Below the pieces are notes generated by a model. It was not told where the DNA came from, did not search any database, and was given only the letters and a program-made list of their open reading frames with translations. Source: a virus. Taken from it: a stretch of 64,000 bases of DNA. This document shows, piece after piece, positions 1 to 64,000 of this stretch. Within the stretch, counting starts at the first letter, position 1, and the number at the start of each line of letters is the position of its first letter. Position numbers and translations under genes: made by a program. The stretch is taken from IMG/VR virus record IMGVR_UViG_3300002026_002465, positions 113,949 through 177,948 of that record; one strand, 5' to 3'.

Positions 1-2
1 AT

Positions 3-1019
3 GAAGATATATTCTTTGATTCAACAATACAAACCGTATTTCTTAAAAAACTAAAAAAATATTATGGACATAAACTCTATATTACATTATATGAAAACAC
101 AGTTGAAGGATCATGGTGGCTTACATCTCCATCATTTATTCAAGATGTTGATTATACTTTAAATAAAGATAGTTGTGAAATAACTCGTATTACAACAGTT
201 GAAGGTGGAACTATACCATCTTCAACTAGAACATTAAGAGTTAGATATATAAAACAAGATGTTACAAAATTTAAAGAAAAAACTGTCAAGACATTTGATA
301 TTAATAATAAAATATATCTTGGTCTCTTTAATAACAAGCTTTTCCCATCAAATGAAATAAAAATTTATAATAATAAAATGACTGTTCAATATAAAGAAGA
401 TGTTGATTATAAGATTTATTGGACAAGTGGAATTATTGAATTAATTGTTGATAAGGCAATATTACCAGGACAAGCTGTTATTGTTTATTATACAGATAAT
501 TATGATGAAGAAGATAAATCATCTGAGGAATATAATCTTTTAAGTATAATAAAAAACAAAAAAATGATTTGTGTTGATAACTATGTTAAAGAATCTTTTA
601 TTACTCCATTTGACATTTCAGGAACAGTTTATTGTTATAAAAACATGAGATCAAATGTTACACAAAATCTTGAAAGTTATTTATTAGATAAATATAGTTT
701 ATTAAATGCAAGTTTTAATAAACCTATATTAATTCCAGATATTATTACAGATATAATGAATTTTAGTGGTGTTAGATTTTTTCAACCTGATTATGTTGGT
801 GAAAATTATCATTTATATAAAAAATATATAAGTGATGAAATCACATTTGAAGAATTAGATACCTTGGGTGCAAAGAATTATTTTAAAGAAGAGAATCAAC
901 AAATACCAGCAAATTATAGAACTCTATATGTTTTATCAAATAATGAATATGATGGAGATGAAACAATAGAAAATAGAATTCATGGTTTAATCTTAAAAAT
1001 TAAGGATTCTAATATATAA
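3..1019 (+). CDS. 5'-truncated baseplate-region structural protein
   Basis: Frame 3 is open from base 3 (EDIFFDSTIQ...) into the track ORF 378-1019; lies directly upstream of the baseplate wedge gene. Confidence 0.6.
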   Translation, partial: EDIFFDSTIQTVFLKKLKKYYGHKLYITLYENTVEGSWWLTSPSFIQDVDYTLNKDSCEITRITTVEGGTIPSSTRTLRVRYIKQDVTKFKEKTVKTFDINNKIYLGLFNNKLFPSNEIKIYNNKMTVQYKEDVDYKIYWTSGIIELIVDKAILPGQAVIVYYTDNYDEEDKSSEEYNLLSIIKNKKMICVDNYVKESFITPFDISGTVYCYKNMRSNVTQNLESYLLDKYSLLNASFNKPILIPDIITDIMNFSGVRFFQPDYVGENYHLYKKYISDEITFEELDTLGAKNYFKEENQQIPANYRTLYVLSNNEYDGDETIENRIHGLILKIKDSNI

Positions 1020-3775
1020 TGGGAAAAAGAACTTATTTTGATACGCCAGTAAAAATTTATACACTCTTGACAGAACATCCTATTATGAGTAATTTATTAT
1101 CAGAATTTAATATTGATAGTGATAATGTTAAGAAAGTTGTTATAACACTTTTTTCTCTTGATAATGAAATTACATCTACTCCATTAAATAATCTTTATTT
1201 TTATTCTGATATAATAGAAGCAATTGCTACTGATTATGGTTTTGATGCTCCTTATGATGATCAAGTATCTGCTAGTGGAACAAAATTATATGAGTTATTA
1301 AATTTTACTCTTTATTTATATAAATTTGGAACAGTTGATAATTTTTATGAACAAAATATATTAGATTTTTTACCAGAATATGATAGAGATTATATTAAAA
1401 GTGAACCAAAATTAAAACTCTTGTATGAATCAATTGGAAGAAAGCTTGATTCAATAGAACTTTCATTATCTAAGATGAAGGATATTTATGATATTGATGA
1501 TGTTCCTGAACAACTATTAGATTATTTAGGACAAAATATTGGATATGAAAAAGAAGATTACACCCTCCAAAATGTTTCATTTAGAGAGTTATTAAAAAAT
1601 ATAATTGAAATTTATAAAATAAAGGGAACTAATTATTCATTCTCTTTCTTTTTCAAATTTCTTGGTTTTGAAATAGCATTAAAAGAATTCTTTTTTAATC
1701 ATGATGTTTCAAATCCTGAAGGTTTTCCAGGAATAGAATCTAATAAAGTTGAATATTATTTAACTACAATTAATCCTATAAAAGATATAACAAATAATAA
1801 ACCAGCAAAATTTTTAAATAAAATAAAAAACATTAATGACTGGGATATTGAAATGAAAAGCCTTGAAGAAAAAGGTTGTATAAATTCTACAAAATATATG
1901 CTTGGATTTGAACCTTTTAATAATAGTAAAGATAATCCAAAATGGCACTCAAATCCATGGACTTATTTTAAAACAAATCTTATTGAATATAATTTATCAC
2001 AACTATCATCAAATTTAAATCTTACAGCAAGTGATAATGATACTATTAGAAAGTATGTAAAGTTTTTATCTCCAACTTATTTATTTACTTGGATAAATGT
2101 AAATCTATCTCCATGGATTGAACAAATTAATATTATTGTTGATTCTACAAAAGATTGGAATATATCAATAACTAATAACCTTGGTGATGTTAGACCAACA
2201 CCGTCACCATGGCCTTTTGGTTTAACTAAAAAAACAAATCAAGATCCTGGATTTAATGGTTTTAATAATGATGGAAAGTATTATGATCATGAACCATTAA
2301 ATGAAATATTAAAAGTATATAAACCTGGAGGAGAAACACTTACATTTAGTGTTAGTAATAATTTAAATCTTGGTGGTGTTGATTCAATTGGAACAACATT
2401 AAAAAGAAATGGTGTTTATGTTAGACAACCAGGAAACCCAAAATATATATCAAATATAACTCATAAGGGTGATAGAAAAATATCCTTTGACTTTATGGGA
2501 ATACAAGTAAAAGATTATATTAATATGAATAACCTTGTAACAGTAAATTATTATTCAGAATTGCCACAAAGTATTATTGATGATTCTGTTTATTTTGTAA
2601 CATTTAATCAAGGTAATTATCTTTCTGGTTATTATAGGTTTAATTCTTTAACAGGATGGGTTTATATTGAAACAGAAGACTATTCATATAGATCTTATCC
2701 ATCTACACCCGTAAAATCATTTCCAAATGATAATCAAATAATCTCAAATGGTAATTATTTACAACTATCATGGGAAGAAATTAAAGGTGCAGAACAATAT
2801 TGGATTCAAGTTTCAAAAGATTCAAAATTTAATAACTTAATAATAAATGATAAAACACTGACAACAAATTTTTTTACAAGTAATTATTTATTAAGTAACA
2901 ATAGATATTATTGGAAAATAAAAGTAAAAAACTCTGCTACTTTTCCAAATCTTCCTAAACAAAATATATTAAATTATCCAACTTTTGAACAAATAAACCC
3001 AGATAATTTTATTTGGACTCCATGGTCTAATAACTGGAAATTCACATTAAAAAGTCTTCCATTTCCTTATAATAATGAAATTATAAATGAAGAAACATTA
3101 TTCGTTAAAATAGATAATGATTTAACAACTTTTAATATTTCTTGGCCAAACATTCCTGGAGCATCTAAATATAAGATCCAAGTATTAGAAAGCAAACCAT
3201 TTGTTTGGATAAAAAAGGATCTTGAATGGGTTCAATCTTTTTCAAACTTAATGGAAAAAGAAATAGATGATGTTTGTTACGTTAAAGATGAACAAAAATC
3301 TTATAAATATACAAGCACCCAAAAAGACTGGGTTATTGTTGAAAAACCAGAATCTTTTAGTGTAATAGATCATTTTATAGATTTACCAAAAACTGAACAA
3401 AGACTTGGTGATTCTTGGCTTGTTATAGATAATGGTCAATATTATACTTGGACCTCTATTCAAAATGTATGGCAAGAATATACTCCTTTATATAATATGA
3501 TTGGAAATGTCAAAGATAATAATACTCTCTATCAAATAAATACTAGTCTTTATTCTGTTTGCTTTTTATTAGCAGAAAATGAATTTTATGAATATGTTCC
3601 AATAGAAAATACTTCTCAATATATTTCATCAGTATATGACACAATTGTTAAAGATAATTCTTTAAGTGTATCATTAAAAAATGGAACATATTATTGGAGA
3701 TATAGTAAATATAATTCTATAAATGATATAATGGTTTGGAGTGATATTTATAGTTTTACAATTAATTTTGCATAG
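1019..3775 (+). CDS. Baseplate wedge protein (P2 gpI / T4 gp7-like N-terminal domain) with FnIII-like C-terminal modules
   Basis: Motif DIDDVPEQLLDYLGQNIGY...RELLKNIIEIYKIKGT...FFKFLGF typical of gpI-like wedge proteins; LSWEEIKGAEQYWIQV and RYYWKIK are FnIII-like. Confidence 0.7.
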   Translation: MGKRTYFDTPVKIYTLLTEHPIMSNLLSEFNIDSDNVKKVVITLFSLDNEITSTPLNNLYFYSDIIEAIATDYGFDAPYDDQVSASGTKLYELLNFTLYLYKFGTVDNFYEQNILDFLPEYDRDYIKSEPKLKLLYESIGRKLDSIELSLSKMKDIYDIDDVPEQLLDYLGQNIGYEKEDYTLQNVSFRELLKNIIEIYKIKGTNYSFSFFFKFLGFEIALKEFFFNHDVSNPEGFPGIESNKVEYYLTTINPIKDITNNKPAKFLNKIKNINDWDIEMKSLEEKGCINSTKYMLGFEPFNNSKDNPKWHSNPWTYFKTNLIEYNLSQLSSNLNLTASDNDTIRKYVKFLSPTYLFTWINVNLSPWIEQINIIVDSTKDWNISITNNLGDVRPTPSPWPFGLTKKTNQDPGFNGFNNDGKYYDHEPLNEILKVYKPGGETLTFSVSNNLNLGGVDSIGTTLKRNGVYVRQPGNPKYISNITHKGDRKISFDFMGIQVKDYINMNNLVTVNYYSELPQSIIDDSVYFVTFNQGNYLSGYYRFNSLTGWVYIETEDYSYRSYPSTPVKSFPNDNQIISNGNYLQLSWEEIKGAEQYWIQVSKDSKFNNLIINDKTLTTNFFTSNYLLSNNRYYWKIKVKNSATFPNLPKQNILNYPTFEQINPDNFIWTPWSNNWKFTLKSLPFPYNNEIINEETLFVKIDNDLTTFNISWPNIPGASKYKIQVLESKPFVWIKKDLEWVQSFSNLMEKEIDDVCYVKDEQKSYKYTSTQKDWVIVEKPESFSVIDHFIDLPKTEQRLGDSWLVIDNGQYYTWTSIQNVWQEYTPLYNMIGNVKDNNTLYQINTSLYSVCFLLAENEFYEYVPIENTSQYISSVYDTIVKDNSLSVSLKNGTYYWRYSKYNSINDIMVWSDIYSFTINFA

Positions 3776-3794
3776 TTTAATAAGGAGATTTAAA

Positions 3795-4601
3795 ATGAAT
3801 TGGTTAGAAAATATTAAAATGCCTAAAGGATATCTTGAGATAATTATAACTGATCACAAAACAGGTGAAATTCTTCGCCATGATGAAGATCATAATCAGA
3901 TACAAGACTGGACAAGACATGCTCTAACATATTTACAATCTGGTAGATTGTTTTCTACATGGGGAAATCATGGTGAAACATTTATAGATACAGGTCTTAG
4001 TTTAAGTTATGATCACATCTCACATTTTAAAGATAGTACTGATGGAACTGGTCTTGGAGAAAGAGAAGTTTCTTCACCATGGACATATACAGATTCAATG
4101 GCAGGTCTTATTCAAATAAGAACACAAGAATTAGGTGATTTAACAGGAGCAACAACAACAATTGGATCTGCTCTTTATCCTTTCTTTCCAACAAAAATGA
4201 GATTTGGAATTGGAGGACTTGATGCTGATCAAAATCCAAAAACTGGTATTTCAACATCAGCAACAAACTTACAAAATGTTTTAGATGTTTTTCCATTCGT
4301 TACAATAGATAGAACACGTGCAGTAAATGCTCAACATATTACTCTTGCAGAAGGTGATATTGGAGTTGTAAATAAAGTTACATTTTCTGTAAAATTACCA
4401 GGAGGGGGAGCTAATTTCCCTTATGATAATTATGTTATATCAGAAGCAGGATTGTTTTGTGATGCAGCATTAAAAGTAATTAAAAATGGAAATACTGATA
4501 ATAATATGAGAACAGGTATTATGCTTGCTTATAGAACATTCTATGGTATAACTAAGAATCCATCAATTGATTGCACATTTAATTGGACCCTACAATTTTA
4601 G
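3795..4601 (+). CDS. Baseplate/tail-fibre attachment protein
   Basis: SD AAGGAG before ATG 3795; KGYLEIII...HNQI N-terminus and ISEAGLF...LAYRTF..ITK...FNWTLQF C-terminus resemble gpH-N/baseplate proteins. Confidence 0.6.
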   Translation: MNWLENIKMPKGYLEIIITDHKTGEILRHDEDHNQIQDWTRHALTYLQSGRLFSTWGNHGETFIDTGLSLSYDHISHFKDSTDGTGLGEREVSSPWTYTDSMAGLIQIRTQELGDLTGATTTIGSALYPFFPTKMRFGIGGLDADQNPKTGISTSATNLQNVLDVFPFVTIDRTRAVNAQHITLAEGDIGVVNKVTFSVKLPGGGANFPYDNYVISEAGLFCDAALKVIKNGNTDNNMRTGIMLAYRTFYGITKNPSIDCTFNWTLQF

Positions 4602-4627
4602 GTAAAAACCTAAAAAGTAATATCTAC

Positions 4628-4657
4628 AAGCATACTCCTATGGAGTATGCTTTTTTT
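4628..4657 (+). terminator. Rho-independent terminator
   Basis: AAGCATACTCC-TAT-GGAGTATGCTT followed by a T run, after the baseplate operon. Confidence 0.85.
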
Positions 4658-4728
4658 ATGTAATAATGGATTATTATGTGTTATATAACAAAGATATCAT
4701 ATGCAAAATCATTATTATCAGTGGATGA

Positions 4729-5187
4729 TTGTCACTTTTTACTTATGGAATTGGGACTAATTACGATTCATGTTATATGGGCAAAGATTTTTTTGGAAAA
4801 TATTTTCAATTTTTTTATGCTTATAGAACTAAATATTATTATGAAAAAAATATTATATTAAGTGCTGATTGGATTGATTTTGATGGATTAAAATTTAATA
4901 AAATTAAAAATATAAAGGGTGATGTATATGATGAAAGAGGTAATGGAAAAATTGCTGACAATTATTTAGTATATATTGAAGATAAATTTTATTTAATAAA
5001 AGGTGTTAGGTCAATATCATCCTCTTTTGGTGGCACATCAAAAGGCGTTTCATATGACATATTAAGAGTTAAAACAAAGGAATTAGATCCTGAAAACAAT
5101 CTTGATTATATTACATTCAATATAAAAACTGTAGAAGGATTTAAAAGAAAAATGACTCAATTAGATGTTGAGATATTTGAAATATAA
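4729..5187 (+). CDS. Hypothetical protein (may extend to ATG 4666 across an in-frame TGA)
   Basis: 152-aa ORF with TTG start; an upstream 20-codon ORF is in the same frame. Confidence 0.45.
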   Translation: MSLFTYGIGTNYDSCYMGKDFFGKYFQFFYAYRTKYYYEKNIILSADWIDFDGLKFNKIKNIKGDVYDERGNGKIADNYLVYIEDKFYLIKGVRSISSSFGGTSKGVSYDILRVKTKELDPENNLDYITFNIKTVEGFKRKMTQLDVEIFEI

Positions 5188-5216
5188 GGCACCTTTTTAA
5201 CAAGGTGTCTTTTTTT
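5186..5216 (+). terminator. Rho-independent terminator
   Basis: AAGGCACCTT-TTTAAC-AAGGTGTCTT plus T run. Confidence 0.8.
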
Positions 5217-5225
5217 ATGCAAGAT
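5197..5225 (+). promoter_or_regulatory. Candidate sigma70 promoter embedded in terminator (TTAACA-N17-CAAGAT)
   Basis: -35-like TTAACA 5197-5202, 17-nt spacer, -10-like CAAGAT 5220-5225, ATG 6 nt later with no SD. Confidence 0.35.
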
Positions 5226-5231
5226 AATTAT

Positions 5232-5468
5232 ATGACAATATATAAGCATTTATATGGAGACAGTAAAACAATAAGATATTATTTTATTGTTGGAGATGAT
5301 TATTATGTTCAAAAATTGAATAATTTTTCCAAAACATATAAATCTTCATTTTTAGAAATAAAGGCTACAAGAAGTGATACTTATATAAGTGAATTTACAG
5401 ATGTGACTATTGAAGATGTTCCTACTAAAGTTATAAAACTATTATTAGATTGTGTTTTTAATGATTAG
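5232..5468 (+). CDS. Hypothetical protein
   Basis: In-frame ATG 5232 of track ORF 5205-5468 (the upstream part overlaps the terminator). Confidence 0.55.
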   Translation: MTIYKHLYGDSKTIRYYFIVGDDYYVQKLNNFSKTYKSSFLEIKATRSDTYISEFTDVTIEDVPTKVIKLLLDCVFND

Positions 5469-5469
5469 C

Positions 5470-5526
5470 TGTTCATATTATGAACAGGCTGTTTTCTTGG
5501 TGAACTCTACTGTTCACCTGGTGAAC
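5470..5526. promoter_or_regulatory. Cluster of GTTCAY-N3-RTGAAC palindromes (operator-like)
   Basis: GTTCAT-ATT-ATGAAC 5471-5485, GTGAAC 5500-5505, GTTCAC-CTG-GTGAAC 5512-5526 in intergenic DNA. Confidence 0.45.
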
Positions 5527-5572
5527 GTATAAATATAGTCTTATAAAAATAAGTACTACTAAGGAGGATATA

Positions 5573-5779
5573 ATGCCAAAAATTAGATTTGGAGAATACT
5601 TAGTTCAAAAACAAATAATTACCCAAGAACAGTTAAATAAAGCTTTACTTATTCAAAAAGAAGATACTTTAGAAGGTTATCATAGAATGATAGGATTTGT
5701 TCTTTTAAATGAATATAAATTATTTTCAAAAGATGGTTTATATGATTTATTAAAGGAATGGGAAAATGGAAAAGATTGA
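5573..5779 (+). CDS. Stand-alone MshEN-like (PilB/GspE N-terminal, c-di-GMP-binding type) micro-protein
   Basis: RFGEYLVQKQIITQEQLNKALLIQ matches the 24-residue MshEN motif RLGxxLLxxGLIxxxxLxxxLxxQ; second half-motif MIGFVLL; SD AAGGAGG. Confidence 0.7.
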   Translation: MPKIRFGEYLVQKQIITQEQLNKALLIQKEDTLEGYHRMIGFVLLNEYKLFSKDGLYDLLKEWENGKD

Positions 5780-6023
5780 AGATTTTTTATATCAACCATT
5801 TGTTGGAAATGGTGGTTCAAATTTTGTGATAATTCGTGGATCTATTAATGGCCAGTTTTATGGACTATTATATGACATAGGTAAAATATACAAACTTACA
5901 TTTTTAAATGAATTAAATGCCAAATATTTTATAAAAACAAATAAAGGTGTGCCTACAGACAAAATACCAGAAGAGACTATGAGATTATTTGTTAAAAGAG
6001 CAATGGATAATGGAAACACATAA
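5766..6023 (+). CDS. Hypothetical protein
   Basis: 85-aa ORF overlapping both neighbours. Confidence 0.6.
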   Translation: MEKIEDFLYQPFVGNGGSNFVIIRGSINGQFYGLLYDIGKIYKLTFLNELNAKYFIKTNKGVPTDKIPEETMRLFVKRAMDNGNT

Positions 6024-6588
6024 TCATGCAGTTTTAAAAGTTAAAGCATTAGAGTGGTTATATTTAAATGCAAAATGTCAATATGTTACAACTGAATTAA
6101 AAATAGGAAGATATATTTTCGATGTTGTAGGATGTGATGGTAGTAGAGTATTTATAATTGAAGCAAAACAAGATATAAATGATTATATAAGAGATTTAAA
6201 CAATCCTAATGAAATAAAAGAAAATATACTTTTATTAAAAAAAGAATTTTTAATAGATAATAATAAAGAGAAATATGTTGATAATGTAAAAAAAGAAAGA
6301 GAAAAAAGTATAAAATTTTTAGATGATAGTTTATTAAAGCTTTCTTCACATAGATATTTAATAACTCCAGATGGAATGTTAACAGAGGAAAACACTCCAC
6401 AAGGATGGGGATTATTAAATGAGGAACCAAGAGTTATAAAAAAATGTGATGGAAACAGAATAGACAAGAAAATAGCTGAAAAGATTATTCGAGATATTTG
6501 TGTGAGAAACACCAAGATATATCTAGAAATGAAAGAAGGAGTAGAATTTGGAAAACAAGTAACCTTTCCAGATTTAATGTTATTATGA
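6010..6588 (+). CDS. PD-(D/E)XK nuclease-fold protein (MmcB-like)
   Basis: E...FDVVG...IIEAK catalytic pattern; HRYLITP...PQGWGLL C-terminal motif. Confidence 0.6.
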   Translation: METHNHAVLKVKALEWLYLNAKCQYVTTELKIGRYIFDVVGCDGSRVFIIEAKQDINDYIRDLNNPNEIKENILLLKKEFLIDNNKEKYVDNVKKEREKSIKFLDDSLLKLSSHRYLITPDGMLTEENTPQGWGLLNEEPRVIKKCDGNRIDKKIAEKIIRDICVRNTKIYLEMKEGVEFGKQVTFPDLMLL

Positions 6589-6589
6589 T

Positions 6590-6733
6590 ATTGTTTGGAG
6601 CACTAGTAAAGATGATGAATTAGTTGAAAGAGTTGTTTCTGGTGGAATGTCATTAACAAGAATTTTTGATTCAAAAGAAGAAAAAGATTGTGAAAGATTA
6701 ATTTCTTTGTTTTTTGAAAGAAAAGATGAATAA
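6590..6733 (+). CDS. Possible 47-aa protein (non-canonical ATT start)
   Basis: Open frame VWSTSKDDELVERVV...ERKDE fills the gap; no ATG at its 5' end. Confidence 0.25.
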   Translation: MVWSTSKDDELVERVVSGGMSLTRIFDSKEEKDCERLISLFFERKDE

Positions 6734-6812
6734 TTTAAAATAATTGAATAAGATATATTGAAGCCTCTAATTGCTTCTGAAGCAAAATGGTATATAAAAT
6801 ATAGAGGGTATA

Positions 6813-7223
6813 ATGGAATTTGAACAAGTATTAAACGAATCTTTTAAAAAGTATAAATTGACTTATATAGGTAGTAGAAAAGACTACAAGATTCACGATC
6901 CAAATCCAATGGTTCTTGCCGTTGATGAAAAGTATGATGTTGACGGCAATGGAGAATCAATTCTTGGAATAAACCTTAATTATTATAAAGGTGATAAAAG
7001 TAAACTCATTGATGATATAAATAAAAAAGACAATGAAGCTGGATTTCGTAATTTTGAAATAATGGCTAAATTGAAAAAACAATTTAATAATGAAAAAGAT
7101 TGGGAGATTGAAGAAAGAAAGAGAAGATATAGTCATCTTTCCACTCAGTTTCCACATATGATGAAGTTTATTCGTCGTTATAAACTTTCTGGAATAGAAA
7201 GTAAAAAACGCAAATTCTTTTAA
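6813..7223 (+). CDS. Putative T4 gp2-like DNA end-protector protein
   Basis: DPNPMVL...LGINLNY...IRRYKLSGIES resembles the gp2 pattern (P-L...G-I-N-L-H-Y...K-R-Y); N-terminal MEFEQVLNE. Confidence 0.4.
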   Translation: MEFEQVLNESFKKYKLTYIGSRKDYKIHDPNPMVLAVDEKYDVDGNGESILGINLNYYKGDKSKLIDDINKKDNEAGFRNFEIMAKLKKQFNNEKDWEIEERKRRYSHLSTQFPHMMKFIRRYKLSGIESKKRKFF

Positions 7224-7236
7224 TAATTGAGGGTAA

Positions 7237-7626
7237 ATGAAATTTAACAATCTAATACAAGAAGCATCTCAAGAAATAGTCACTAATTTTAATTCTTTTT
7301 ATGATGAAATAAAAACTAAAAAAGAAATTTTAAATTATGGTGATTTACGTATGCGTGAGATATATCCATCTAATAATAATTACTCAATGCAATTTCAATT
7401 AAAACCAAAATATTCAAATTTAGAAAATAGTGATGAAAATATAAAATATATAATTAGATTATTAAAAGATATAGCAGTTAAATATAATCAAGATGCAAAA
7501 GTCAAAAGAGAAATTGCAATAAACAATCAAGCTGTTATAAAGATAATATTTAAGGATATTCAACAGGGAGAAAACATGAATAAAGAAAATAATATAGGTT
7601 TAAATAGACTTGGGGGTACAATTTGA
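7237..7626 (+). CDS. Hypothetical, candidate internal head protein
   Basis: N-terminus MKFNNLIQE resembles a T4 capsid-targeting leader. Confidence 0.55.
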   Translation: MKFNNLIQEASQEIVTNFNSFYDEIKTKKEILNYGDLRMREIYPSNNNYSMQFQLKPKYSNLENSDENIKYIIRLLKDIAVKYNQDAKVKREIAINNQAVIKIIFKDIQQGENMNKENNIGLNRLGGTI

Positions 7627-10600
7627 GTGTTATCAAACGTTGGTCAACAGGTTCAATAGGTAATGAATATCCAGATCACAAGGAAAGAAATAATCCAAAT
7701 ACAAAGGGTCTTTCTTATGAAGGCTCTGAAATAGTAGGTCCTGGTATTGAAGGATATATTGAAGAAGATGAAGTTCTTGCTTCTAGTGATAATAGACCAT
7801 TAAAAAACTTGGTTGAAAATGATATTATTCTTGATAAAAATATTTCAGATGTTGCATCTGAAGTTGATCATGGAATTTTCAAAAATAGATATAATGAATT
7901 TAAATTAGATATTTTAACACAAGATTATTTAAATGATCCTGAAATTCAATCAACAGAATTTCTTACAACACTATTAAGAATTAACTCAGGATCTTCTATT
8001 ATTAATGGTAAAGTTACTCGTATTGGTAATCAAAAAATATTATACTTTATGAGAACAACTGACAGTTCAATTATTTTCCCTGATTATGAAAATAACACAG
8101 ATTCAATTTTAATTGAAATAAATGATGATAATTATTTTAATGATTATAATGTTGTATATACTACAATATCAGATACTCTTCCTAATAATTTTGAATCATA
8201 TGAAGTAAAAATAACAAATAAATCAACAATAAATACTTCTGTTGAAGACAGAGTATTAATATATAAAATATATAGAGATTGGGAAGATATAACTCCATTA
8301 AAAGCTGACTCTAAAGAAGCAAAAAATGAAATAATTAATTTCCAAAATGATATTAACTTTGGTAAAACTAGTGATGGTTATTGGTTAAAATCTCCAACAG
8401 GTCTTGGAGACCCAATAAAAGGAACGTTTGTTACTGATGTAAAAATAAAAAAAGATATTGAAATAAAAGACAAATTTCTAGAAAAAGATTTATTTACAAT
8501 AAATACAACAACTGGAAAAAAAGAATACGAAATCATAACAGATGGTATTTTCTTTAATGATATTCAATGGTTTATAGCTGATGAATTAATAGATAAATCA
8601 GCTGATATTCAAGATATTTATGTTGATGAAAACAACAATATATATTTTATTATTAGATCAAAAACATCAACACAATTATATTATAAGGCAGCAACATCAA
8701 CTCAGCTTGTTGCAAAACCAATAAGAAATGTAGGTGAACCAAATACTATTTCAGTTAATACTAGATTAAAACAAATTAAAAATTATTTGTTTGTATATGG
8801 CACGAATGGTTTCATAAGAGCAGTTCAATTAGATAGCAATAATTATATAGAAACTCCAGCACTTGTATTTAGTAATATTCAAACAACACAAGAAATAACT
8901 TCTATATATGTTTGGAATGATCAAATTTGGATTGCAGGTGAAAATACATTATGGCATTCTAATCAAACATTATCTTCAATAAGTAATTATTCTACAATAT
9001 TTCCAACCTGGACATTTACAGAATTAAAATTGAATGATGTTGTAAAAGATTTATCAGGTCAACCAATTGTTAAAAAAATAACAACTCTTGAAAGAACAAA
9101 AGGAAATATTATTGTTGATACTGCTATTAATACTAATATTTTTAACTTGGTAAAAAATGGTTCTTTTGAACAGGGAACACCAGGACAAATACCAACAAAT
9201 TGGAATCTTACTGATGATCTTTCTGAATTAAATGCAGAATTATTATCAACATTTGAAATGACTCAATCATCTGGAAGTTCAAACACAGATAGATGGGGAA
9301 ATTATAAAGGTATATTAAAACTTGGATCTGGTGTTACAAGAGCTACAGTTTATCAAGATTTTATATTAGAAGAAAATTCTCAAAATAAAATATATAACTT
9401 TTCTGTTTTCTTGAAATCAGGAGTTCCACAAGGTTCAACTATAAAAATAGCTGAATATAATAGTGACAATGAAATTGTAACAAGTATTGATAGTGGTCTT
9501 TTAAATACTTCAAGTGAATCTTGGGTTATTGATAATACAAATGTTAACACATGGATTAGACCTGAAATTGCATTTAGAATTGCAAATAATAATTCAAAAT
9601 ATTTAAGATTTAGTATTAACTGTGAAAGTGCAAGTCCTCTTCAAATAGATGGTGTTCAATTAGAGGAAATTAATAACTCTGGTATTGAAATAACAAATAT
9701 CACATGTGCTGCAGATATTGATGGATCACTTTCAGGAAAATATTTATTAATAAGTTCACCTTTACATAATTATTATGCTTGGATAAATGTTGACATGGAT
9801 TTGAATGGTCAAGGTGATTCTATAGATCCAAAGTTATTAGAAACTTTTGATGGAAGTGGTATATCTAAATATCCTGTTTTATTAAATAAAACAGGAATTC
9901 AAGTTCTTATTTCTAAAAATTCTCATGCAGATGTTGTTGCAGAAAAAGTTGCAAAGGCTATAAATTTTGTTTCAGATCTTGTTGCATATAGAATACAAAA
10001 CACAATTCAAGTTCAAGTAAGTAGTGAAATACCAGGTCAAGTTGCTGATGCTAGTATTGCTACATTAGGATCAGTTGGATTTTTTATAGACATTGTAGTT
10101 CAAGGTCTTTATAAGGCTTCTCAATATATAGAAAATTATGAATATTTGTTTATTGGTTTTGAAAAATTTGAATCTAATAGAACAGATCAACCTTTCGCTT
10201 TTATTGATATTGCAAACCCAACAGGACCACAAGCAATTAAATATGTATTAGGAAAATATGGTAATGTAATGAGAATCAATGCTGCCATACATGATGATTC
10301 AAATAGAATGTATGTAACAGATGATAAGAGAATTTATACTTTAACATTCCTTAATAACTATAATATGTATGATCGTTTTACAATGGTTGATATTAGTAAT
10401 AAAAATTCAAATGAATTAGATTTTAGTTCTAATATTTATAAGTTTGAAACAATAGCAAAATTTAATAATAGAATTATGTTTGGTGGAACAGTTGATAATC
10501 GTGTTATTAAAGCAAAATATGGAATAGATGATAAAAAAGATCATACTATAGAATTTGTTGATGCTCTAGATGGATTTAAGAGTTTTAATAGTTTATTTGG

Positions 10601-13600
10601 TGAAACTGTATTTGTTCATTCTAATGGTATTGATAATTCAACAATAGAATTTAAAAGAACAAAAAGTTGTTATGAAAAAATATCAACAACATCTGATTCA
10701 AATATTGGATATTATGAACCTGGAGAATTTTATACTTTTAAAATATTAATTGATGGTCAAGAAGATAAAATAATAAAAATACTTTCTCCAAGTTGGAATA
10801 AAGGTCCATGGACTATACAAAAAATATATGAACAAATTAAATCAAACTATAGTGGTAGTCTAATAGACTGGTTAAATCCTGAAGGTAAAGAATCTGTTGT
10901 TAAAACATTGGATTGGACAAATCCTGAATCATCTTCAATTAAAACTGATGGTTTTTATTCAATTGGAAAACAAGATTTAACAAGACATGTTAGAGGAAAT
11001 ATCCATAAAATATTTATACCAGCAAATCAAAATAAAACATTTTATATTATTCGTGGAAAACAAATATTCCAATCAAAATTTGATCCAAATGTTTTAAAAG
11101 ATGATAATGGAAAATATCCTGGTGTTATAGCTCCTAGAGGAACTGTTTTATCTTATGATCTCCTTCCAAAAAACCTCGATGCAACTAGTATAAACTTTGT
11201 TTGGTTTGTTCAAGATAAAGGATATTATAAATGGACTCAAGATGGATGGGAAGAAGTTCAATATTATACAAAATGGGATATATATTCTGAAGGTATTAAA
11301 CTAACAAAATATAAACATATTAATGATATTGAAAAAACTTTTGGTGATGCTTCTAATAATAAAGTATGGGTTGATCTTCCAATAGAACCTGGTTATAATT
11401 TATTAAAAGGATCTGTTAGAGTAAAAACAAATTTTATTGCAGAAGTTGGATTTACAGAAGGTGAAGATTATTTTATTGATTATGATAATAATAAAATGAT
11501 AAGATCAGATACAACAAATATGTTGTTAAATTCTGAATTTTCTTATGCAGATACATATATTAATTTAAATAATCTTGATTATAAAGGTGAAGTTTCAAGC
11601 ACAGGATCATTACCAACAGTTGGTGTTTCAATTGGTGATGCTTATAAAGTTGGAAGCGATTATTATAGATGTAAAGAGTTACCAATATCTGGATTTAGTT
11701 CATGGATAAAATTCTCAAATGAAATTGTTCCATTAAACTGGAAATATTATGCTCAAAATGATACAGGTTTTGAAACAATTTTAAGAAAAACACGAGATGC
11801 ATATGATAATAGAAATGATGTAGCAGAATTTATAGTAAAATCAGTATCTTCAGGAAGTGAAGTTGGTGTATTATATCAAGTTGTTGATATTGATTATGCT
11901 CAAGATGTATATACATTCTCCGTTGATTTGAAGGCTTATAATTATTCAAAAGTAATAATAAGAATATCAGAATGTGATAACTCAAATATTTCTAGTTTTG
12001 GATATAACAAACTAGGAAATTCATTTACTGATTTAGTTTATAAATCATCTAGATTAGATTATCAAATAGGAAATGCTAATAACTCTACATCTGTTGATAG
12101 TTATGATAAGTGGAATAGAGTTGTATTGTCACATGAATTAAAAGATGCAAGAACAACAAAACTTAGAGTTGAAATTTATTCTTTAAAGAATAATCAACTT
12201 TATGTAGATAAGGCTCAACTTGAAAAAAATGCTTCTCAAACACCATTTGTTGAGACTGCAAGATTATCAAGAATTGATCCTAATATGCATGTTTGGATTG
12301 ATTATGTAGAATATACAACTGCAATAAAAGGAACTGATTACAAGTTTGATTTAGCAACAAGAAAAATAAAAATGATAGAAGACATATCAGATAATGAATA
12401 TTTTTATTTTAATTACAAATATAATAAAATATTTAATCCATATGATTATGGAAACTCAAAACCAGTTGCTGCTGTTAATTATGATCCTAGAGATGATTAC
12501 TTTATATTAAAATCAGAAGGTCATATATGGGCAATAAATCAAATGTTCGCTATGATTTCATTAGAAACAGAAGATCCTCTCCTTGTTTCATATAATTATC
12601 ACTATCCACGCGTTGATCAAATTAAAATAAGAAATCAACCTGATAGATTTGGTAATTTTATTTATGTTGTAAAGGGCGAAGCAGCTTATGACAACCCATA
12701 TAAACCAAATGACATTGGATCTGGTTATGGAATAAATGGATCAAAACAATATTATAATGGTGTTGATATTAGTGAAATAGAAGATTCTGTAAATAATGAT
12801 ATTCTTTATGAAATAAACGTTGTTGATAATAATTATCAAATAAATGATATTTATGATAGACGTATTTATATTGATGCTAGAGACAATCTTAATTATAATA
12901 TTTCTCTTTTACCTGAAACACTTGCATACTTCCCATTTAAAAAAGATTTTAACTCAACAAATGGTTTAACACCATTGAATTTTATTCAAAATAGTAAAAT
13001 TATTCCAATAATTAAAAACTATTCTATATTACAACTTGTTGAAGTTGGAGCTTGGAGAAATGGATATCAGTTAGGATTAAGAACACAATTTACTTATCCA
13101 GGAACTTCATTCTCTGTTTTCGTAGATCCTATAGATGGAAATGATACAAATACTGGTAAATCAGAAAACAGTGCATTTAAAACTGTTCAACGAGCATTAG
13201 ATGGAGATGCACTATATAGTAATAGCACTGATGATTATGTAACAAACATTATTATTACAAAACCATCAACAATTAAAGAAAATATAGAAATCAATAAACC
13301 ATTTACAGTTTCAATTGTTGCAAAATCATATTGCTATTGGGTTGGTTCAATTCAAAACTTGACAGAATGTAATATTCAAGGTGTTTGGTTTAAAAACACT
13401 GCAATATATCCATTTAATAAAATAAGTTTTTATTATTGTACTTTTGATAATACATCAATAAACTGTATATCACCACAAAATATAAGTTTATATAATTGTG
13501 AAGCCACAAACAATCATAATCCTCTATTAAGAGTTAAAAACACTCTCTATCCATCACCATTCAAATTCCCATATATGAGAATGTCAGAAAGAGATGATGG

Positions 13601-16600
13601 AATAATAGGATATCCTGATAGTGTTGCTACAAGCAATAATGAATCTATTGCACCTGGTGACGTCTTTAATACACCACAATTAACAGCCTCAACATATATT
13701 TTCAAGAATTGTTTAATTTATGGTTCAACAGATCATATTATAAAATTCGATCCATCACCTGCATGGACTGGAAGTTTTGGTTTTGATTTCTGTACAATAG
13801 CAGATAACGTTGGAATGTTTTCAACACCAAAATATAATCTATCAATAAATTATTCAAACTCAATTATTTCAAATAATAGAGAAATAATTTCACAAACAGA
13901 TGATGCAATTATTAAAAAAGTTTTTAATTGTAATTCATCAATAAACTTTGATACTTGCTATATTGATTTCCCAAATAAATCAGATGAAGAAGGATCTTCA
14001 AATCTTTGGAATAATTTAAGTGGTGAATTATTAGGAAGAGAATCATGTATTTATAGTAAAAATGTTGGTGGATCTCCTCAATTTTTAGGTGATAATGATT
14101 ATCACTTAAAGTCAATAGCAAAAGGATCAACAACAGATTCTCCAGTTCTTGATAAAGGAACTGGCGGTATAGATCTTGGATGCTATACAGAAACAAGACA
14201 ACAAACAGAACAAAACATTCCAAAAAAATTAAAAAACTATACGGCCTATATTGATGAAGCAATTCATTATGCAATGGTAATTAACTCTGAAAAAATAACT
14301 GTAACACTTGAATTTAAACCATCAGGAACAGTTACAAAGAGTGGTATATTATTTGATACAAGAACATCAGATGATGACGTTGATTATATTGTTCTTGCCT
14401 ATAATAACAATAATGATAATGATCATAATCTTGAACAAAGTGAAGGTAACTTACAAAGTAATCCTTATAGATTTAGAGTAATAGTTGCCAACAAAGAAAA
14501 ATCATACTCAATAATATCACCAATTCAAATAACCACTGATGAAGAATTTCAAATTTGGCACAGAATTTCTTTCACTATAAACTATGAAAAGATAATAAAT
14601 ACAAAACCAAAATATGATGAATATAATAAAATTCAAAACATTATTATATTATATCATAACAAACAAGAATCAATAGAATCTTTTGTAAAGTATGACTTGT
14701 CAAGATATACAAGTGGTGAATTAATTTCTGGCAGTGGAAATGATGGATTCAATTCTTGGAATTATAATGATATCACAAAATATATAACTATTGGTGCAGA
14801 TTATAAAAATACTGAAACACTAAGAATGACTGGTTATTATGATGAATTAAGAATTGACAATAGATTCATAGACAGAAAACAATTTGAATTATGGAATGTA
14901 AAAAAAGTTCAATTCAATGATCCTGTTGCCTATGTTAATCAAATTCCATTAACAAAATCTTTTAACCCTCGTACTCTTCAAGAATATTGGTCATTAAAAG
15001 ATATATATGATGTTGGATCTAAAGGAAATAAATTCTTAGAAAATACATCTAAAAGAATGACATATGAAGATGGATACCCTGCATGGTTTATTGGAAATAC
15101 AACTAATAACATAATTGAAAATTCTAACTTCTCTGGAAACTATAATGCTCTCCTAGAAACTGAATCTTTAGTTTTTGATACACCAATTGTTTTAACATCA
15201 AACTGGCATATATCAACATCAGGATCAAGAAATACAATTGATGAAGCTGGATTTGATATTACAATATTAGACACATCATCTCCTCAATATTCTGATGCAG
15301 CAGGCTATCAAGATCTAGGATTAAATATAACAGATACCACAGTAACATCTAGCTTAGGTGCTAAAACATTCCCATTTGATGTTAAAATTAATAATACTCT
15401 ATATCACAAGAATCTTATCCTCCAAGCAGATCCTGGATATCAAGAATTATCATTAATAAGCGGTGTGGCAAACTCTTTAATAGTTCCAGGAATAAATCCA
15501 AATGGAACAGAACCAGAGTATAATCTTAATTATAAATTATATGATAGTAATAATCCAACTGGTATTGATAAAATAATTCCATTATCTATATCTGGTGTAA
15601 ATGAAATAACACACATTACAACAGTTGGTTCATTAACAGAACTTAAAAACAAATATTTTACTCTATCATCAACTGGTGACAGTCATAGATATTATGTTTG
15701 GTATGCACAAGAAGAAGGAACTACAAATAAACCAACATTAAATTCTCACGATCCTGCTGGTCAATTACAAAAAATAGAATTGACAGTTACTGCGCCTATA
15801 CCAAGAGAACAAATAAATAGTGGCAAGTATGAGGGTAAAGGATTTACTATTTATGATAATGCAGGAGTTGCTAGAAATGTTTATTTTGATGAATCATCAA
15901 CACTTATACCAGTTGTAACAATGCCACCATTATGGGTAGGAACTGATCTAACAAAAGTAATAAGAGTATCTTTAACAACAACTTCTGCTAATGAAGGAAT
16001 GCTTACACCATACATAGCTGAAAAAATTCAAGAAGCTATTAATCCTGTTGGACAATGGACTGTTACATTAAATGGAAGTACTTTAACAATAGAGAATAAA
16101 GAAAAAGTTTCTTTGTCAGACGTAAACTTAACAATTGGAAACTCTAGTGACTTATTAAGTGTTAATAAAATAACAGAAGGTTGTGCACCAATAGCTGGTT
16201 TTGATACAAGAACTGGAATTATGGCTCTTATTTCTTCAACAGATGATCAAGATGCTATTTTATTAAAAACAAAAAATGCATTTACTTCAGCTGTTAACAC
16301 AGATATTATGACTGCTGAAAAAATTAATGGTAATGTTGAAGAAATAGAAATAACCTTTAATTCAGGTGTCAAGAATGATTATGATAGTAAATATTTCACA
16401 TTAACAAGCAATGATCAGTTTGGATTTAGTTCAAATTATTATGTTTGGTTTAATGCAGGAATAGATGGTGATAAACAAGTAACAAGAGTAACTTGTAATG
16501 CAGATGAAACATTAGGTGGAGACCCAAGCAAAATATTAAACAACAAATATTTTACTCTTCCTACAAATTCAGGTGAAAATTATTTCTGGTATAATGCTAA

Positions 16601-19600
16601 TGGACTTGGAAGAGATCCAGGACAAAACCACTTAGCAATAAAAGAGGAATTTACTCTTTCATTTGGTGATGATCTAAAAGACAAGAATTCTTATCATGGA
16701 AAGTATTTTACGTTATCAACACCAATTGAAAATTATTGTGTTTATTATACAGTAAATGGTGTAGATGTTGATCTCGTATTAAATGAAGTGCTTGATACTT
16801 ATCAGAAAATACGAATCGATATTGGTTCTGATGTTGGTGGTCTTGATCAAAGATCAACAATCATGACTCAAACAAAAAATGTTCTTAGAGCTCAAGTATC
16901 AGGTTTTGTAGATAGCTCTATTTCAATCCAAGGTAATGTTATGAGCTTTTCAATTCCAGAAGGAAAAACAAGAGCAATATCAACTACTGGTAGTTTTAGT
17001 GATGATATAACTTATACAAGAATTACAATTGGAATGAATACACAGACTAAAACATATCAAGGCGCAGGACTTGGATATGTTATTGCAATATCAGAAAATG
17101 ATAGTGCTAACGCCATTACAGTTGCAACTCAAAGTGTAATTAATAATACTGGTAAATATGATATTGTTGCTAATACAAATATATTAACAATAACAAATAA
17201 AGTTGTTGGCAAGTGTAGTGTTTTTGAAAGTAATACTGGGTTTACAATAATAAGTGTTATTGGTGGTGTAAATTCAACAACAAATCCAAATATATTAAAT
17301 TCTATAGGTGTTGAGATTGATATAACAGATACGTTAAATGCTGTTGGAGTTGCAAGTGCTGTGAATTCTGTTATTAATAACTTGAGTGATTTTAATTCAA
17401 CAATTTTAGTAGATACAACAAAAATAAAGATTGTAACAACAGATGATGAAAAGAACTTCGTAAATCCATCTATTGGAAATTTAGGAGAAACAACAACACT
17501 TGATATTATAAATCATGGAAAGTTGCCATATGTTAAATTTACTAATACTGAAAATGGAGTTGTAACAACAAAGCCAACTTTCTCATTTAATGGAACATAT
17601 GAAATTACTCAAACTGGTATTTTTGCTAATACAGGTTTTGGAAACTTGATAACAATATTAAATCAAAAAACTTTAAATGATTTAACATGGTCAATTATTG
17701 GTGGAAAACTAAGAGCAACAACAGTATCACAAGGAGTTGAATCAACAATTGAAATAATAAATACTAATTTGACAAATGACTTAATAAAAGTTATTGGTTT
17801 TAATATTTCTCCAAAGGTTTATGGACTTCCTGTTGATGATGATTTGGAAACAGTTTTATATGAATTGAATAAGATTGATTCTAGAATACATTGGGAGTTT
17901 ATTACAAAAACAAATGGCAAGAAAGATATTAGAGCTATATTGACATATAAGGGTCAAGAGTCTTTAATAAAGTTTGAAGATACTGGTAATGTTCTTGATT
18001 TATTTACAAAACTTGGTGTTGTATATAATAATATAACTTCATTTGATGGATTCTCAAAAATAACATTATACAATCAATATCAAGCTGAAGAATTAGTCAA
18101 GCAAGTCTTTTCAAAATTAAGACAAGAAAAAAAAACTGATATAGATTGTAATATAAGAAATCAAAAATTAATTATATTTACTGATGATTTTATTACTAAT
18201 ACTATTACTGTTGACTTTAAAAATGATTATGCAAAACTTTTCCCAGCAAGAAATCAAATTACAAGTGTTACAGCTGTTGTTGGAAATAAAAACCATGGTG
18301 TTTGGAATGTTAATTTAACAAATATTACTCCTGTTGATGATACAGTTTCATATAACTATGATAAAGAATATAATAAATATTCTGAAAATTCATTGGTTGT
18401 TGAAAAGAAATCTAGTGATGCTTTAAACATTAATATATCACAATATATAATGTTAAAAAAAGAAACAGATTATACATTATCAACTTATGTTTATTCAGAA
18501 GATTATCTCTCATCAAATAATATTAAATTTAAGTTTACAAATGAAGAACTTGATTGGGATAATATTGAAAGACTTGATGGTAACTGGTGGAGATTAGTAT
18601 ACTCATTTAAAAATGAATATGCTGGACAATATCATATTGGTCTTGTTGTTATAAAAACAAATAGAATGTATATTGATGCTGTTCAATTTGAAGAAAATAA
18701 ATTTATGACTCCGTTTGTGCTTAGTTCAAAAAATGATATTGGTAAGTTGGGAATAAATAAGTCATTATTAAATAAAAAAAGAGGAACATTATTCTTTAAG
18801 TTTAAACCTTATTTTGATTACTACAAACCAACTATTACTAATCCAAGGGTAATAATAAACATGCCTACAATAGATGATAATATTGTAGATCAATCTCTTG
18901 GTTTTAAAGTAATTTATTATTTTGATCCAATTAAAAATAGAGGAATATTTGAGTTTAGTATAAATAATGAAGATTCATCTTCTTGGAAGCTTGAAGCAAT
19001 AGAATCATTCTTTAATCAATGGCACTCTATTGGTTTTGTTTATGATTATATTAACGATAGATTTATTTATTGGTTTGATTATTTTAATAATATAATTGAC
19101 TCTCCATTTAATAATTATGAATGGGCAAATCTTTGGATTGGTCATAATGGACTTGATTCTTCTAGTATGTCAGCCGATATAGTTGTTAAAGATATAGTTA
19201 TACAAAATTATACAACAACAGACTCTGAAATTCTTAATTGGAATACAACATATGAATTCTTTAATACTTCACTTTTTAACTCAACAATACAAGAAGTTAA
19301 AAATGAGTTGTTAGGATTAAAACAAGGAACATTAAGTAACTCTGATTTATCTCTAGATTTACAAAATCAACTCGCTATTATTGAAAACAGAGTTGATGAA
19401 TATGACTCTAATGAAGTTGATAACTTGAACTATATTACAAAGTTATCAAGTTTCATAGGGTATCCAAAACCATTAAGTGATTCTTATTCTGAAATTCCTT
19501 CAGATCAAGGAAATCATGAAAACAGAATTAAAGGTGTTGAAATAACTACAACTTTCTTGAATGGAAAAAACAGTGTTTTTGAAGATAGATTAAATTATGC

Positions 19601-21209
19601 TCTATCAGAAGTAGATAATGTTAATAACTCTCTTGGAAATATTTTAGCTGAAATAAATACAGAGAAAAATACAAGATCTACAGAAGATCAAGCAATAAAA
19701 AATCTTTATGCTTCAACATCAATTAATAAAGGTGCTTCTCTTGTTGGTATATATGATGTTAATGGAAGATATTCAGCAATTAACGTTGAGGATATATTAC
19801 AAGAAATTGCAGGTGGTGGTAGAACAACTGAAAGCTTGAAATCATTAAAAGATGATATATCAAGTCTTGAATTATTGATTGGACAAAATGATGAAGATTT
19901 TGAATATATTAAAGATGGCAACACACAACTTTTAACAAGAGTATTATCTCAATCAGCTGGATATAATGTTTTTGATATAAAAAATGATTTAACTACATTA
20001 GAAAATGATGTTTCTCTTATTAGAGATAATAACAAAAAAGCAAAACTTTCTTCTCAAAAAATAATTGTTAATTTTACTGATAGTGGCTCATTTGTTCCAC
20101 TATTACCAGAAACAGTATATTCATTTATTGTTAATGGCAAAGAATTTAGTATAATAACACCAGAAGAAAATGTAACTTGGAATAGTTTAATTACAAACTT
20201 TTTACCAAATGCTACAAGTGCCGATAATGAGTTATTATCACTAAAACATAATATACTCAGAACATCAGATAATAATATTTCATTCAATATTCTAATTGAA
20301 AACAAGGCTGATATTGTAGAAGGTTTTACTGTTGATATACTTCCTGGAATAACAGAAATAGATTTGTTAATATCATTAAGTGCTGGTGTTGGTATTGCTA
20401 CAAGCACACAAATTAATTTTATACCTTTAACAATGAATAATGCTTCAATGTTTGAGAAAATTAATACAGAAATAACTGATAGACAAAATTCAATTTCTGC
20501 AATACGAAATGATCTAAGTAATGATACTTTAGTTGCTCCTGGAGCTTCATTAATTGGAATTAATTCTGCTGGTATATTTACATCAACAACAGTTCAACAA
20601 GCTCTAGAAGAAATTTCTGGCATAGAGAGAAACTCAAGTATGACAATAGCAGGAAACTATAATAACATTCAAGGTATGTTATCTAGTATATCTACATTAC
20701 AATCAAATGTTTCTAATTCTTCTTCAAACATTGTTGGTATTAAAGAAAATATACAATTAATGAAAGATGGTAATCTTGGAATAACTTGGGATGGCGTGCA
20801 AACAATAAAACCAAATCTTATGGATTTATCATCAAGACTTGGAATTGCTGAAGATGATATTATATCATCAAACACTGCAATTGGTGTTAATGCTCTTGGT
20901 CTTGCAAATACAAATCAAACATTAAACAATGTAAGTAATAATCTAACAACAGAAATTACAAATAGAGTAAATGGTGATAGTAATATCATGCAACAACTTG
21001 CAAGCTCTTCTGTTAATAAAGGTGCTTCTTTAATTGCTATACAAGATGTTGCTGGAAAATATACAGCAACAACAGTTGAAGGTGCTTTAGCAGAAGTTGA
21101 TACAAAGCTTGCAGCCTTAGCAGGTGCACTATCATGGCAATCTCCAGTTGCTAGTCTATTATTATTACCAACAACTGGAAATATAATAGGAAATGCAAGA
21201 ACAGTATAG
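7623..21209 (+). CDS. Giant virion fibre/adhesin protein, N-terminal 4,528 aa (CBM-like jelly rolls, beta-helix, LamG-like, repeats)
   Basis: TTG start; NLVKNGSFE...IDGVQLEE CBM-like modules; VFVDPIDGNDTNTG...AFKTVQRAL beta-helix opener; five KYFTL...YYVW-type repeats; GASL(V/I)...VExALxE fibre repeats. Confidence 0.8.
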   Translation: MSVIKRWSTGSIGNEYPDHKERNNPNTKGLSYEGSEIVGPGIEGYIEEDEVLASSDNRPLKNLVENDIILDKNISDVASEVDHGIFKNRYNEFKLDILTQDYLNDPEIQSTEFLTTLLRINSGSSIINGKVTRIGNQKILYFMRTTDSSIIFPDYENNTDSILIEINDDNYFNDYNVVYTTISDTLPNNFESYEVKITNKSTINTSVEDRVLIYKIYRDWEDITPLKADSKEAKNEIINFQNDINFGKTSDGYWLKSPTGLGDPIKGTFVTDVKIKKDIEIKDKFLEKDLFTINTTTGKKEYEIITDGIFFNDIQWFIADELIDKSADIQDIYVDENNNIYFIIRSKTSTQLYYKAATSTQLVAKPIRNVGEPNTISVNTRLKQIKNYLFVYGTNGFIRAVQLDSNNYIETPALVFSNIQTTQEITSIYVWNDQIWIAGENTLWHSNQTLSSISNYSTIFPTWTFTELKLNDVVKDLSGQPIVKKITTLERTKGNIIVDTAINTNIFNLVKNGSFEQGTPGQIPTNWNLTDDLSELNAELLSTFEMTQSSGSSNTDRWGNYKGILKLGSGVTRATVYQDFILEENSQNKIYNFSVFLKSGVPQGSTIKIAEYNSDNEIVTSIDSGLLNTSSESWVIDNTNVNTWIRPEIAFRIANNNSKYLRFSINCESASPLQIDGVQLEEINNSGIEITNITCAADIDGSLSGKYLLISSPLHNYYAWINVDMDLNGQGDSIDPKLLETFDGSGISKYPVLLNKTGIQVLISKNSHADVVAEKVAKAINFVSDLVAYRIQNTIQVQVSSEIPGQVADASIATLGSVGFFIDIVVQGLYKASQYIENYEYLFIGFEKFESNRTDQPFAFIDIANPTGPQAIKYVLGKYGNVMRINAAIHDDSNRMYVTDDKRIYTLTFLNNYNMYDRFTMVDISNKNSNELDFSSNIYKFETIAKFNNRIMFGGTVDNRVIKAKYGIDDKKDHTIEFVDALDGFKSFNSLFGETVFVHSNGIDNSTIEFKRTKSCYEKISTTSDSNIGYYEPGEFYTFKILIDGQEDKIIKILSPSWNKGPWTIQKIYEQIKSNYSGSLIDWLNPEGKESVVKTLDWTNPESSSIKTDGFYSIGKQDLTRHVRGNIHKIFIPANQNKTFYIIRGKQIFQSKFDPNVLKDDNGKYPGVIAPRGTVLSYDLLPKNLDATSINFVWFVQDKGYYKWTQDGWEEVQYYTKWDIYSEGIKLTKYKHINDIEKTFGDASNNKVWVDLPIEPGYNLLKGSVRVKTNFIAEVGFTEGEDYFIDYDNNKMIRSDTTNMLLNSEFSYADTYINLNNLDYKGEVSSTGSLPTVGVSIGDAYKVGSDYYRCKELPISGFSSWIKFSNEIVPLNWKYYAQNDTGFETILRKTRDAYDNRNDVAEFIVKSVSSGSEVGVLYQVVDIDYAQDVYTFSVDLKAYNYSKVIIRISECDNSNISSFGYNKLGNSFTDLVYKSSRLDYQIGNANNSTSVDSYDKWNRVVLSHELKDARTTKLRVEIYSLKNNQLYVDKAQLEKNASQTPFVETARLSRIDPNMHVWIDYVEYTTAIKGTDYKFDLATRKIKMIEDISDNEYFYFNYKYNKIFNPYDYGNSKPVAAVNYDPRDDYFILKSEGHIWAINQMFAMISLETEDPLLVSYNYHYPRVDQIKIRNQPDRFGNFIYVVKGEAAYDNPYKPNDIGSGYGINGSKQYYNGVDISEIEDSVNNDILYEINVVDNNYQINDIYDRRIYIDARDNLNYNISLLPETLAYFPFKKDFNSTNGLTPLNFIQNSKIIPIIKNYSILQLVEVGAWRNGYQLGLRTQFTYPGTSFSVFVDPIDGNDTNTGKSENSAFKTVQRALDGDALYSNSTDDYVTNIIITKPSTIKENIEINKPFTVSIVAKSYCYWVGSIQNLTECNIQGVWFKNTAIYPFNKISFYYCTFDNTSINCISPQNISLYNCEATNNHNPLLRVKNTLYPSPFKFPYMRMSERDDGIIGYPDSVATSNNESIAPGDVFNTPQLTASTYIFKNCLIYGSTDHIIKFDPSPAWTGSFGFDFCTIADNVGMFSTPKYNLSINYSNSIISNNREIISQTDDAIIKKVFNCNSSINFDTCYIDFPNKSDEEGSSNLWNNLSGELLGRESCIYSKNVGGSPQFLGDNDYHLKSIAKGSTTDSPVLDKGTGGIDLGCYTETRQQTEQNIPKKLKNYTAYIDEAIHYAMVINSEKITVTLEFKPSGTVTKSGILFDTRTSDDDVDYIVLAYNNNNDNDHNLEQSEGNLQSNPYRFRVIVANKEKSYSIISPIQITTDEEFQIWHRISFTINYEKIINTKPKYDEYNKIQNIIILYHNKQESIESFVKYDLSRYTSGELISGSGNDGFNSWNYNDITKYITIGADYKNTETLRMTGYYDELRIDNRFIDRKQFELWNVKKVQFNDPVAYVNQIPLTKSFNPRTLQEYWSLKDIYDVGSKGNKFLENTSKRMTYEDGYPAWFIGNTTNNIIENSNFSGNYNALLETESLVFDTPIVLTSNWHISTSGSRNTIDEAGFDITILDTSSPQYSDAAGYQDLGLNITDTTVTSSLGAKTFPFDVKINNTLYHKNLILQADPGYQELSLISGVANSLIVPGINPNGTEPEYNLNYKLYDSNNPTGIDKIIPLSISGVNEITHITTVGSLTELKNKYFTLSSTGDSHRYYVWYAQEEGTTNKPTLNSHDPAGQLQKIELTVTAPIPREQINSGKYEGKGFTIYDNAGVARNVYFDESSTLIPVVTMPPLWVGTDLTKVIRVSLTTTSANEGMLTPYIAEKIQEAINPVGQWTVTLNGSTLTIENKEKVSLSDVNLTIGNSSDLLSVNKITEGCAPIAGFDTRTGIMALISSTDDQDAILLKTKNAFTSAVNTDIMTAEKINGNVEEIEITFNSGVKNDYDSKYFTLTSNDQFGFSSNYYVWFNAGIDGDKQVTRVTCNADETLGGDPSKILNNKYFTLPTNSGENYFWYNANGLGRDPGQNHLAIKEEFTLSFGDDLKDKNSYHGKYFTLSTPIENYCVYYTVNGVDVDLVLNEVLDTYQKIRIDIGSDVGGLDQRSTIMTQTKNVLRAQVSGFVDSSISIQGNVMSFSIPEGKTRAISTTGSFSDDITYTRITIGMNTQTKTYQGAGLGYVIAISENDSANAITVATQSVINNTGKYDIVANTNILTITNKVVGKCSVFESNTGFTIISVIGGVNSTTNPNILNSIGVEIDITDTLNAVGVASAVNSVINNLSDFNSTILVDTTKIKIVTTDDEKNFVNPSIGNLGETTTLDIINHGKLPYVKFTNTENGVVTTKPTFSFNGTYEITQTGIFANTGFGNLITILNQKTLNDLTWSIIGGKLRATTVSQGVESTIEIINTNLTNDLIKVIGFNISPKVYGLPVDDDLETVLYELNKIDSRIHWEFITKTNGKKDIRAILTYKGQESLIKFEDTGNVLDLFTKLGVVYNNITSFDGFSKITLYNQYQAEELVKQVFSKLRQEKKTDIDCNIRNQKLIIFTDDFITNTITVDFKNDYAKLFPARNQITSVTAVVGNKNHGVWNVNLTNITPVDDTVSYNYDKEYNKYSENSLVVEKKSSDALNINISQYIMLKKETDYTLSTYVYSEDYLSSNNIKFKFTNEELDWDNIERLDGNWWRLVYSFKNEYAGQYHIGLVVIKTNRMYIDAVQFEENKFMTPFVLSSKNDIGKLGINKSLLNKKRGTLFFKFKPYFDYYKPTITNPRVIINMPTIDDNIVDQSLGFKVIYYFDPIKNRGIFEFSINNEDSSSWKLEAIESFFNQWHSIGFVYDYINDRFIYWFDYFNNIIDSPFNNYEWANLWIGHNGLDSSSMSADIVVKDIVIQNYTTTDSEILNWNTTYEFFNTSLFNSTIQEVKNELLGLKQGTLSNSDLSLDLQNQLAIIENRVDEYDSNEVDNLNYITKLSSFIGYPKPLSDSYSEIPSDQGNHENRIKGVEITTTFLNGKNSVFEDRLNYALSEVDNVNNSLGNILAEINTEKNTRSTEDQAIKNLYASTSINKGASLVGIYDVNGRYSAINVEDILQEIAGGGRTTESLKSLKDDISSLELLIGQNDEDFEYIKDGNTQLLTRVLSQSAGYNVFDIKNDLTTLENDVSLIRDNNKKAKLSSQKIIVNFTDSGSFVPLLPETVYSFIVNGKEFSIITPEENVTWNSLITNFLPNATSADNELLSLKHNILRTSDNNISFNILIENKADIVEGFTVDILPGITEIDLLISLSAGVGIATSTQINFIPLTMNNASMFEKINTEITDRQNSISAIRNDLSNDTLVAPGASLIGINSAGIFTSTTVQQALEEISGIERNSSMTIAGNYNNIQGMLSSISTLQSNVSNSSSNIVGIKENIQLMKDGNLGITWDGVQTIKPNLMDLSSRLGIAEDDIISSNTAIGVNALGLANTNQTLNNVSNNLTTEITNRVNGDSNIMQQLASSSVNKGASLIAIQDVAGKYTATTVEGALAEVDTKLAALAGALSWQSPVASLLLLPTTGNIIGNARTV

Positions 21210-22095
21210 AACAGTATTAGATGATGGAGATGGACACCAAGCACAATATGTTTGGTCAGGTAGTGAATGGATCAAGATTGCTGATATAAATTGGGGTGAT
21301 GCAAGTGCTATAGCATTTAATAGTTCACATCTTGAAATAACATCATCAAATGTTAGAGATGCAATTGATTTCGTTTATCAAAACCAAAAAGATAAAACAA
21401 AAGCTATTGTTGAAATTAAGAATACAGATTGGATTGCAGCAACTGGACAATATAATGGTTATTATAACACTGTTATAAACCACAATCTTGGAACAGATAA
21501 TGTTGTTTGTTTAATTATGGATGGTGGAATTGTAATTGGTGTTGAAGAAATTGAAAGAGTTGATGAAAATAATGTTAGAGTATATGTTGTTGATAACACA
21601 TTAAATCTTGATGTCACAGTTTTTGGTGTAGTTGATAAATACTCTATCATAATAAATCAATGGACTCCAGATGGAACTGGTGGATATTATGCAGATGTTG
21701 TTCATAATTTTGATTCAAAAAAACTAATGGTTTCAACATTTGATATTGATACAAAACTTGGTATTGGATGGTTAACTGGAACAGAATCAATAGAGTTTAT
21801 TGATAATAATACTATAAGAGTAAGAACGGCTGAAAATACAACTGTTATGAATGTATTTATTATTAAAAAGACAACTGATGCAATAACAAAAGATATTCAG
21901 AATTGGATTTGGGATGATGTTAATAAAACATATTCAGCTGCAATACAAGTTAATGCTTCTTATGATTCTATATTTAGTTTCTTTGATCCAATAAGTGGAA
22001 AATCAATTGGAATGGATATGGTTCAATTAGAAAAAGGCGTTTTAACAATTTCTAAATCAAAAAATAGTTTAGTTAGAATGATAATAATTAAATAA
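21193..22095 (+). CDS. C-terminal continuation of the giant fibre protein
   Basis: Begins mid-module (TVLDDGDGHQAQYVW..WIKIADINWG, compare ORF 55503); two VINHNLGT/VVHNFDS-type C-terminal domains. Confidence 0.7.
   Translation: MQEQYRTVLDDGDGHQAQYVWSGSEWIKIADINWGDASAIAFNSSHLEITSSNVRDAIDFVYQNQKDKTKAIVEIKNTDWIAATGQYNGYYNTVINHNLGTDNVVCLIMDGGIVIGVEEIERVDENNVRVYVVDNTLNLDVTVFGVVDKYSIIINQWTPDGTGGYYADVVHNFDSKKLMVSTFDIDTKLGIGWLTGTESIEFIDNNTIRVRTAENTTVMNVFIIKKTTDAITKDIQNWIWDDVNKTYSAAIQVNASYDSIFSFFDPISGKSIGMDMVQLEKGVLTISKSKNSLVRMIIIK
21198..21217 (+). repeat. 10-bp tandem duplication AGAACAGTAT x2 causing a frameshift
   Basis: gcaAGAACAGTATAGAACAGTATtagat; removing one copy gives ...NARTVLDDGDG in one frame. 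Confidence 0.9.
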
Positions 22096-22103
22096 ACCAA
22101 TAA

Positions 22104-22124
22104 TGTGGGTACTCAGTACCCACA
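22104..22124. repeat. Perfect 10-bp inverted repeat TGTGGGTACT-C-AGTACCCACA
   Basis: GC-rich palindrome in an intergenic gap, no T tail. Confidence 0.7.
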
Positions 22125-22153
22125 ATGTTAACAGATAATATTGGAGGTATAAT

Positions 22154-23617
22154 ATGAGATGGCAGGGATCGATTGATTTTGAAAAGGCTATAAAAATAGA
22201 TGGGAAACCACACGGTGTTGAGCACATTCCAACACTGACACTTTGGTCAGATAAAGACATAGGAAGAGTTATTCATACAGAAGATAATGATAAAGTATTT
22301 ATTGCAGGCTCTTCTGCTTGGATTGAATTGACTCCAGGTGGTGTTGGAGCACACGATCATAATTCTGTATATTATACAGAGGGTGAAATTGATAATTTCT
22401 TTTCTGGTGAAGCATCTGGCAAAAAAGAAATAGATTATTCTAATGTTAAGAATAAACCATTAACTTTTACTCCATCAAGTCATAATAACACATCTCATAG
22501 TGAGACATATATAACTTCTGCTGGAGTTACTTTTGAGAATCTCCAAACAAATGGAGATGTTGGTATAGGTATTAATCAGCTTGCAATAGGGAGTCATAAT
22601 CATGACTTAGTTTATGCTTCAAAAATACATACTCATACTGAGAGCGATATAACAAATTTGGATAAATATACAAAGGCAGAAGTGAATAGTGCCTTATCTA
22701 ATAAATCAAATTCTAACCATATCCATGATGATATATATTTTACACAAACAGAATTGTCTTCAATAATTGATAATCTATCAGGAGCTGATTTAGTTGGAGC
22801 CACTGTTTTATCAGGTGGGGTAAAAACAACTGTTCAAGGTGTATTAGAAGAATTAGATGCAAGAATAAATACATTGAATCTCAATGCTGCAACATTTGAG
22901 GCTTTAAATGCTATTGGTGATATAGGGCCTGGTGTTGATCAGTTATCAGCAGGTAATCATACTCACACTGGAGTATATGAACCAAAATTAAATAATCCAT
23001 TAACTAATGGATATATTCTTTCTTCTACAACAACTGGTGTAAAATCATGGGTTGGACAATATAGTTATTCTCTCCCAGTAGCAACAGATTCAGTATTAGG
23101 TGGTGTTAAACAAGGTGATAATGTTATTATTGATGGAAACGGTGTTATATCTATTGGAGAGTATGAACCTGTTATAACAAAAGCTACAGGATTTAATTTA
23201 GCACTGGGAACAACCGTAGGAACTATAGCAGCAGGCAATCACCTTCACACTGGAGTATATGAGTCTGTTATAACAAAAGCTACAGGATTTAATTTAGCAC
23301 TAGGAACAACTGCAGGAACTGTAAACACTGGAGTATATGAGTCTGTTATAACAAAAGCTACAGGATTTAATTTAGCACTAGGAACAACTGCAGGAACTGT
23401 AACAGAGGGCAATCATACTCACACAGAAAGTGATATAACAGATTTAGATAAATATACAAAGAGTCAAGTTGATACAAAGTTTAGTCAATTACTTGTACCA
23501 TCAACAACTGGACTCCCTATTGATACACCAGGAAGTGGAACTGTAAGATTTGATGCTGCAGGAAGTAAACTTTATATTTATAATGGCACATCATGGGTGA
23601 GTACAATACTAAGTTAA
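22154..23617 (+). CDS. Tail fibre protein with HxH metal-binding repeats
   Basis: Repeated HDHNSVYY/HTHTESDITxLDKY/GNHTH motifs; YSLPVATDSVLGGVK; SD GGAGG. Confidence 0.75.
   Translation: MRWQGSIDFEKAIKIDGKPHGVEHIPTLTLWSDKDIGRVIHTEDNDKVFIAGSSAWIELTPGGVGAHDHNSVYYTEGEIDNFFSGEASGKKEIDYSNVKNKPLTFTPSSHNNTSHSETYITSAGVTFENLQTNGDVGIGINQLAIGSHNHDLVYASKIHTHTESDITNLDKYTKAEVNSALSNKSNSNHIHDDIYFTQTELSSIIDNLSGADLVGATVLSGGVKTTVQGVLEELDARINTLNLNAATFEALNAIGDIGPGVDQLSAGNHTHTGVYEPKLNNPLTNGYILSSTTTGVKSWVGQYSYSLPVATDSVLGGVKQGDNVIIDGNGVISIGEYEPVITKATGFNLALGTTVGTIAAGNHLHTGVYESVITKATGFNLALGTTAGTVNTGVYESVITKATGFNLALGTTAGTVTEGNHTHTESDITDLDKYTKSQVDTKFSQLLVPSTTGLPIDTPGSGTVRFDAAGSKLYIYNGTSWVSTILS
23156..23402 (+). repeat. 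Three intragenic repeats including an exact 78-bp tandem duplication (23247-23324 = 23325-23402)
   Basis: GVYESVITKATGFNLALGTTAGTV units with periods of 96 and 78 nt. Confidence 0.9.
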
Positions 23618-23632
23618 TAATAGGAGAAACAA

Positions 23633-25165
23633 ATGGCATTTGAAGGAACACCTATCTTAGATCATAAACCAACTCTTGTTTGGGAAAATAATTCTGGTAC
23701 GCCGTTGGCTGCAGCCTCACTTTCAAAATCAACTGATTTAAAAGTTTCATATTTGGATTTTAATTATAATGATCCAACAGATCCTCTTCATAGAGAGGGA
23801 ACAATTTTGGTTGCTGATCCAACGTCAGTAAATCCAGCACAAATAGTTATGAAAAGAGGTGTTGTTTTTTCAATCATTAATCAAAAAGATACTATTTCAT
23901 CTCCAAATGATGAATATAAAATATTTGATTCAGGATTAGATGATTTATGGATTACACCTGCAAATAAAGATTCTGTGTCAGCTAGTATTTCAGGATGGGG
24001 CGTTAGTAAACAATGGTTTATATTTATTTGTGATGAAAGAGTAAATAACCCTGTTACAAAACAAAATACTGCACAAATAATAGTATCACAAAGTAATAAT
24101 ACACCACAACTTACAAAAATACCAGGAACAAATGATTTTTATTCTGCTTTAGATACTCGTCTTATTGGTGGTTTTAAATCTAATAGTATAGGATCTATTA
24201 TAAAAGAATCTGTTTGGGATATTGCTGGAAAGTTTCATACTGTAAAAGCAAAACAATATATGATCTTGGATGAATATTCAACAACAGAAGGTCAACATTT
24301 ATATAGAAAATTAAGAGTTTCTGATCTTGATTCTGCTGGTTTAAGTTCTATTATTGGTGGTGGATTATTAGTAACGGGAGATACTCAATTAGGAGGTGAT
24401 CTTCTTGCTAAAAAAGATACAGAAATTATTGGAAATTTAAAGGCAAATGATATTACTGTAAATGGAGATTATATCTCCATAAAAGATAGAACATTAGTTG
24501 AATATAGATTAGAAAGTGATCAAAACGAAATAATAAAACCAGGCATGGTTTTAAGAGCTTTGGAACAACCATTAACTGGTTCGGCTTTGTTTTCAGTTAG
24601 AACACAAAATCAAGCCGATATTTTAAGAGTTGAATATGACGGAAAAATATCAACAACAAACAATGTTTTATCTCTAAATGGATTGACACTTACAAATACG
24701 CTTGGAACTCCAGTTATTGGTGGAACTGATAAACTTGTTGTAAATGGTCATGTATATGCAACAAAAGTTTATAATGCTGTTTGGAATGATTTAGCTGAAT
24801 TCTTTTTATCTGTTGATCCAGTTGTTCCTGGCAAGGTATATGTTTTACATAATGATGGAAAAGTAAAAATAGCAAATAAAAAGTGTGATGGAAAAGTTAT
24901 TGGCGTTTGTTCAGACACACCAGCATTTATAATGAAGCAAGAATATGAAGATAAAGGTGGAGTTCCAATAGCAATGTCAGGTACAGTTAATGTTTGGGTT
25001 AATTCAATAATAAAAGAAGGCGATGAATTAGTATCTGATTTTGATGGTTTTGCAAGAAGAGCATCTTTTATAGAAAAGATTTTTATGAGAGATTCTATTT
25101 TTGGAAAAGCTTTGCAATCTTCTTTCGATAGAAATGAAAAAAGAGTCTTAATGTTAGTAAGATAA
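23633..25165 (+). CDS. Tail fibre/spike protein with C-terminal peptidase-G2/chaperone-like domain
   Basis: N-terminal WENNSGTPLAAASLSK anchor; YATKVYNAVWNDLAEFF...VIGVCSDTPAF...PIAMSG C-terminal domain. Confidence 0.7.
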   Translation: MAFEGTPILDHKPTLVWENNSGTPLAAASLSKSTDLKVSYLDFNYNDPTDPLHREGTILVADPTSVNPAQIVMKRGVVFSIINQKDTISSPNDEYKIFDSGLDDLWITPANKDSVSASISGWGVSKQWFIFICDERVNNPVTKQNTAQIIVSQSNNTPQLTKIPGTNDFYSALDTRLIGGFKSNSIGSIIKESVWDIAGKFHTVKAKQYMILDEYSTTEGQHLYRKLRVSDLDSAGLSSIIGGGLLVTGDTQLGGDLLAKKDTEIIGNLKANDITVNGDYISIKDRTLVEYRLESDQNEIIKPGMVLRALEQPLTGSALFSVRTQNQADILRVEYDGKISTTNNVLSLNGLTLTNTLGTPVIGGTDKLVVNGHVYATKVYNAVWNDLAEFFLSVDPVVPGKVYVLHNDGKVKIANKKCDGKVIGVCSDTPAFIMKQEYEDKGGVPIAMSGTVNVWVNSIIKEGDELVSDFDGFARRASFIEKIFMRDSIFGKALQSSFDRNEKRVLMLVR

Positions 25166-25190
25166 CTATAATATAAAATAGGAGATAAAA

Positions 25191-25613
25191 ATGAAAAAAC
25201 TATATACAGTTAAAGATTGTGAACCATGTAATGATTTAAAAAAATGGATTAAACAACAACCTGATCCATTTGAATTAGAAATAGTTGAGTTGGTAAAATT
25301 AGAAAATGAATGGCATGAAAAAACAGATGATGGTTTTATAAAATTTGACAAGTCTGTTATTTCTTTTCCAGCTTTAATGATTGGAAAACAAGAAGAAAGA
25401 AATGTATATGTTATTGGAAAAGAAGGGGTGCAGTCTGTTTTAGAGAAAGGTTATTTATATGAAAAGAAATTATGTCCATTTTTAAATAAAGATTGTATTG
25501 AAAAGAAATGTGCCAAGTTTGTTGTAATGACAAAGGGACCTGTTTTAGAAGGGAATTGTAGTGATTATTGGACATCTATATTATTGACTGAATTGTTAAC
25601 AAAGGGGAATTAA
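25191..25613 (+). CDS. Glutaredoxin/thioredoxin-fold protein fused to a Cys-rich C-terminal domain
   Basis: LYTVKDCEPC CxxC motif, SFPALMI cis-Pro motif; CPFLNKDCIEKKC...NC. Confidence 0.65.
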   Translation: MKKLYTVKDCEPCNDLKKWIKQQPDPFELEIVELVKLENEWHEKTDDGFIKFDKSVISFPALMIGKQEERNVYVIGKEGVQSVLEKGYLYEKKLCPFLNKDCIEKKCAKFVVMTKGPVLEGNCSDYWTSILLTELLTKGN

Positions 25614-25616
25614 TAA

Positions 25617-27653
25617 ATGCCAGGAACTGTTAATGCAAAAATTATTTGGGAAAATAATCCAGATACATCTCTAAGCTCTTCAAATTTATCAAAATCTATA
25701 GATTTTATTTCAGATTCTAAATTTATTGAATATATAAATACTGATGAGGCTTATTCTAAATGGGCAGATTTTTCTATAACAAATAGAGTTCCTTTAGCTA
25801 TATATTATGATAAAATTATTTATATAACTTCTGAGAAAAAGTTTTATAAAGGTTCAAAAAACCAAGATGAGACGCCTGGTTTTATAACTTATGGTTTTAT
25901 TCCTCCAAATGAAAAACTTTTAAAAATAAAAGCTAATACAAAAGTAGCAATGAGTTATACTAATTTAATACAATCTCAAATAAACTTAAATTATGAAATT
26001 GGAAATGAAGATTCATTTTTTTCTGTTGAAAGTCTTATCATAGAAAACGACTTTTCTCCAAATACTGTTTATTATATATACTTGTATAACTCTTCAACAA
26101 CAGGTGATTTTTCTCAATTAAAAATAGTTTCTAAATATAATGATGATAATAATACAAGTGATTGGAAAAATGGTGATATTGATTCTAATTCTCCAACTGG
26201 AAGGAGAGTTATTGCTATTAGAAAAATAGGTGGATTTAAAACAAACTCTAATGGTAAAATAGATGAATCATCATTATGGGATTTATCAACATATAAAAAA
26301 GAAATAACACCAGAAAAATATAAAATATTTGAAGATAATAAAGCAAGAGATTTAAATGCTGCGGATATTCCAATTATAGATTCAAAAAATAATTTTGATT
26401 CAAATAATGTTGAAGAAGCTTTGAGTGATATGAAAACAAACTTAAATCAACTATATGGAGATATGTATTATACAGCTGATAAATATGGCGTTGAATTAGA
26501 ATTTTCTATTTTTTATGAAAATAATGGAAACTTACAACCAATAAATTTAAATGCTAATTCAACTCTTTTAATTCCTCTAAGAATAACACCAGGTTATATT
26601 AATGTTTTTGGAAGAAGAATAAATATAGAATCACCTATTTATTTTGGTAAATCTAATTTTGAAGTAAAAATAAATTCATATCCAGGAACTGTCAGTGGAA
26701 TAAAACTAGGAGGTGCTCCTGTAAATCCATATGATCCATCTTTACAATCTGCAGTAATATATCCTGGTATTTGGAGAGTTTTTATTGATACAGATGGAAC
26801 TATTATTCTAAGAGAAGGTGATACTTATTTACCACAATTTATTGTTAATACAATTCAAAAAGGATGGTATTATTCAGGTGATAATTCAAGATGTATTGGT
26901 AAATTTAAAGTAACTTCAAATAATGGTTATTATGTTGAAAAGATGTCAATAACAAATACTTTTGATATTCAAGTTCCAAAAAATACTGTTCATATTTTTC
27001 ATGGAACGATGTGCCCTGATGGTTTATTTTTATGTGATGGACTCTGGCATGATACAAATGGAAAATCAAGTTTAACTTATGAAAACATGCCAATGTCTAA
27101 TGTTGGATGGGGCACTAGTTGGTGGGATCAAACACCAAACATGTTAGGTAGAACAATTAAGATGTTTGATAGAGAAGATTTTGTTCAAAACACTGGTGGA
27201 AGTTCAAACCTAAAAGTAATAAATCAAAATGCTTTTACTTGGAGATTAAATACAAATGGAACACAGGCACTTATTGTAAGTGGATCTTCTCCTGATTGTG
27301 GTGCTGAAGATGGAAGTGCATCTCATGTTCATAGTATTAATCATAAACATGATCCTGGAGAAATAAGAATTGTTAGTAATCAAAATGATGTTCATGGTCA
27401 TGCAACTCAATCATTTGTGACACAACCTCCACCAACTCCAGTATATGCTGTGCAACATACAAATGAAATTTCATTTGTTCAAGTAGCACCTATAAATCAT
27501 ACTCATTCTGGCTTGATTCAAGCTGTTGATGGAAAACATGGTCATTCAACAAGTTCTTTTTCTGGTCAAGTTAGTAATCCAACAATTCCTGACTCAGCTA
27601 CAACAAGTAGTTGGGCACCATATAAAGAATTTATTATATGTATAAAAAAATAA
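25617..27653 (+). CDS. Short tail fibre (gp12-like collar and His-rich tip)
   Basis: WENNPDTSLSSSNLSK anchor; HIFHGTMCPDGLFLCDG collar motif; HVHSINHKH, HTHSG, HGHS; terminal PYKEFIICIKK. Confidence 0.7.
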   Translation: MPGTVNAKIIWENNPDTSLSSSNLSKSIDFISDSKFIEYINTDEAYSKWADFSITNRVPLAIYYDKIIYITSEKKFYKGSKNQDETPGFITYGFIPPNEKLLKIKANTKVAMSYTNLIQSQINLNYEIGNEDSFFSVESLIIENDFSPNTVYYIYLYNSSTTGDFSQLKIVSKYNDDNNTSDWKNGDIDSNSPTGRRVIAIRKIGGFKTNSNGKIDESSLWDLSTYKKEITPEKYKIFEDNKARDLNAADIPIIDSKNNFDSNNVEEALSDMKTNLNQLYGDMYYTADKYGVELEFSIFYENNGNLQPINLNANSTLLIPLRITPGYINVFGRRINIESPIYFGKSNFEVKINSYPGTVSGIKLGGAPVNPYDPSLQSAVIYPGIWRVFIDTDGTIILREGDTYLPQFIVNTIQKGWYYSGDNSRCIGKFKVTSNNGYYVEKMSITNTFDIQVPKNTVHIFHGTMCPDGLFLCDGLWHDTNGKSSLTYENMPMSNVGWGTSWWDQTPNMLGRTIKMFDREDFVQNTGGSSNLKVINQNAFTWRLNTNGTQALIVSGSSPDCGAEDGSASHVHSINHKHDPGEIRIVSNQNDVHGHATQSFVTQPPPTPVYAVQHTNEISFVQVAPINHTHSGLIQAVDGKHGHSTSSFSGQVSNPTIPDSATTSSWAPYKEFIICIKK

Positions 27654-27666
27654 ATGGAGAAAAATA

Positions 27667-27945
27667 ATGGTATATATACAACTTTCACAACCATATAGAA
27701 ACTTTGATAAAGCAAAAATAAAAACAGTTTTTATATATGATGCTCTTATTTCTGTTAATTATTCTATTATCAATGATACAAATGAATTATTTGATAAAAA
27801 CTTTAATGTATTAGAAAGTGATTATACAAAAATGGTATCATCTTTATTAAAAAATAATTTTTCTATTATGGATAATATTCATATATTATTATTAGAATAC
27901 ATGATAGAAAAAAATATAGAAACCGGAACTTTAGAGGTTAAATAA
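27667..27945 (+). CDS. Hypothetical protein (possible fibre chaperone)
   Basis: 92-aa ORF with SD GGAG between fibre genes. Confidence 0.55.
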   Translation: MVYIQLSQPYRNFDKAKIKTVFIYDALISVNYSIINDTNELFDKNFNVLESDYTKMVSSLLKNNFSIMDNIHILLLEYMIEKNIETGTLEVK

Positions 27946-27947
27946 TT

Positions 27948-30900
27948 ATGGCAAAACTTAAGCAAATATGGGAAAACAATCCAGATACTCCAATAACAGC
28001 ATCAAATCTTTCTAAAATAACTCAAAACGATGAATCATTAAATTTACTTTATTCAGATTCAAATGGAGTAATTGATTATTCAGATAATAAAATTAAATTA
28101 AGAGCTAATTCAAAATTTAATTTAAATATAAAAAACACATTTGCTTTTTTTGATTTCAATGATTCATTAATATCTCATGATAGTAAAACAACTGCTAGTC
28201 TTGCAAGTAATATAAAATTTAGAAAAGAAACACCTCTATTATCTGGTAAATCATTAGCTTTAGAAACTGGAACAGTTAATAAAATAGTTAATGGTGATTT
28301 CAGTAACAATCTTGCTAATTGGATTAGTGATCCAGATGATGCACAAAGGTTATTTACAAGAAATGATGGTTTATATAATAAGTCAGCTGTTTTGAAAAAT
28401 TCAGTTATTGGAGAAAAAACAACATTATCTCAAACAGTTGATTTTGGATCAAGTATTGCTGATTTTATATCAATATCATTTTATTATAAATCAAATAATA
28501 TTATTAATTTAAATTTTATTGGTAAATGGGATACTCAACAACCTCTTTATTGGAATAATAATTCTTTAGGTTGGGGAATAAATCAATCATCAGCAAATAT
28601 TATACTTGAACCATCTTCTGTTTGGAAAAGAGTAGAAATAAAAAAAATAAATACAACACCTTTAAAGCCAATAAATAATATAAAAATTAATTTTATAAAT
28701 GATAAAATACAAGAATGTTCTATAAGTGCAGTTCAAATTGAAGAAAAAGAATTTTGTTCAACATTTACAAATACAACTAGTAATGAAACAATCTTAAATT
28801 ATAGTAAAGATGTGTTAAGATCAGAAAAGGGATTAATAGATATAGAATTTTTACCAAAAATATTTAATCAAGAATCAAATATTATATTTAGATTAAAAAT
28901 GAATCCTATAAATAATTTAGGTATTATTTATTCAGATGCAATGAGGTTAGAACTAAAAAAAGATAGTTATTCATTAGTATTTTCAATATATGATACTGTT
29001 TCAAAAACTGAAAAACAATTATCAAAAATTTTTACACCATCAAAATTTGATGAGTTAATTGATAATTGGCAAAGACTTATAATATCTTGGGATAAAGATT
29101 TTTACTTAAAATTCTCATTAAATGGTGGTGAAATAAATATTATAACAACTGAATTTTCACCAATTGAAAAAGAAAGTATATTATTTTTTGAATTAGGAGG
29201 AGACTCTCAACTAAAGTTTGAAGGATTGATATCATCTTTAAAATTTAATTTATTCACAAAACCAACTGAAGAATTAATATTGGATTGTTCTTTAACTCCA
29301 TCATCTGATGAAGATTACTTTAAAGTATTTTGTATTGGAAATGATAAAATAATTATTGATTCTTCTTTATTAGAAGAAGGAAATGACTTTATACAATCAA
29401 CAGAATATTATATTTATTTAATTGATAATGATTTAATAAAAGATGAAGAAAATGTTATTATTGCTTCAAATATTGTAATATCATCTAGTAATATATCTCC
29501 AAAAAATATAAGCAAATATTTTACGTCTATAATTGGCGGATTTAAGACTGATGAAAATAAGAACATTGTAATATCTTCATTGTGGGATAGAAAAACAAAA
29601 TTATTTCCAACAGTTATGGCTGAAAGATTTGTTATTCATGGAAAAGATTCTGATAATAACAGTATAGAATTCAAATCAAGTCCATTTATATCAGATGCAA
29701 AATTCAATATACCAACTTATGTTACAGATAATTTTTATGGTGTTACAGGTACTGGTATTAATTTTCTAAATATAAATCCAAATGGTTATTTAATTGTTGA
29801 TAATGTTAAAATTGATAGTAATGGTATTTCATCAGTAGGACAAAATGATATTACAATTGGTGCTACAGTTGGAAGAAATGTTCAAATAAATAGTGATAAT
29901 GTTATTATATCATCAACTGTTGGAACAGTTCAAGTTGAAGGTTTAAAAATAAAGGGTCAAACTATAAGTCCAAAAAACGGTCAAGATATTTATATAATGA
30001 ATGATTCATTTACAAGTAATGTTATAATAGATTCATTATTAGGATCTACTTTTATACGTGGATCAAATCATACAAATCAATCAAAAGTTATTAATATAAA
30101 TCCAGAAATAGATTATCAATTAAATACTGGAACAGGCACAACAGCAATAGATAATATTATATTTAAAACAAATATTATATCATCTAAACCAAATCAAGAT
30201 ATTTATATAATGAATGATTCATTTACAAGTAATGTTATAATAGACTCAACAACAGGAAATAACATAATTAAAGGAAATCAAATCAATGTTGAACCAGCTG
30301 TTAATTTTCAAATAACTACTGGAAGTGGAATTACTGCTATAGATAATATTGTTTTTAAATCAAGCACTATTTCTTCAAAAACAGGAAATGTGCATTTCGA
30401 TGCTGGAATTAAATTTGTTGGTAGTGTTGAAATTGGAAATCAAACATCTGTTGAATCTACATCCAGAAAAAATTCTATCTATAATAGAACAGAAGGGCAT
30501 TTTGCATGGTATAGAGGTGGAATACATAATTCATCTTTAGGAAATCCTGGTGCTGGTGGAACTGTTTTAGGTCTTTTAACTGGTAATAATATGTCAAAAC
30601 AAAATTTAGGAGTTACAATTGATCCTAATTCAAGATTTTATGCTGGTAAAATTTATAACGCTGTTTGGAATGATATTGCAGAGTGTTGGGATAAAGATCC
30701 TAATGTAGATCTTGATTATGGACAAATTGCCATCAGAACAAAAACAGGATTAAAACCTTCTTCTCAGAGAGCTGAAAAAGCTACTATAGGCGTTGTATCT
30801 AATACATATGGATATTTATTAGGTGATGATGGATTTAATGAAGATTTATCAAAATCAAAAAAAATACCAATTGGAATAAGTGGAAGAGTAAAGGTTAAAA

Positions 30901-31058
30901 CTATTGGTAAGTTAGAAATAGGTGATGAAGTTGTTTCATGGAGATTTGGATTAGCAATTAAGGCAAATATATTTGAAACAATTTTTAAAAGAGCGAGAAT
31001 TATTGGTATGGTAGATTCTATAATAAACAGTAACGAATGTTGGATAAAGATTAGATAA
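27948..31058 (+). CDS. Tail fibre protein (CBM-like, LamG-like, shaft repeats, peptidase-G2-like C-terminus)
   Basis: WENNPDTPITASNLSK; NKIVNGDFS...SAVQIEE; YAGKIYNAVWNDIAECW. Confidence 0.75.
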   Translation: MAKLKQIWENNPDTPITASNLSKITQNDESLNLLYSDSNGVIDYSDNKIKLRANSKFNLNIKNTFAFFDFNDSLISHDSKTTASLASNIKFRKETPLLSGKSLALETGTVNKIVNGDFSNNLANWISDPDDAQRLFTRNDGLYNKSAVLKNSVIGEKTTLSQTVDFGSSIADFISISFYYKSNNIINLNFIGKWDTQQPLYWNNNSLGWGINQSSANIILEPSSVWKRVEIKKINTTPLKPINNIKINFINDKIQECSISAVQIEEKEFCSTFTNTTSNETILNYSKDVLRSEKGLIDIEFLPKIFNQESNIIFRLKMNPINNLGIIYSDAMRLELKKDSYSLVFSIYDTVSKTEKQLSKIFTPSKFDELIDNWQRLIISWDKDFYLKFSLNGGEINIITTEFSPIEKESILFFELGGDSQLKFEGLISSLKFNLFTKPTEELILDCSLTPSSDEDYFKVFCIGNDKIIIDSSLLEEGNDFIQSTEYYIYLIDNDLIKDEENVIIASNIVISSSNISPKNISKYFTSIIGGFKTDENKNIVISSLWDRKTKLFPTVMAERFVIHGKDSDNNSIEFKSSPFISDAKFNIPTYVTDNFYGVTGTGINFLNINPNGYLIVDNVKIDSNGISSVGQNDITIGATVGRNVQINSDNVIISSTVGTVQVEGLKIKGQTISPKNGQDIYIMNDSFTSNVIIDSLLGSTFIRGSNHTNQSKVININPEIDYQLNTGTGTTAIDNIIFKTNIISSKPNQDIYIMNDSFTSNVIIDSTTGNNIIKGNQINVEPAVNFQITTGSGITAIDNIVFKSSTISSKTGNVHFDAGIKFVGSVEIGNQTSVESTSRKNSIYNRTEGHFAWYRGGIHNSSLGNPGAGGTVLGLLTGNNMSKQNLGVTIDPNSRFYAGKIYNAVWNDIAECWDKDPNVDLDYGQIAIRTKTGLKPSSQRAEKATIGVVSNTYGYLLGDDGFNEDLSKSKKIPIGISGRVKVKTIGKLEIGDEVVSWRFGLAIKANIFETIFKRARIIGMVDSIINSNECWIKIR
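29981..30244 (+). repeat. Exact 51-bp direct repeat (29981-30031, 30194-30244)
   Basis: tcaagatatttatataatgaatgattcatttacaagtaatgttataataga twice; period 213 nt (71 aa). Confidence 0.9.
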
Positions 31059-31633
31059 TGAAATCACCAAGAGAATCAAATGAAAGAAAAATTGAATCTT
31101 CTAATATTAGGTTATTAAAAGAATCAAAAGAAAAAGAAGTTCATATAATATCTTCAGGACCTTCAATTAAAGATTTTGATTGGAAGAGTTTAAGAGGTAA
31201 AGATATAATGACTTTAAATGATTCTATATTTTATTTACCTTTAAAGACAACATATCATGTATATAATGAACCTTTTGAAAAAGAACAAAAAAATTATTTA
31301 AAAATGAGTGCCAAGTTTTATAATACAAAGAAATTTACTACATTTGATATACCAGGGTGGTATCAATTAAATTTATATGATGATAAGAATTTGGCATTTA
31401 TGCTTGCAATAAATCTTTCAATAGATTTAGGATATGAAAAAGCTTTTTTATATGGTTATGATTTTGAGTGTATAGGTGGTTTTATACATTGGTGGGACAC
31501 TATTTCTGAAAAAAATGAAAAAACAATAAAGATAAAGATGGAATTAGTTGAAAAACAAAAGATAATGTTTGAAGAATTTAAAGAAAATATTTCTGACAAA
31601 ATCATTCTTCAACAGGTAAGGGTAAAAAAATAA
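31058..31633 (+). CDS. Maf/DUF115-like nucleotide-sugar transferase-fold protein
   Basis: IISSGPSI...IMTLND...AINLSIDLGYEKAFLYGYDF matches the G/N-GPS...a..lG...i.l.G.D pattern. Confidence 0.6.
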   Translation: MKSPRESNERKIESSNIRLLKESKEKEVHIISSGPSIKDFDWKSLRGKDIMTLNDSIFYLPLKTTYHVYNEPFEKEQKNYLKMSAKFYNTKKFTTFDIPGWYQLNLYDDKNLAFMLAINLSIDLGYEKAFLYGYDFECIGGFIHWWDTISEKNEKTIKIKMELVEKQKIMFEEFKENISDKIILQQVRVKK

Positions 31634-32317
31634 ATGAATGGCGAGTATGAAGAAGTTTCACAGAATTTAGAAAAATTAGAAAATAACCTCATTACTGTCA
31701 TTAATGATTTAAAGGCATCAACTGAAATTATTCTTAAAGAATTAACAGGATATCTTAATGTATCAGCCCATGATTTATCAGAAATAAGATCTACAGTTAT
31801 AAAAGTAGAAACAGTTTTAGACTCTATTAAAGACTATATCTCTAAACTAGATAATATAGAAAGAGAAATATATTCTATAAAACCAATCATAGCAGCAACA
31901 GAGTTAAAAATTATAAATGAGTTTCAGAAATTATTCCAATATAATAATGATAACTTTAAAAAACTTGTAAGTTACGTTGGACAATCTATGAAAAAACTTG
32001 ATTTAAATGATTCAAATATTGACAAGAGATTAGAGACTGTAGGGTTGCAGATTAAGCATGTTGGTATGTCATTTAAAGAAACAAAAGAAGAATTAATAAA
32101 AAACCAAGAAGGTTTGTATAAAATAATAAATACACTTGTTAGTGGACAAAATGATGTAGAAAAAGCTCAAATTTCTCTCCAAGGATCAAAGATAAAAACA
32201 GAGGCTGAAATACAAAAAAATAAATTATGGTTTATAGTTAAAATTGTAGGTATATTTTTTAGTTCAGGTGGAATATTGTTTTTTGTCATTAAATCAGTAG
32301 TTGAAATGTTTATCTAA
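31634..32317 (+). CDS. Coiled-coil protein with C-terminal transmembrane helix
   Basis: Heptad-rich body; LWFIVKIVGIFFSSGGILFFVIKSVV. Confidence 0.6.
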   Translation: MNGEYEEVSQNLEKLENNLITVINDLKASTEIILKELTGYLNVSAHDLSEIRSTVIKVETVLDSIKDYISKLDNIEREIYSIKPIIAATELKIINEFQKLFQYNNDNFKKLVSYVGQSMKKLDLNDSNIDKRLETVGLQIKHVGMSFKETKEELIKNQEGLYKIINTLVSGQNDVEKAQISLQGSKIKTEAEIQKNKLWFIVKIVGIFFSSGGILFFVIKSVVEMFI

Positions 32318-32340
32318 TAAATGTTTTAAAGGAGAAATAA

Positions 32341-32901
32341 GTGAGTGAATTATATGATATATTCGTGCGAATAAAAGAACTCCTTTATGAAAAGAAATTT
32401 GAAAAATTAGATCTTCCTGAATTAGTCGAATTAATACTAAAAGAAAATAAAACTAAAAAAGATTTAGAAACTCTGAAATCAGTCTATGAATATGTTGTCG
32501 GAATGGAAAAATCTCTTGAAGATTTAGGAACAATAGTTTATGAAATGATGAGTTTTTCAAGTTCTACTTCTATTGTAGAAATAGAAACAAAGGTTAGAGG
32601 TATAGTTTTAACAGTTGATCAATTTATAGATGGTCTTGCTGCTGTTATTAGAGTTGTCAAATTTAGTGAAAGTAAATTAAAACTTAAACAATCATTAGCA
32701 TATTTAAAATCTATTAGAGGTCTAATAATTAATAAAACTAATGAATATAAATTAAAAATAGGAAAGACATCAATAGATTCTGATACATTTTTAAGATTTC
32801 TTACAGATACAATTGATACCTTTTTAAGAGAGGCTTATATAATTCGTATTCTTAAGATAAAAGATGTAATTCAAAAAACTATAGATATAAATCATGATTG
32901 A
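32341..32901 (+). CDS. Hypothetical helical protein
   Basis: GTG start after SD AAGGAG. Confidence 0.6.
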   Translation: MSELYDIFVRIKELLYEKKFEKLDLPELVELILKENKTKKDLETLKSVYEYVVGMEKSLEDLGTIVYEMMSFSSSTSIVEIETKVRGIVLTVDQFIDGLAAVIRVVKFSESKLKLKQSLAYLKSIRGLIINKTNEYKLKIGKTSIDSDTFLRFLTDTIDTFLREAYIIRILKIKDVIQKTIDINHD

Positions 32902-35900
32902 AAATGTTATTGTTACAAAAACTGGTCAAGAAGCAGATAATACTCAAAAAACCATTTTTTCAACCAACACTCCTTGGGAAAATAATGGATCTAATCTTGT
33001 AGTCTATTTAAATAAAGCTCCATTAGATAAAAACAATTATACAATTATTGATTCATGGAGATTGCAATTTCAGTCTCCACTTAAAACAACAGATGAGATT
33101 CAGTTTATTATTACAAAACTTGGAATATCATTTCAAGCACAAGTTGACAAGTTTAACAAGAAAATAGAAGGCAAAACACAAACTTCATTATTAAAAAAAG
33201 AATATGAAGAAACAATACCATCAAAAATAATAACACACTCAGATGAAATATGGTCATCAACCATACCTTCTTCACCACAAACTGCAGTATCAAATGGTGT
33301 TGTTCAAGTTTTATCATTAAAAGAATTAACTCAAGACACCACTGTCCCAGGGAGAAAAGGATGGTATGCTTCTTCTAATGGATTTTTATCAGGAAGAATT
33401 AAAGATTGGGTTCCTTCAAGATTTGGACAAGCATATCACATACGATTATTTGATGCTGATGGAAAAGAAATAGTATCATCAGATAAAATAGATTGGAGTT
33501 GGGATTATGCTTCTGGGTATTTAACTATATTAAATTCACATAATTATAAAACGCCATTTAAAGTTACTGGTTTTCAATATATTGGAGGTTATGGTGTAGA
33601 TTTAGATGGAATCAGTCAATGGAAAAATCCAATTCCATCTTTTGGACAATTACCAACAGAAGGAAATACTCAAGGCGATGCAAGAATTGTTTTAGATGAT
33701 AATTCTCTATGGAGATGGGATTCACTTAAATCAATTTGGATAAAAATGGTTTCATCTATCATGAAAGATAGTGTTACAACATTTGCAGATCTTTCTGCTG
33801 TTATTTCTTATCCTGGTGATATAAGATTAGTTGATGATGAGAGTATGTTCTATAAATATACTCTCACTGGTTGGGAAAAAATCCTATTTTCACATAATCA
33901 TGATGAGAGATATTATACAGAAAATGAAATAAGTCAAATACTTACAAGATATTCACCAAGTAGTCATGTTCATGATTCTTTATATTATAGACAATATGAA
34001 GTTACGAATATGGTTAGATGGAGAGTGTCTGCGGCAACAGAAGCAGACTTACCTGAATGGACATCATCAAGAGACGGTGATGTTGTTTTAGTTAGATCTA
34101 CAAATACAATTTATAGATGGGATCCTAATAAACTTCCTCTTGGTAAATGGGTTGCTATTATATCTGGAAATCTTACGTGGAAAATGCCAGTTCAAACAAT
34201 TGCTCTTTTACCAACAGTTGATAATAATACTGGTGATGTTAGAATAGTTCTTGAAAAGAAAGAAGCATATATGTGGGATGGAACACAATGGCTTCCATTT
34301 ACCAATAAAGTTCATAATCATGATGACCGTTACTATACTGAGAGTGAAATAAATGTAATGGTTAGATGGCTCCCACCTGTTGCAAATATATCTCTCCTTC
34401 CTTTATCTAATAATACCGATGGTGATATAAGATTAACACTTGATAACAATGCAATATATAGATGGAAAGGATCGTCTTGGATAAATATATCAGCGTCAAA
34501 TACCTGGCGTGATCCTGTAGATTTATTTACAGATCTTCCAATCATGGGAAATAAAGAAGGTGATACAAGAATAGCAAAAGACACTCTTCTCATTTATATT
34601 TGGGATAATAATTATAATATATGGAATGTAGTATCAAACCCTCCACATAATCATAATGATAGTTATTATACTAAAAGTGAATTAGATTCAGGACAATTGG
34701 ACAATCGTTATTATACAGAAAATGAAATCAATGCAATGTTCAATATAAATACTGGTCATAATCATGATGGAACAGATTCTGCAAGAATAGATTATAATGA
34801 TTTATTAAATATACCATATTTTTATTGGAAAAAGCCTGTTGCTACTTATGCATCACTTCCTATTATTGGAAATACAACTGGTGATGCAAGAATAACATTA
34901 AATGAAAATGGATTATATGTTTGGACTGGAGTAAATTGGAATCTTGTTAATTCAGGTTTATTTGCTCCAATGAATCATAATCATGATGAGAGATATTATA
35001 GAGAAGATGAGATTAATAATATCATATCAAACCTTCAACTTTGGGTAACAGATCTTTTATTAGAGAAAGCAAATGTTATTCATAACCATGATGAGAGATA
35101 TTATAAAAAAGAAGATATTGATCAAGAGTTTGATGATAGATTCGACAAAGATTTAGGTCATGATCATGATGGTGTTAATTCAAAAAGAATAAGTTATTAT
35201 AACTTAGAAGATGTCCCTCCATTAAATGCTCATACTCATGATGATTTATATTATAGAAAAACAGAATTAGCAACTCCTGGAGAGGCTGAAGTTCATTGGG
35301 AAAATGTAGCATCAAAGCCTGATTTAGCAAATGGACACTGGAAAAGCCCTGTTCAAACATTTCAAGATTTACCTGCAACTAATAATGAATTATATGATAT
35401 TAGAATTGTATTAAATGATAGTGATATATATGAGTGGAGTGGAACAGAATGGATATATGTTGGACACTGGGATAATCAATATGTAAATTATTGGAGAGAA
35501 CCAGTTGAAACTTATAACTCCCTTCCATTAGTTAATAATGTAAGAGGTGATATACGCCTTGTTATATCTGACAACTCTCTTTATAGATGGGATGATGAAA
35601 TAAAAAGATGGGTTGTTTTATCATCAAATAAAACAAATGTTCAGATTTATCAAAATGGTCTCCATTTAGTTCAAAAAGTCGAATGGCTTAGAACAAAAGA
35701 AAAGGCAGTTGAATTGCTCACACCAGCATTTGGTGGGGATAGAATAACGTTAATTATTAATGGTGATTATTATATTCGTAAAGACTTTGTTGCTTGGCAA
35801 GGACAAACAATCTTTGAATTAAGTAATGAGTATTATAGACAAGATTGGGTTGTTCAACAAAATCAAATGGTTTTTATGTTAGATAAGAACTATATAATGA

Positions 35901-37948
35901 ATGCTAAAAATCTTGTTATATGGTGGAATGGTTTATTACAAAGAAAAGGAAAAGATTATATTGAATCTTCTCCAAACTCTTTTACGTTTAATCATATTAT
36001 ATATCCTGAAGATCATGTTATTGCAATAATAATGGACCAGGCTTCTGGTGAAGGAACATATGTAATAGAAGATCAACAAGCAACATCAGGTCAAACAGTT
36101 TTTAATCTTGAAAACTTTTATATACCAGGAAGTAAAACATTATTAGTTTATTTTAATGGAGATTTATTAAAACCAGGTGATGATTATTATGAAACATCAA
36201 ACTCAACTATTGAGTTAAGAGCAATAAGTGCAACAACTGAAGATACCCTGTCATTTATTATATTTGGAAACGGAATTGGTGGCGGATGTTGTAATGCTAA
36301 AGATATTATATTAGGAACTCCAACAGATGGAGCTTGGTCTGATGGTCTTTTATATTTATTTGATGAAATGAAATTAAACGACTCAATTGATGATATTAAT
36401 GAGGTGTTAAAAGATATAGCACCAGAAGCTCCTACAACTTTTGATAACCTGCCATTAGATAAAAATGGACTCTCATTATTTTCAGGATATGTATCTAATA
36501 ATAATATAAATTATGAAACAGGATATGGACAAACTGGAGCTGGTCAATATCAAAATTATTTAACAGAAAGTCAATCTTTTTATCTATACTCTCCAAATGA
36601 TACTTGTTTTGGAGATGCTGATAAAGGAACTATTACACTTTATTTAAATGGCGTGATTATAGATTCATTTAGATTATATGCAGCCTTTGTTGAAGATAAT
36701 GCTTCAGCCTCTCAAACATCTATTTCTTATGGTCAATTGTTTTCAGGTGCAAGAGAAAACGAAGGTATAACTGGAACAGATGGTGCTTTGAGAAATTCTA
36801 TGAATGGATATATTTCTATAATGAATGTTGGTATTTATAATAATTTTAAGATGTGGCAAAAAGGAAGAATAAGAATAAATATAACACCAGGAACATTAAG
36901 ACAAGGTTATAATTCAATCTATATTGTTCATAAGTCAGCAAATTTTAATAGAAAATCTGTTGCATTAAAACTATTTTTAGATACAGCAAATGCCAGACCA
37001 TACTTGGCACAACAAACAATACTTGAAAATACATATTTGATATCATCCAAGTATTGTTCAGGTATTAGATATTATTCTATTGGTGATAGGTTTAATGTTC
37101 GTTTTACAGGAATTGGTATTTTTAATAATACATTTGCTATGGCTCCAGTTGAATTAGATATGCCAGGACTTCAACCTTATGAAATAGAATGGAATCATGA
37201 AGATATAACAGGGCCACAAAATCCACCACGTCTTGGAGATTTATTTAATTTTAATGGAGAGATCATATTGAATGAGTATAATGAATATGATTCAAATGCT
37301 ATAATGACAATAACAACAAAGGATCCATTTGGATCTGGTGCTACAACCACTACTACTCCTGTAAATAGATTGATTAATACATTTACAAATGGAAGTTCTG
37401 ATTTAATTGAATTTTTCAGAGATGAAATCTATCGCCTCCCTGCTGGTGATTATAATTCAATACCATCAATTAGAGTTAATGCTTGGAATAGTCAAAACTT
37501 GCTACAATCAGGTAATGCTATGTTATTTAATAGAAAATTAAAATATGCTAATTTAAATTTTTCTAATTATACGCCACCTCAAACAGCCAATTATTCAGGT
37601 TTTACCGGACCACAAACATATTATAGAAGTTTTTACAAACATGCGGCAAAAAATGGTGGAATTATACAAATTAATGGTGTAACAATACAAGATATAACAA
37701 GCAATAGAGTGTTAATTGATATTAAACTTCCTGCTAAAACAGGTTGGTTATCACTTAATAAAAATTATGATGTTAGTGTTTTTACAGGGTCAGATGGAAA
37801 CGGATGTTTGCTTAAAGTTGATGGTAATAATTATTATTATTCATCAGGAACATTTTCAACCGCAAGTAGTGGATATATGGTTGTTGTAAGAATAACTCTT
37901 CCAAACTCTAATATACCTGAAATAGAATATATGGAAATGAAGTGGTGA
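32894..37948 (+). CDS. Large modular virion structural/fibre protein (1,684 aa)
   Basis: About 9 WxxPVxTxxxLP...GDxR repeats, about 9 HxH(D/N) motifs, C-terminal domain shared with ORF 50083. Confidence 0.75.
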   Translation: MIENVIVTKTGQEADNTQKTIFSTNTPWENNGSNLVVYLNKAPLDKNNYTIIDSWRLQFQSPLKTTDEIQFIITKLGISFQAQVDKFNKKIEGKTQTSLLKKEYEETIPSKIITHSDEIWSSTIPSSPQTAVSNGVVQVLSLKELTQDTTVPGRKGWYASSNGFLSGRIKDWVPSRFGQAYHIRLFDADGKEIVSSDKIDWSWDYASGYLTILNSHNYKTPFKVTGFQYIGGYGVDLDGISQWKNPIPSFGQLPTEGNTQGDARIVLDDNSLWRWDSLKSIWIKMVSSIMKDSVTTFADLSAVISYPGDIRLVDDESMFYKYTLTGWEKILFSHNHDERYYTENEISQILTRYSPSSHVHDSLYYRQYEVTNMVRWRVSAATEADLPEWTSSRDGDVVLVRSTNTIYRWDPNKLPLGKWVAIISGNLTWKMPVQTIALLPTVDNNTGDVRIVLEKKEAYMWDGTQWLPFTNKVHNHDDRYYTESEINVMVRWLPPVANISLLPLSNNTDGDIRLTLDNNAIYRWKGSSWINISASNTWRDPVDLFTDLPIMGNKEGDTRIAKDTLLIYIWDNNYNIWNVVSNPPHNHNDSYYTKSELDSGQLDNRYYTENEINAMFNINTGHNHDGTDSARIDYNDLLNIPYFYWKKPVATYASLPIIGNTTGDARITLNENGLYVWTGVNWNLVNSGLFAPMNHNHDERYYREDEINNIISNLQLWVTDLLLEKANVIHNHDERYYKKEDIDQEFDDRFDKDLGHDHDGVNSKRISYYNLEDVPPLNAHTHDDLYYRKTELATPGEAEVHWENVASKPDLANGHWKSPVQTFQDLPATNNELYDIRIVLNDSDIYEWSGTEWIYVGHWDNQYVNYWREPVETYNSLPLVNNVRGDIRLVISDNSLYRWDDEIKRWVVLSSNKTNVQIYQNGLHLVQKVEWLRTKEKAVELLTPAFGGDRITLIINGDYYIRKDFVAWQGQTIFELSNEYYRQDWVVQQNQMVFMLDKNYIMNAKNLVIWWNGLLQRKGKDYIESSPNSFTFNHIIYPEDHVIAIIMDQASGEGTYVIEDQQATSGQTVFNLENFYIPGSKTLLVYFNGDLLKPGDDYYETSNSTIELRAISATTEDTLSFIIFGNGIGGGCCNAKDIILGTPTDGAWSDGLLYLFDEMKLNDSIDDINEVLKDIAPEAPTTFDNLPLDKNGLSLFSGYVSNNNINYETGYGQTGAGQYQNYLTESQSFYLYSPNDTCFGDADKGTITLYLNGVIIDSFRLYAAFVEDNASASQTSISYGQLFSGARENEGITGTDGALRNSMNGYISIMNVGIYNNFKMWQKGRIRINITPGTLRQGYNSIYIVHKSANFNRKSVALKLFLDTANARPYLAQQTILENTYLISSKYCSGIRYYSIGDRFNVRFTGIGIFNNTFAMAPVELDMPGLQPYEIEWNHEDITGPQNPPRLGDLFNFNGEIILNEYNEYDSNAIMTITTKDPFGSGATTTTTPVNRLINTFTNGSSDLIEFFRDEIYRLPAGDYNSIPSIRVNAWNSQNLLQSGNAMLFNRKLKYANLNFSNYTPPQTANYSGFTGPQTYYRSFYKHAAKNGGIIQINGVTIQDITSNRVLIDIKLPAKTGWLSLNKNYDVSVFTGSDGNGCLLKVDGNNYYYSSGTFSTASSGYMVVVRITLPNSNIPEIEYMEMKW

Positions 37949-37956
37949 GGTATTAA

Positions 37957-38341
37957 ATGACAATAAGACAATTAAAAAAAAATATATGATTATACAGATG
38001 ATGAGTTTATAAATGGAAGGCTTGTTGTTAATTTAAAAGATGATTGGGGACACGTTGATAGAAATGGTAAAGTAACCACTCCAATTATTTATGAATGGGT
38101 TAGTGTTTTTTGTGGAGAAAGAGCCAGAGTAGAGTTAAATGGAAAGTATGGGCATGTTGATTTAAATGGCAAAATAATTACACCTATTATTTATGATATA
38201 GCATATAGTTTTAATTCAGATACAACAAGTGTTTCATTAAATAGAAATTATGGACAAGTTAATTTAGATGGGGAGTTGCTTGTAAAATATAGAAGAAAAT
38301 TTATTAAAGCAGTTTTTAAATTGTCAAAGAAGAAAATATAG
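37957..38341 (+). pseudogene. WG-repeat protein frameshifted at an A9 tract (127 aa if A8)
   Basis: ATG 37957 after GAGG; stops after 10 codons; the other frame reads WGHVDRNGKVTTPIIYE / YGHVDLNGKIITPIIYD / YGQVNLDG; missing from the ORF track. Confidence 0.75.
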
Positions 38342-38350
38342 GAGAATAAG

Positions 38351-38953
38351 ATGAGATTAAAAAATATTAATATTGATGAAAGAAGCTCAACTTTTTCAGA
38401 CGAAAATCAAAAAAAGACTTTAAAAGAAATGTCATCTTCTGTTAATAAATTAGGAGAAGTATTTGATAGTATGGTAAATCTTGAAACATTTATTCTCCAA
38501 AGTATTTATCAAGAGTTATCAATTCTAATTGGTATAAAAAATGATAAAGAAAAAATAGTTCAAGAAAATGGATTAGATTCATATTTAGAAGATTATTTTA
38601 AACCAGCTGCATATAAAATGGAAGAAAAGATAATATCTTCTATAAAAGATTGGGATGGTGAAAATGATAGATTATCAACAAATGAAATAAAAGAAACCAT
38701 AGTTGTATTAAAAGAAGTTTCAAACTTTTTAAAAATAAGTGGAAATAAATTTCAATCATTAAGTATTTTAAACGATATGATTGATGAATTTGGATATTTT
38801 CAAATATGTAAAGCTGTTTTTACAGGTGATATAGTTGATAGAGTTGTTGTATTAACAAAATTGAAAACAGAAATAAAAGAAGTTTTTTCAGAACAATCAA
38901 TTACAAAAACAGAACAGCCTAAAAGAAAAAAATTAACAATAGATGATTTATAA
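38351..38953 (+). CDS. Hypothetical protein
   Basis: 200-aa ORF, SD AGGAG. Confidence 0.65.
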   Translation: MRLKNINIDERSSTFSDENQKKTLKEMSSSVNKLGEVFDSMVNLETFILQSIYQELSILIGIKNDKEKIVQENGLDSYLEDYFKPAAYKMEEKIISSIKDWDGENDRLSTNEIKETIVVLKEVSNFLKISGNKFQSLSILNDMIDEFGYFQICKAVFTGDIVDRVVVLTKLKTEIKEVFSEQSITKTEQPKRKKLTIDDL

Positions 38954-38967
38954 AAAAGGAGTTTATT

Positions 38968-39198
38968 ATGTCAAAATTAGAGGATAAGGCAAAAGAGTAT
39001 GCTGAAAAAATAAACAATCTTGAAAACTTAAATATTCAACCCGCTGAATTACAAAGATATCATTCTTTGTCTGAGCAAGAGTTTGATAAAAATATGCAAA
39101 AGATTGAAGATTCATTGCAAGATGATATAAAAAAGATACCAGAAGTTTTAATTGTTTTCAATAAAATTCTTGGATCGTTAAAAAGGATTTCAAAATAA
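38968..39198 (+). CDS. Hypothetical protein
   Basis: 76-aa ORF, SD AAGGAG. Confidence 0.6.
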   Translation: MSKLEDKAKEYAEKINNLENLNIQPAELQRYHSLSEQEFDKNMQKIEDSLQDDIKKIPEVLIVFNKILGSLKRISK

Positions 39199-39389
39199 TG
39201 TCAATTAAAGGTTTAAATAATATATTAAAACAAAGAGAAGAACAGTATGGTTTTAATAATGGTGTAAAGAAAGAAACTTCTAATTCTGAAGAATTTGATA
39301 TTTTACAAAAAGCAATAGCAACACTTGCTGAAAATCAAAAAATGATTTACGAAAAACTTATAGAGATAAGAAATAAACTAGGGGAATAA
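39198..39389 (+). CDS. Hypothetical protein
   Basis: 63-aa ORF coupled to the previous stop. Confidence 0.55.
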   Translation: MSIKGLNNILKQREEQYGFNNGVKKETSNSEEFDILQKAIATLAENQKMIYEKLIEIRNKLGE

Positions 39390-39391
39390 TT

Positions 39392-40468
39392 TTGGCATCT
39401 AAAGATACTCAAATCAATATTGCATATAAAAAATTCCTCAAGCGTCAATATACTACGACTGATAAAAAATGGCATGAAGAGTATCCTGGAAAAGCACTCA
39501 ATATAAAATTAAGTGATGTTTGGATTGATGTCATTCCAAATAACCCACCTTTAGTTGATACATCTGTTATAAAAATAATAACAAAATTAGAATTAACCCA
39601 AGATGTTACAGTTGATGGAGCTGTATCATGGGTGGCATGTTCTACTCCAGGTGATTTAAATACACGCCTTGGTGATTTTATTCAACCTGATAAAGAGTTG
39701 AAACAAGGGTATTATGTAAAATTATATGATTCAAGTGATACTCAAATATATGTTGGAGATGATTTAAATTGGGAGTTTGATTATGCCAATGGAAATTTGA
39801 CATTTGAATTTTCTCCTACAAATTATGTAGCTCCATTTAAAATATCATGTTATCAATATATAGGAAGAAGTGGTTTTAACACTGAAGATTTCGTTACTCC
39901 ATTAGATGAATCTTATGATGGAAAGAATGGATCAGGGTCTGGAAGGATAATTCATGCAGACTTTGGACCTGTTCAAATTACACCATCAAATGGTTCTGCA
40001 GCTTTACAATTAGACCCTGTAAACTATATTCCATCTATTGGATTAGCTGATGGTCAGTTAATAAATAATAGTGGAATTTTATATATATATGATTCAACTC
40101 GTGTAAAATGGATTAGTATGAATAGACAAAACATTACATTTGGAATGAAAAGAGCAGATGGATGTTATTTAAACATAGCTGATTTCTCATCATCAACTTC
40201 AGGTTGGCCAGCTTTAAGAAAAGGAACCATATTAGGAATAACAGCTCAAGCATCATCAGGATATGCAAATAAAAAATTTATAATAAGCAGAAATAATGAT
40301 CCTACATCTATATTTGATTTTAATTTAAATAATTATTATTATGCAAATTCAAACATCTCAATTGACTTTGAAATGAATGATATAATTAAAATACTAGCAA
40401 CATCAGAGTTTACAACTACATATAATGTTGTAATTACTGTTGAAGTTGCATGGAGGTTATCATCATGA
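39392..40468 (+). CDS. Virion structural protein, paralogue of ORF 53642
   Basis: TTG start; shared PLQL.P....GQ....GILYxYDSTRxKW module and terminal W-R/K motif. Confidence 0.65.
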   Translation: MASKDTQINIAYKKFLKRQYTTTDKKWHEEYPGKALNIKLSDVWIDVIPNNPPLVDTSVIKIITKLELTQDVTVDGAVSWVACSTPGDLNTRLGDFIQPDKELKQGYYVKLYDSSDTQIYVGDDLNWEFDYANGNLTFEFSPTNYVAPFKISCYQYIGRSGFNTEDFVTPLDESYDGKNGSGSGRIIHADFGPVQITPSNGSAALQLDPVNYIPSIGLADGQLINNSGILYIYDSTRVKWISMNRQNITFGMKRADGCYLNIADFSSSTSGWPALRKGTILGITAQASSGYANKKFIISRNNDPTSIFDFNLNNYYYANSNISIDFEMNDIIKILATSEFTTTYNVVITVEVAWRLSS

Positions 40469-40689
40469 TTAAGTTTGAAGAAGGGTATAAACAAAAAGAT
40501 TTTATATTTTTTAGAAATCCAACCACTGGTCCTAACTTTTTGAAGGATAATAAGCCTTTTTATGAATTAGCCATTGTTGAAATAGCTAAAGGTGGTGTTT
40601 ATAATGATACAATGTCATGGGATGGTAATTGGAATTTTAAAATTATAAAAAGATTTTTTGGTGATGGCAGTTATGATAGATTTATTTAA
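40465..40689 (+). CDS. Hypothetical protein
   Basis: ATGA overlap with the previous stop; SD GGAGG. Confidence 0.55.
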   Translation: MIKFEEGYKQKDFIFFRNPTTGPNFLKDNKPFYELAIVEIAKGGVYNDTMSWDGNWNFKIIKRFFGDGSYDRFI

Positions 40690-40808
40690 GAGATAAAGTG
40701 TAATATGTTATATAGAGATTGGGAGAGTTTAGCGAAATACTTGGATAAAAATGGCTTATTTTCAGATGTATTTAATGAGATTTTTAATAAATAAGCATAT
40801 ATTAAGAT

Positions 40809-41192
40809 ATGGTTATAGATGAAAAATACTATCTTGAAATAGAATCTGATTTAAAGAAGTTATTAGCTTATGAATTAGATAATAAAATTTGTTCTATTAA
40901 AAATGATGCTTATAAAGCATATTTTACGAAATCGGATGAATGGGACAAAAGGAAAAAATACTTTTTTTTTGATATAAAAACATTCAAAAAATCTCTCGGC
41001 ACAAATCCAATTATGGCAATGGGTGAAGTTATGATAAAAATTGGAAAATTTGTGCAAGATAAGTCTGATGATAAAATTCAAATGTTGTCAGAAATAAATT
41101 TTGTAAATCAATATACTGATGATTTTAGAATTCGCATCAAATTTATATCTTATGATATGGCTGCCAAGATTTTATTAAATCAGAGCCAATAA
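40809..41192 (+). CDS. Hypothetical protein (C-terminal AKILL)
   Basis: 127-aa ORF. Confidence 0.6.
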   Translation: MVIDEKYYLEIESDLKKLLAYELDNKICSIKNDAYKAYFTKSDEWDKRKKYFFFDIKTFKKSLGTNPIMAMGEVMIKIGKFVQDKSDDKIQMLSEINFVNQYTDDFRIRIKFISYDMAAKILLNQSQ

Positions 41193-41200
41193 GGGGAGAG

Positions 41201-41749
41201 ATGGCTTCGTCTAATGATCAGATTATACAGAACTTTGATAAAGAAACATGCAAAGAATTGTCAGTAGATATTTCAAAAACGGATAATAACATTATAATTG
41301 TGAGTTTAAAAGGATATATAGACACTTATAATACAACATTTCTTTTAAGTAAAATGAATATGGTTTTTAATAAAGGTTATTATAATATTATTATGAACCT
41401 TGCAGGTATAAATTATGTATCATCAACAGGTATAGGAGCCTTTACTTCATTCTTAAAAGAAGTAAATAAACAAGGTGGTGGTATTTGTTTAATGAATTTA
41501 CAATCAAAAGTTTATGAAGTTTTCCAACTCCTTGGATTTACATCATTTTTTACTATAGTAGATAGTATTGATCTTGCAACTGAAAAACTATTGGATAAAA
41601 AAATACACAAAGAGTCTAGTTTCCCAGCTGTGACAGAATGTCCAGTTTGTAATAAAATGCTTAAAATGATGAAAGCTGGCAAATTTAGGTGTTCTGAGTG
41701 TAAAACTATACTAAGAATAGATGATAATGCTAAGATGTTTTTAGTTTAG
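41201..41749 (+). CDS. STAS-domain anti-sigma-factor antagonist with C-terminal Zn ribbon (spirochaete type)
   Basis: LKGYIDTYN...NLAGINYVSSTGIG...VYEVFQLLGF STAS core with phospho-acceptor Ser; FP..TECPVC...AGKFRCSECKTIL. Confidence 0.85.
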   Translation: MASSNDQIIQNFDKETCKELSVDISKTDNNIIIVSLKGYIDTYNTTFLLSKMNMVFNKGYYNIIMNLAGINYVSSTGIGAFTSFLKEVNKQGGGICLMNLQSKVYEVFQLLGFTSFFTIVDSIDLATEKLLDKKIHKESSFPAVTECPVCNKMLKMMKAGKFRCSECKTILRIDDNAKMFLV

Positions 41750-41772
41750 AGATCAAGATTATATAGTATAAT
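41745..41772 (+). promoter_or_regulatory. sigma70-like promoter TTTAGA-N16-TATAAT
   Basis: Same -35/-10 pair recurs at 42643, 46651 and 58978. Confidence 0.65.
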
Positions 41773-41791
41773 AACTTCATGTGGAGGACAC

Positions 41792-42415
41792 ATGAACTTA
41801 AATCGCAGAGAATATAAGTCTCAATCCTTTGTAAATCGTATCCAATTAAACCTCGCCAATGTTTCAGCCAATCCTGGTGATGAATTTACTCTTATAAATG
41901 CTTACTATGATCCTGCAATGTTTGATTGTGAACTTTGTGGACATAAGGGGTGTATGTTTGCCTTTGAAATTCAGAATACAGAAACAAAAAAAACCATTAA
42001 ATTAGGTTCAGAATGTGTTCATCATTTTAAAGATCGCGGCGTAAACATTGACCTCGCCGAGGCTCTAATGAAACGAGTCATGTCTGCAACAAATAAATCA
42101 AGGCGAGAGTTGGTTGAAAAGCTTGGAGATGAAGCTTGGAAAAATCTATCTGAAGAAGAAAGAAAAGAAATAGGCTGGAAAAGATTTGAATGGAAGAAAG
42201 AAGCTGGTAAAAAGGCATACAAAAGTCTTGATAAAGAAGAAAAACGAGTTCTTGTTGTAAATGAATTTATGATTATTCAGGCAAAAGAACTTTTAACTCA
42301 GGTTGCTTATAATAAGCATTATTTGACTGAAGAAGAAATATCTAAAATTATAAGCCTTGGTCTTGAAAAAGAGATAGAAAAAGCTAAGATTTTTTCCAAA
42401 ACTTACTATAAATAA
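41792..42415 (+). CDS. Hypothetical protein with Zn-finger-like motif
   Basis: CELCGH...LGSECVHH; SD GGAGG. Confidence 0.65.
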   Translation: MNLNRREYKSQSFVNRIQLNLANVSANPGDEFTLINAYYDPAMFDCELCGHKGCMFAFEIQNTETKKTIKLGSECVHHFKDRGVNIDLAEALMKRVMSATNKSRRELVEKLGDEAWKNLSEEERKEIGWKRFEWKKEAGKKAYKSLDKEEKRVLVVNEFMIIQAKELLTQVAYNKHYLTEEEISKIISLGLEKEIEKAKIFSKTYYK

Positions 42416-42461
42416 CAGTCAAATATACAAGATATATTAGTTAAACTAATATGGAGTGTAT

Positions 42462-42638
42462 ATGACTTTTATAGAATTCTTGGAGTCTGAGGGGAAAATA
42501 AATCATAATCAATTTGATGAGGTATCAAAGCTGATTCAAAAAAACAACGAAAAGCCTGGGCAGATTCTTTTGAAGAAAAATATTCTTCAAAAGAATGATT
42601 TATTAGAACAACTCAAAGTATTTGTAGAACAAAGATAA
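42462..42638 (+). CDS. Degenerate MshEN-like micro-protein
   Basis: FIEFLESEGKINHNQF...LIQ...KPGQILLKKNILQKNDL; SD GGAG. Confidence 0.5.
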   Translation: MTFIEFLESEGKINHNQFDEVSKLIQKNNEKPGQILLKKNILQKNDLLEQLKVFVEQR

Positions 42639-42642
42639 ATAC

Positions 42643-42671
42643 TTTAGACCAAAGCCAAAAAAGGATATAAT
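42643..42671 (+). promoter_or_regulatory. sigma70-like promoter TTTAGA-N17-TATAAT, leaderless start
   Basis: ATG 42678 lies 6 nt after the -10 box with no SD. Confidence 0.6.
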
Positions 42672-42677
42672 ATATCT

Positions 42678-43250
42678 ATGGCATTAAAATTTAATATTGA
42701 GAAATTCATTTTCATTATGAAAAGCAACTCTTTGTGGGGTGTTTTTTTAAGTAATACTACTACAAATTCAGTTCCGGCGTGTATAGCATTACACACTTAT
42801 CTAAAATTATTAGATCTATTTAATAGTGATTTAATATCAGAGTCTGATTTTACAAAAATACCAAATATAAAATTAATTAGAGATTGTTCTCGTCAAGACA
42901 TATATGATGAAAATGATCATATCATAGATAATGATGTAATGAGTCTAAAACTTGCAAAAGAGTTACTTGAGGCTCTAGTTAGTCTTGGGTTTATTAATGA
43001 AAAAGAAACTCACAACCCTGAAAACACATGTCATACCCATCTTTCATGTTGTAGTTACCATATTAGTGATACAGGAGTATTATTATATAAAGAAATAGAT
43101 GAATGTTTTTCAGGCGTTGATAGTGAAGTTATTATCTTAAAGATACTATTACTTTTACCTTCGTGCAAGTTATTTAGTAAAGGAATTTATCAATCTGAAT
43201 TTGCAAAAGTATATTTAGATTTTTTATATTATGGAGGCAAACATGTCTGA
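42678..43250 (+). CDS. Hypothetical protein (Cys/His patch)
   Basis: 190-aa ORF; TCHTHLSCCSYH. Confidence 0.55.
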   Translation: MALKFNIEKFIFIMKSNSLWGVFLSNTTTNSVPACIALHTYLKLLDLFNSDLISESDFTKIPNIKLIRDCSRQDIYDENDHIIDNDVMSLKLAKELLEALVSLGFINEKETHNPENTCHTHLSCCSYHISDTGVLLYKEIDECFSGVDSEVIILKILLLLPSCKLFSKGIYQSEFAKVYLDFLYYGGKHV

Positions 43251-43914
43251 GCTCAACGATTTATATGAAAGCATCAGGCCTCAAATTGAACAGAAATATG
43301 AAACATTTCAAACTGTTTGGGGTCTAGGTGATGCTGAAATTTTTCCTGAATTAGTTTTTTGTTTATGCACTCCACAAACAAATGCTAAACATGGTTGGAA
43401 AGCTGCTCAAGCGCTTATTGAATCAGGGCTTTTATATGAACCAATAAACGGTGTTATAGAAGAACAACAGCGACTCATCCAAGTAGGAGAAATTTTATCT
43501 AAAGCAGGAGTTAGATTTAAAAAGAATAAGGCAAAATATATTGTTCAAGCTATTCAACGTTTTAATAATGGAAATGCCTTTAAAATATTTTTGACAAATC
43601 TTATTAAAAAAAGTAATAATATGAGAGATGTTAGAAATTGGTTGGCTGAAAATGTTTATGGTATGGGTATGAAAGAAGCTAGTCATTTTCTTAGAAATGT
43701 TGGGCAGGGTGATGAAGTATGTATTCTTGATAGGCATATATTAAGAAACCTTGTTGAGAATGGTGTTATTGAAAAAATACCACAACATTTAAATAAAAAA
43801 ACATATCTTGAAATAGAAACTGAAATGATAAAGTTTTCAAAGGAAGTTGATATTCCTTTATTCGCTCTTGACTTTGTATTTTGGTATAATGCAAAAGGTG
43901 AACTTTTTAAATAA
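43243..43914 (+). CDS. ogg: 8-oxoguanine DNA glycosylase / N-glycosylase-DNA lyase (OGG2/archaeal-Thermotoga type, HhH)
   Basis: ELVFCLCTPQT, GVRF, VYGMGMKEASHFLRNVG...ILDRHILR, YLEIE, LDFVFW; catalytic Lys and Asp present. Confidence 0.85.
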   Translation: MSELNDLYESIRPQIEQKYETFQTVWGLGDAEIFPELVFCLCTPQTNAKHGWKAAQALIESGLLYEPINGVIEEQQRLIQVGEILSKAGVRFKKNKAKYIVQAIQRFNNGNAFKIFLTNLIKKSNNMRDVRNWLAENVYGMGMKEASHFLRNVGQGDEVCILDRHILRNLVENGVIEKIPQHLNKKTYLEIETEMIKFSKEVDIPLFALDFVFWYNAKGELFK

Positions 43915-43924
43915 GGAAGTTGTG

Positions 43925-44944
43925 ATGGATTTGAATTTGGTGTTTGAGAAAGAAATTGAAAAAAGAATGGGTGAATATAGAGTCAAGAATGAAGAGTTAA
44001 CACTCACCATTAATAATTTGACCCAAGAAGTAAAAAGACTCAAAAGTTTAGAAAATTGTAATTTGTCAAATGAGGCTAGGAAATTAGTTACAATTCATAC
44101 TATAAAAAATTTAATTTCTTTTGAGCCAACATTTAGTGGATATATTGAAAACAAAGAAGCTCAAGGTATGAGAGAATCTCCTGAATGGTTTAATTATTTA
44201 ATTGAATATTGGAATGATAGAAACTCTCTCCTTGATTTCTTTAATTTTTTTGGTATTGAATTTTCTCCATGGGCGAGAACTATGAAAATGCCTCATGAAT
44301 GGAATGAAGAAGAGTTGATACTTTTTTTAAAGAATATAGAAATACAATATGTTTGTAATGGTGATTTGTTTGAAAAAAATTTAGGATGGTGGTATAAAGA
44401 ACAAGCACATCTTAAAGATGCCTTTTCAAACCCCAAGAATATGATTACACATAGGTCATATACTGAGATTCCATGGCAGTTTGTTTTTGAAAACCCACTA
44501 TGGACAAGTGATGTTGTTTTTGATGAACTTGTAAAAACAATTGAAAGTGGAAAACAACATTTTATTTCTTTATTAAGGATTGTTAATTATCATAAATTTG
44601 ATGAGGTTAAAATCAAAAAACTTGTCAAGGCTTGTGTTGTTATTAATAAAAAAGTAGGGTATAGTGAAGTAAGAAATTTCATTTCACGTAATATACCAAG
44701 TATTCAGATTAATAAAAGTGAAAAAGATTTACTTGAATATTTAACATGTGAACCTCCTAATGCTAATTCTTGTTCAATTGTTCATGAATTTTATATTGAA
44801 AAGATTGCTGATTTTGTTGCAAAAATTTCTTATATTGAAAAATGTAATAAACTAACTAAAATAGAAAAGGCTAATCTTGTTAAAAAATATGTTCTTGAAA
44901 AATACAGCAATGTAATTGTTGCAAAGGAATTGTTAGAAGAGTAA
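43925..44944 (+). CDS. Hypothetical protein (C-terminal AKELL)
   Basis: Start after SD AAGGA; N-terminal coiled coil. Confidence 0.6.
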   Translation: MDLNLVFEKEIEKRMGEYRVKNEELTLTINNLTQEVKRLKSLENCNLSNEARKLVTIHTIKNLISFEPTFSGYIENKEAQGMRESPEWFNYLIEYWNDRNSLLDFFNFFGIEFSPWARTMKMPHEWNEEELILFLKNIEIQYVCNGDLFEKNLGWWYKEQAHLKDAFSNPKNMITHRSYTEIPWQFVFENPLWTSDVVFDELVKTIESGKQHFISLLRIVNYHKFDEVKIKKLVKACVVINKKVGYSEVRNFISRNIPSIQINKSEKDLLEYLTCEPPNANSCSIVHEFYIEKIADFVAKISYIEKCNKLTKIEKANLVKKYVLEKYSNVIVAKELLEE

Positions 44945-44967
44945 ATTTACAGAGGAGAGTTGTTTAA

Positions 44968-45159
44968 ATGGATATTCTTAAATTTATGTTTAGTAATTTT
45001 TGGGTTTTTATTGGTTTTATTATATTGATAGAAGCTATAACGTCATTTATAGTTAACTTTATTAAAGCTTTTATTCCTGATACTCATTATCATATTGATG
45101 GAACGAAAGTTGATATTGATGAATTTATCAAATGGAAAGAGGTAAAAGATGATAAATAG
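44968..45159 (+). CDS. Small membrane protein
   Basis: Hydrophobic FWVFIGFIILIEAITSFIVNFI; SD GAGGAG. Confidence 0.55.
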   Translation: MDILKFMFSNFWVFIGFIILIEAITSFIVNFIKAFIPDTHYHIDGTKVDIDEFIKWKEVKDDK

Positions 45160-45340
45160 ATTCCAAACAAAGTTCATGAGTGAAGTAGCTAAACTGGGTC
45201 TTGAACATGGATTTTTAATTACAGAAGATGGATATATTGAACCAATTCTTGATTGGTTTGATAGCAATCAAGTATTTCATTATACCTTGAAAGAAGATGC
45301 TATTGGTGTAAAAATAAATGGAGTGGAGTCAGGTGTTTAA
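45149..45340 (+). CDS. Hypothetical protein
   Basis: 63-aa coupled ORF, SD GAGG. Confidence 0.5.
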   Translation: MINRFQTKFMSEVAKLGLEHGFLITEDGYIEPILDWFDSNQVFHYTLKEDAIGVKINGVESGV

Positions 45341-45713
45341 TAAAGATGATTTATTTCTTATTTGTGATGATGGTTTTGATTTTTCTTATAAAGAAAGAAC
45401 AAGTAGTTTTACATCTGTAGTTCATAAAACAAATTTCCTCCCTGATAATTATCTCAAATATATGGAAATAACAGATGTTATAAAATATAAAACTAAAAGA
45501 ACATACAAATGTCATTTCTTTATGGAAAATAAATCTGTTACTAATGGATTGTGGGGCATTAATAGTGAAGATGATTATCCAGATTATAACAAAGGTTTAT
45601 ACAAAACATTATCTGATAAAATAATCAAATCAAAAATAGAAAATAAGATTATTACACCTTGTAAATGGAGTGATTTAGCAAAGGAAGAACTGGTAAAAGA
45701 AAATGATACCTAA
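45318..45713 (+). CDS. Hypothetical protein (C-terminal AKEEL)
   Basis: 131-aa ORF; exact start uncertain. Confidence 0.5.
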   Translation: MEWSQVFNKDDLFLICDDGFDFSYKERTSSFTSVVHKTNFLPDNYLKYMEITDVIKYKTKRTYKCHFFMENKSVTNGLWGINSEDDYPDYNKGLYKTLSDKIIKSKIENKIITPCKWSDLAKEELVKENDT

Positions 45714-45993
45714 GGCTAAAACAATTATTGTCTATAAATCAAAATATTTTCGTATCGGGCAAAAAGTACAACCATCTTGTTTTGTATTCTTGAAGACAAG
45801 AAAAAAGACTCCAAAGTCTTATGAATATCAAGCAGAGTTTTGGGACTGGAATTATGAATTTAATAAAAGTGAAAGAACTATATCTCTTTTTTTTATAAAA
45901 TCTCTTTTCCAACACCGTGAAGCTAAATATTTTGATGGTAGTGTAGAAGACTTTGATGCTTATATAGCTAAAGAGTTGTTATTAAATGAATGA
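45703..45993 (+). CDS. Hypothetical protein (C-terminal AKELL)
   Basis: 96-aa ORF. Confidence 0.55.
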   Translation: MIPKAKTIIVYKSKYFRIGQKVQPSCFVFLKTRKKTPKSYEYQAEFWDWNYEFNKSERTISLFFIKSLFQHREAKYFDGSVEDFDAYIAKELLLNE

Positions 45994-46053
45994 ATTTTGC
46001 ATAGTTTAATAATGAAAAACAATTTTTATGCTCATTAGATAAGGAGATATCTA

Positions 46054-46650
46054 ATGAAATACTATTATGATAATGTTGAATATGAAGACTGGTGGAGTTT
46101 AATAGAAAAATGTTATTATCATGGAACTAGTTTAATAGCTCATAATGAAAATGATATTCTTTCAGTTTATAACCGTGGAAGATTTAAGCTCGTTCCATCA
46201 AAATTAACTTATGAAGAAGAGATTGTTGAAAAGGTAAAAAATCTTTTATTAGGGAATCAGACTCTTTATAGCCTTAGAAAAAGAGATGTTTTTAAAAGAT
46301 ATAAACAGGTTTTTGATGAGAATGGTCAAGTTGTAAATCTTGCTGAGATTTATCAAGCAATCGCCGATTTTAATCCTGATATTAAAAGATGTAAAAAAAC
46401 TGTTCATTTCTATGGCAATGAATATAGAAGAGAGCCCTGTCCATGGAGAGGAAAACGCCATCATTGTTCAATAAGAGGAAAATTAAACTTAAATTATTAT
46501 TTAGATGCCACAAGTCATTATAGTGATTTTAGGATAAAAAAGCAACTTTCTGCAAGAATGGACCCTAAGTGGAAGTATGATTATTCAGACAATCATGATT
46601 TTTCATGGAAAAGGCAGACAAAAAAGAGAAAACAATGGCTAAAACAATAG
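46054..46650 (+). CDS. Hypothetical basic protein
   Basis: SD AAGGAG; C-terminal SWKRQTKKRKQW. Confidence 0.6.
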   Translation: MKYYYDNVEYEDWWSLIEKCYYHGTSLIAHNENDILSVYNRGRFKLVPSKLTYEEEIVEKVKNLLLGNQTLYSLRKRDVFKRYKQVFDENGQVVNLAEIYQAIADFNPDIKRCKKTVHFYGNEYRREPCPWRGKRHHCSIRGKLNLNYYLDATSHYSDFRIKKQLSARMDPKWKYDYSDNHDFSWKRQTKKRKQWLKQ

Positions 46651-46679
46651 TTTAGAGAACTGATAGAGAGGTGTATAAT
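46651..46679 (+). promoter_or_regulatory. sigma70-like promoter TTTAGA-N17-TATAAT
   Basis: ATG 46686 lies 6 nt after the -10 box. Confidence 0.6.
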
Positions 46680-46685
46680 ATGGAT

Positions 46686-48404
46686 ATGACTAATAAATGG
46701 AATACTTTAAAGCATAACGGACCGGTTTTCCCGCCTGAATATACATTCAAAGGTTTGAATGTTATAGTTGGTGGAGCAAAATCTAAACTCTCTCCTGATG
46801 CAGAAGAGCTTGTTTATGCATGGGCTCAAAAGCATGCAACTCCTTATGTTAAAGATTCTGTTTTCCAGAAAAACTTCTGGTCATGTCTTAAACCCCTCCT
46901 TGACACTTCTCTCCAAGCAACTAAATTCCCTGCAGATTGGGATTTTAGTGAGTTTGTTGTTGAAATTGAAAACCTCAAAGAATCTAAAAAGGCTAAAACC
47001 TCTGCAGAGAAAAAGGCAGAGAAAGAAAAATCAGAAGCAAGAAAAGCTATCTATGGTTTTGCAGAACTTGATGGTGAAAAAACACCCCTTGGTAATTACA
47101 TGGTCGAGCCTCCAGGGCTTTTTATGGGGCGTGGAAAGCACCCCAAAAGAGGTTTTTGGAAGGCTCGCATTGCTCCTGAAGATATCATAATCAATCATTC
47201 TCTTTCTCTCAACCCTCCTTCTCCTCCTGCTGGACATAAATGGAAGGCTGTTGAAGAAAATAAAAACTCTCTCTTTACTGTTGGATGGAATTGCAAACTC
47301 ACGGGCAAATTTAAGCCTGTTCTTTTCTCTGCCATCTCTTCTGTTTCTCATAAATCAGCAATGAAAAAATTTACCAAAGCCATTGAACTTGCAAATAACT
47401 TTGATAAGGTAAATGCTTATATTGAAAAGAAACTTTCATCTCGTGATAAATCTACCAGAAAAGAAGCAACTGTTTGTGAGCTTATATCAAAAATGTCTAT
47501 TCGTGTTGGTGATGAAAAGGGTGAAGATGAGGCTGATACTGTCGGTGCCACCACTCTTCGAGTTGAACATGTTAAAATAGATAATACCTCAGTCATCTTT
47601 GATTTCCTTGGAAAGGACAGTGTTCGCTATTACAATAAAGTTGATAACCTCGACATCAATGCAATTCGTAATATTCAGGAATTTATGACTGGCAAGAAAG
47701 CAAGTGAAGAAATTTTTGATGGTATTACAAGCCATGATGTCAATCTTTTCCTTGATGGTATTATTGATGGTCTTACTGCAAAACAGTTCAGAACAGCTAC
47801 TGGTTCAACTTTACTTGCCAAGGCTCTTCAGAATCAGACAATTGACCCTTCTCTTTCTGAAAGAAAAAAGCTTGAATATTATACTAATGCTAATCTTGAA
47901 GTTGCTATAAAGTTGAATCATCAGACTGCAGTTTCAGAAGCCTATGAAAACTCTATCAAAAATATGAAGGATAAACTTGACCTTTACAAAAAAGAATATG
48001 CTTCTAAAAACAAGGATATCAAAAAAGAAATTGATACTCTTAAAGATGAAATGGAAAAAAGAGTTGAATTTGCTAAAGAAAACTATACTGGTGAAAAACA
48101 AAAGAATAGTATTCAGCGTGCTAAAGAAAACTTTAAAAAGAAGCAGGATACTTTGAATAAGCGAGTTGCAACTCTTTCCTCCCATATTGAAGATCTTGAA
48201 TCTAAAATTGATATGAAGAAAAAGACTAGGGGTATTGCTCTTGGAACGAGTAAGTTGAATTATTCAGACCCAAGAATTGGTATCAGCTGGTGCAAGGATA
48301 ATGGTGTTGATATTAAGAGGCTTTACACTCCAGCCCTTCAGGCAAGATTTGCTTGGGCAGTTGAAGTTAAAGATAATTTCTATAAAAAATACCCAATTGT
48401 ATGA
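46686..48404 (+). CDS. top1: DNA topoisomerase IB, long eukaryote/archaeal type
   Basis: KWNTLKHNGPVFPP, EPPGLFMGRGKHPKRG, IRVGDEK, FDFLGKDSVRY, AKQFRT, LNHQ, coiled-coil linker, LGTSKLNYSDPRI; full R-K-R-H-Y catalytic set. Confidence 0.92.
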   Translation: MTNKWNTLKHNGPVFPPEYTFKGLNVIVGGAKSKLSPDAEELVYAWAQKHATPYVKDSVFQKNFWSCLKPLLDTSLQATKFPADWDFSEFVVEIENLKESKKAKTSAEKKAEKEKSEARKAIYGFAELDGEKTPLGNYMVEPPGLFMGRGKHPKRGFWKARIAPEDIIINHSLSLNPPSPPAGHKWKAVEENKNSLFTVGWNCKLTGKFKPVLFSAISSVSHKSAMKKFTKAIELANNFDKVNAYIEKKLSSRDKSTRKEATVCELISKMSIRVGDEKGEDEADTVGATTLRVEHVKIDNTSVIFDFLGKDSVRYYNKVDNLDINAIRNIQEFMTGKKASEEIFDGITSHDVNLFLDGIIDGLTAKQFRTATGSTLLAKALQNQTIDPSLSERKKLEYYTNANLEVAIKLNHQTAVSEAYENSIKNMKDKLDLYKKEYASKNKDIKKEIDTLKDEMEKRVEFAKENYTGEKQKNSIQRAKENFKKKQDTLNKRVATLSSHIEDLESKIDMKKKTRGIALGTSKLNYSDPRIGISWCKDNGVDIKRLYTPALQARFAWAVEVKDNFYKKYPIV

Positions 48405-48667
48405 CACCTGAAATTAAAGTTGGAGATATTTTTTCATATAGAAATCAACCAAAGTGGGTTATATATGATGAGATATTTTTCATTGTTCTTGATGTTAATA
48501 TTGATGTTTATAGATCAAGAATTGTTATGAGAAATAAACAAAAATTAAATATTGGTGAAATAGCAGAGATAAGATTGTCTGATCAAGATATTGATCATAT
48601 TAGTTTTGATCCTTATATTATTACTGATCAAGCCTTGAAGGCTAAAATACTTTTATTATTGGAGTGA
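48401..48667 (+). CDS. Hypothetical protein (C-terminal AKILL)
   Basis: 88-aa coupled ORF. Confidence 0.55.
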   Translation: MTPEIKVGDIFSYRNQPKWVIYDEIFFIVLDVNIDVYRSRIVMRNKQKLNIGEIAEIRLSDQDIDHISFDPYIITDQALKAKILLLLE

Positions 48668-48939
48668 TTATGATTGGAAAACTATTTCAGGTAACTATTC
48701 CACCTGCTGTGTTTGATGGTGCTGATATGATAAGAGTTATTGATGCTAAAAATTATGCTCCTAAAGAAGGAGAGAAAAACGATTTATTTCTTGTATGTCG
48801 TGTTAGTAAAGATGGACAGTTCGTAAATGAGCAGGATATAAAGATGGATGATTTTTGTGATCTATTAACTGGTGGGATATTGATAAGGCCAGAACCTCAT
48901 ATTGAGGCAAAGATATTATTGACTGGAAACAAGGTGTAA
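48664..48939 (+). CDS. Hypothetical protein (C-terminal AKILL)
   Basis: 91-aa coupled ORF. Confidence 0.55.
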   Translation: MIMIGKLFQVTIPPAVFDGADMIRVIDAKNYAPKEGEKNDLFLVCRVSKDGQFVNEQDIKMDDFCDLLTGGILIRPEPHIEAKILLTGNKV

Positions 48940-48940
48940 A

Positions 48941-49318
48941 ATGTCAAGCTCTTTTAGTGGTGAAGCAAGAAGGTGTTATATCTGTGGTGAGTTATTAAAA
49001 ACAGATGATAGAGCTTTCATGCTTCAAGGTGCTAAAATTAAATATGGTGAAGATCCTATTTATGTATGGAAATCAGGAGGTTCAAATTTTATTTCACATG
49101 CTGGTTGCCAACAAGAAATATTGTGGAAACAATTTAATAATAATTTAACCTTAGAAAAGGAATACTATCCATTTATTCGGCTTTCTTGGAAAGATAATAA
49201 AAGACGATGGAGACTTGGAAACAAGTATCTTAAAGAAAATTGTAGTCAGGAGGAATTAGATAACTTAGTTGCTGTTCTTGCAAAGGATTTATTAAACGAT
49301 AAAATAACGGGGTTTTAA
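48941..49318 (+). CDS. Hypothetical protein with CxxC (C-terminal AKDLL)
   Basis: RCYICG...H.GC. Confidence 0.55.
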   Translation: MSSSFSGEARRCYICGELLKTDDRAFMLQGAKIKYGEDPIYVWKSGGSNFISHAGCQQEILWKQFNNNLTLEKEYYPFIRLSWKDNKRRWRLGNKYLKENCSQEELDNLVAVLAKDLLNDKITGF

Positions 49319-49648
49319 ATGTTTGGATTTAAAAAGGAGAAAAAGATGACATCTTTTGATGAAAAATTTGTTGAAAATAACAAAAATGCTCTAATGGAAG
49401 AAATGGCTGAAAAAATCAACAGTATTAACGAGCTATTAAGTGCTATTATTCAAGCAGGTCCAACAGAAAATCCTGTTCATGAATTATCTATTATGAAAAA
49501 TGTAACAATTGCAATTGCTCAGCATGTTGGAGCTTTGACAAGTTGTTTTAATCAATATACTATTTTTGAAACTGGTAGAGTTCCAAAAGAGAGGTTAATT
49601 GGTTTTAAGGCAATGATAGATAATGATGATGATGAAAAAGAAAAGTAA
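49319..49648 (+). CDS. Hypothetical protein
   Basis: 109-aa ORF. Confidence 0.55.
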   Translation: MFGFKKEKKMTSFDEKFVENNKNALMEEMAEKINSINELLSAIIQAGPTENPVHELSIMKNVTIAIAQHVGALTSCFNQYTIFETGRVPKERLIGFKAMIDNDDDEKEK

Positions 49649-49662
49649 TAATTACTATAGTT

Positions 49663-49701
49663 AAAAAAAGAGAAGGGCTTTACGCTCTTCTCTTTTTTTT
49701 T
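49663..49701. terminator. Bidirectional intrinsic terminator
   Basis: A7-GAGAAGGGC-TTTAC-GCTCTTCTC-T run. Confidence 0.8.
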
Positions 49702-49715
49702 CACAAGATAACTAC

Positions 49716-50015
49716 ATGGCGTATTTTAATATTGGAGAAATATATGTTTCTGGTGTAAATAGACTTAAAAGTGGCGATTCGTCACAAAGATTAAAAGATG
49801 ATTGGTTACAAATAATAAAAATAAAAGAAATAGATGGAAAGCTTATTTACTTGGATGTTATTGCAACACATCCAAGCTCAGAACTTAAAACTGATAAAAC
49901 ATATAATACAATGTATGAGACACCAGCAAATATAGAATTTTTTAAAAAAATAACAGACCCTGAGTTGTTAAAAGCGACAAGAGATATAATAATAACAGTT
50001 TTTAATAAAGATTGA
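49716..50015 (+). CDS. Hypothetical protein (apparently leaderless)
   Basis: CAAGAT-N6-ATG directly after the terminator, no SD. Confidence 0.55.
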   Translation: MAYFNIGEIYVSGVNRLKSGDSSQRLKDDWLQIIKIKEIDGKLIYLDVIATHPSSELKTDKTYNTMYETPANIEFFKKITDPELLKATRDIIITVFNKD

Positions 50016-50082
50016 AATAATCTATATTTTTATGAAATAAAGATAAAGATAAATGTATAACCCTTGACAGGAGTAATTAATA

Positions 50083-52155
50083 ATGAATGAATATTATCTT
50101 AAAAACAGTACAGGATCCGAAATAGATATTGATGATCTTGGTATTGTTATCTCAGATGGCCAAAGTATAACTATAGATATTAACGACATTGGTGGTTATT
50201 TATCAGCTGATATGATTGCAGCTTTAAATGATAATCCGGCTAATGGCCTAATCTTATCAACTACAGATGTTGGAGACACCTCTGGTGATTTTATAAAATC
50301 AATTGCAATAGAAAGATTAACTCTTAAAACAAGATGGAAACCAGGTGTAGCTACTTTTGCAGCTCTTCCTATAAATGGAAACGAAGATGGTGATTTAAGA
50401 TTAATAACAGGAACTGGTATAATTTATAGATGGTCATCATCTGGAGCTGAATGGATACAAACAACATCAACATTCTCTCTTACAGTTACTGAATATGATA
50501 ATGCTCCTCTTGGAGAGGATATTGAAAAGTTAGTTTTCGTCCAAGTAGAAGATAATGTTTATATTGATACAGAAGCTGGTAAAAATGTTGCCTATATTGG
50601 ACCACCAAATCCACCTCTTTCAATGTCAGGACAATCTTTACTTACAACTGGAACTTCATTTGTTACTGGTGGATTGTCAGATTTAAATATTAATTATAAG
50701 CCAAGTGATTTAGCAGGAAGTGTTGTAAATTATATTACAAAAGATTCAACACTTACTATTTCAACACCAACTGGAAACTATTCTAATTATGGAGATAGAG
50801 GTGTTGTAAAACTTTATGTTAATGGGGTTGTTATAGCTTCAATAGATCTTGGTGCTAACTTTAATATAGCTCTAAGAGATGGTTCACAAGTTATGAATAA
50901 TTATGATGTTCAAGGTGTTGGAAGCCCAATGTCAAATGGTATTGTATCATTTACAGGTGGAACATTCCAAGTAAATAATGTTCAAATATATGGTGGATTT
51001 AGATTTTATCAACGTTTTCAAGTAAGTGCTAATATAACAGATGCTGCTTTCTTTAGACAAGGTTATAATTCAATATATATTACACATGAAGGATTAAGTG
51101 CAGTTGAAGGTGGAACTCAAACATCAGAAACACTTAATCTTTTTTATGATATTGATACAGGATCAAATCCATCTGTATCAACTCCAATTATTACAGAATT
51201 AGTTCCTGTATTTAAATATCTCTCAGGTGTAAAATTTTATGATACAGCATCAACATGGGAGGTTGACACTACTGCTTCTAATTGTTTTAATAATGTTTAT
51301 CATTCAACAGGCTCTCCAGTAACTTATTCAGGATGGCCTGGGTTAGTTGCAACTGATATTAGATATGATAATCCAATGGTTGTTGGAGTTTCTAATCCAC
51401 CAAAAATTGGTGAGACAATGTCTATAACAAACTGGGTCCTTGGTCAAGTTGCAAATCAAATGGCAAGTAATGCAAGAATAACTGCAACACCTCGTGATCC
51501 TTATAGTTCATATACTGCAGTTCAATCTTCTACACAAAATATTCTTGTATGGTCATATCCACCTTCTTCAACAAATCTTATTGAACACTTTAGAGATGAA
51601 GACTATCGCCTTCCTATAGCGGAGTATAATACAATTCCTGCTACAATAACAGGACAATGGGATAGCACACAATCTCTTGATACTTATAATACAGGAAATG
51701 GATTGCAAGTTTATTTAGATGAGTTATACGCTCCAACATTAAATTTTTCAACTTATATGCCAAGTGGCAATCCAAACTATTCTTTAATTGCATCTGAAAG
51801 TGATAAAGTTTATATTCGTGCCTTTAAAGATACAACAGCGTCACATGCTTCAGGAACTTTAAGAATTACTGGATTGACAAAAACTCAACTTTATAATCGC
51901 AATGTTAAAATATGGATAAAGGCTCCAACACAAACTGGATGGCTTGATTTAACAAGAGATTATAACTTTTCAACATTCTCTGGTATAGATAATGATGGAT
52001 GTTGGGTTAATAGAGATGTACAATCAACAAGTGATTTTAAATTTACTCTTGGAACAAACTATACAGTTAATTCAGGTGGCATGATTATAGTTAAGGTTCA
52101 GTATCCAGATAATACTGCACCTCGCATAAGTTATATGAGTGTTGTGGACTGGTAA
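50083..52155 (+). CDS. Modular virion structural protein
   Basis: N-terminus shared with ORF 55503 (YLKNxxGS..DLGI); C-terminal domain shared with ORF 32894 (GYNSIYI, FRDExYRLP, TGWLxL). Confidence 0.7.
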   Translation: MNEYYLKNSTGSEIDIDDLGIVISDGQSITIDINDIGGYLSADMIAALNDNPANGLILSTTDVGDTSGDFIKSIAIERLTLKTRWKPGVATFAALPINGNEDGDLRLITGTGIIYRWSSSGAEWIQTTSTFSLTVTEYDNAPLGEDIEKLVFVQVEDNVYIDTEAGKNVAYIGPPNPPLSMSGQSLLTTGTSFVTGGLSDLNINYKPSDLAGSVVNYITKDSTLTISTPTGNYSNYGDRGVVKLYVNGVVIASIDLGANFNIALRDGSQVMNNYDVQGVGSPMSNGIVSFTGGTFQVNNVQIYGGFRFYQRFQVSANITDAAFFRQGYNSIYITHEGLSAVEGGTQTSETLNLFYDIDTGSNPSVSTPIITELVPVFKYLSGVKFYDTASTWEVDTTASNCFNNVYHSTGSPVTYSGWPGLVATDIRYDNPMVVGVSNPPKIGETMSITNWVLGQVANQMASNARITATPRDPYSSYTAVQSSTQNILVWSYPPSSTNLIEHFRDEDYRLPIAEYNTIPATITGQWDSTQSLDTYNTGNGLQVYLDELYAPTLNFSTYMPSGNPNYSLIASESDKVYIRAFKDTTASHASGTLRITGLTKTQLYNRNVKIWIKAPTQTGWLDLTRDYNFSTFSGIDNDGCWVNRDVQSTSDFKFTLGTNYTVNSGGMIIVKVQYPDNTAPRISYMSVVDW

Positions 52156-52173
52156 AATATGACATAAAGAGAT

Positions 52174-52488
52174 ATGAGAATAGTAATTAAATATATTTTT
52201 ATTGGAAAGGTTTTAGATTTTGATGATGAATATAAATCAATTCAAGATATTATTTCAGATTTAGATGAAAATATATTTGAAGGTCTTGGTATTGATGGAA
52301 TTGATGTTGCATTTCTTAAAGAAAAAGGATATGATAAATCAAGGAAGATTATAGAAAAATATTATTATAATATAATAAAGTTTATGTATGGTGATGAAGT
52401 TGAATTAAAACCAACGTATGAAATATTGAAATCTTATAAGGATTTAGCAATAGATTATTATTTAGATAAATTGGGGGTTACGGCATGA
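52174..52488 (+). CDS. Hypothetical protein
   Basis: 104-aa ORF. Confidence 0.5.
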   Translation: MRIVIKYIFIGKVLDFDDEYKSIQDIISDLDENIFEGLGIDGIDVAFLKEKGYDKSRKIIEKYYYNIIKFMYGDEVELKPTYEILKSYKDLAIDYYLDKLGVTA

Positions 52489-52805
52489 GTTTTTTAAGAA
52501 AATTAATTAATGAAGTATATGAAGCAGAATTAGAAGAACAAGAGGTTAGCAAAAATCTTGCAAAAGAAGATGCTCTTACTCTTATAGCAGAATTTGTTAA
52601 AGATGTTAAAAAAAGATTTACAAATTCAGCAGATAGAACAGAGATTCTTGATGCTGCATTAAAAACATTGGAATTTTTTATCAATGAAATAGATAAAGAA
52701 GAAGTTGATTCTATTCCAGATGATAGTTTCGGTATGACTATTGATGCTGAGGATGAATCAGGATTTAATGATGAAGAAGACGATGATCAATTAGAGGATT
52801 TTTAA
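52485..52805 (+). CDS. Acidic protein, candidate prohead core/internal protein
   Basis: MSFLRKLINE leader; very acidic C-terminus. Confidence 0.55.
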   Translation: MSFLRKLINEVYEAELEEQEVSKNLAKEDALTLIAEFVKDVKKRFTNSADRTEILDAALKTLEFFINEIDKEEVDSIPDDSFGMTIDAEDESGFNDEEDDDQLEDF

Positions 52806-52817
52806 GGAGGACTTATA

Positions 52818-53252
52818 ATGGCTTATTTTTTAGGGAATGTTGTTCCAGTTGCATATGCAAGATTAGTTAAATTTTTTAAAGCAAAACCAGAATATATGAA
52901 ATTCACAGCAACAGATCCAATTTATTCTGTATTAGAAAAATCTGCAGATCTTATGGATGATAAACTTGTAAATGCATCTAATTCTATTGTTCCACCAGTT
53001 AAAGTTACTGGTATTACAATTGACGATGCTGACGTTACAGTTTCTGTTGGATTTACTTTAACTCTTCCAGTTAGTATTGTTCCTACAAATGCTGCTAACA
53101 AGACTATTGTTTGGTCATCAGAAGATAAAGCAATTGCAACTGTCGTTGGTGGAGTTGTAACAGGAGTTGTTGAAGGTGTAGTTGATATTATAGCAACTGC
53201 TGCTGATGGAAGTGGAAAATCTGATTCTATTGTTATAACAGTTGAGGCATGA
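52818..53252 (+). CDS. Ig-like (Big_2) virion decoration protein
   Basis: VKVTGITI...V.P.NAANKTIVWSSEDKAIATV..GVVTGV.EG...I.AT..DGSG. Confidence 0.8.
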   Translation: MAYFLGNVVPVAYARLVKFFKAKPEYMKFTATDPIYSVLEKSADLMDDKLVNASNSIVPPVKVTGITIDDADVTVSVGFTLTLPVSIVPTNAANKTIVWSSEDKAIATVVGGVVTGVVEGVVDIIATAADGSGKSDSIVITVEA

Positions 53253-53253
53253 A

Positions 53254-53448
53254 ATGAAGTTTAATAAATTGACAAAAGAAATAAATGAGAATGATATTGT
53301 TGCTGCAGGAACAAAAAAAGCTGAAATAATTGCACAATTGCAAAATGCTAATCTTGATCCTGCAGTTAAGGTAAAGGTAAATGCAGCTATTAATGCTGAT
53401 AATTTAGAAAAAGCTTTAAAAATTGTTATTGCCTCTTTATCAAGGTAG
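53254..53448 (+). CDS. Small protein, candidate internal head protein
   Basis: MKFNKLTKEINE leader. Confidence 0.5.
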   Translation: MKFNKLTKEINENDIVAAGTKKAEIIAQLQNANLDPAVKVKVNAAINADNLEKALKIVIASLSR

Positions 53449-53457
53449 GAGTTTATT

Positions 53458-53625
53458 ATGAAAATTAAAATTGAAAAAAAGAATGATGAAAAATATCTTA
53501 TTCTCTTTTCAGATGATTCACAAGTACAAGGTGTTTATGTCACAAAATCTGAGCTCAAGAAACTCAAATCTGACATAAGCCAGATTATGGATTATGATGC
53601 ACAAGAGATAGGCGACCCACTATAA
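53458..53625 (+). CDS. Hypothetical 55-aa protein
   Basis: SD AGGAG; MKIKIEKKNDEKYLILF...IGDPL; below the track length cutoff. Confidence 0.5.
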   Translation: MKIKIEKKNDEKYLILFSDDSQVQGVYVTKSELKKLKSDISQIMDYDAQEIGDPL

Positions 53626-53641
53626 TTATTGGAGAACATAA

Positions 53642-54760
53642 ATGGCAGATTTATCACAAAATGAAAAAATAAACTTAGCCTTCAAAATGGTATTTGGAAT
53701 ACAAGGAACATCAAATACAGAAGACTCATCGGGTTTGGATTGGTTTGAGGAAAGACATGGGTTTAGACCATTTCTTTTAAATCAAGATCTATATGTAGAA
53801 ATAGTTCCAAAAGTATCTACATCTTCTGAAGCTGATTTAGCTGTCACTGCAAATCCAGCAATGATAGAAAAAGTAACTTTAAAACTCACCAAGGTTGTTG
53901 GAACAAATGACAGAGCTTGGGTTGCTTTTCAAACACCAGGAAATGATACATCACCAATTCTTGGAGAATGGCTTATTCCACAAATATTTGGAAAGGGTTA
54001 TGCAATGAAACTTTTCAAAGATAATGGATCAGGCGCTCCAGGTCAAGAAATAACAACAACAGAAGGAGCTTGGGTTCCTTCATATAAAATGGGATTTATT
54101 ATTTTAGGAGCTGGTTACACTGCTGCTAATTTAGGATGGACTGAACCTCTTTGGGTTACAGTTTATCGTTATATTGGAGCTGTTGGTCTATCAGGTGGAA
54201 CAATACCAGGATTAAGCATGGATTCTACCTATAATGGTGGTTCTACTATATCAGTTGATAATGGACCTGTTGTTTTAAATGCTTCTAATAATTATGCACC
54301 TCTTCAACTTACTCCAATTTCATATACTCCTACAACAAATGTAGCAGGTGGACAAATAGCAAATATAGATGGAATATTATATTCATATGATTCTACCAGA
54401 AATAAATGGTTAAGTGTTTATCAACCATCAATTTCTTTTCAAGCTAGAAAAGGTGATGCAAATTATCTTTCTACTGGTTTTCATAGTGATCTTAATTCAG
54501 GCTATGTTGCAATAAATGATGGAACAATTTTAGGTATAACAGCACAAGGTGGTTCTGGTAATCAAAGTAAAGGTTTTGCGATTCGTAAAAATGGAGTTAT
54601 GACTGATATAACAACTCTTTCACTTACTGCAGGAACATATAAAAATAACTCTTTAAATGTAGATTTTTCTTCTGGAGATATATTACAAGTTTATTGCACT
54701 GCTACTGGAGCTCCTATAAATGACCCTAGAGTTAATATAATTTTTTCTTGGAGAAAATAA
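53642..54760 (+). CDS. Virion structural protein, paralogue of ORF 39392
   Basis: SMDSTYNGG...PLQLTP...GILYSYDSTRNKW; terminal FSWRK. Confidence 0.65.
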   Translation: MADLSQNEKINLAFKMVFGIQGTSNTEDSSGLDWFEERHGFRPFLLNQDLYVEIVPKVSTSSEADLAVTANPAMIEKVTLKLTKVVGTNDRAWVAFQTPGNDTSPILGEWLIPQIFGKGYAMKLFKDNGSGAPGQEITTTEGAWVPSYKMGFIILGAGYTAANLGWTEPLWVTVYRYIGAVGLSGGTIPGLSMDSTYNGGSTISVDNGPVVLNASNNYAPLQLTPISYTPTTNVAGGQIANIDGILYSYDSTRNKWLSVYQPSISFQARKGDANYLSTGFHSDLNSGYVAINDGTILGITAQGGSGNQSKGFAIRKNGVMTDITTLSLTAGTYKNNSLNVDFSSGDILQVYCTATGAPINDPRVNIIFSWRK

Positions 54761-55492
54761 ATGAAATTTAAAAACTTTGTTAATGAATTGGATAAAACAA
54801 AAATCAATCTTCAAGATTGGGTTCAAGATTCAAAACAAAAAGATGTTTTCTATTTTTGGGAAAGTGATGAAAAAGGATATAAATATTATTCTAATAATAT
54901 AGAAAATATCTTTAATAAAAGTGATTATTCATTTTTACCTTTTGAAGATGATTTATTAAAAGAAGATTTAGATCATGCTTTATCTAAAAAATTAAATGAA
55001 GATAGTCTTATTGGTGATTATTCAAATCTATTTGGAAAATGGTTAATGGATGAAGAGGATAATTCAAAATATTATTATTGGAAAGGTGATAATAAAGGAT
55101 ATTTGGTTGAAATGCAATATGATGGTATTAGGCTTCCAAGAATAACTAATGTTGAATTGATTGATAATAATTATTTAAAACCACATTTGATGAAAGAGTT
55201 TAAAGACTATAAAATAAAAAGAGCTCTTAATCAAAAGATGCGAGAAATTAAAGATGAAAATCTTAAATCTATAAATGATATATTTGAACATTGGACACAA
55301 GATTCAATTAAAGATGATACTTATTATTATTGGAAAAATGAAAATGAGGGATATATTGCTCTTGTAGAAAATAATCCTCTTCCACAAATAGTAAAATTTG
55401 AAGCTGTTGATAATGAATATTTTGAACCTCGTTCTCTTGATCAAGTCAAGAATAACAAAGTTAAGAAAGTACTAGACAAAAAATTAAAATAG
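54761..55492 (+). CDS. Three-repeat protein with capsid-targeting-like leader
   Basis: MKFKNFVNE; three W..D.....(F/Y)(F/Y)W....KGY units. Confidence 0.6.
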   Translation: MKFKNFVNELDKTKINLQDWVQDSKQKDVFYFWESDEKGYKYYSNNIENIFNKSDYSFLPFEDDLLKEDLDHALSKKLNEDSLIGDYSNLFGKWLMDEEDNSKYYYWKGDNKGYLVEMQYDGIRLPRITNVELIDNNYLKPHLMKEFKDYKIKRALNQKMREIKDENLKSINDIFEHWTQDSIKDDTYYYWKNENEGYIALVENNPLPQIVKFEAVDNEYFEPRSLDQVKNNKVKKVLDKKLK

Positions 55493-55502
55493 GAGACAAG
55501 TA

Positions 55503-58500
55503 ATGGCAACCTTATATTTAAAAAATACCAGCGGATCACTAGTAAATGTTATAGACCTTGGTATTTCACTTCCAAATAGTCAATCTCTTGTAATTGACAG
55601 TAACAGCATCAATGCTTATTTAACTTCTGACTTACAAGCAGTTATTACTTCTGGTAGTTTAATATTATCATCAACTGATATTGGTGACAATGGTGGTGAT
55701 ATGAGTATTACTGATGCCATTGCCGCTCTTTCAATAACAACAAGATTTGATAGAGATAATCCTCACAATACTACAATAACTCAAGCCTTATCAGCTGATT
55801 CTACAACTACTGTAACAGTTGCACAATTAAATGATTTAACAGATGGAGGGGAAACAACCCTTCATATTCATGATGGAAGGTATTATACAGAAACAGAACT
55901 TTCAACATCAAATCCTGCAACTGTAAATGTTCATTGGGATAACATAATCAATGCTCCACAGTTTGGTTCTCTTGAATGGCAAAGACCTGCTCTTGGAAAT
56001 CTTGTTGGTATGGGAACAGCTGGATCAGAACCAACAAATCCAAAAACTGGAAGTTATTATCTTAATACTGGTGATGAACACCTTTATAAATATGGTGGCT
56101 CCTTATGGATAGATCAAGGCGCTCCTGCTTTAGAAGAAAGAGTTGTATTTAAAGATGGTGTTGGAAGCAATGATAGAATATATGAATGGAATGGAACTGA
56201 TTGGACAACTGATCCTGTTCCACAAGATAATTGGGCAATTATTGTATCTGATGATGGTGATGGTAAAGCAGCTCAATATGTATATGATACATCAGGTGCC
56301 CCTCCTGATTGGATTAAAATAGCTGACGTAGATTGGGGTAGTCATAATGCTCTTGCAAACAGAGATGATACTGGTTCTCACCCTGCATCTGCTATATCAT
56401 ATAATAATACAATCTCAGGATTGAGTGCAACAAATGTTCAAGACGCTTTAAATGAAATTGCAACAGAACAAGGTGTTGATTTAAACAATATAGTATTCGT
56501 TGCAAAAAATGGAGTTGATGTTAATGCAAATGTCACACTCGGAACAATTGCAAACCCATATTTAACAATAGGAGCTGCAATTACTTCAATTACAGGAGCA
56601 TCTTCAACTAATAGATATGTTGTTTATGTTATGCCTGGTGATTATAATGAAAATGTAGTTTTAAATAAATCTTTTGTATATATAGCATCTCCAAATAAAG
56701 AAGCAACAAGAATAACTTCTTTAACAGGTAATACTTTAACACTCTCATCAACTTCTGAAAAATCTACTGGAGTATATAATATATCTGTAGTATCTAATTC
56801 AAGTTTAACTACTGACAATGCAATTTATATTTCAGGAAACAATCCTTCATTATTTAATATTGATGTTTATTCACCATCTGGAGCGAGGACACTCCTTGTT
56901 AATGGAGCTTATTCACAAACACTTAGACATATAAACCTTAAAGGTGGAGAATTTAGAGTTGATTCAGGTGTTGTAGAGTTTTATGATTCAAAAGTTATTG
57001 AAGCTTTAACAAATGTAACTGGTGGAACATTACGTGTTCATAATGGTGATTTCTCTCATAATGGAGGGGATGCAATATCTCAAACAGGTGGAACTGTTTA
57101 TCTTGTATCAGCAAAACTTATATCAGGAGCTTCTGCAAAAGATTTTAACCAATCTGGCGGAACAGTTTATTGGGGTTGGGTTGAATATGACGATACCAAG
57201 ATAACAATTGGCGGAACAAAATATCTATTATTTGAATCAAATGATTTATACTATAATTCAACAGGCAATACTGTAATATTAGGAAATGATATTGATACTG
57301 TTATTAGTAATATTGATATTGCTATCCAAAATATTTTAACAGCTAATTCAACTCATGCAGGTAGAGTAGACAACCCTCATGTTGTTACATTTACTCAAGC
57401 TGTTACAGCTGATCCTGGAACTGATATAACTGTAGCTGAAGCAGAAACATTGACAAACGGGTCAAATGCAGATTTATTACATAAACATGATGCAACAAAT
57501 ATAACATATACAAATTATGGAAAAGTTAATGTTGCTGGGGCTCTTGATGAAACTGAAAAAGCAATTCGCCAAAGATTCTCTGGTCATATTTATGTTGATC
57601 AAAATAGAACAGATACTTATACAGCAGATGGTTCAATTGCCTTCCCTTATAAAAATATTGGAATGGCAACAGCAGATGTTGGTGCTGTAAATGGAACTGT
57701 AATAATAGTAAGTGAAGGTAATTTCGTTGAAGATATTACTCTCCCTATTGGTGTTTCTCTCCAAGGGGCAGGAACTTCTAAAACATATATTGAAGGAACA
57801 ATTACAACAACAGGTTCTGCTTTTGTAAATATCAGTAATATGTCAGTATATGACAATATTCTTCTTACAAGCAAAGCCTTACTTGAAGATATGTTTATTA
57901 GAGGTCAATTAAATATTGCAGCAGTAACCGCCGCAACTGGAATTGAAGGAAGAAATATAACAGTTAGCCCAACTACAGGTTCAGCTCTTATAATTGGAAA
58001 TAATGTTGAGTTATTAAGATTTATAGGTGGAGCAATTTATTCAAATGATGGAAGCACCGCTTTATCAGCATCAAGTGGAGTTACTATGTTTGATGATTAT
58101 ATCATTGCAATAAGAAACACTCCATCTTCAAACCCAACAATTTCTCTTACAGGAACCTGTAATATACATCTCAATCAATCAGTTGTTCAATCAACTGGTG
58201 GAAATACTTTAATATCAAATGCAACAAATACTTATCATAATATGATATCAGATGTTCAATATGCAGGTGGAGTAATGAATTTTAATAACTCTCCTACAAT
58301 TATTGAAGGTGTTCATGATGTTATGAATGGAGTTAAAATACCTACAGGTAATGCAATCATTAAAAGACCTGGTGAACAAATTGCTTATAATGATAGTGCA
58401 ACATCTCTTGGGGCTACAAATGTTCAAGGTGCAATTGAGGTGTTAAGTTCACTAATAACATCTTTTGAAATGCCTGCAGGAACTACATTCCCAACTGTTC

Positions 58501-58931
58501 CAGCTCCAACTGCTGGTGATATTTTCTATAGAACAGATTTGAATATGACATATCAATATGATTCATCAAGAGGAAAATGGCTTAGTATGTCTCAAATGTT
58601 CTTAGATTGGGGTAGTAATATTGCTGATGGTAAGTATCTAAATATCCATGGAGCTACAGCAACACAGACTGGTTATCTCATGCCATATAGTGGAACAATA
58701 GTTTCTATCACCGCCAAGATTGCTTCTGGTAATCAATCAAAGGCATTAGAATTAAGAAGAAATAATGATAGAGTAACACCTCTTGAGAGTTTCTCATTAA
58801 CAAGTGGTTCATATTCTTCAACTGTTAAAAACATTGATTTTAATGCTGGAGACTATATACAGGCCTTTATTCCTTCATCAGGCGTTCCTGCCAAGGATAT
58901 TGTTGTTATGGCTGTAGTTTGTTGGCGCTGA
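55503..58931 (+). CDS. Virion fibre/adhesin with two beta-helix modules
   Basis: VFVAKNG...GTIANPYLTI..A and YVDQN...DGSIAFPYKNI..A beta-helix openers; C-terminal YDSSRGKWLS module shared with ORFs 39392 and 53642. Confidence 0.7.
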   Translation: MATLYLKNTSGSLVNVIDLGISLPNSQSLVIDSNSINAYLTSDLQAVITSGSLILSSTDIGDNGGDMSITDAIAALSITTRFDRDNPHNTTITQALSADSTTTVTVAQLNDLTDGGETTLHIHDGRYYTETELSTSNPATVNVHWDNIINAPQFGSLEWQRPALGNLVGMGTAGSEPTNPKTGSYYLNTGDEHLYKYGGSLWIDQGAPALEERVVFKDGVGSNDRIYEWNGTDWTTDPVPQDNWAIIVSDDGDGKAAQYVYDTSGAPPDWIKIADVDWGSHNALANRDDTGSHPASAISYNNTISGLSATNVQDALNEIATEQGVDLNNIVFVAKNGVDVNANVTLGTIANPYLTIGAAITSITGASSTNRYVVYVMPGDYNENVVLNKSFVYIASPNKEATRITSLTGNTLTLSSTSEKSTGVYNISVVSNSSLTTDNAIYISGNNPSLFNIDVYSPSGARTLLVNGAYSQTLRHINLKGGEFRVDSGVVEFYDSKVIEALTNVTGGTLRVHNGDFSHNGGDAISQTGGTVYLVSAKLISGASAKDFNQSGGTVYWGWVEYDDTKITIGGTKYLLFESNDLYYNSTGNTVILGNDIDTVISNIDIAIQNILTANSTHAGRVDNPHVVTFTQAVTADPGTDITVAEAETLTNGSNADLLHKHDATNITYTNYGKVNVAGALDETEKAIRQRFSGHIYVDQNRTDTYTADGSIAFPYKNIGMATADVGAVNGTVIIVSEGNFVEDITLPIGVSLQGAGTSKTYIEGTITTTGSAFVNISNMSVYDNILLTSKALLEDMFIRGQLNIAAVTAATGIEGRNITVSPTTGSALIIGNNVELLRFIGGAIYSNDGSTALSASSGVTMFDDYIIAIRNTPSSNPTISLTGTCNIHLNQSVVQSTGGNTLISNATNTYHNMISDVQYAGGVMNFNNSPTIIEGVHDVMNGVKIPTGNAIIKRPGEQIAYNDSATSLGATNVQGAIEVLSSLITSFEMPAGTTFPTVPAPTAGDIFYRTDLNMTYQYDSSRGKWLSMSQMFLDWGSNIADGKYLNIHGATATQTGYLMPYSGTIVSITAKIASGNQSKALELRRNNDRVTPLESFSLTSGSYSSTVKNIDFNAGDYIQAFIPSSGVPAKDIVVMAVVCWR

Positions 58932-58950
58932 TTTTACTGCAAATTTTATG

Positions 58951-58975
58951 ACCTCCCCGAAAGGGGAGGTTTTTT
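58951..58975 (+). terminator. Rho-independent terminator with GAAA tetraloop
   Basis: ACCTCCCC-GAAA-GGGGAGGT plus T run. Confidence 0.9.
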
Positions 58976-58977
58976 AG

Positions 58978-59005
58978 TTTAGAGACAGTTTTTATATAGT
59001 ATAAT
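58978..59005 (+). promoter_or_regulatory. sigma70-like promoter TTTAGA-N16-TATAAT
   Basis: Directly after the terminator; same motif as at 41745. Confidence 0.65.
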
Positions 59006-59041
59006 TGTAATAAGCATATTTATGTTAAAAGGGGCAGTCAA

Positions 59042-59284
59042 ATTCTAAAATTAGAAGTTTGGGATGAAGCAAAGCTAAAACTCCAATATAATGGCACCGT
59101 CCTGGTAAATACCAATGATGAACACTACAAGTTTTGGGTTGTTGAACAACTTACCGAAGACACATATAGAACAATATGGGGGAGAATAGGCAACACCCCT
59201 CAGTCTAAAACATTTATTGGTGGTAACTATGATATACGCACAAAAATAAGAACCAAACTTTCAGATGGGTATAGAGAACTATAA
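59042..59284 (+). CDS. WGR-domain protein (ATT start, or ATG 59022 with frameshift)
   Basis: HYKFWVV...TIWGRIG...SKTF...KLSDGYREL; missing from the ORF track. Confidence 0.65.
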   Translation: MLKLEVWDEAKLKLQYNGTVLVNTNDEHYKFWVVEQLTEDTYRTIWGRIGNTPQSKTFIGGNYDIRTKIRTKLSDGYREL

Positions 59285-59296
59285 AGGGGTGAAGAG

Positions 59297-59620
59297 GTGA
59301 AAAAGCTTTTAGTTATTGTTATGCTCTGTATGTCAGTGTTTGTGTCTGCTCAAAGTATTGTTGGTGTTTGGAATATGTCAATTTGTGATTGGAAAAATAA
59401 GGTTACAAGTTTTGCAAAAGTAGAATTTGTTACAAATAACACTTATTTTATTAATCAACCTGGTGAAAATCAGCGTATTGGAAGGTGGAAACTCGTTGAT
59501 GATTATTATTATTTAGGTGAATTTGGCTTTATTTTGAAATGGGTCAATGATGACAAATTTTATTTAATCCCGGCATTTGGTGATACAGATGCTAAATACT
59601 ATATTTTTCAAAAGAAATAA
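59297..59620 (+). CDS. Secreted protein (signal peptide)
   Basis: GTG start; MKKLLVIVMLCMSVFVSA followed by IVGVW (lipocalin-like start). Confidence 0.55.
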   Translation: MKKLLVIVMLCMSVFVSAQSIVGVWNMSICDWKNKVTSFAKVEFVTNNTYFINQPGENQRIGRWKLVDDYYYLGEFGFILKWVNDDKFYLIPAFGDTDAKYYIFQKK

Positions 59621-59626
59621 TACCAA

Positions 59627-59659
59627 TTCTCCTCTTGAGGAAAGATAACAAGAGGAGAA
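59627..59659 (+). promoter_or_regulatory. Hairpin sequestering the Shine-Dalgarno sequence of ORF 59664
   Basis: TTCTCCTCTTG (59627-59637) pairs with CAAGAGGAGAA (59649-59659), which contains the SD. Confidence 0.75.
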
Positions 59660-59663
59660 ATAT

Positions 59664-59936
59664 ATGAAACTTGAAAACATTTTACTTGGTATAGTTGGCT
59701 CTATTTTAATAGCATCTATTGGTTTTTTTGGAGCCTCAATTTTAGACTCTATTAAAAAAGTTAATGATGATACAGTTGAAATTAAATTAATTAAAAGAGA
59801 TATTGATCTTTTAATTAAGAACATGGCAAATGTTGAAGCGGCATTAATAATACATTCATCTGATAAGTCAATAGATTTTATAAGAACGGATATTGAAGTA
59901 TTAAAAACAAGGATTGCTAATTTGGAGGAAGAATGA
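59664..59936 (+). CDS. Membrane-anchored coiled-coil protein (holin/spanin candidate)
   Basis: N-terminal TM ILLGIVGSILIASIGFFGASIL, then coiled coil; upstream of the M23 gene. Confidence 0.5.
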   Translation: MKLENILLGIVGSILIASIGFFGASILDSIKKVNDDTVEIKLIKRDIDLLIKNMANVEAALIIHSSDKSIDFIRTDIEVLKTRIANLEEE

Positions 59937-60319
59937 AAAAAATATTGATTTTTTTATTTCTATCATTTAATTTATTTGCTGAACCCCTTCCTTATTTAGG
60001 GTTGACAGATGTTGAAATATTAGAGAATGAAAAAACTATTATTGTAATTGATAAATTTAAAATAGAATCAGCTAATGATGCAATGTTTAGGGTTAATTCT
60101 TTTTTAAATTCATTAAATGATTATTCAATTATTGAATTGCAGACTCCATTATCTCAATCTGTATTAAAGATTAAATATATGAATGACAAGTTAAATCTTA
60201 ATATAGATGTTGATTGGGTTAATAGATATTTTTCAAATATTTCTTTATCTGACAAATCAAAAATGTTGAGTGAATTAATATCACCAAACACAGAAAAATA
60301 TAGATCTTATAGTTATTAA
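59933..60319 (+). CDS. Secreted protein (signal peptide)
   Basis: MKKILIFLFLSFNLFA. Confidence 0.55.
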   Translation: MKKILIFLFLSFNLFAEPLPYLGLTDVEILENEKTIIVIDKFKIESANDAMFRVNSFLNSLNDYSIIELQTPLSQSVLKIKYMNDKLNLNIDVDWVNRYFSNISLSDKSKMLSELISPNTEKYRSYSY

Positions 60320-60329
60320 GGAAACAACA

Positions 60330-60875
60330 ATGAAAAAGATTATTATTCCATTATTAGCCTTTTCTTTGTTATCATGTTCAAACAAAATAGAGGTAGTAGC
60401 AGATCCAGCAATTAAAAAGCCAGCTATAGTAGCAGAAGTTATAGAACCAGTTGACAATGTATTAAAACTCCCCATGGATTTTTCTTCACCACTTGTTAAA
60501 TATAATATATCAAGCAAGTTTGGTTATAGAAAAAAACCCATGGGTGGAAGTGATTTTGATTTACATAAAGGGGTTGATTTAGTAGGACCTAAAAATGCTT
60601 TGGTTTATGCGGCAAAAGATGGCAAAGTTATAGTTCATTATCCACCTCCAAACGGACATTTTAAAGGGCATCCTATTTATGGTGGAATGATGTTAATTGA
60701 TCATGGAGGGGGCATATATACCTTATATGGTCATTTTAAAAGAACATTTGTAGGTGAAGGTCAAAGAGTAAAAAGAGGCCAAGAAATAGGTGTTCAAGGG
60801 AATACTGGAATATCAACTGGGGACCATGTTCATTTTGAGATATTAATAGATCCAACAATCTATTTTAAGGAATAA
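60330..60875 (+). CDS. M23 family peptidoglycan endopeptidase with lipoprotein signal (candidate endolysin)
   Basis: ISSKFGYR...HKGVDL, YGH, GNTGISTGDHVHFEI; signal MKKIIIPLLAFSLLSC. Confidence 0.85.
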   Translation: MKKIIIPLLAFSLLSCSNKIEVVADPAIKKPAIVAEVIEPVDNVLKLPMDFSSPLVKYNISSKFGYRKKPMGGSDFDLHKGVDLVGPKNALVYAAKDGKVIVHYPPPNGHFKGHPIYGGMMLIDHGGGIYTLYGHFKRTFVGEGQRVKRGQEIGVQGNTGISTGDHVHFEILIDPTIYFKE

Positions 60876-60896
60876 AGATTTTTAAGGAGGTGATAA

Positions 60897-61181
60897 ATGA
60901 TCCAAACTGGTGATATAGTTTATTTAAAAGGCCACAATGATTTTGAAACAGCCAAGGTTATTGGAGTTTTTGATAAATCAGATTCTAAGCAAGTTTTTTT
61001 AGATGACTATCTCCAAGGTCATAATCATTGGGAAGAAAGATTTCTTGAAAAAACTGAAGCTAAAATGGTTTGTTTATATTGTGGAAAGATAATCTATAAA
61101 AAGTGTGATTGTGAAGGATTGTTAAAAGCGCAACAAGAGTATCAAAAACAAAAACATTATTTTATGAAACTAAAGGAATAA
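60897..61181 (+). CDS. Hypothetical protein (SH3-like start, Cys cluster)
   Basis: GDIVYL; CLYCG...CDC; SD AAGGAGGTG. Confidence 0.55.
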   Translation: MIQTGDIVYLKGHNDFETAKVIGVFDKSDSKQVFLDDYLQGHNHWEERFLEKTEAKMVCLYCGKIIYKKCDCEGLLKAQQEYQKQKHYFMKLKE

Positions 61182-61182
61182 A

Positions 61183-61497
61183 ATGAAAGTTTGGATATTA
61201 TCAGAATGGGGTGGAGATTATGAAGATCGTTGGGAAACTATCAAAGGTGTGTTTGATAATGAAGAGCTTCCACTCTTAATTAAAAAAGAAAAAGAACAGG
61301 AAATGCAATCTTATAGAGACGAATATAATAAAAAATATGAATTATATGCAAAAGAATTTGATATTATTATAGATAATGGAACTGCTAATAATGAAAAAGA
61401 ATACGAGAGAGTAAATGCTCTTATGCCAGAATATGATTATCATGCCCAAGAATGGGGCGGTATGAAAATAAAAGAGTTTGAGATCAACAAGAGGTGA
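61183..61497 (+). CDS. Hypothetical protein
   Basis: 104-aa ORF. Confidence 0.55.
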   Translation: MKVWILSEWGGDYEDRWETIKGVFDNEELPLLIKKEKEQEMQSYRDEYNKKYELYAKEFDIIIDNGTANNEKEYERVNALMPEYDYHAQEWGGMKIKEFEINKR

Positions 61498-61500
61498 AGT

Positions 61501-62256
61501 ATGGATTATCACAAGTTTGTTTATGATGAAGATCAAATTAAAAAATTTCATTCTATTCTCTCACCATTAAAAGAACATGAAGCCTATTTCTTGAGCATGT
61601 CTGCAAGAAATAAATATCTATCTGCTGAAGAAAGAAAAGAAATTGATTTAGGCAGAACAGAAATGTTTGCAAGAAAATTAGTAAAGTATCCTGATTATGA
61701 AACATTTATTAGAACTATTCATTCCATGGAAGTGGCAAAAGGTGGATATACATCTCGCTCAAATATTACTCTGCCAGAAAAGTGTTTGGTTGTTTATGCA
61801 AACATTAATCCTGTTGATGGAATTAAGGCTCTAAAAGAGTTCCAAGAGAAAACAACTCAAATGCTTTTTGATATGGTTGATGGAGGGGATGTATTAAAAA
61901 GTTTTTCATCTCTTGATACAGTATTAATGAATTGCTATCAAAGAGCTAAAGGTGAAAAGAAATTAATTGATGTTGATTTTGACATCCCTCTTGATGGTAA
62001 GTCACTCCTTGATAATGTAATTCAAGATTTCCATTCACATGGAGTTAAAGAGTATGTTATTAAAACAAAATCTGGTTTCCACGTTTTAATAGAAAAGGAT
62101 ACTTTGAAATATAATTATACTCAAGTAATTAATGAAGTTGATAAAGAAGCCAAAAAGATGTTTGACAAGTCTGAAGTTGTAATCAACTCTAATTCCATGG
62201 TGCCAGTTCCTGGCACAATTGCTGCGGGTCATCAGGTGAAATTTGTAAGTTTTTAA
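61501..62256 (+). CDS. AEP/primase-polymerase-like protein
   Basis: LIDVDFD (DxD) and IKTKSGFHVL (sGxH) motifs. Confidence 0.5.
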   Translation: MDYHKFVYDEDQIKKFHSILSPLKEHEAYFLSMSARNKYLSAEERKEIDLGRTEMFARKLVKYPDYETFIRTIHSMEVAKGGYTSRSNITLPEKCLVVYANINPVDGIKALKEFQEKTTQMLFDMVDGGDVLKSFSSLDTVLMNCYQRAKGEKKLIDVDFDIPLDGKSLLDNVIQDFHSHGVKEYVIKTKSGFHVLIEKDTLKYNYTQVINEVDKEAKKMFDKSEVVINSNSMVPVPGTIAAGHQVKFVSF

Positions 62257-62270
62257 GTACATATAGACAT

Positions 62271-63194
62271 ATGAATTATATTTATAAAATTATATTTCCT
62301 AATAATAAGGTCTATATTGGAAAATCCTCAAATCCACTTAAAAGATTTGAAGATCATTTCTATATTGCTAAACATGAATTAAGAAATACAATGTTATGTA
62401 GGGCTTTAAGAAAATATAATATGCAAACTATTATTTTAGACATAATTGATTATGGAGAATTTACTTTTGAAATAAATTGGAAAGAACAAGAGTGGATTAG
62501 AAAATTAAATAGTAATAATAAATTATATGGCTATAATATGACAACTGGAGGAGATGGTGGAAATACTTATGATAAAATAAGTAAAGAAAGAAAAAAAGAA
62601 TTATCAAAAATAAGAAGTAATAAATGGAAGGAAAATAATCCAGGGACATTGTATAAAAAAGAGACAAGAGATAAAATTGCTGATTCAGTTTCATATCATA
62701 TGCAAAATATGACATTTATAGAAAAAGAAAACCTTAAGAAACAAATTTCTATTGGTGTTAATAAACATTATCATTCTAATAAAGGAATTAAACATAAAAG
62801 TTGTATTAGTAAAAAAATGTCAGGAGATAAAAACCCGATGTCATTACAGTCAATATCTAAAAGGTGGAATTGTTCTTTAGAGGAAGCGAAGAAACTTGCT
62901 CCAAAATATGGCAAACATCAATCTAGTTATGCAAAACAAAAAGCTTCAGAAACACATAAAGGTAAAGTTGTATCTAAAGAGACAAAAGATAAAATAATAG
63001 AAAATAAATTAAAATATAAATATATTATTACCAATACGGAAACTAATCAAGTTTTTGAAACAAGAAATCTTAATCAATGGTGTAAAGATAATAATATTTC
63101 TTATGGAATTTTGATGCATAGAGCAACTAAAAAAGAGACAAGATCTAGACGTTCTTTTAAAAAATGGAATATAAAAAGAGTATGTAATGGTTAA
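62271..63194 (+). CDS. GIY-YIG homing endonuclease with NUMOD3-like repeats
   Basis: YIYKI...KVYIGKS..P.KRF..H, EQEWI, GYNMTTGG; HKGKVVSKETKDKI. Confidence 0.85.
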   Translation: MNYIYKIIFPNNKVYIGKSSNPLKRFEDHFYIAKHELRNTMLCRALRKYNMQTIILDIIDYGEFTFEINWKEQEWIRKLNSNNKLYGYNMTTGGDGGNTYDKISKERKKELSKIRSNKWKENNPGTLYKKETRDKIADSVSYHMQNMTFIEKENLKKQISIGVNKHYHSNKGIKHKSCISKKMSGDKNPMSLQSISKRWNCSLEEAKKLAPKYGKHQSSYAKQKASETHKGKVVSKETKDKIIENKLKYKYIITNTETNQVFETRNLNQWCKDNNISYGILMHRATKKETRSRRSFKKWNIKRVCNG

Positions 63195-63198
63195 AAAT

Positions 63199-63342
63199 AT
63201 GTGTAATATAGAAGTATTGATTAATAGAGTAATAGATGATGGACTCTATATAAGATCTTTACAAATAGAAAAAGAGAGTGATTATATAAGAGAGATAAAC
63301 CAGTATTTAACTGGATTTAAAGTTCATTTTATGGATTTGTAA
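63199..63342 (+). CDS. Possible 47-aa protein
   Basis: MCNIEVLINRVIDDG...; short ORF. Confidence 0.3.
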   Translation: MCNIEVLINRVIDDGLYIRSLQIEKESDYIREINQYLTGFKVHFMDL

Positions 63343-63367
63343 AATTAGAATTATTATTGCTTATTTA

Positions 63368-63490
63368 ATGTTAGTTATTATATCTGCCTTAGATCTTTAT
63401 CTGTTTGATATTTCAGATAGAATTATTTTAATAGCTAATATTTTAGTGGCAGTAAATTTTATATTTTCATTTTTATTGATTATTTTTTAA
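63368..63490 (+). CDS. Possible small two-helix membrane protein
   Basis: MLVIISALDLYLF...ILVAVNFIFSFLLIIF. Confidence 0.3.
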   Translation: MLVIISALDLYLFDISDRIILIANILVAVNFIFSFLLIIF

Positions 63491-63551
63491 TGGGAGATGG
63501 GAATTACTTAAGTCATATTATAGAATATACTACTTTATCATTGTAAGGTAT

Positions 63552-63581
63552 AAAAAAAGAGGAGCTTGGCTCCTCTTTTTT
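63552..63581. terminator. Bidirectional terminator between convergent operons
   Basis: A7-GAGGAGC-TTG-GCTCCTC-T run. Confidence 0.85.
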
Positions 63582-63583
63582 AT

Positions 63584-63772
63584 TTATTCCTCAACTTCTG
63601 GTTTTGGAAGATTATAGGCTAATCTCGCTTCGTCTTCACTGTCAAACCATTGCCATCCATCTACTGGATAAGTATAAGTATCTTTCTCTTCTACTAAAAG
63701 AGAATAATCTTTTGAGTATACAAAGTTTGGTGCCTCTAATAACTCTTGTTCTTGTTTCTTAAAAAATGACAT
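63584..63772 (-). CDS. Small tail-fibre-associated protein
   Basis: YTYPVDGWQWFDSEDEA motif; SD GGAGG. Confidence 0.6.
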   Translation of the reverse strand: MSFFKKQEQELLEAPNFVYSKDYSLLVEEKDTYTYPVDGWQWFDSEDEARLAYNLPKPEVEE

Positions 63773-63787
63773 TTATTCCTCCTTATT

Positions 63788-64000
63788 TTAACCTGTTATA
63801 GTCCAACCTTTATTAGTTGCTATTAATCTATCAGCTGCTGTTAATAGTGCAGCTCCTGGATTACCTGTTATAGTGATTGTTTGTCCTGTTACTCCAGATG
63901 CTAAATTATTCAATATTTCTATTAATGCTAATCTTGATAAATTACAACTAGTATAAGATATTGTTTTACTCATTCCAGTTATTTTAACTTGTCTTAATAA
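63788..64000 (-). CDS. C-terminal end of a tail-fibre/LRR-like protein (5' end outside the window)
   Basis: Frame open to the window edge; LIEILNNL...TITITGNP...IATNKGWTI C-terminal motif. Confidence 0.65.
   Translation of the reverse strand, partial: LLRQVKITGMSKTISYTSCNLSRLALIEILNNLASGVTGQTITITGNPGAALLTAADRLIATNKGWTITG

Follow-up and report, generated by a model that had tools for sequence, protein, structure and literature searches.

A predicted free-standing MshEN-type N-subdomain of 68 residues, encoded by a phage that also carries its own predicted diguanylate cyclase

Introduction

C-di-GMP is the main switch between the motile and the sessile state of bacteria and controls pili, flagella and surface glycans that are used as receptors by phages. 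The interference of phages with c-di-GMP known so far is indirect, either via peptides that bind a host cyclase or via dependence on c-di-GMP-activated glycans. There are small c-di-GMP receptors that have no output domain of their own, the single-domain PilZ adaptors, which bind to their target protein in a ligand-dependent manner. In the group of MshEN or GSPII domains, which are found in secretion and pilus ATPases, not all members are c-di-GMP binders; PilF GSPII-A and the N-terminal domain of PilB from X. citri, for example, do not bind.

MshEN domains are recognized by the 24-residue motif RLGxx(L/V/I)(L/V/I)xxG(L/V/I)(L/V/I)xxxxLxxxLxxQ, which was used here together with its published relaxed form (PMC5013675). 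They are specific for c-di-GMP over c-di-AMP and bind cGAMP more weakly (PMC5013675). The isolated subdomain of MshE (residues 1–62) binds c-di-GMP, the N-subdomain being enough for sub-micromolar binding (PMC12002112). The motif tolerates some changes: Lys or Leu is accepted at position 1, GSPII-B with a motif II one residue shorter still binds with 6 nM, and the loss of one Gln lowers the affinity 77- to 158-fold with binding persisting, while an exchange of the Gly for Ala or of the Arg for Ser is harmful (PMC11731258, PMC12002112). Verified binders also vary in part of motif II (PMC11731258). That an MshEN domain can read a dedicated local cyclase is known from NfrB of Escherichia coli, a c-di-GMP-activated glycosyltransferase that is needed for phage N4 (PMC8669469). 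Stand-alone cellular MshEN forms are already named by NCBI; in the literature we found no description of a stand-alone MshEN-N protein or of a phage-encoded MshEN module.

The gene and its orthologues

The window, by which is meant the whole stretch of 64 kb that was analysed, is the final part of a 177,948-bp IMG/VR record (G000), which is labelled a provirus, is estimated to be 74% complete and has a GC content of about 28%. It contains a gene for a protein of 68 amino acids (Table 1), within whose last 14 nucleotides the next gene begins in a different frame. Orthologues with 46–64% identity are present in three other AT-rich metagenomic phage contigs: the identity is 64% in a 2.5-kb JGI contig (L002), 56–59% in L006, which is part of a 388-kb, 98%-complete record (G001), and 46–48% in L004 and L005. 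Because the orthologues are conserved and their pairwise dN/dS values lie between 0.15 and 0.63, the open reading frame is a genuine gene under purifying selection.

A tblastn search of 50,697 GenBank phage records with the 68-residue protein gave no match at E values up to 1, and a megablast search with the first 20 kb of the window gave none either. When IMG/VR was searched with a three-sequence alignment of the family, the sister megaphage G001 was the sole match, and searches with the GGDEF protein described below, or with a GGDEF alignment, again recovered the sister phage alone. In public data the clade is therefore a small one. It can be considered T4-like since G001 has a gene for a T4-type Gp23 capsid protein (E 1.4e-71). 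Cellular relatives of the 68-residue protein are found in many phyla, with identities of at most 55%.

Table 1. Coordinates of the features discussed; plain numbers refer to the window, others to the record or locus given.
Feature	Position	Strand	Remarks
Terminator-like hairpin CTGTTCAT-att-ATGAACAG with T-rich tail	5469..5487	+	Closes the upstream unit
Operator-like inverted repeats GGTGAAC/GTTCACC	5499..5526	+	
Promoter-like box TATAAATA	5528..5535	+	37 nt upstream of ATG; invariant in four phage contigs
Shine-Dalgarno sequence AAGGAGG	5561..5567	+	5 nt before ATG 5573
Gene for the 68-aa protein (predicted stand-alone MshEN N-subdomain)	5573..5779	+	ATG 5573, 68 codons, own stop codon
Gene for an 85-aa protein, no assigned family	5766..6023	+	Overlaps the 68-aa gene by 14 nt
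Gene for a 192-aa protein	6010..6588	+	14-nt overlap with the 85-aa gene; 199 aa if from TTG 5989
Second MshEN-N-like micro-ORF, 58 aa	42462..42638	+	NF053729 E 1e-3 to 2e-3, 17–18 bits
Further copy of the upstream cassette in G000	G000:C1:58453 (L045)	-	
Further copies of the upstream cassette in G001	G001:C1:104277 and 266342 (L046, L047)		
Predicted 2TM-GGDEF diguanylate cyclase of G000, 224 aa	G000:C1:5390-6064 (L010:1309-1983)		Outside the window; GGDEF domain E 8e-46
Orthologous predicted 2TM-GGDEF cyclase of G001	L011:1483-2157	-	46% identity; GGEEF and RxxD
Predicted REC-HD-GYP phosphodiesterase of G001, 321 aa	L012:1435-2400	-	E 9.5e-35; HD and GYP intact

Family membership and fold

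The NCBIfam model NF053729 ("c-di-GMP_motif, MshE-related") describes the N-terminal motif region of 53 residues and has a curated cut-off of 38 bits. The 68-residue protein scores 33.9 bits (E 2e-8), which is below the cut-off, and the HMMER alignment comprises motif I only. Its orthologues score 34.3, 35.4 and 40.0 bits, the highest value being that of P0003, which thus exceeds the cut-off and whose match spans both motifs. The model matches 17 of the 18 sequences in an alignment of the query with 17 relatives. An exhaustive profile search yielded 379 relatives at E values up to 1e-3, among which small stand-alone proteins and arrays with the unit in tandem are frequent. Compared with the PDB, a profile built from 12 short relatives finds PilF (2e-10), PilB of the Geobacter type (6e-8), PilF GSPII-B (5e-4) and MshE (9e-4), with matches spanning both motifs (profile positions 6–68).

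It should be noted that the Pfam model PF05157 (T2SSE_N, the "MshEN" model) gives no match to the protein at E values below 1. In genuine PilB/GspE proteins this model maps to residues 60–146, which are the alpha/beta C-subdomain following the c-di-GMP motifs, and it is silent on the phage protein because the latter stops where the C-subdomain would start. The PATAN/DUF4388 family (Pfam PF14332) was considered and rejected: the score is 18 bits at a cut-off of 25 and only profile positions 48–88 are involved. The signal reflects a shared helical motif, since the same part of the model also matches the motif region of a PilB-type ATPase and of a CheA-like kinase. Families of Tad1-, Tad2- or Acb2-type sponges were found neither among the PDB-wide fold matches nor among the PHROG and Pfam matches of the protein.

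An AlphaFold2 (AF2) model computed from 21 sequences has a pLDDT of 90.7 and predicts helices at residues 6–12, 18–34, 40–48 and 53–66, which form a four-helix bundle of two helix-loop-helix repeats; the structures of MshE and PilF in its training set may have contributed to this model. In an earlier AF2 model from two sequences, helix 3 was longer at its N-terminal side and would occlude half-site II, a feature that the 21-sequence model does not have. A fold search with VIA-align, which is independent of Foldseek, covered 48,161 PDB representative chains. Rank 1 was c-di-GMP-bound MshE (5htl_B) with a Z score of 9.7 and an rmsd of 2.2 Å over 59 residues at 29% identity, rank 2 was c-di-GMP-bound PilF GSPII-B (8pdk_A; Z 8.3) and rank 3 the GSPII-C region of PilF (Z 7.2), unrelated chains having scores of at most 6.1. 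The best nine matches in Foldseek are all c-di-GMP-bound MshE or GSPII-B (TMq 0.65–0.75).

Since the profile matches and the fold matches of the AF2 model both lead to MshE and PilF, the 68-residue protein is, by profile and model, a free-standing N-subdomain of the MshEN/GSPII type without an output domain. An earlier note, made from the letters of the window, had claimed a stand-alone MshEN module with a strong Shine-Dalgarno sequence and without an ATPase or effector domain, and it had suggested a prediction of the fold as a check. The module is borne out by the agreement of the NF053729 match, despite its score below cut-off, with the PDB profile matches and the AF2 fold, the check placing MshE and the PilF GSPII domains at ranks 1 to 3 of all chains searched; AAGGAGG does precede the start codon at a distance of 5 nt, and the frame is closed by its stop codon with no such domain present. 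The note had further described the protein as one MshEN unit plus a half-motif. Here the MshEN identity stands and the word "half" has to be given up, because a second, degenerate motif (residues 39–63) makes the protein a whole two-motif N-subdomain.

The predicted c-di-GMP site

Motif I comprises residues 5–28 and fits the relaxed form at 23 of 24 positions, the exception being position 10, which is Gln and not Gly. With Phe at position 2, where the strict motif has Leu, it conforms to the relaxed form and not to the strict one. The Arg, the Gly, both Leu and the Gln of the motif are kept. In L002 and L006 the orthologues have Gly at position 10 and agree with the relaxed form at 24 of 24 positions. 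With position 10 freed, the motif occurs in one real open reading frame of the six-frame translation of the window, the sole other match crossing a stop codon; residue shuffles gave a mean of 0.35 matches.

Motif II is degenerate. It is separated from motif I by a spacer of 10 residues, whereas the canonical second copy follows after 5, and is thus not a canonical motif II. One residue is inserted in the loop between helices 3 and 4, and position 10 is not a Gly. At position 1, Met (preceded by Arg38) takes the place of Arg, and at position 24 Trp63 that of Gln. Retained are the Gly at position 3 (Gly41) and the hydrophobic residues at positions 2, 6–7, 11–12, 17 and 21. Across 64 full-length relatives, conservation is highest for the Gly residues of the two motifs that contact the ligand (98–100%) and for the motif I Gln (98%), with the Leu positions coming next; the final position of motif II is usually aromatic in these relatives. 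Since helix 3 starts at I40 in the 21-sequence AF2 model, the backbone NH of Gly41 is predicted to be free as in the canonical site.

From this we infer a binding mode in which one monomer would clamp one c-di-GMP between two half-sites with the geometry seen in MshE and PilF GSPII-B. Half-site I would be formed by R5-F6-G7 together with L21, L25 and Q28, and half-site II by M39-I40-G41 together with L56, L60 and W63. With motif I near-canonical and motif II degenerate, binding of c-di-GMP is plausible, and on balance we lean slightly towards the view that it would occur. The affinity is probably lower than that of MshE and, given the loss of one of the two glutamines that bind phosphate, probably micromolar rather than nanomolar.

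The upstream cassette

The intergenic region upstream of the gene is 104 nt long (5469–5572) and contains in this order the hairpin, the inverted repeats with a palindrome, TATAAATA and the Shine-Dalgarno sequence. The hairpin is kept in L002 and L006. The palindrome GTTCACC-T-GGTGAAC at 5512–5526 adjoins the promoter-like box. There are two sites of this palindrome in G000 and three in G001, with none for a reversed-pattern control, and for a 20-nt inverted repeat the expectation by chance is 0.04. All four contigs share the palindrome, the TATAAATATA box and a TACTACTA downstream of it without any change.

The box TATAAATA is the consensus of T4 late promoters. As a word it shows no enrichment in the window, where it was found 26 times with 21 expected; the late-promoter reading draws on the conservation of TATAAATA in the four contigs and not on its frequency. 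The TATAAATA box before the second micro-ORF (Table 1) is not conserved in G001.

Of the cassette of about 85 nt, with hairpin, palindromes, TATAAATATA, TACTACTA and Shine-Dalgarno sequence, G000 has one further near-verbatim copy and G001 has two. Each extra copy precedes another small operon, and two of these operons include a PD-(D/E)XK-like gene. Judged by its sequence, it looks like a mobile promoter/terminator cassette. Mobile promoter/stem-loop cassettes have been described in T4-type phages, and the cassette found here resembles them. The 68-aa gene is probably transcribed late, from this conserved arrangement of terminator, palindrome and TATAAATA.

Downstream genes and the wider window

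The gene for the 85-residue protein has orthologues with the same 14-nt overlap in L002 and L006 and is absent from L004. Atlas leads and structure neighbours of this protein are weak and mixed. A PilZ-like identity was considered and rejected. The 192-residue protein is the most conserved neighbour: its orthologues are 66–70% identical, and each of the four contigs has its gene downstream of that for the 68-residue protein; in L004 it follows directly after the 68-aa orthologue. The leads obtained from PHROG and Atlas are DNA repair proteins or proteins like MmcB, and a D...ExK pattern can be read from the sequence, which suggests that the protein is probably an MmcB-like PD-(D/E)XK nuclease. 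The 68-aa gene is probably co-transcribed with two translationally coupled genes, one for the 85-residue protein and one for the putative nuclease.

In the sister phages, arrays of one to four small paralogous repeat proteins that are MORN-like (L006:8414-9436 and L002:1505-1774) sit between a 79-aa gene and the nuclease-like gene; the window has none of them. Elsewhere in the window, an open reading frame of 577 codons (46671–48404, + strand) has the full architecture of a eukaryotic-type topoisomerase IB (Topoisom_I_N 2.7e-61, Topoisom_I 3.6e-61, Topo_C_assoc 3e-24), which is unusual for a tailed phage. There are also very large open reading frames in the tail-fibre region, one for 4528 amino acids (7623–21209, + strand) and one for 1684 amino acids (32894–37948, + strand), the latter with PHROG tail-fibre matches.

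Phage-encoded cyclase, phosphodiesterase and second micro-ORF

Both phages encode a 2TM-GGDEF protein, and the sister phage also encodes a REC-HD-GYP protein (Table 1). The GGDEF protein of G000 has two N-terminal transmembrane helices, an intact GGDEF site and, five residues upstream of it, an RxxD inhibitory site; G000 thus apparently has an active diguanylate cyclase of its own. A tRNA-like sequence with a GGTTCGAATCC T-arm can be recognized in L011 at about 2190–2275 (- strand), just upstream of the GGDEF gene of G001. EAL, PilZ and T2SSE domains were found in neither phage record. In three other phage records with a GGDEF domain, those of Bacillus phage G, Acetobacter phage phiAX1 and Pseudomonas phage Y1, the NF053729 motif was not found. 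Because the two phages that have both a cyclase and an MshEN-like gene are related, their co-occurrence counts as one evolutionary event.

The 58-residue micro-ORF of the window has the canonical spacer and lacks the glycine of motif I, and its match to NF053729 is far weaker than that of the 68-residue protein. An orthologue of 55% identity is present in G001 (L048:1486-1668, - strand; size range 58–60 amino acids), on which NF053729 is silent.

Cellular relatives

Of the 28 cellular matches that are nearest, about a dozen fall on the N-termini of proteins of 548–600 amino acids. Four of the proteins were scanned, three of them in this size range, and all are T2SSE ATPases. In 2 of 28 cellular loci an MshEN-bearing gene is found directly downstream of a GGDEF gene. 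One is from Omnitrophota (L031), where a HAMP-GAF-GGDEF gene is followed by that of a 149-residue stand-alone MshEN protein and, further on, by a REC-HD-GYP gene; the other is from Desulfobacterales (L017), where a REC-GGDEF gene is followed by that of an 880-residue PilB-type ATPase with MshEN. No clue came from the genes around two stand-alone relatives of cellular origin. In a Candidatus Scalinduaceae metagenome-assembled genome (L022:4428-6521), two to three units resembling the MshEN-N motif lie between the Hpt and the dimerisation domains of a CheA-type histidine kinase (Hpt, H-kinase_dim, HATPase_c, CheW); they may be a c-di-GMP input to chemotaxis.

Possible functions

Since the protein has no output domain, it must act either as a ligand-dependent adaptor on a partner or as a free c-di-GMP buffer. 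We give about an even chance to the reading that it is a minimal c-di-GMP reader or buffer in a circuit run by the phage, in which the membrane-anchored 2TM-GGDEF cyclase of the phage would be the writer and a REC-HD-GYP phosphodiesterase, seen in the near-complete sister genome, the eraser. An adaptor function, as in single-domain PilZ proteins, is slightly favoured over a buffering of the pool made by the phage cyclase; in either case the output is what we infer, the genes being what is observed. The earlier note had guessed at a sponge for c-di-GMP or a protein jamming pilus or secretion motors of the host, which is possible and not the best reading of the data, the apparently active cyclase and the HD-GYP enzyme of the sister phage weighing against it. 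A sponge or decoy would be an abundant protein that sequesters c-di-GMP of the host, or a related cyclic dinucleotide of its immune system, and so switches off c-di-GMP-dependent responses. Nucleotide sponges are an established strategy of phages, and a small protein without output domain, behind a strong Shine-Dalgarno sequence and a late-type promoter, would be suited to this, all the more as an isolated N-subdomain of MshEN is sufficient for sub-micromolar binding (PMC12002112). However, the cyclase of the same phage has its active site and its inhibitory site intact, the sister phage could already remove c-di-GMP with its HD-GYP enzyme, and the predicted affinity is reduced by the change of Gln to Trp. 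Because the phage would make c-di-GMP and its sister could also degrade it, the removal of host c-di-GMP is unlikely to be the sole purpose of the protein, and because MshEN prefers c-di-GMP over c-di-AMP and cGAMP, a cover against CBASS signals is unlikely, too. Altogether we regard the sponge as rather improbable. A circuit run by the phage is the more economical reading, the cyclase being present in both phages and the HD-GYP enzyme in the sister.

Two further explanations do without a nucleotide. The protein could be a mimic of the N-domain of the host ATPases PilB, GspE or MshE, the free bundle occupying a surface of a partner such as PilZ-type adaptors or platform proteins and thereby blocking the assembly of type IV pili or of type II secretion, for example for superinfection exclusion. 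Phage proteins that halt pilus assembly via PilB or PilZ are known (PlzR, PMC11461919; reviewed in PMC11656802), motif II is degenerate, the nearest cellular matches are often the N-termini of proteins of ATPase size, those scanned being T2SSE ATPases, and the structural neighbours include the N-domain of X. citri PilB, which was solved with PilZ (Z 5.9), and XpsE-N (Z 5.8). The best matches in structure and sequence are, however, c-di-GMP binders and not the non-binding members, it is the Gly and Gln in contact with the ligand that do not vary, and the phage's own cyclase and phosphodiesterase would be left unexplained; a mimic is therefore unlikely in our opinion. In the other explanation the MshEN-N fold is merely a scaffold and the protein is a small helical regulator unrelated to c-di-GMP, acting as chaperone, inhibitor or specificity factor for the 85-residue protein or the MmcB-like nuclease. 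The three genes with their 14-nt overlaps fit this, as do the nuclease-like gene downstream in all four contigs and the other small operons behind the same cassette, two of which have a different PD-(D/E)XK-like gene. But adjacency is weak evidence because the contigs are syntenic relatives, and the conservation of the ligand-contacting residues would have no explanation, so that we consider such a regulator quite improbable.

If the circuit run by the phage is accepted, it can be extended to a doubtful but consequential possibility: the T4-like megaphage clade would have a complete c-di-GMP circuit with the 2TM-GGDEF writer, the REC-HD-GYP eraser and one or two minimal readers, and the 68-residue protein, as the smallest natural c-di-GMP receptor known, would time or gate a late function (e.g., that of the co-transcribed nuclease) or help to reprogram the host surface according to the c-di-GMP level. 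A phage bringing its own writer, eraser and reader would represent a different level of control. The protein would then define the minimal natural MshEN binding module, which would be useful for structural work, as a compact biosensor and as a c-di-GMP trap. Should it not bind nucleotides, it would still be a candidate for mimicry of the regulatory N-domain found in secretion and pilus ATPases.

Comparison with known systems

The closest relative in structure is the N-subdomain of MshE from Vibrio cholerae (PDB 5HTL; Wang et al. 2016, PMC5013675), which is likewise a four-helix bundle with two helix-turn-helix half-sites. The phage protein keeps the R, G, L, L and Q of motif I. It differs from MshE in lacking the C-subdomain (PF05157) and the ATPase, in the spacer of 10 instead of 5 residues, in the insertion in motif II and its Trp end, and in being encoded by a phage. 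GSPII-B and GSPII-C of PilF from Thermus thermophilus (PDB 8PDK, 6F8L; PMC11731258) are the second-best structural match and the best profile match. Both indicate that a first residue other than Arg is compatible with binding, GSPII-B having Lys/Leu and GSPII-C the start K-P-L-G, which resembles the R-M-I-G of the phage protein (PMC11731258). GSPII-B also indicates that a change in the length of motif II is tolerated (PMC11731258). Both PilF domains, however, keep both glutamines and are located within an ATPase chain of 913 residues (6f8l), whereas the phage protein is free-standing. The C-terminal MshEN of NfrB from E. coli (PMC8669469) gives a weak but consistent NCBIfam match in motif I (E 2e-4 to 4e-3). 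NfrB is a host protein with a glycosyltransferase as output, whereas here cyclase and putative reader are both phage-borne.

The single-domain PilZ adaptors are a functional analogue only, fold and binding motif being unrelated to those of the phage protein. Phage nucleotide sponges and PlzR (PMC11461919) are likewise small phage proteins directed against nucleotide signalling or pilus assembly of the host; no similarity to them in sequence or fold was found, and there is no MshEN module among them, nor is any of them known to use an MshEN motif for c-di-GMP binding. Enzymes of cyclic dinucleotide metabolism from phages are already public, namely the HD-GYP phosphodiesterases of jumbo phages (Iyer et al. 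2021, PMC7824862) and the GGDEF protein gp350 of Bacillus phage G. These records are without an MshEN-type reader, whereas in the phages described here a predicted writer is accompanied by one or two candidate readers and, in the sister phage, by a predicted eraser. The MshEN domain itself is known, and new is its minimal N-subdomain, borne by a phage and paired with a phage cyclase.

What the first reader, a model, noticed from the sequence alone, without database searches (positions are those of the whole stretch)
46686..48404. Long eukaryote/archaeal-type topoisomerase IB encoded by a bacteriophage
Seen: an N-terminal core motif (KWNTLKHNGPVFPP, EPPGLF.GRG.HPK.G), the full catalytic set (Arg 47502, Lys 47613, Arg 47790, His 47919, Tyr 48261) and a coiled-coil linker of about 100 aa before GTSKLNYSDPR. 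Known: this architecture belongs to eukaryotic Top1 and thaumarchaeal TopIB, whereas bacterial and poxviral TopIB are short and lack these parts. Inference: a phage of a peptidoglycan-containing host carries the long form, implying cross-domain transfer or an unrecognised phage lineage of Top1. It has its own promoter and appears leaderless.
Basis: partly seen in the sequence, partly recalled or inferred. Interest (0 to 1): 0.82.

Follow-up and report, generated by a model that had tools for sequence, protein, structure and literature searches.

The report
Eukaryote-type topoisomerase IB in huge phages
A very large T4-like virus of bacteria carries a complete, apparently active copy of the DNA-relaxing enzyme topoisomerase I in the long form known from eukaryotes, some archaea and giant viruses; it belongs to a separate, undescribed phage branch of that family, which bears on how huge phages handle DNA twisting and on where the eukaryotic enzyme came from.

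Summary
Window 46686-48404 (+) encodes a 572-aa long-form type IB topoisomerase. All three Pfam TOP1 domains match (E 1e-61, 1e-61, 1e-24). The catalytic set R273, K310, R369, H412, Y526 is intact. A high-confidence model lies on human TOP1 at TM 0.86 and shows a two-helix linker of about 96 aa.

The record is a fragment of a roughly 390-kb T4-like bacteriophage. It is collinear with a 388-kb relative that has the T4 capsid, portal and terminase, and the gene sits at the same place there.

About 60 close relatives (50-73% identity) and further deep clades occur on phage contigs of up to 732 kb. No cultured phage in GenBank and no PHROG family has this form.

In trees, archaea (100/100) and eukaryotes plus giant viruses (100/99) each exclude the phage sequences. 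Nesting the phage sequences inside either is rejected (AU 1.6e-4 and 1e-41). The root is unresolved.

A promoter class, TTTAGA-N17-TATAAT, occurs 18 times against 1.1 expected. It ends six bases before the ATG and is conserved in orthologues, so the leaderless reading holds.

No other topoisomerase was detected in the complete relative.

This scan had already found the same lineage on other DNA (e1-5467233, e1-5467249).

The parts
46651..46679 (+). Sigma-70-type promoter: -35 TTTAGA (46651-46656), 17-nt spacer, -10 TATAAT (46674-46679). The ATG at 46686 begins 6 nt after the -10 box, which implies a leaderless or near-leaderless mRNA.
   Evidence: Searches give the site. In one search, TTTAGA-N16-18-TATAAT occurs 18 times in the 178-kb record (1.1 expected), all on the coding strand, and 34 times in the 388-kb relative (2.7 expected). 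The version followed by ATG at 5-7 nt occurs 6 and 7 times (0.07 and 0.05 expected). In one search the same layout precedes the TopIB gene in L011, L012, L013, L009 and L010.
46686..48404 (+). Long-form type IB DNA topoisomerase gene (572 aa; stop codon at 48402-48404). In-frame alternative starts lie at ATG 46680 (the gene caller's 574-aa product, P0002) and GTG 46671.
46695..47324 (+). N-terminal DNA-clamping (CAP) region, Pfam Topoisom_I_N, residues 4-213. There is no charged N-terminal extension.
   Evidence: E 2.6e-61; the N-terminal extension is 0-7 aa in the phage rows and 114-307 aa in eukaryotes.
47337..48014 (+). Catalytic core, Pfam Topoisom_I, residues 218-443. It holds R273 (47502-47504), K310 (47613-47615), R369 (47790-47792) and H412 (47919-47921).
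47937..48224 (+). Linker: an antiparallel pair of long Lys/Glu-rich helices, residues 418-466 and 469-513.
   Evidence: model. His-to-Tyr spacing is 114 here and 106-114 in most phage rows, against a median of 65 in archaea, 70 in giant viruses and 91 in human.
48183..48380 (+). C-terminal domain, Pfam Topo_C_assoc, residues 500-565, with the active-site Tyr526 (48261-48263) in GTSKLNYSDPR.

Best explanation
The gene encodes an active type IB topoisomerase. It is a monomer that needs neither ATP nor Mg2+. It clamps duplex DNA between its CAP and catalytic lobes and nicks one strand through a 3'-phosphotyrosyl bond to Tyr526, with R273, K310, R369 and H412 as the catalytic set. The broken strand swivels under the drag of the long coiled-coil linker, and the enzyme then reseals the nick, so it relaxes both positive and negative supercoils. 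It is a native gene of a roughly 390-kb T4-like bacteriophage and has been vertically conserved in that lineage. It is transcribed from a host-type (sigma-70-like) early promoter as a leaderless mRNA. It most likely serves as the swivel for replication and transcription of the huge genome, in place of the T4-type topoisomerase II, which this lineage appears to lack. Evolutionarily it belongs to a phage-specific lineage of long TopIB that is as deep as the archaeal and eukaryote/giant-virus lineages. Shown: the architecture, residues, fold, synteny, phage and bacterial-host context, promoter motif and tree position. Inferred: enzyme activity, early timing, the swivel role and the replacement of topoisomerase II.
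For: Architecture, residues and fold. Contacts for camptothecin are kept (F146, G148, R149, D311, T521, N525 align with human F361, G363, R364, D533, T718, N722). Phage identity: rIIA at 1e-115, gp25 baseplate protein, and 135 ORFs collinear with the 388-kb G001. G001 has T4 Gp23 at 1.4e-71, the T4 portal at 5.8e-81, a DnaB-like helicase and a terminase. Bacterial host: an M23 peptidase, KdsA- and KdsB-like enzymes and a STAS protein, plus sigma-70-type promoters. Synteny of the gene: G001 and L008 share neighbours on both sides. More distant TopIB-bearing contigs are also phage. L171 has UvsY, UvsW, gp44, RNase H and an NAD ligase. L173 and its record G004 have the T4 portal at 7.5e-128. L172 has a UvsX-like recombinase. 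No type IIA or type IA topoisomerase was detected in G001, which CheckV rates 98% complete. PF00521, PF00204, PF01131 and T4 gp39 all gave nothing, while those three Pfam families were found in 12, 12 and 14 of the 14 control genomes; the gp39 protein search has no control. Tree: archaea 100/100, eukaryotes plus NCLDV 100/99, and a 100/98 branch separates them from the phage rows. AU tests reject nesting with Nitrososphaerales (1.6e-4) and with red algae (1e-41), and do not reject a single phage clan (0.35).
Against: No activity or expression data exist, because the phage is uncultured. The gene's GC3 (0.265 against a mean of 0.147, 90th percentile) and its codon usage (93rd percentile) are somewhat atypical for the genome. 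'No other topoisomerase' rests on profile searches whose sensitivity is imperfect: the family B DNA polymerase profile also missed G001. The window's own record is only a fragment. The gene lies between late structural modules, so early timing rests on the promoter class alone; that class also precedes rIIA. A Shine-Dalgarno-like GAGAGG (46664-46669) 10 nt before ATG 46680 allows a conventional start on read-through transcripts.
Confidence: 0.85

Rival explanations
1. The enzyme is active, but its main job is host takeover rather than genome maintenance. Expressed early, it would relax the negatively supercoiled host chromosome and so shut down host transcription and replication.
For: It has an early-type promoter shared with rIIA. 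TopIB relaxes negative supercoils without any cofactor (established biochemistry). The phage carries many host-manipulation genes.
Against: In divergent relatives the gene sits among replication and recombination genes: UvsY, UvsW, the clamp loader, ligase, UvsX and DnaB. The apparent lack of any other phage topoisomerase argues for a housekeeping role. The two roles are not exclusive.
Confidence: 0.12
2. The gene is a recent horizontal acquisition from an archaeon, a eukaryote or a giant virus, not an old phage lineage.
For: The best solved-structure match by sequence is archaeal CsTOP1 (1.3e-102). The gene's GC3 and codon usage are in the upper tail of the genome.
Against: The nearest cellular homologues are only 36-41% identical, while phage homologues reach 50-73%. 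Archaea and eukaryotes plus NCLDV are each monophyletic and exclude the phage rows. AU tests reject nesting. The gene is syntenic across phages that have diverged to 35-80% protein identity.
Confidence: 0.03
3. The gene is an assembly chimera or a contaminant: a piece of archaeal or eukaryotic DNA joined into a phage contig.
For: The record comes from a metagenome. IMG/VR labels it 'provirus'.
Against: The same gene lies between the same neighbours in G001, and in L008 from a different sample. A genome-wide phage promoter motif abuts its start codon. The downstream gene overlaps its stop codon.
Confidence: 0.02
4. The carrier is not a bacteriophage but an archaeal virus or a giant virus of eukaryotes, where a long TopIB would be unremarkable.
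For: Long TopIB is common in giant-virus bins. The genome is AT-rich and very large.
Against: T4 hallmark genes are present: rIIA, gp25, and Gp23, portal and terminase in the collinear relative. The record also has a peptidoglycan M23 peptidase, CMP-KDO pathway enzymes and sigma-70-type promoters. FliM/FliN and OmpA genes occur in related contigs.
Confidence: 0.03

Closest known systems
Human nuclear DNA topoisomerase I (TOP1; PDB 1K4T, 1A36)
   Same: It has the same four-part core (CAP, catalytic core, coiled-coil linker, C-terminal Tyr domain) and the same catalytic pentad. The camptothecin-contact residues are kept. The model superposes at TM 0.86 with 34% identity. The linker is of eukaryote-like length or longer.
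   Different: There is no charged N-terminal extension of about 200 aa. The linker is about 96 aa against 77 aa. The gene is encoded by a bacteriophage and branches outside eukaryotes.
Archaeal TopIB / CsTOP1 of Caldiarchaeum subterraneum (PDB 6Z01; PMC4824112, PMC8748870)
   Same: It is the best match by sequence among solved structures (1.3e-102). Both lack the N-terminal extension and both are prokaryote-associated long forms. CsTOP1 was shown to relax DNA (PMC4824112).
   Different: The archaeal linker is short: 53 aa in CsTOP1 (PMC4824112), with a median His-Tyr spacing of 65 against 114 here. Archaeal sequences form their own 100/100 clade.
Long TopIB of giant viruses (IMG/VR GVMAG bins, and records of 1,259,197 and 617,453 bp whose lengths I recall as Megavirus chilensis and CroV)
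   Same: It is a virus-encoded long form with all the same domains.
   Different: Identity is 31-37%, and the linker is short (spacing about 70). These sequences cluster with eukaryotes, not with the phage clade.
'Phage-specific' TopIB of cultured jumbo phages (Lu11, PaBG, phiRSL1, RHEph12, PhiXhv-15; Iyer et al. 2021, PMC7824862) and PF01028-only genes of marine jumbo phages (PMC9123017)
   Same: These are phage-encoded tyrosine-recombinase-fold type IB topoisomerases.
   Different: They share only the catalytic core, at 22-30% identity over about a third of the protein. Their N-terminal 300-350 aa match no Topoisom_I_N profile, and they have no Topo_C_assoc domain. In the rooted tree they fall with the short bacterial forms.
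Short poxvirus and bacterial TopIB (vaccinia/variola 2H7F, Deinococcus 2F4Q)
   Same: The chemistry and catalytic residues are the same.
   Different: They are about 310-350 aa, have a different N-terminal domain and no linker. Foldseek gives TM 0.27-0.33 over the catalytic part only. A 98* branch separates them from the long forms.
T4 topoisomerase II (gp39, gp52, gp60)
   Same: It is the functional analogue: the phage-encoded enzyme that handles supercoiling during T4-type replication.
   Different: It is an unrelated, ATP-dependent type IIA enzyme. It was not detected in G000, G001 or the other TopIB-bearing records searched.

Membership tests
Long-form type IB topoisomerase (TOP1: Pfam PF02919 + PF01028 + PF14370) | N-terminal DNA-binding/CAP domain (Topoisom_I_N) | tested here: met
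   E 2.6e-61, 207 bits against a cut-off of 25, covering profile positions 2-212 of 213.
Long-form type IB topoisomerase (TOP1: Pfam PF02919 + PF01028 + PF14370) | Catalytic core domain (Topoisom_I) carrying Arg-Lys-Arg-His | tested here: met
   (3.5e-61). R273, K310, R369 and H412 align with human R488, K532, R590 and H632 and are invariant.
Long-form type IB topoisomerase (TOP1: Pfam PF02919 + PF01028 + PF14370) | C-terminal domain with the active-site tyrosine in the SKxNYxDPR motif | tested here: met
   (Topo_C_assoc, 2.9e-24). Y526 in GTSKLNYSDPR aligns with human Y723.
Long-form type IB topoisomerase (TOP1: Pfam PF02919 + PF01028 + PF14370) | Antiparallel coiled-coil linker between core and C-terminal domain | tested here: met
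   helices 418-466 and 469-513 at pLDDT of about 90; the full-length superposition on 1k4t includes the linker.
Long-form type IB topoisomerase (TOP1: Pfam PF02919 + PF01028 + PF14370) | Overall clamp fold | tested here: met
   Foldseek E 1.5e-46, TM 0.86, rmsd 3.4 A over 571 columns to human TOP1.
Long-form type IB topoisomerase (TOP1: Pfam PF02919 + PF01028 + PF14370) | Relaxation of positive and negative supercoils without ATP or Mg2+, through a 3'-phosphotyrosyl intermediate | not testable with these tools
   This needs purified protein and a plasmid relaxation and cleavage assay.
Eukaryotic nuclear TOP1 subgroup | Long charged N-terminal extension, and a position inside the eukaryote clade | tested here: not met
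   the extension is 0-7 aa against 114-307 aa; the protein lies outside the eukaryote/NCLDV clade, and nesting is rejected (AU 1e-41).
Archaeal (BAT/Thaumarchaeota-type) TopIB | A position inside the archaeal clade | tested here: not met
   archaea are 100/100 monophyletic without the phage rows. AU 1.6e-4 against grouping with Nitrososphaerales.
Short poxvirus/bacterial TopIB | Protein of about 300-350 aa with the short viral/bacterial N-terminal domain and no linker | tested here: not met
   the protein has 572 aa, a Topoisom_I_N domain and a linker, and is separated from the short forms by a 98* branch.
T4-like tailed bacteriophage (the carrier genome) | T4-type hallmark genes | tested here: met
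   In the record itself: rIIA at 1e-115 and gp25. In the collinear 388-kb G001: Gp23 capsid, T4 portal, DnaB-like helicase and terminase. The capsid and portal are not on the window's own fragment.

The most novel reading that the evidence does not exclude
The phage long TopIBs are a third primary lineage of TOP1, as old as the archaeal and eukaryotic ones. They span several deep clades in different huge-phage groups. In the unrooted tree they surround the node from which archaea and eukaryotes plus giant viruses emerge. If so, tailed bacteriophages could be the reservoir from which the long form entered Archaea and the eukaryotic stem, which would be a viral origin of TOP1. At the least they would give a new outgroup to polarise the archaea-eukaryote TOP1 relationship.
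Probability: 0.15. Interest if true: 0.85.

Novelty: new member of a known kind. Interest (0 to 1): 0.62.

Why it matters
Textbook and specialist accounts give the long TOP1 form to eukaryotes, certain archaea and giant viruses. They give only short or catalytic-core-only TopIB to bacteria, poxviruses and phages (PMC4824112, PMC8748870, PMC7824862). A broad and internally deep clade in huge bacteriophages changes that distribution, and it has three consequences.

- **Evolution.** It adds an independent lineage for rooting and for testing viral-origin ideas about eukaryotic topoisomerases.
- **Phage biology.** It suggests that some T4-like phages of about 400 kb swapped the ATP-dependent topoisomerase II for a cofactor-free swivel.
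- **Enzymology.** It offers small TOP1 enzymes without an N-terminal extension but with eukaryote-length linkers. Such enzymes could probably be expressed in bacteria and would suit work on linker function and on camptothecin-type inhibitors.

The promoter result also defines an early, partly leaderless promoter class for this uncultured phage group.

Tried and rejected
- **Conventional start at 46680.** I first favoured a Shine-Dalgarno-led start at ATG 46680, with GAGAGG 10 nt upstream. I dropped it as the main reading when orthologous loci kept TATAAT-N6/7-ATG but not the spacing to the purine tract.
- **Generic promoter scan.** The generic sigma-70 scan was not significant, with 23 sites against 17.3 expected. 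Only the specific motif is enriched.
- **Single-protein IMG/VR scan.** This scan found nothing because it chose low-complexity linker peptides as patterns. The alignment-based scans worked.
- **Rooting.** Rooting with short bacterial TopIBs and with the catalytic-core-only TopIBs of cultured phages left the base of the long forms as a polytomy. It also drew a long-branch warning, so no direction of transfer is claimed.
- **AU test.** treekit's AU test under the mixture model did not finish in two runs. I ran it with LG+G4 instead.
- The contexts of P0124, P0065, P0062, P0122 and the 556-member cluster P0192 are therefore unknown.
- **P0192.** This cluster has no close IMG/VR relative.
- **Second phage clade.** Records such as the complete 329-kb G314, which has terminal repeats, gave no T4 capsid or terminase Pfam hit. 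Their phage nature rests on a UvsX-like recombinase, a lysozyme-like gene and the IMG/VR classification.
- **Host from binning.** One relative is binned in a MAG labelled Gammaproteobacteria. The contig is itself a phage fragment, and the bin's taxonomic class has genomes of 0.7-1.8 Mb, so I did not use it to name a host.
- **Downstream 109-aa protein.** The atlas search gave nothing usable.
Full report
**The gene.** The + strand carries an open frame from 46671 to 48404, with ATG codons at 46680 and 46686. From 46686 it gives 572 residues. Pfam finds the three domains that define the long form of type IB topoisomerase, each nearly end to end:
- Topoisom_I_N at E 2.6e-61, residues 4-213.
- Topoisom_I at 3.5e-61, residues 218-443.
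- Topo_C_assoc at 2.9e-24, residues 500-565.

The best solved relatives by sequence are Caldiarchaeum CsTOP1 (6z01, 1.3e-102) and human TOP1 (1e-95). The short poxvirus and Deinococcus enzymes match the catalytic part only, at 1e-5 to 5e-7.

**Catalytic residues.** I mapped the active site through the printed alignment to 1nh3, whose chain position plus 202 gives the human residue number. R273, K310, R369, H412 and Y526 correspond to human R488, K532, R590, H632 and Y723. Residues that contact camptothecin in the human enzyme are also kept (F361, G363, R364, D533, T718, N722). The pentad is invariant in 29 clade members. Apart from one truncated phage-clade row with a gap at the Tyr column, it is also invariant in all 77 phage, archaeal, giant-virus and eukaryotic sequences aligned.

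**Structure.** An AlphaFold2 model built on the clade alignment has mean pLDDT 90.7 and pTM 0.82. Two long helices, 418-466 and 469-513, form the linker of about 96 residues. The whole model superposes on human TOP1 1k4t at TM 0.86 and rmsd 3.4 A over 571 columns.

**The carrier is a phage.** The window is the last 64 kb of a 177,948-bp IMG/VR record. That record encodes rIIA (PHROG 612, 1e-115) and tail-fibre and tail proteins. It also encodes a gp25 baseplate wedge protein.

I fetched the 388,268-bp IMG/VR record that holds the 65%-identical TopIB (G001, rated 98% complete by CheckV). 135 ORFs of the window's record have collinear best hits there, at 30-80% identity, running from about 340 kb to 151 kb of G001. 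The window's record is therefore a fragment, somewhat under half, of a genome of about 390 kb. The 'provirus' label and the 74% completeness estimate look wrong.

G001 has the T4 major capsid protein Gp23 (1.4e-71) and the T4 portal (5.8e-81). It also has a DnaB-type helicase (4.5e-21) and a large terminase (1.2e-11).

**The host is a bacterium.** The record has the following bacterial markers:
- a peptidoglycan M23 peptidase (window 60330-60872, 5.8e-24);
- KdsA-like (1.3e-43) and KdsB-like (9.4e-41) enzymes of the CMP-KDO route;
- a STAS-domain protein.

It also carries a strongly enriched sigma-70-type promoter motif, described below.

**The gene is not a join artefact.** The TopIB gene lies at the same place in G001, between the same conserved genes on both sides. 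The same holds in a 45.8-kb contig from another sample (L008), where 32 ORFs around it match.

The gene's GC (0.36) and GC3 (0.265 against a genome mean of 0.147) lie in the upper tail for this genome but inside its range.

**How widespread the gene is.**
- In the 5.8-billion-protein collection, about 60 clusters at 90% identity are 50-73% identical to it. All are 570-588 aa with the same three domains, on contigs of up to 732 kb.
- The 732-kb and 480-kb contigs show dense one-strand arrays of small genes typical of huge phages.
- More distant relatives also sit in T4-type replication and recombination neighbourhoods. At 43-49% identity, the neighbours include UvsY, UvsW, the gp44 clamp loader, RNase H, UvsX/RecA, an NAD ligase, OmpA, DnaB and tubulin, and that record has a T4 portal at 7.5e-128. 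At 38% identity, a 429-kb contig has a UvsX-like recombinase and a lysozyme-like gene.
- A second alignment-based scan found this further clade on IMG/VR records of 106-329 kb, one of them complete with terminal repeats. Those records gave no T4 capsid or terminase Pfam hit, so they are probably a different huge-phage group.

**What cultured phages have.** No record in the GenBank phage collection matches at E 1e-5 or better. At looser thresholds only the catalytic core aligns, at 22-30% identity, to the 'topoisomerase I' genes of Lu11, PaBG, Rhizobium and Xanthomonas jumbo phages and a Bacteroides phage. Those proteins have PF01028 only, with no Topoisom_I_N and no Topo_C_assoc. They are the 'phage-specific version' noted by Iyer et al. 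(PMC7824862), and the PF01028 genes of marine jumbo phages are of the same kind (PMC9123017). PHROGs has no family for the window's protein.

**Literature.** Eight full-text searches found no paper that describes a long TopIB in a bacteriophage. The specialist papers assign the long form to eukaryotes and certain archaea (PMC4824112, PMC8748870).

**Tree position.**
- Among one genome per prokaryote species, the similar sequences are archaeal, at 36-41% identity: Nitrososphaerota, Aenigmatarchaeota, Bathyarchaeia and Hadarchaeales. The exceptions are two short phage-like contigs binned into MAGs, one of which I confirmed to be a phage fragment.
- Giant-virus bins are 31-37% identical.
- In a careful maximum-likelihood tree (55 sequences, 557 columns, LG+C20 PMSF), archaea are monophyletic at 100/100 and eukaryotes plus giant viruses at 100/99. 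A 100/98 branch separates these two groups, together with one sequence of unknown context (P0124), from the remaining 23 phage-type sequences. The quick 77-sequence tree agrees.
- AU tests under LG+G4 reject placing the phage sequences with Nitrososphaerales (p 1.6e-4), with red algae (1e-41) and, marginally, with a divergent giant-virus group (0.024). They do not reject a single phage clan (0.35).
- Adding 34 further unlabelled representatives kept the same three-way structure and put seven more of them on the phage side.
- Rooting with short bacterial forms and the catalytic-core-only TopIBs of cultured phages separates long from short at 98*. It leaves the base of the long forms unresolved, with a long-branch warning. 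I therefore claim no direction of transfer.

**Linker length.** This is a clade trait. His-to-Tyr spacing is 106-114 in most phage sequences. It is 65 (median) in archaea, about 70 in giant viruses, 91 in human and 100-187 in the eukaryotes sampled. None of the phage proteins has the eukaryotic N-terminal extension.

**Expression signals.** Directly upstream lie TTTAGA (46651-46656), a 17-nt spacer and TATAAT (46674-46679), and the ATG at 46686 begins six bases later. A generic promoter scan is not informative in this AT-rich DNA (23 sites against 17.3 expected), but the specific motif is.
- TTTAGA-N16-18-TATAAT occurs 18 times in the record (1.1 expected from order-1 Markov simulations), always on the coding strand. 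It occurs 34 times in G001 (2.7 expected).
- The form followed by ATG at 5-7 nt occurs 6 and 7 times (0.07 and 0.05 expected).
- One copy precedes rIIA, an early gene in T4. Orthologous genes in the two phages keep the motif.
- The same -35, -10 and +7 ATG layout precedes the TopIB gene in five further phages whose intergenic sequences are otherwise diverged. Two of these have no ATG next to the TATAAT box.

It also argues for early rather than late expression. A conventional start at 46680 on read-through transcripts cannot be excluded.

**Likely role.** In G001, profile searches found no GyrA/ParC-type domain, no GyrB-type domain and no type IA topoisomerase, and a protein search with T4 gp39 found no relative. 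The three Pfam families were found in 12, 12 and 14 of the 14 control genomes; the gp39 search has no control. The complete 329-kb genome of the other clade also lacks a GyrA/ParC-type domain.

The TopIB therefore seems to be the only phage-encoded topoisomerase. I infer that it is the replication and transcription swivel of these huge genomes, in place of T4's topoisomerase II. This step is inference, and the searches are not perfectly sensitive: the family B polymerase profile also missed G001. Relaxing the host chromosome as a takeover device is a possible additional role.

**Earlier notes of this scan.** Two follow-ups on another genome (e1-5467233 and e1-5467249, a 388-kb sludge phage that is evidently G001 or a close relative) reached the same reading. 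My results were obtained independently and agree.

**Verdict.** The enzyme is a new, phage-specific member of a well-known family rather than a new kind of system.

Noticed in passing
window 43231-43914 (+): An 8-oxoguanine DNA glycosylase (Pfam Ogg-HhH, 1.6e-51) lies about 3 kb upstream of the TopIB gene. It keeps that position in G001, L008 and the MAG-binned fragment L091.
   Followed up: partly
window 49319-49648 (+): A 109-aa helical protein with no known family recurs a few genes downstream of TopIB in otherwise poorly syntenic phages (L008, L010, L012, L013), at 37-62% identity. It may be a partner of the enzyme. The atlas search gave nothing usable.
   Followed up: partly
whole record; in the window at 41745, 42643, 46651 and 58978: A phage promoter class, TTTAGA(G)-N16-18-TATAAT, often with TGG or TAG just before the -10 box. 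It is 16-fold enriched and occurs only on the coding strand. A subset has its ATG 6 nt after the -10 box, which implies leaderless mRNAs.
   Followed up: partly
window 7623-21209 (+): A giant ORF of 4528 aa. It is conserved at 57% identity over its full length as a 4755-aa ORF in the 388-kb relative.
   Followed up: no
window 43847-49318 (+): Several small proteins flanking TopIB end in an AK(E/I/D)LL-like tail (for example ...VAKELLEE...IAKELLLNE...KAKILLLLE...EAKILLTGNKV...LAKDLLNDKITGF). Another reader noted the same thing (e1-5856028).
   Followed up: no
record G000 as a whole: The IMG/VR 'provirus' label and CheckV's 74% completeness look wrong. The record is collinear with only about 190 kb of the 388-kb G001, and both of its ends carry phage genes.
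   Followed up: partly
L262:8001-10499: In one IMG/VR contig (91 kb) the TopIB match spans 2.5 kb instead of 1.7 kb. This suggests an insertion in the gene, such as an intein, an intron or a homing-endonuclease gene.
   Followed up: no
L091:3892-5603: The TopIB gene on the contig binned into a 'Gammaproteobacteria' MAG is split into two overlapping frames (3892-5406 and 5340-5603), so it is frameshifted or misassembled. The genomes sampled from that MAG's taxonomic class are only 0.7-1.8 Mb, which is odd for that label.
   Followed up: no
P0192; P0201/P0293: A 590-aa TopIB on the phage side of the tree stands for a 556-member cluster at 90% identity on contigs of up to 72 kb, so it is an abundant but unplaced carrier. 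A cluster labelled 'Chloroflexi bacterium' MAG falls inside the archaeal clade.
   Followed up: no
L010:1862-2828; L173:8887-9927: The 480-kb TopIB-bearing contig encodes FliM- and FliN-like proteins. The 119-kb T4-like contig encodes a tubulin directly upstream of its TopIB gene.
   Followed up: no
window 41201-41749 and 60330-60875 (+): A STAS-domain protein (1.3e-18) and an M23 peptidoglycan peptidase (5.8e-24) are encoded in the window.
   Followed up: no
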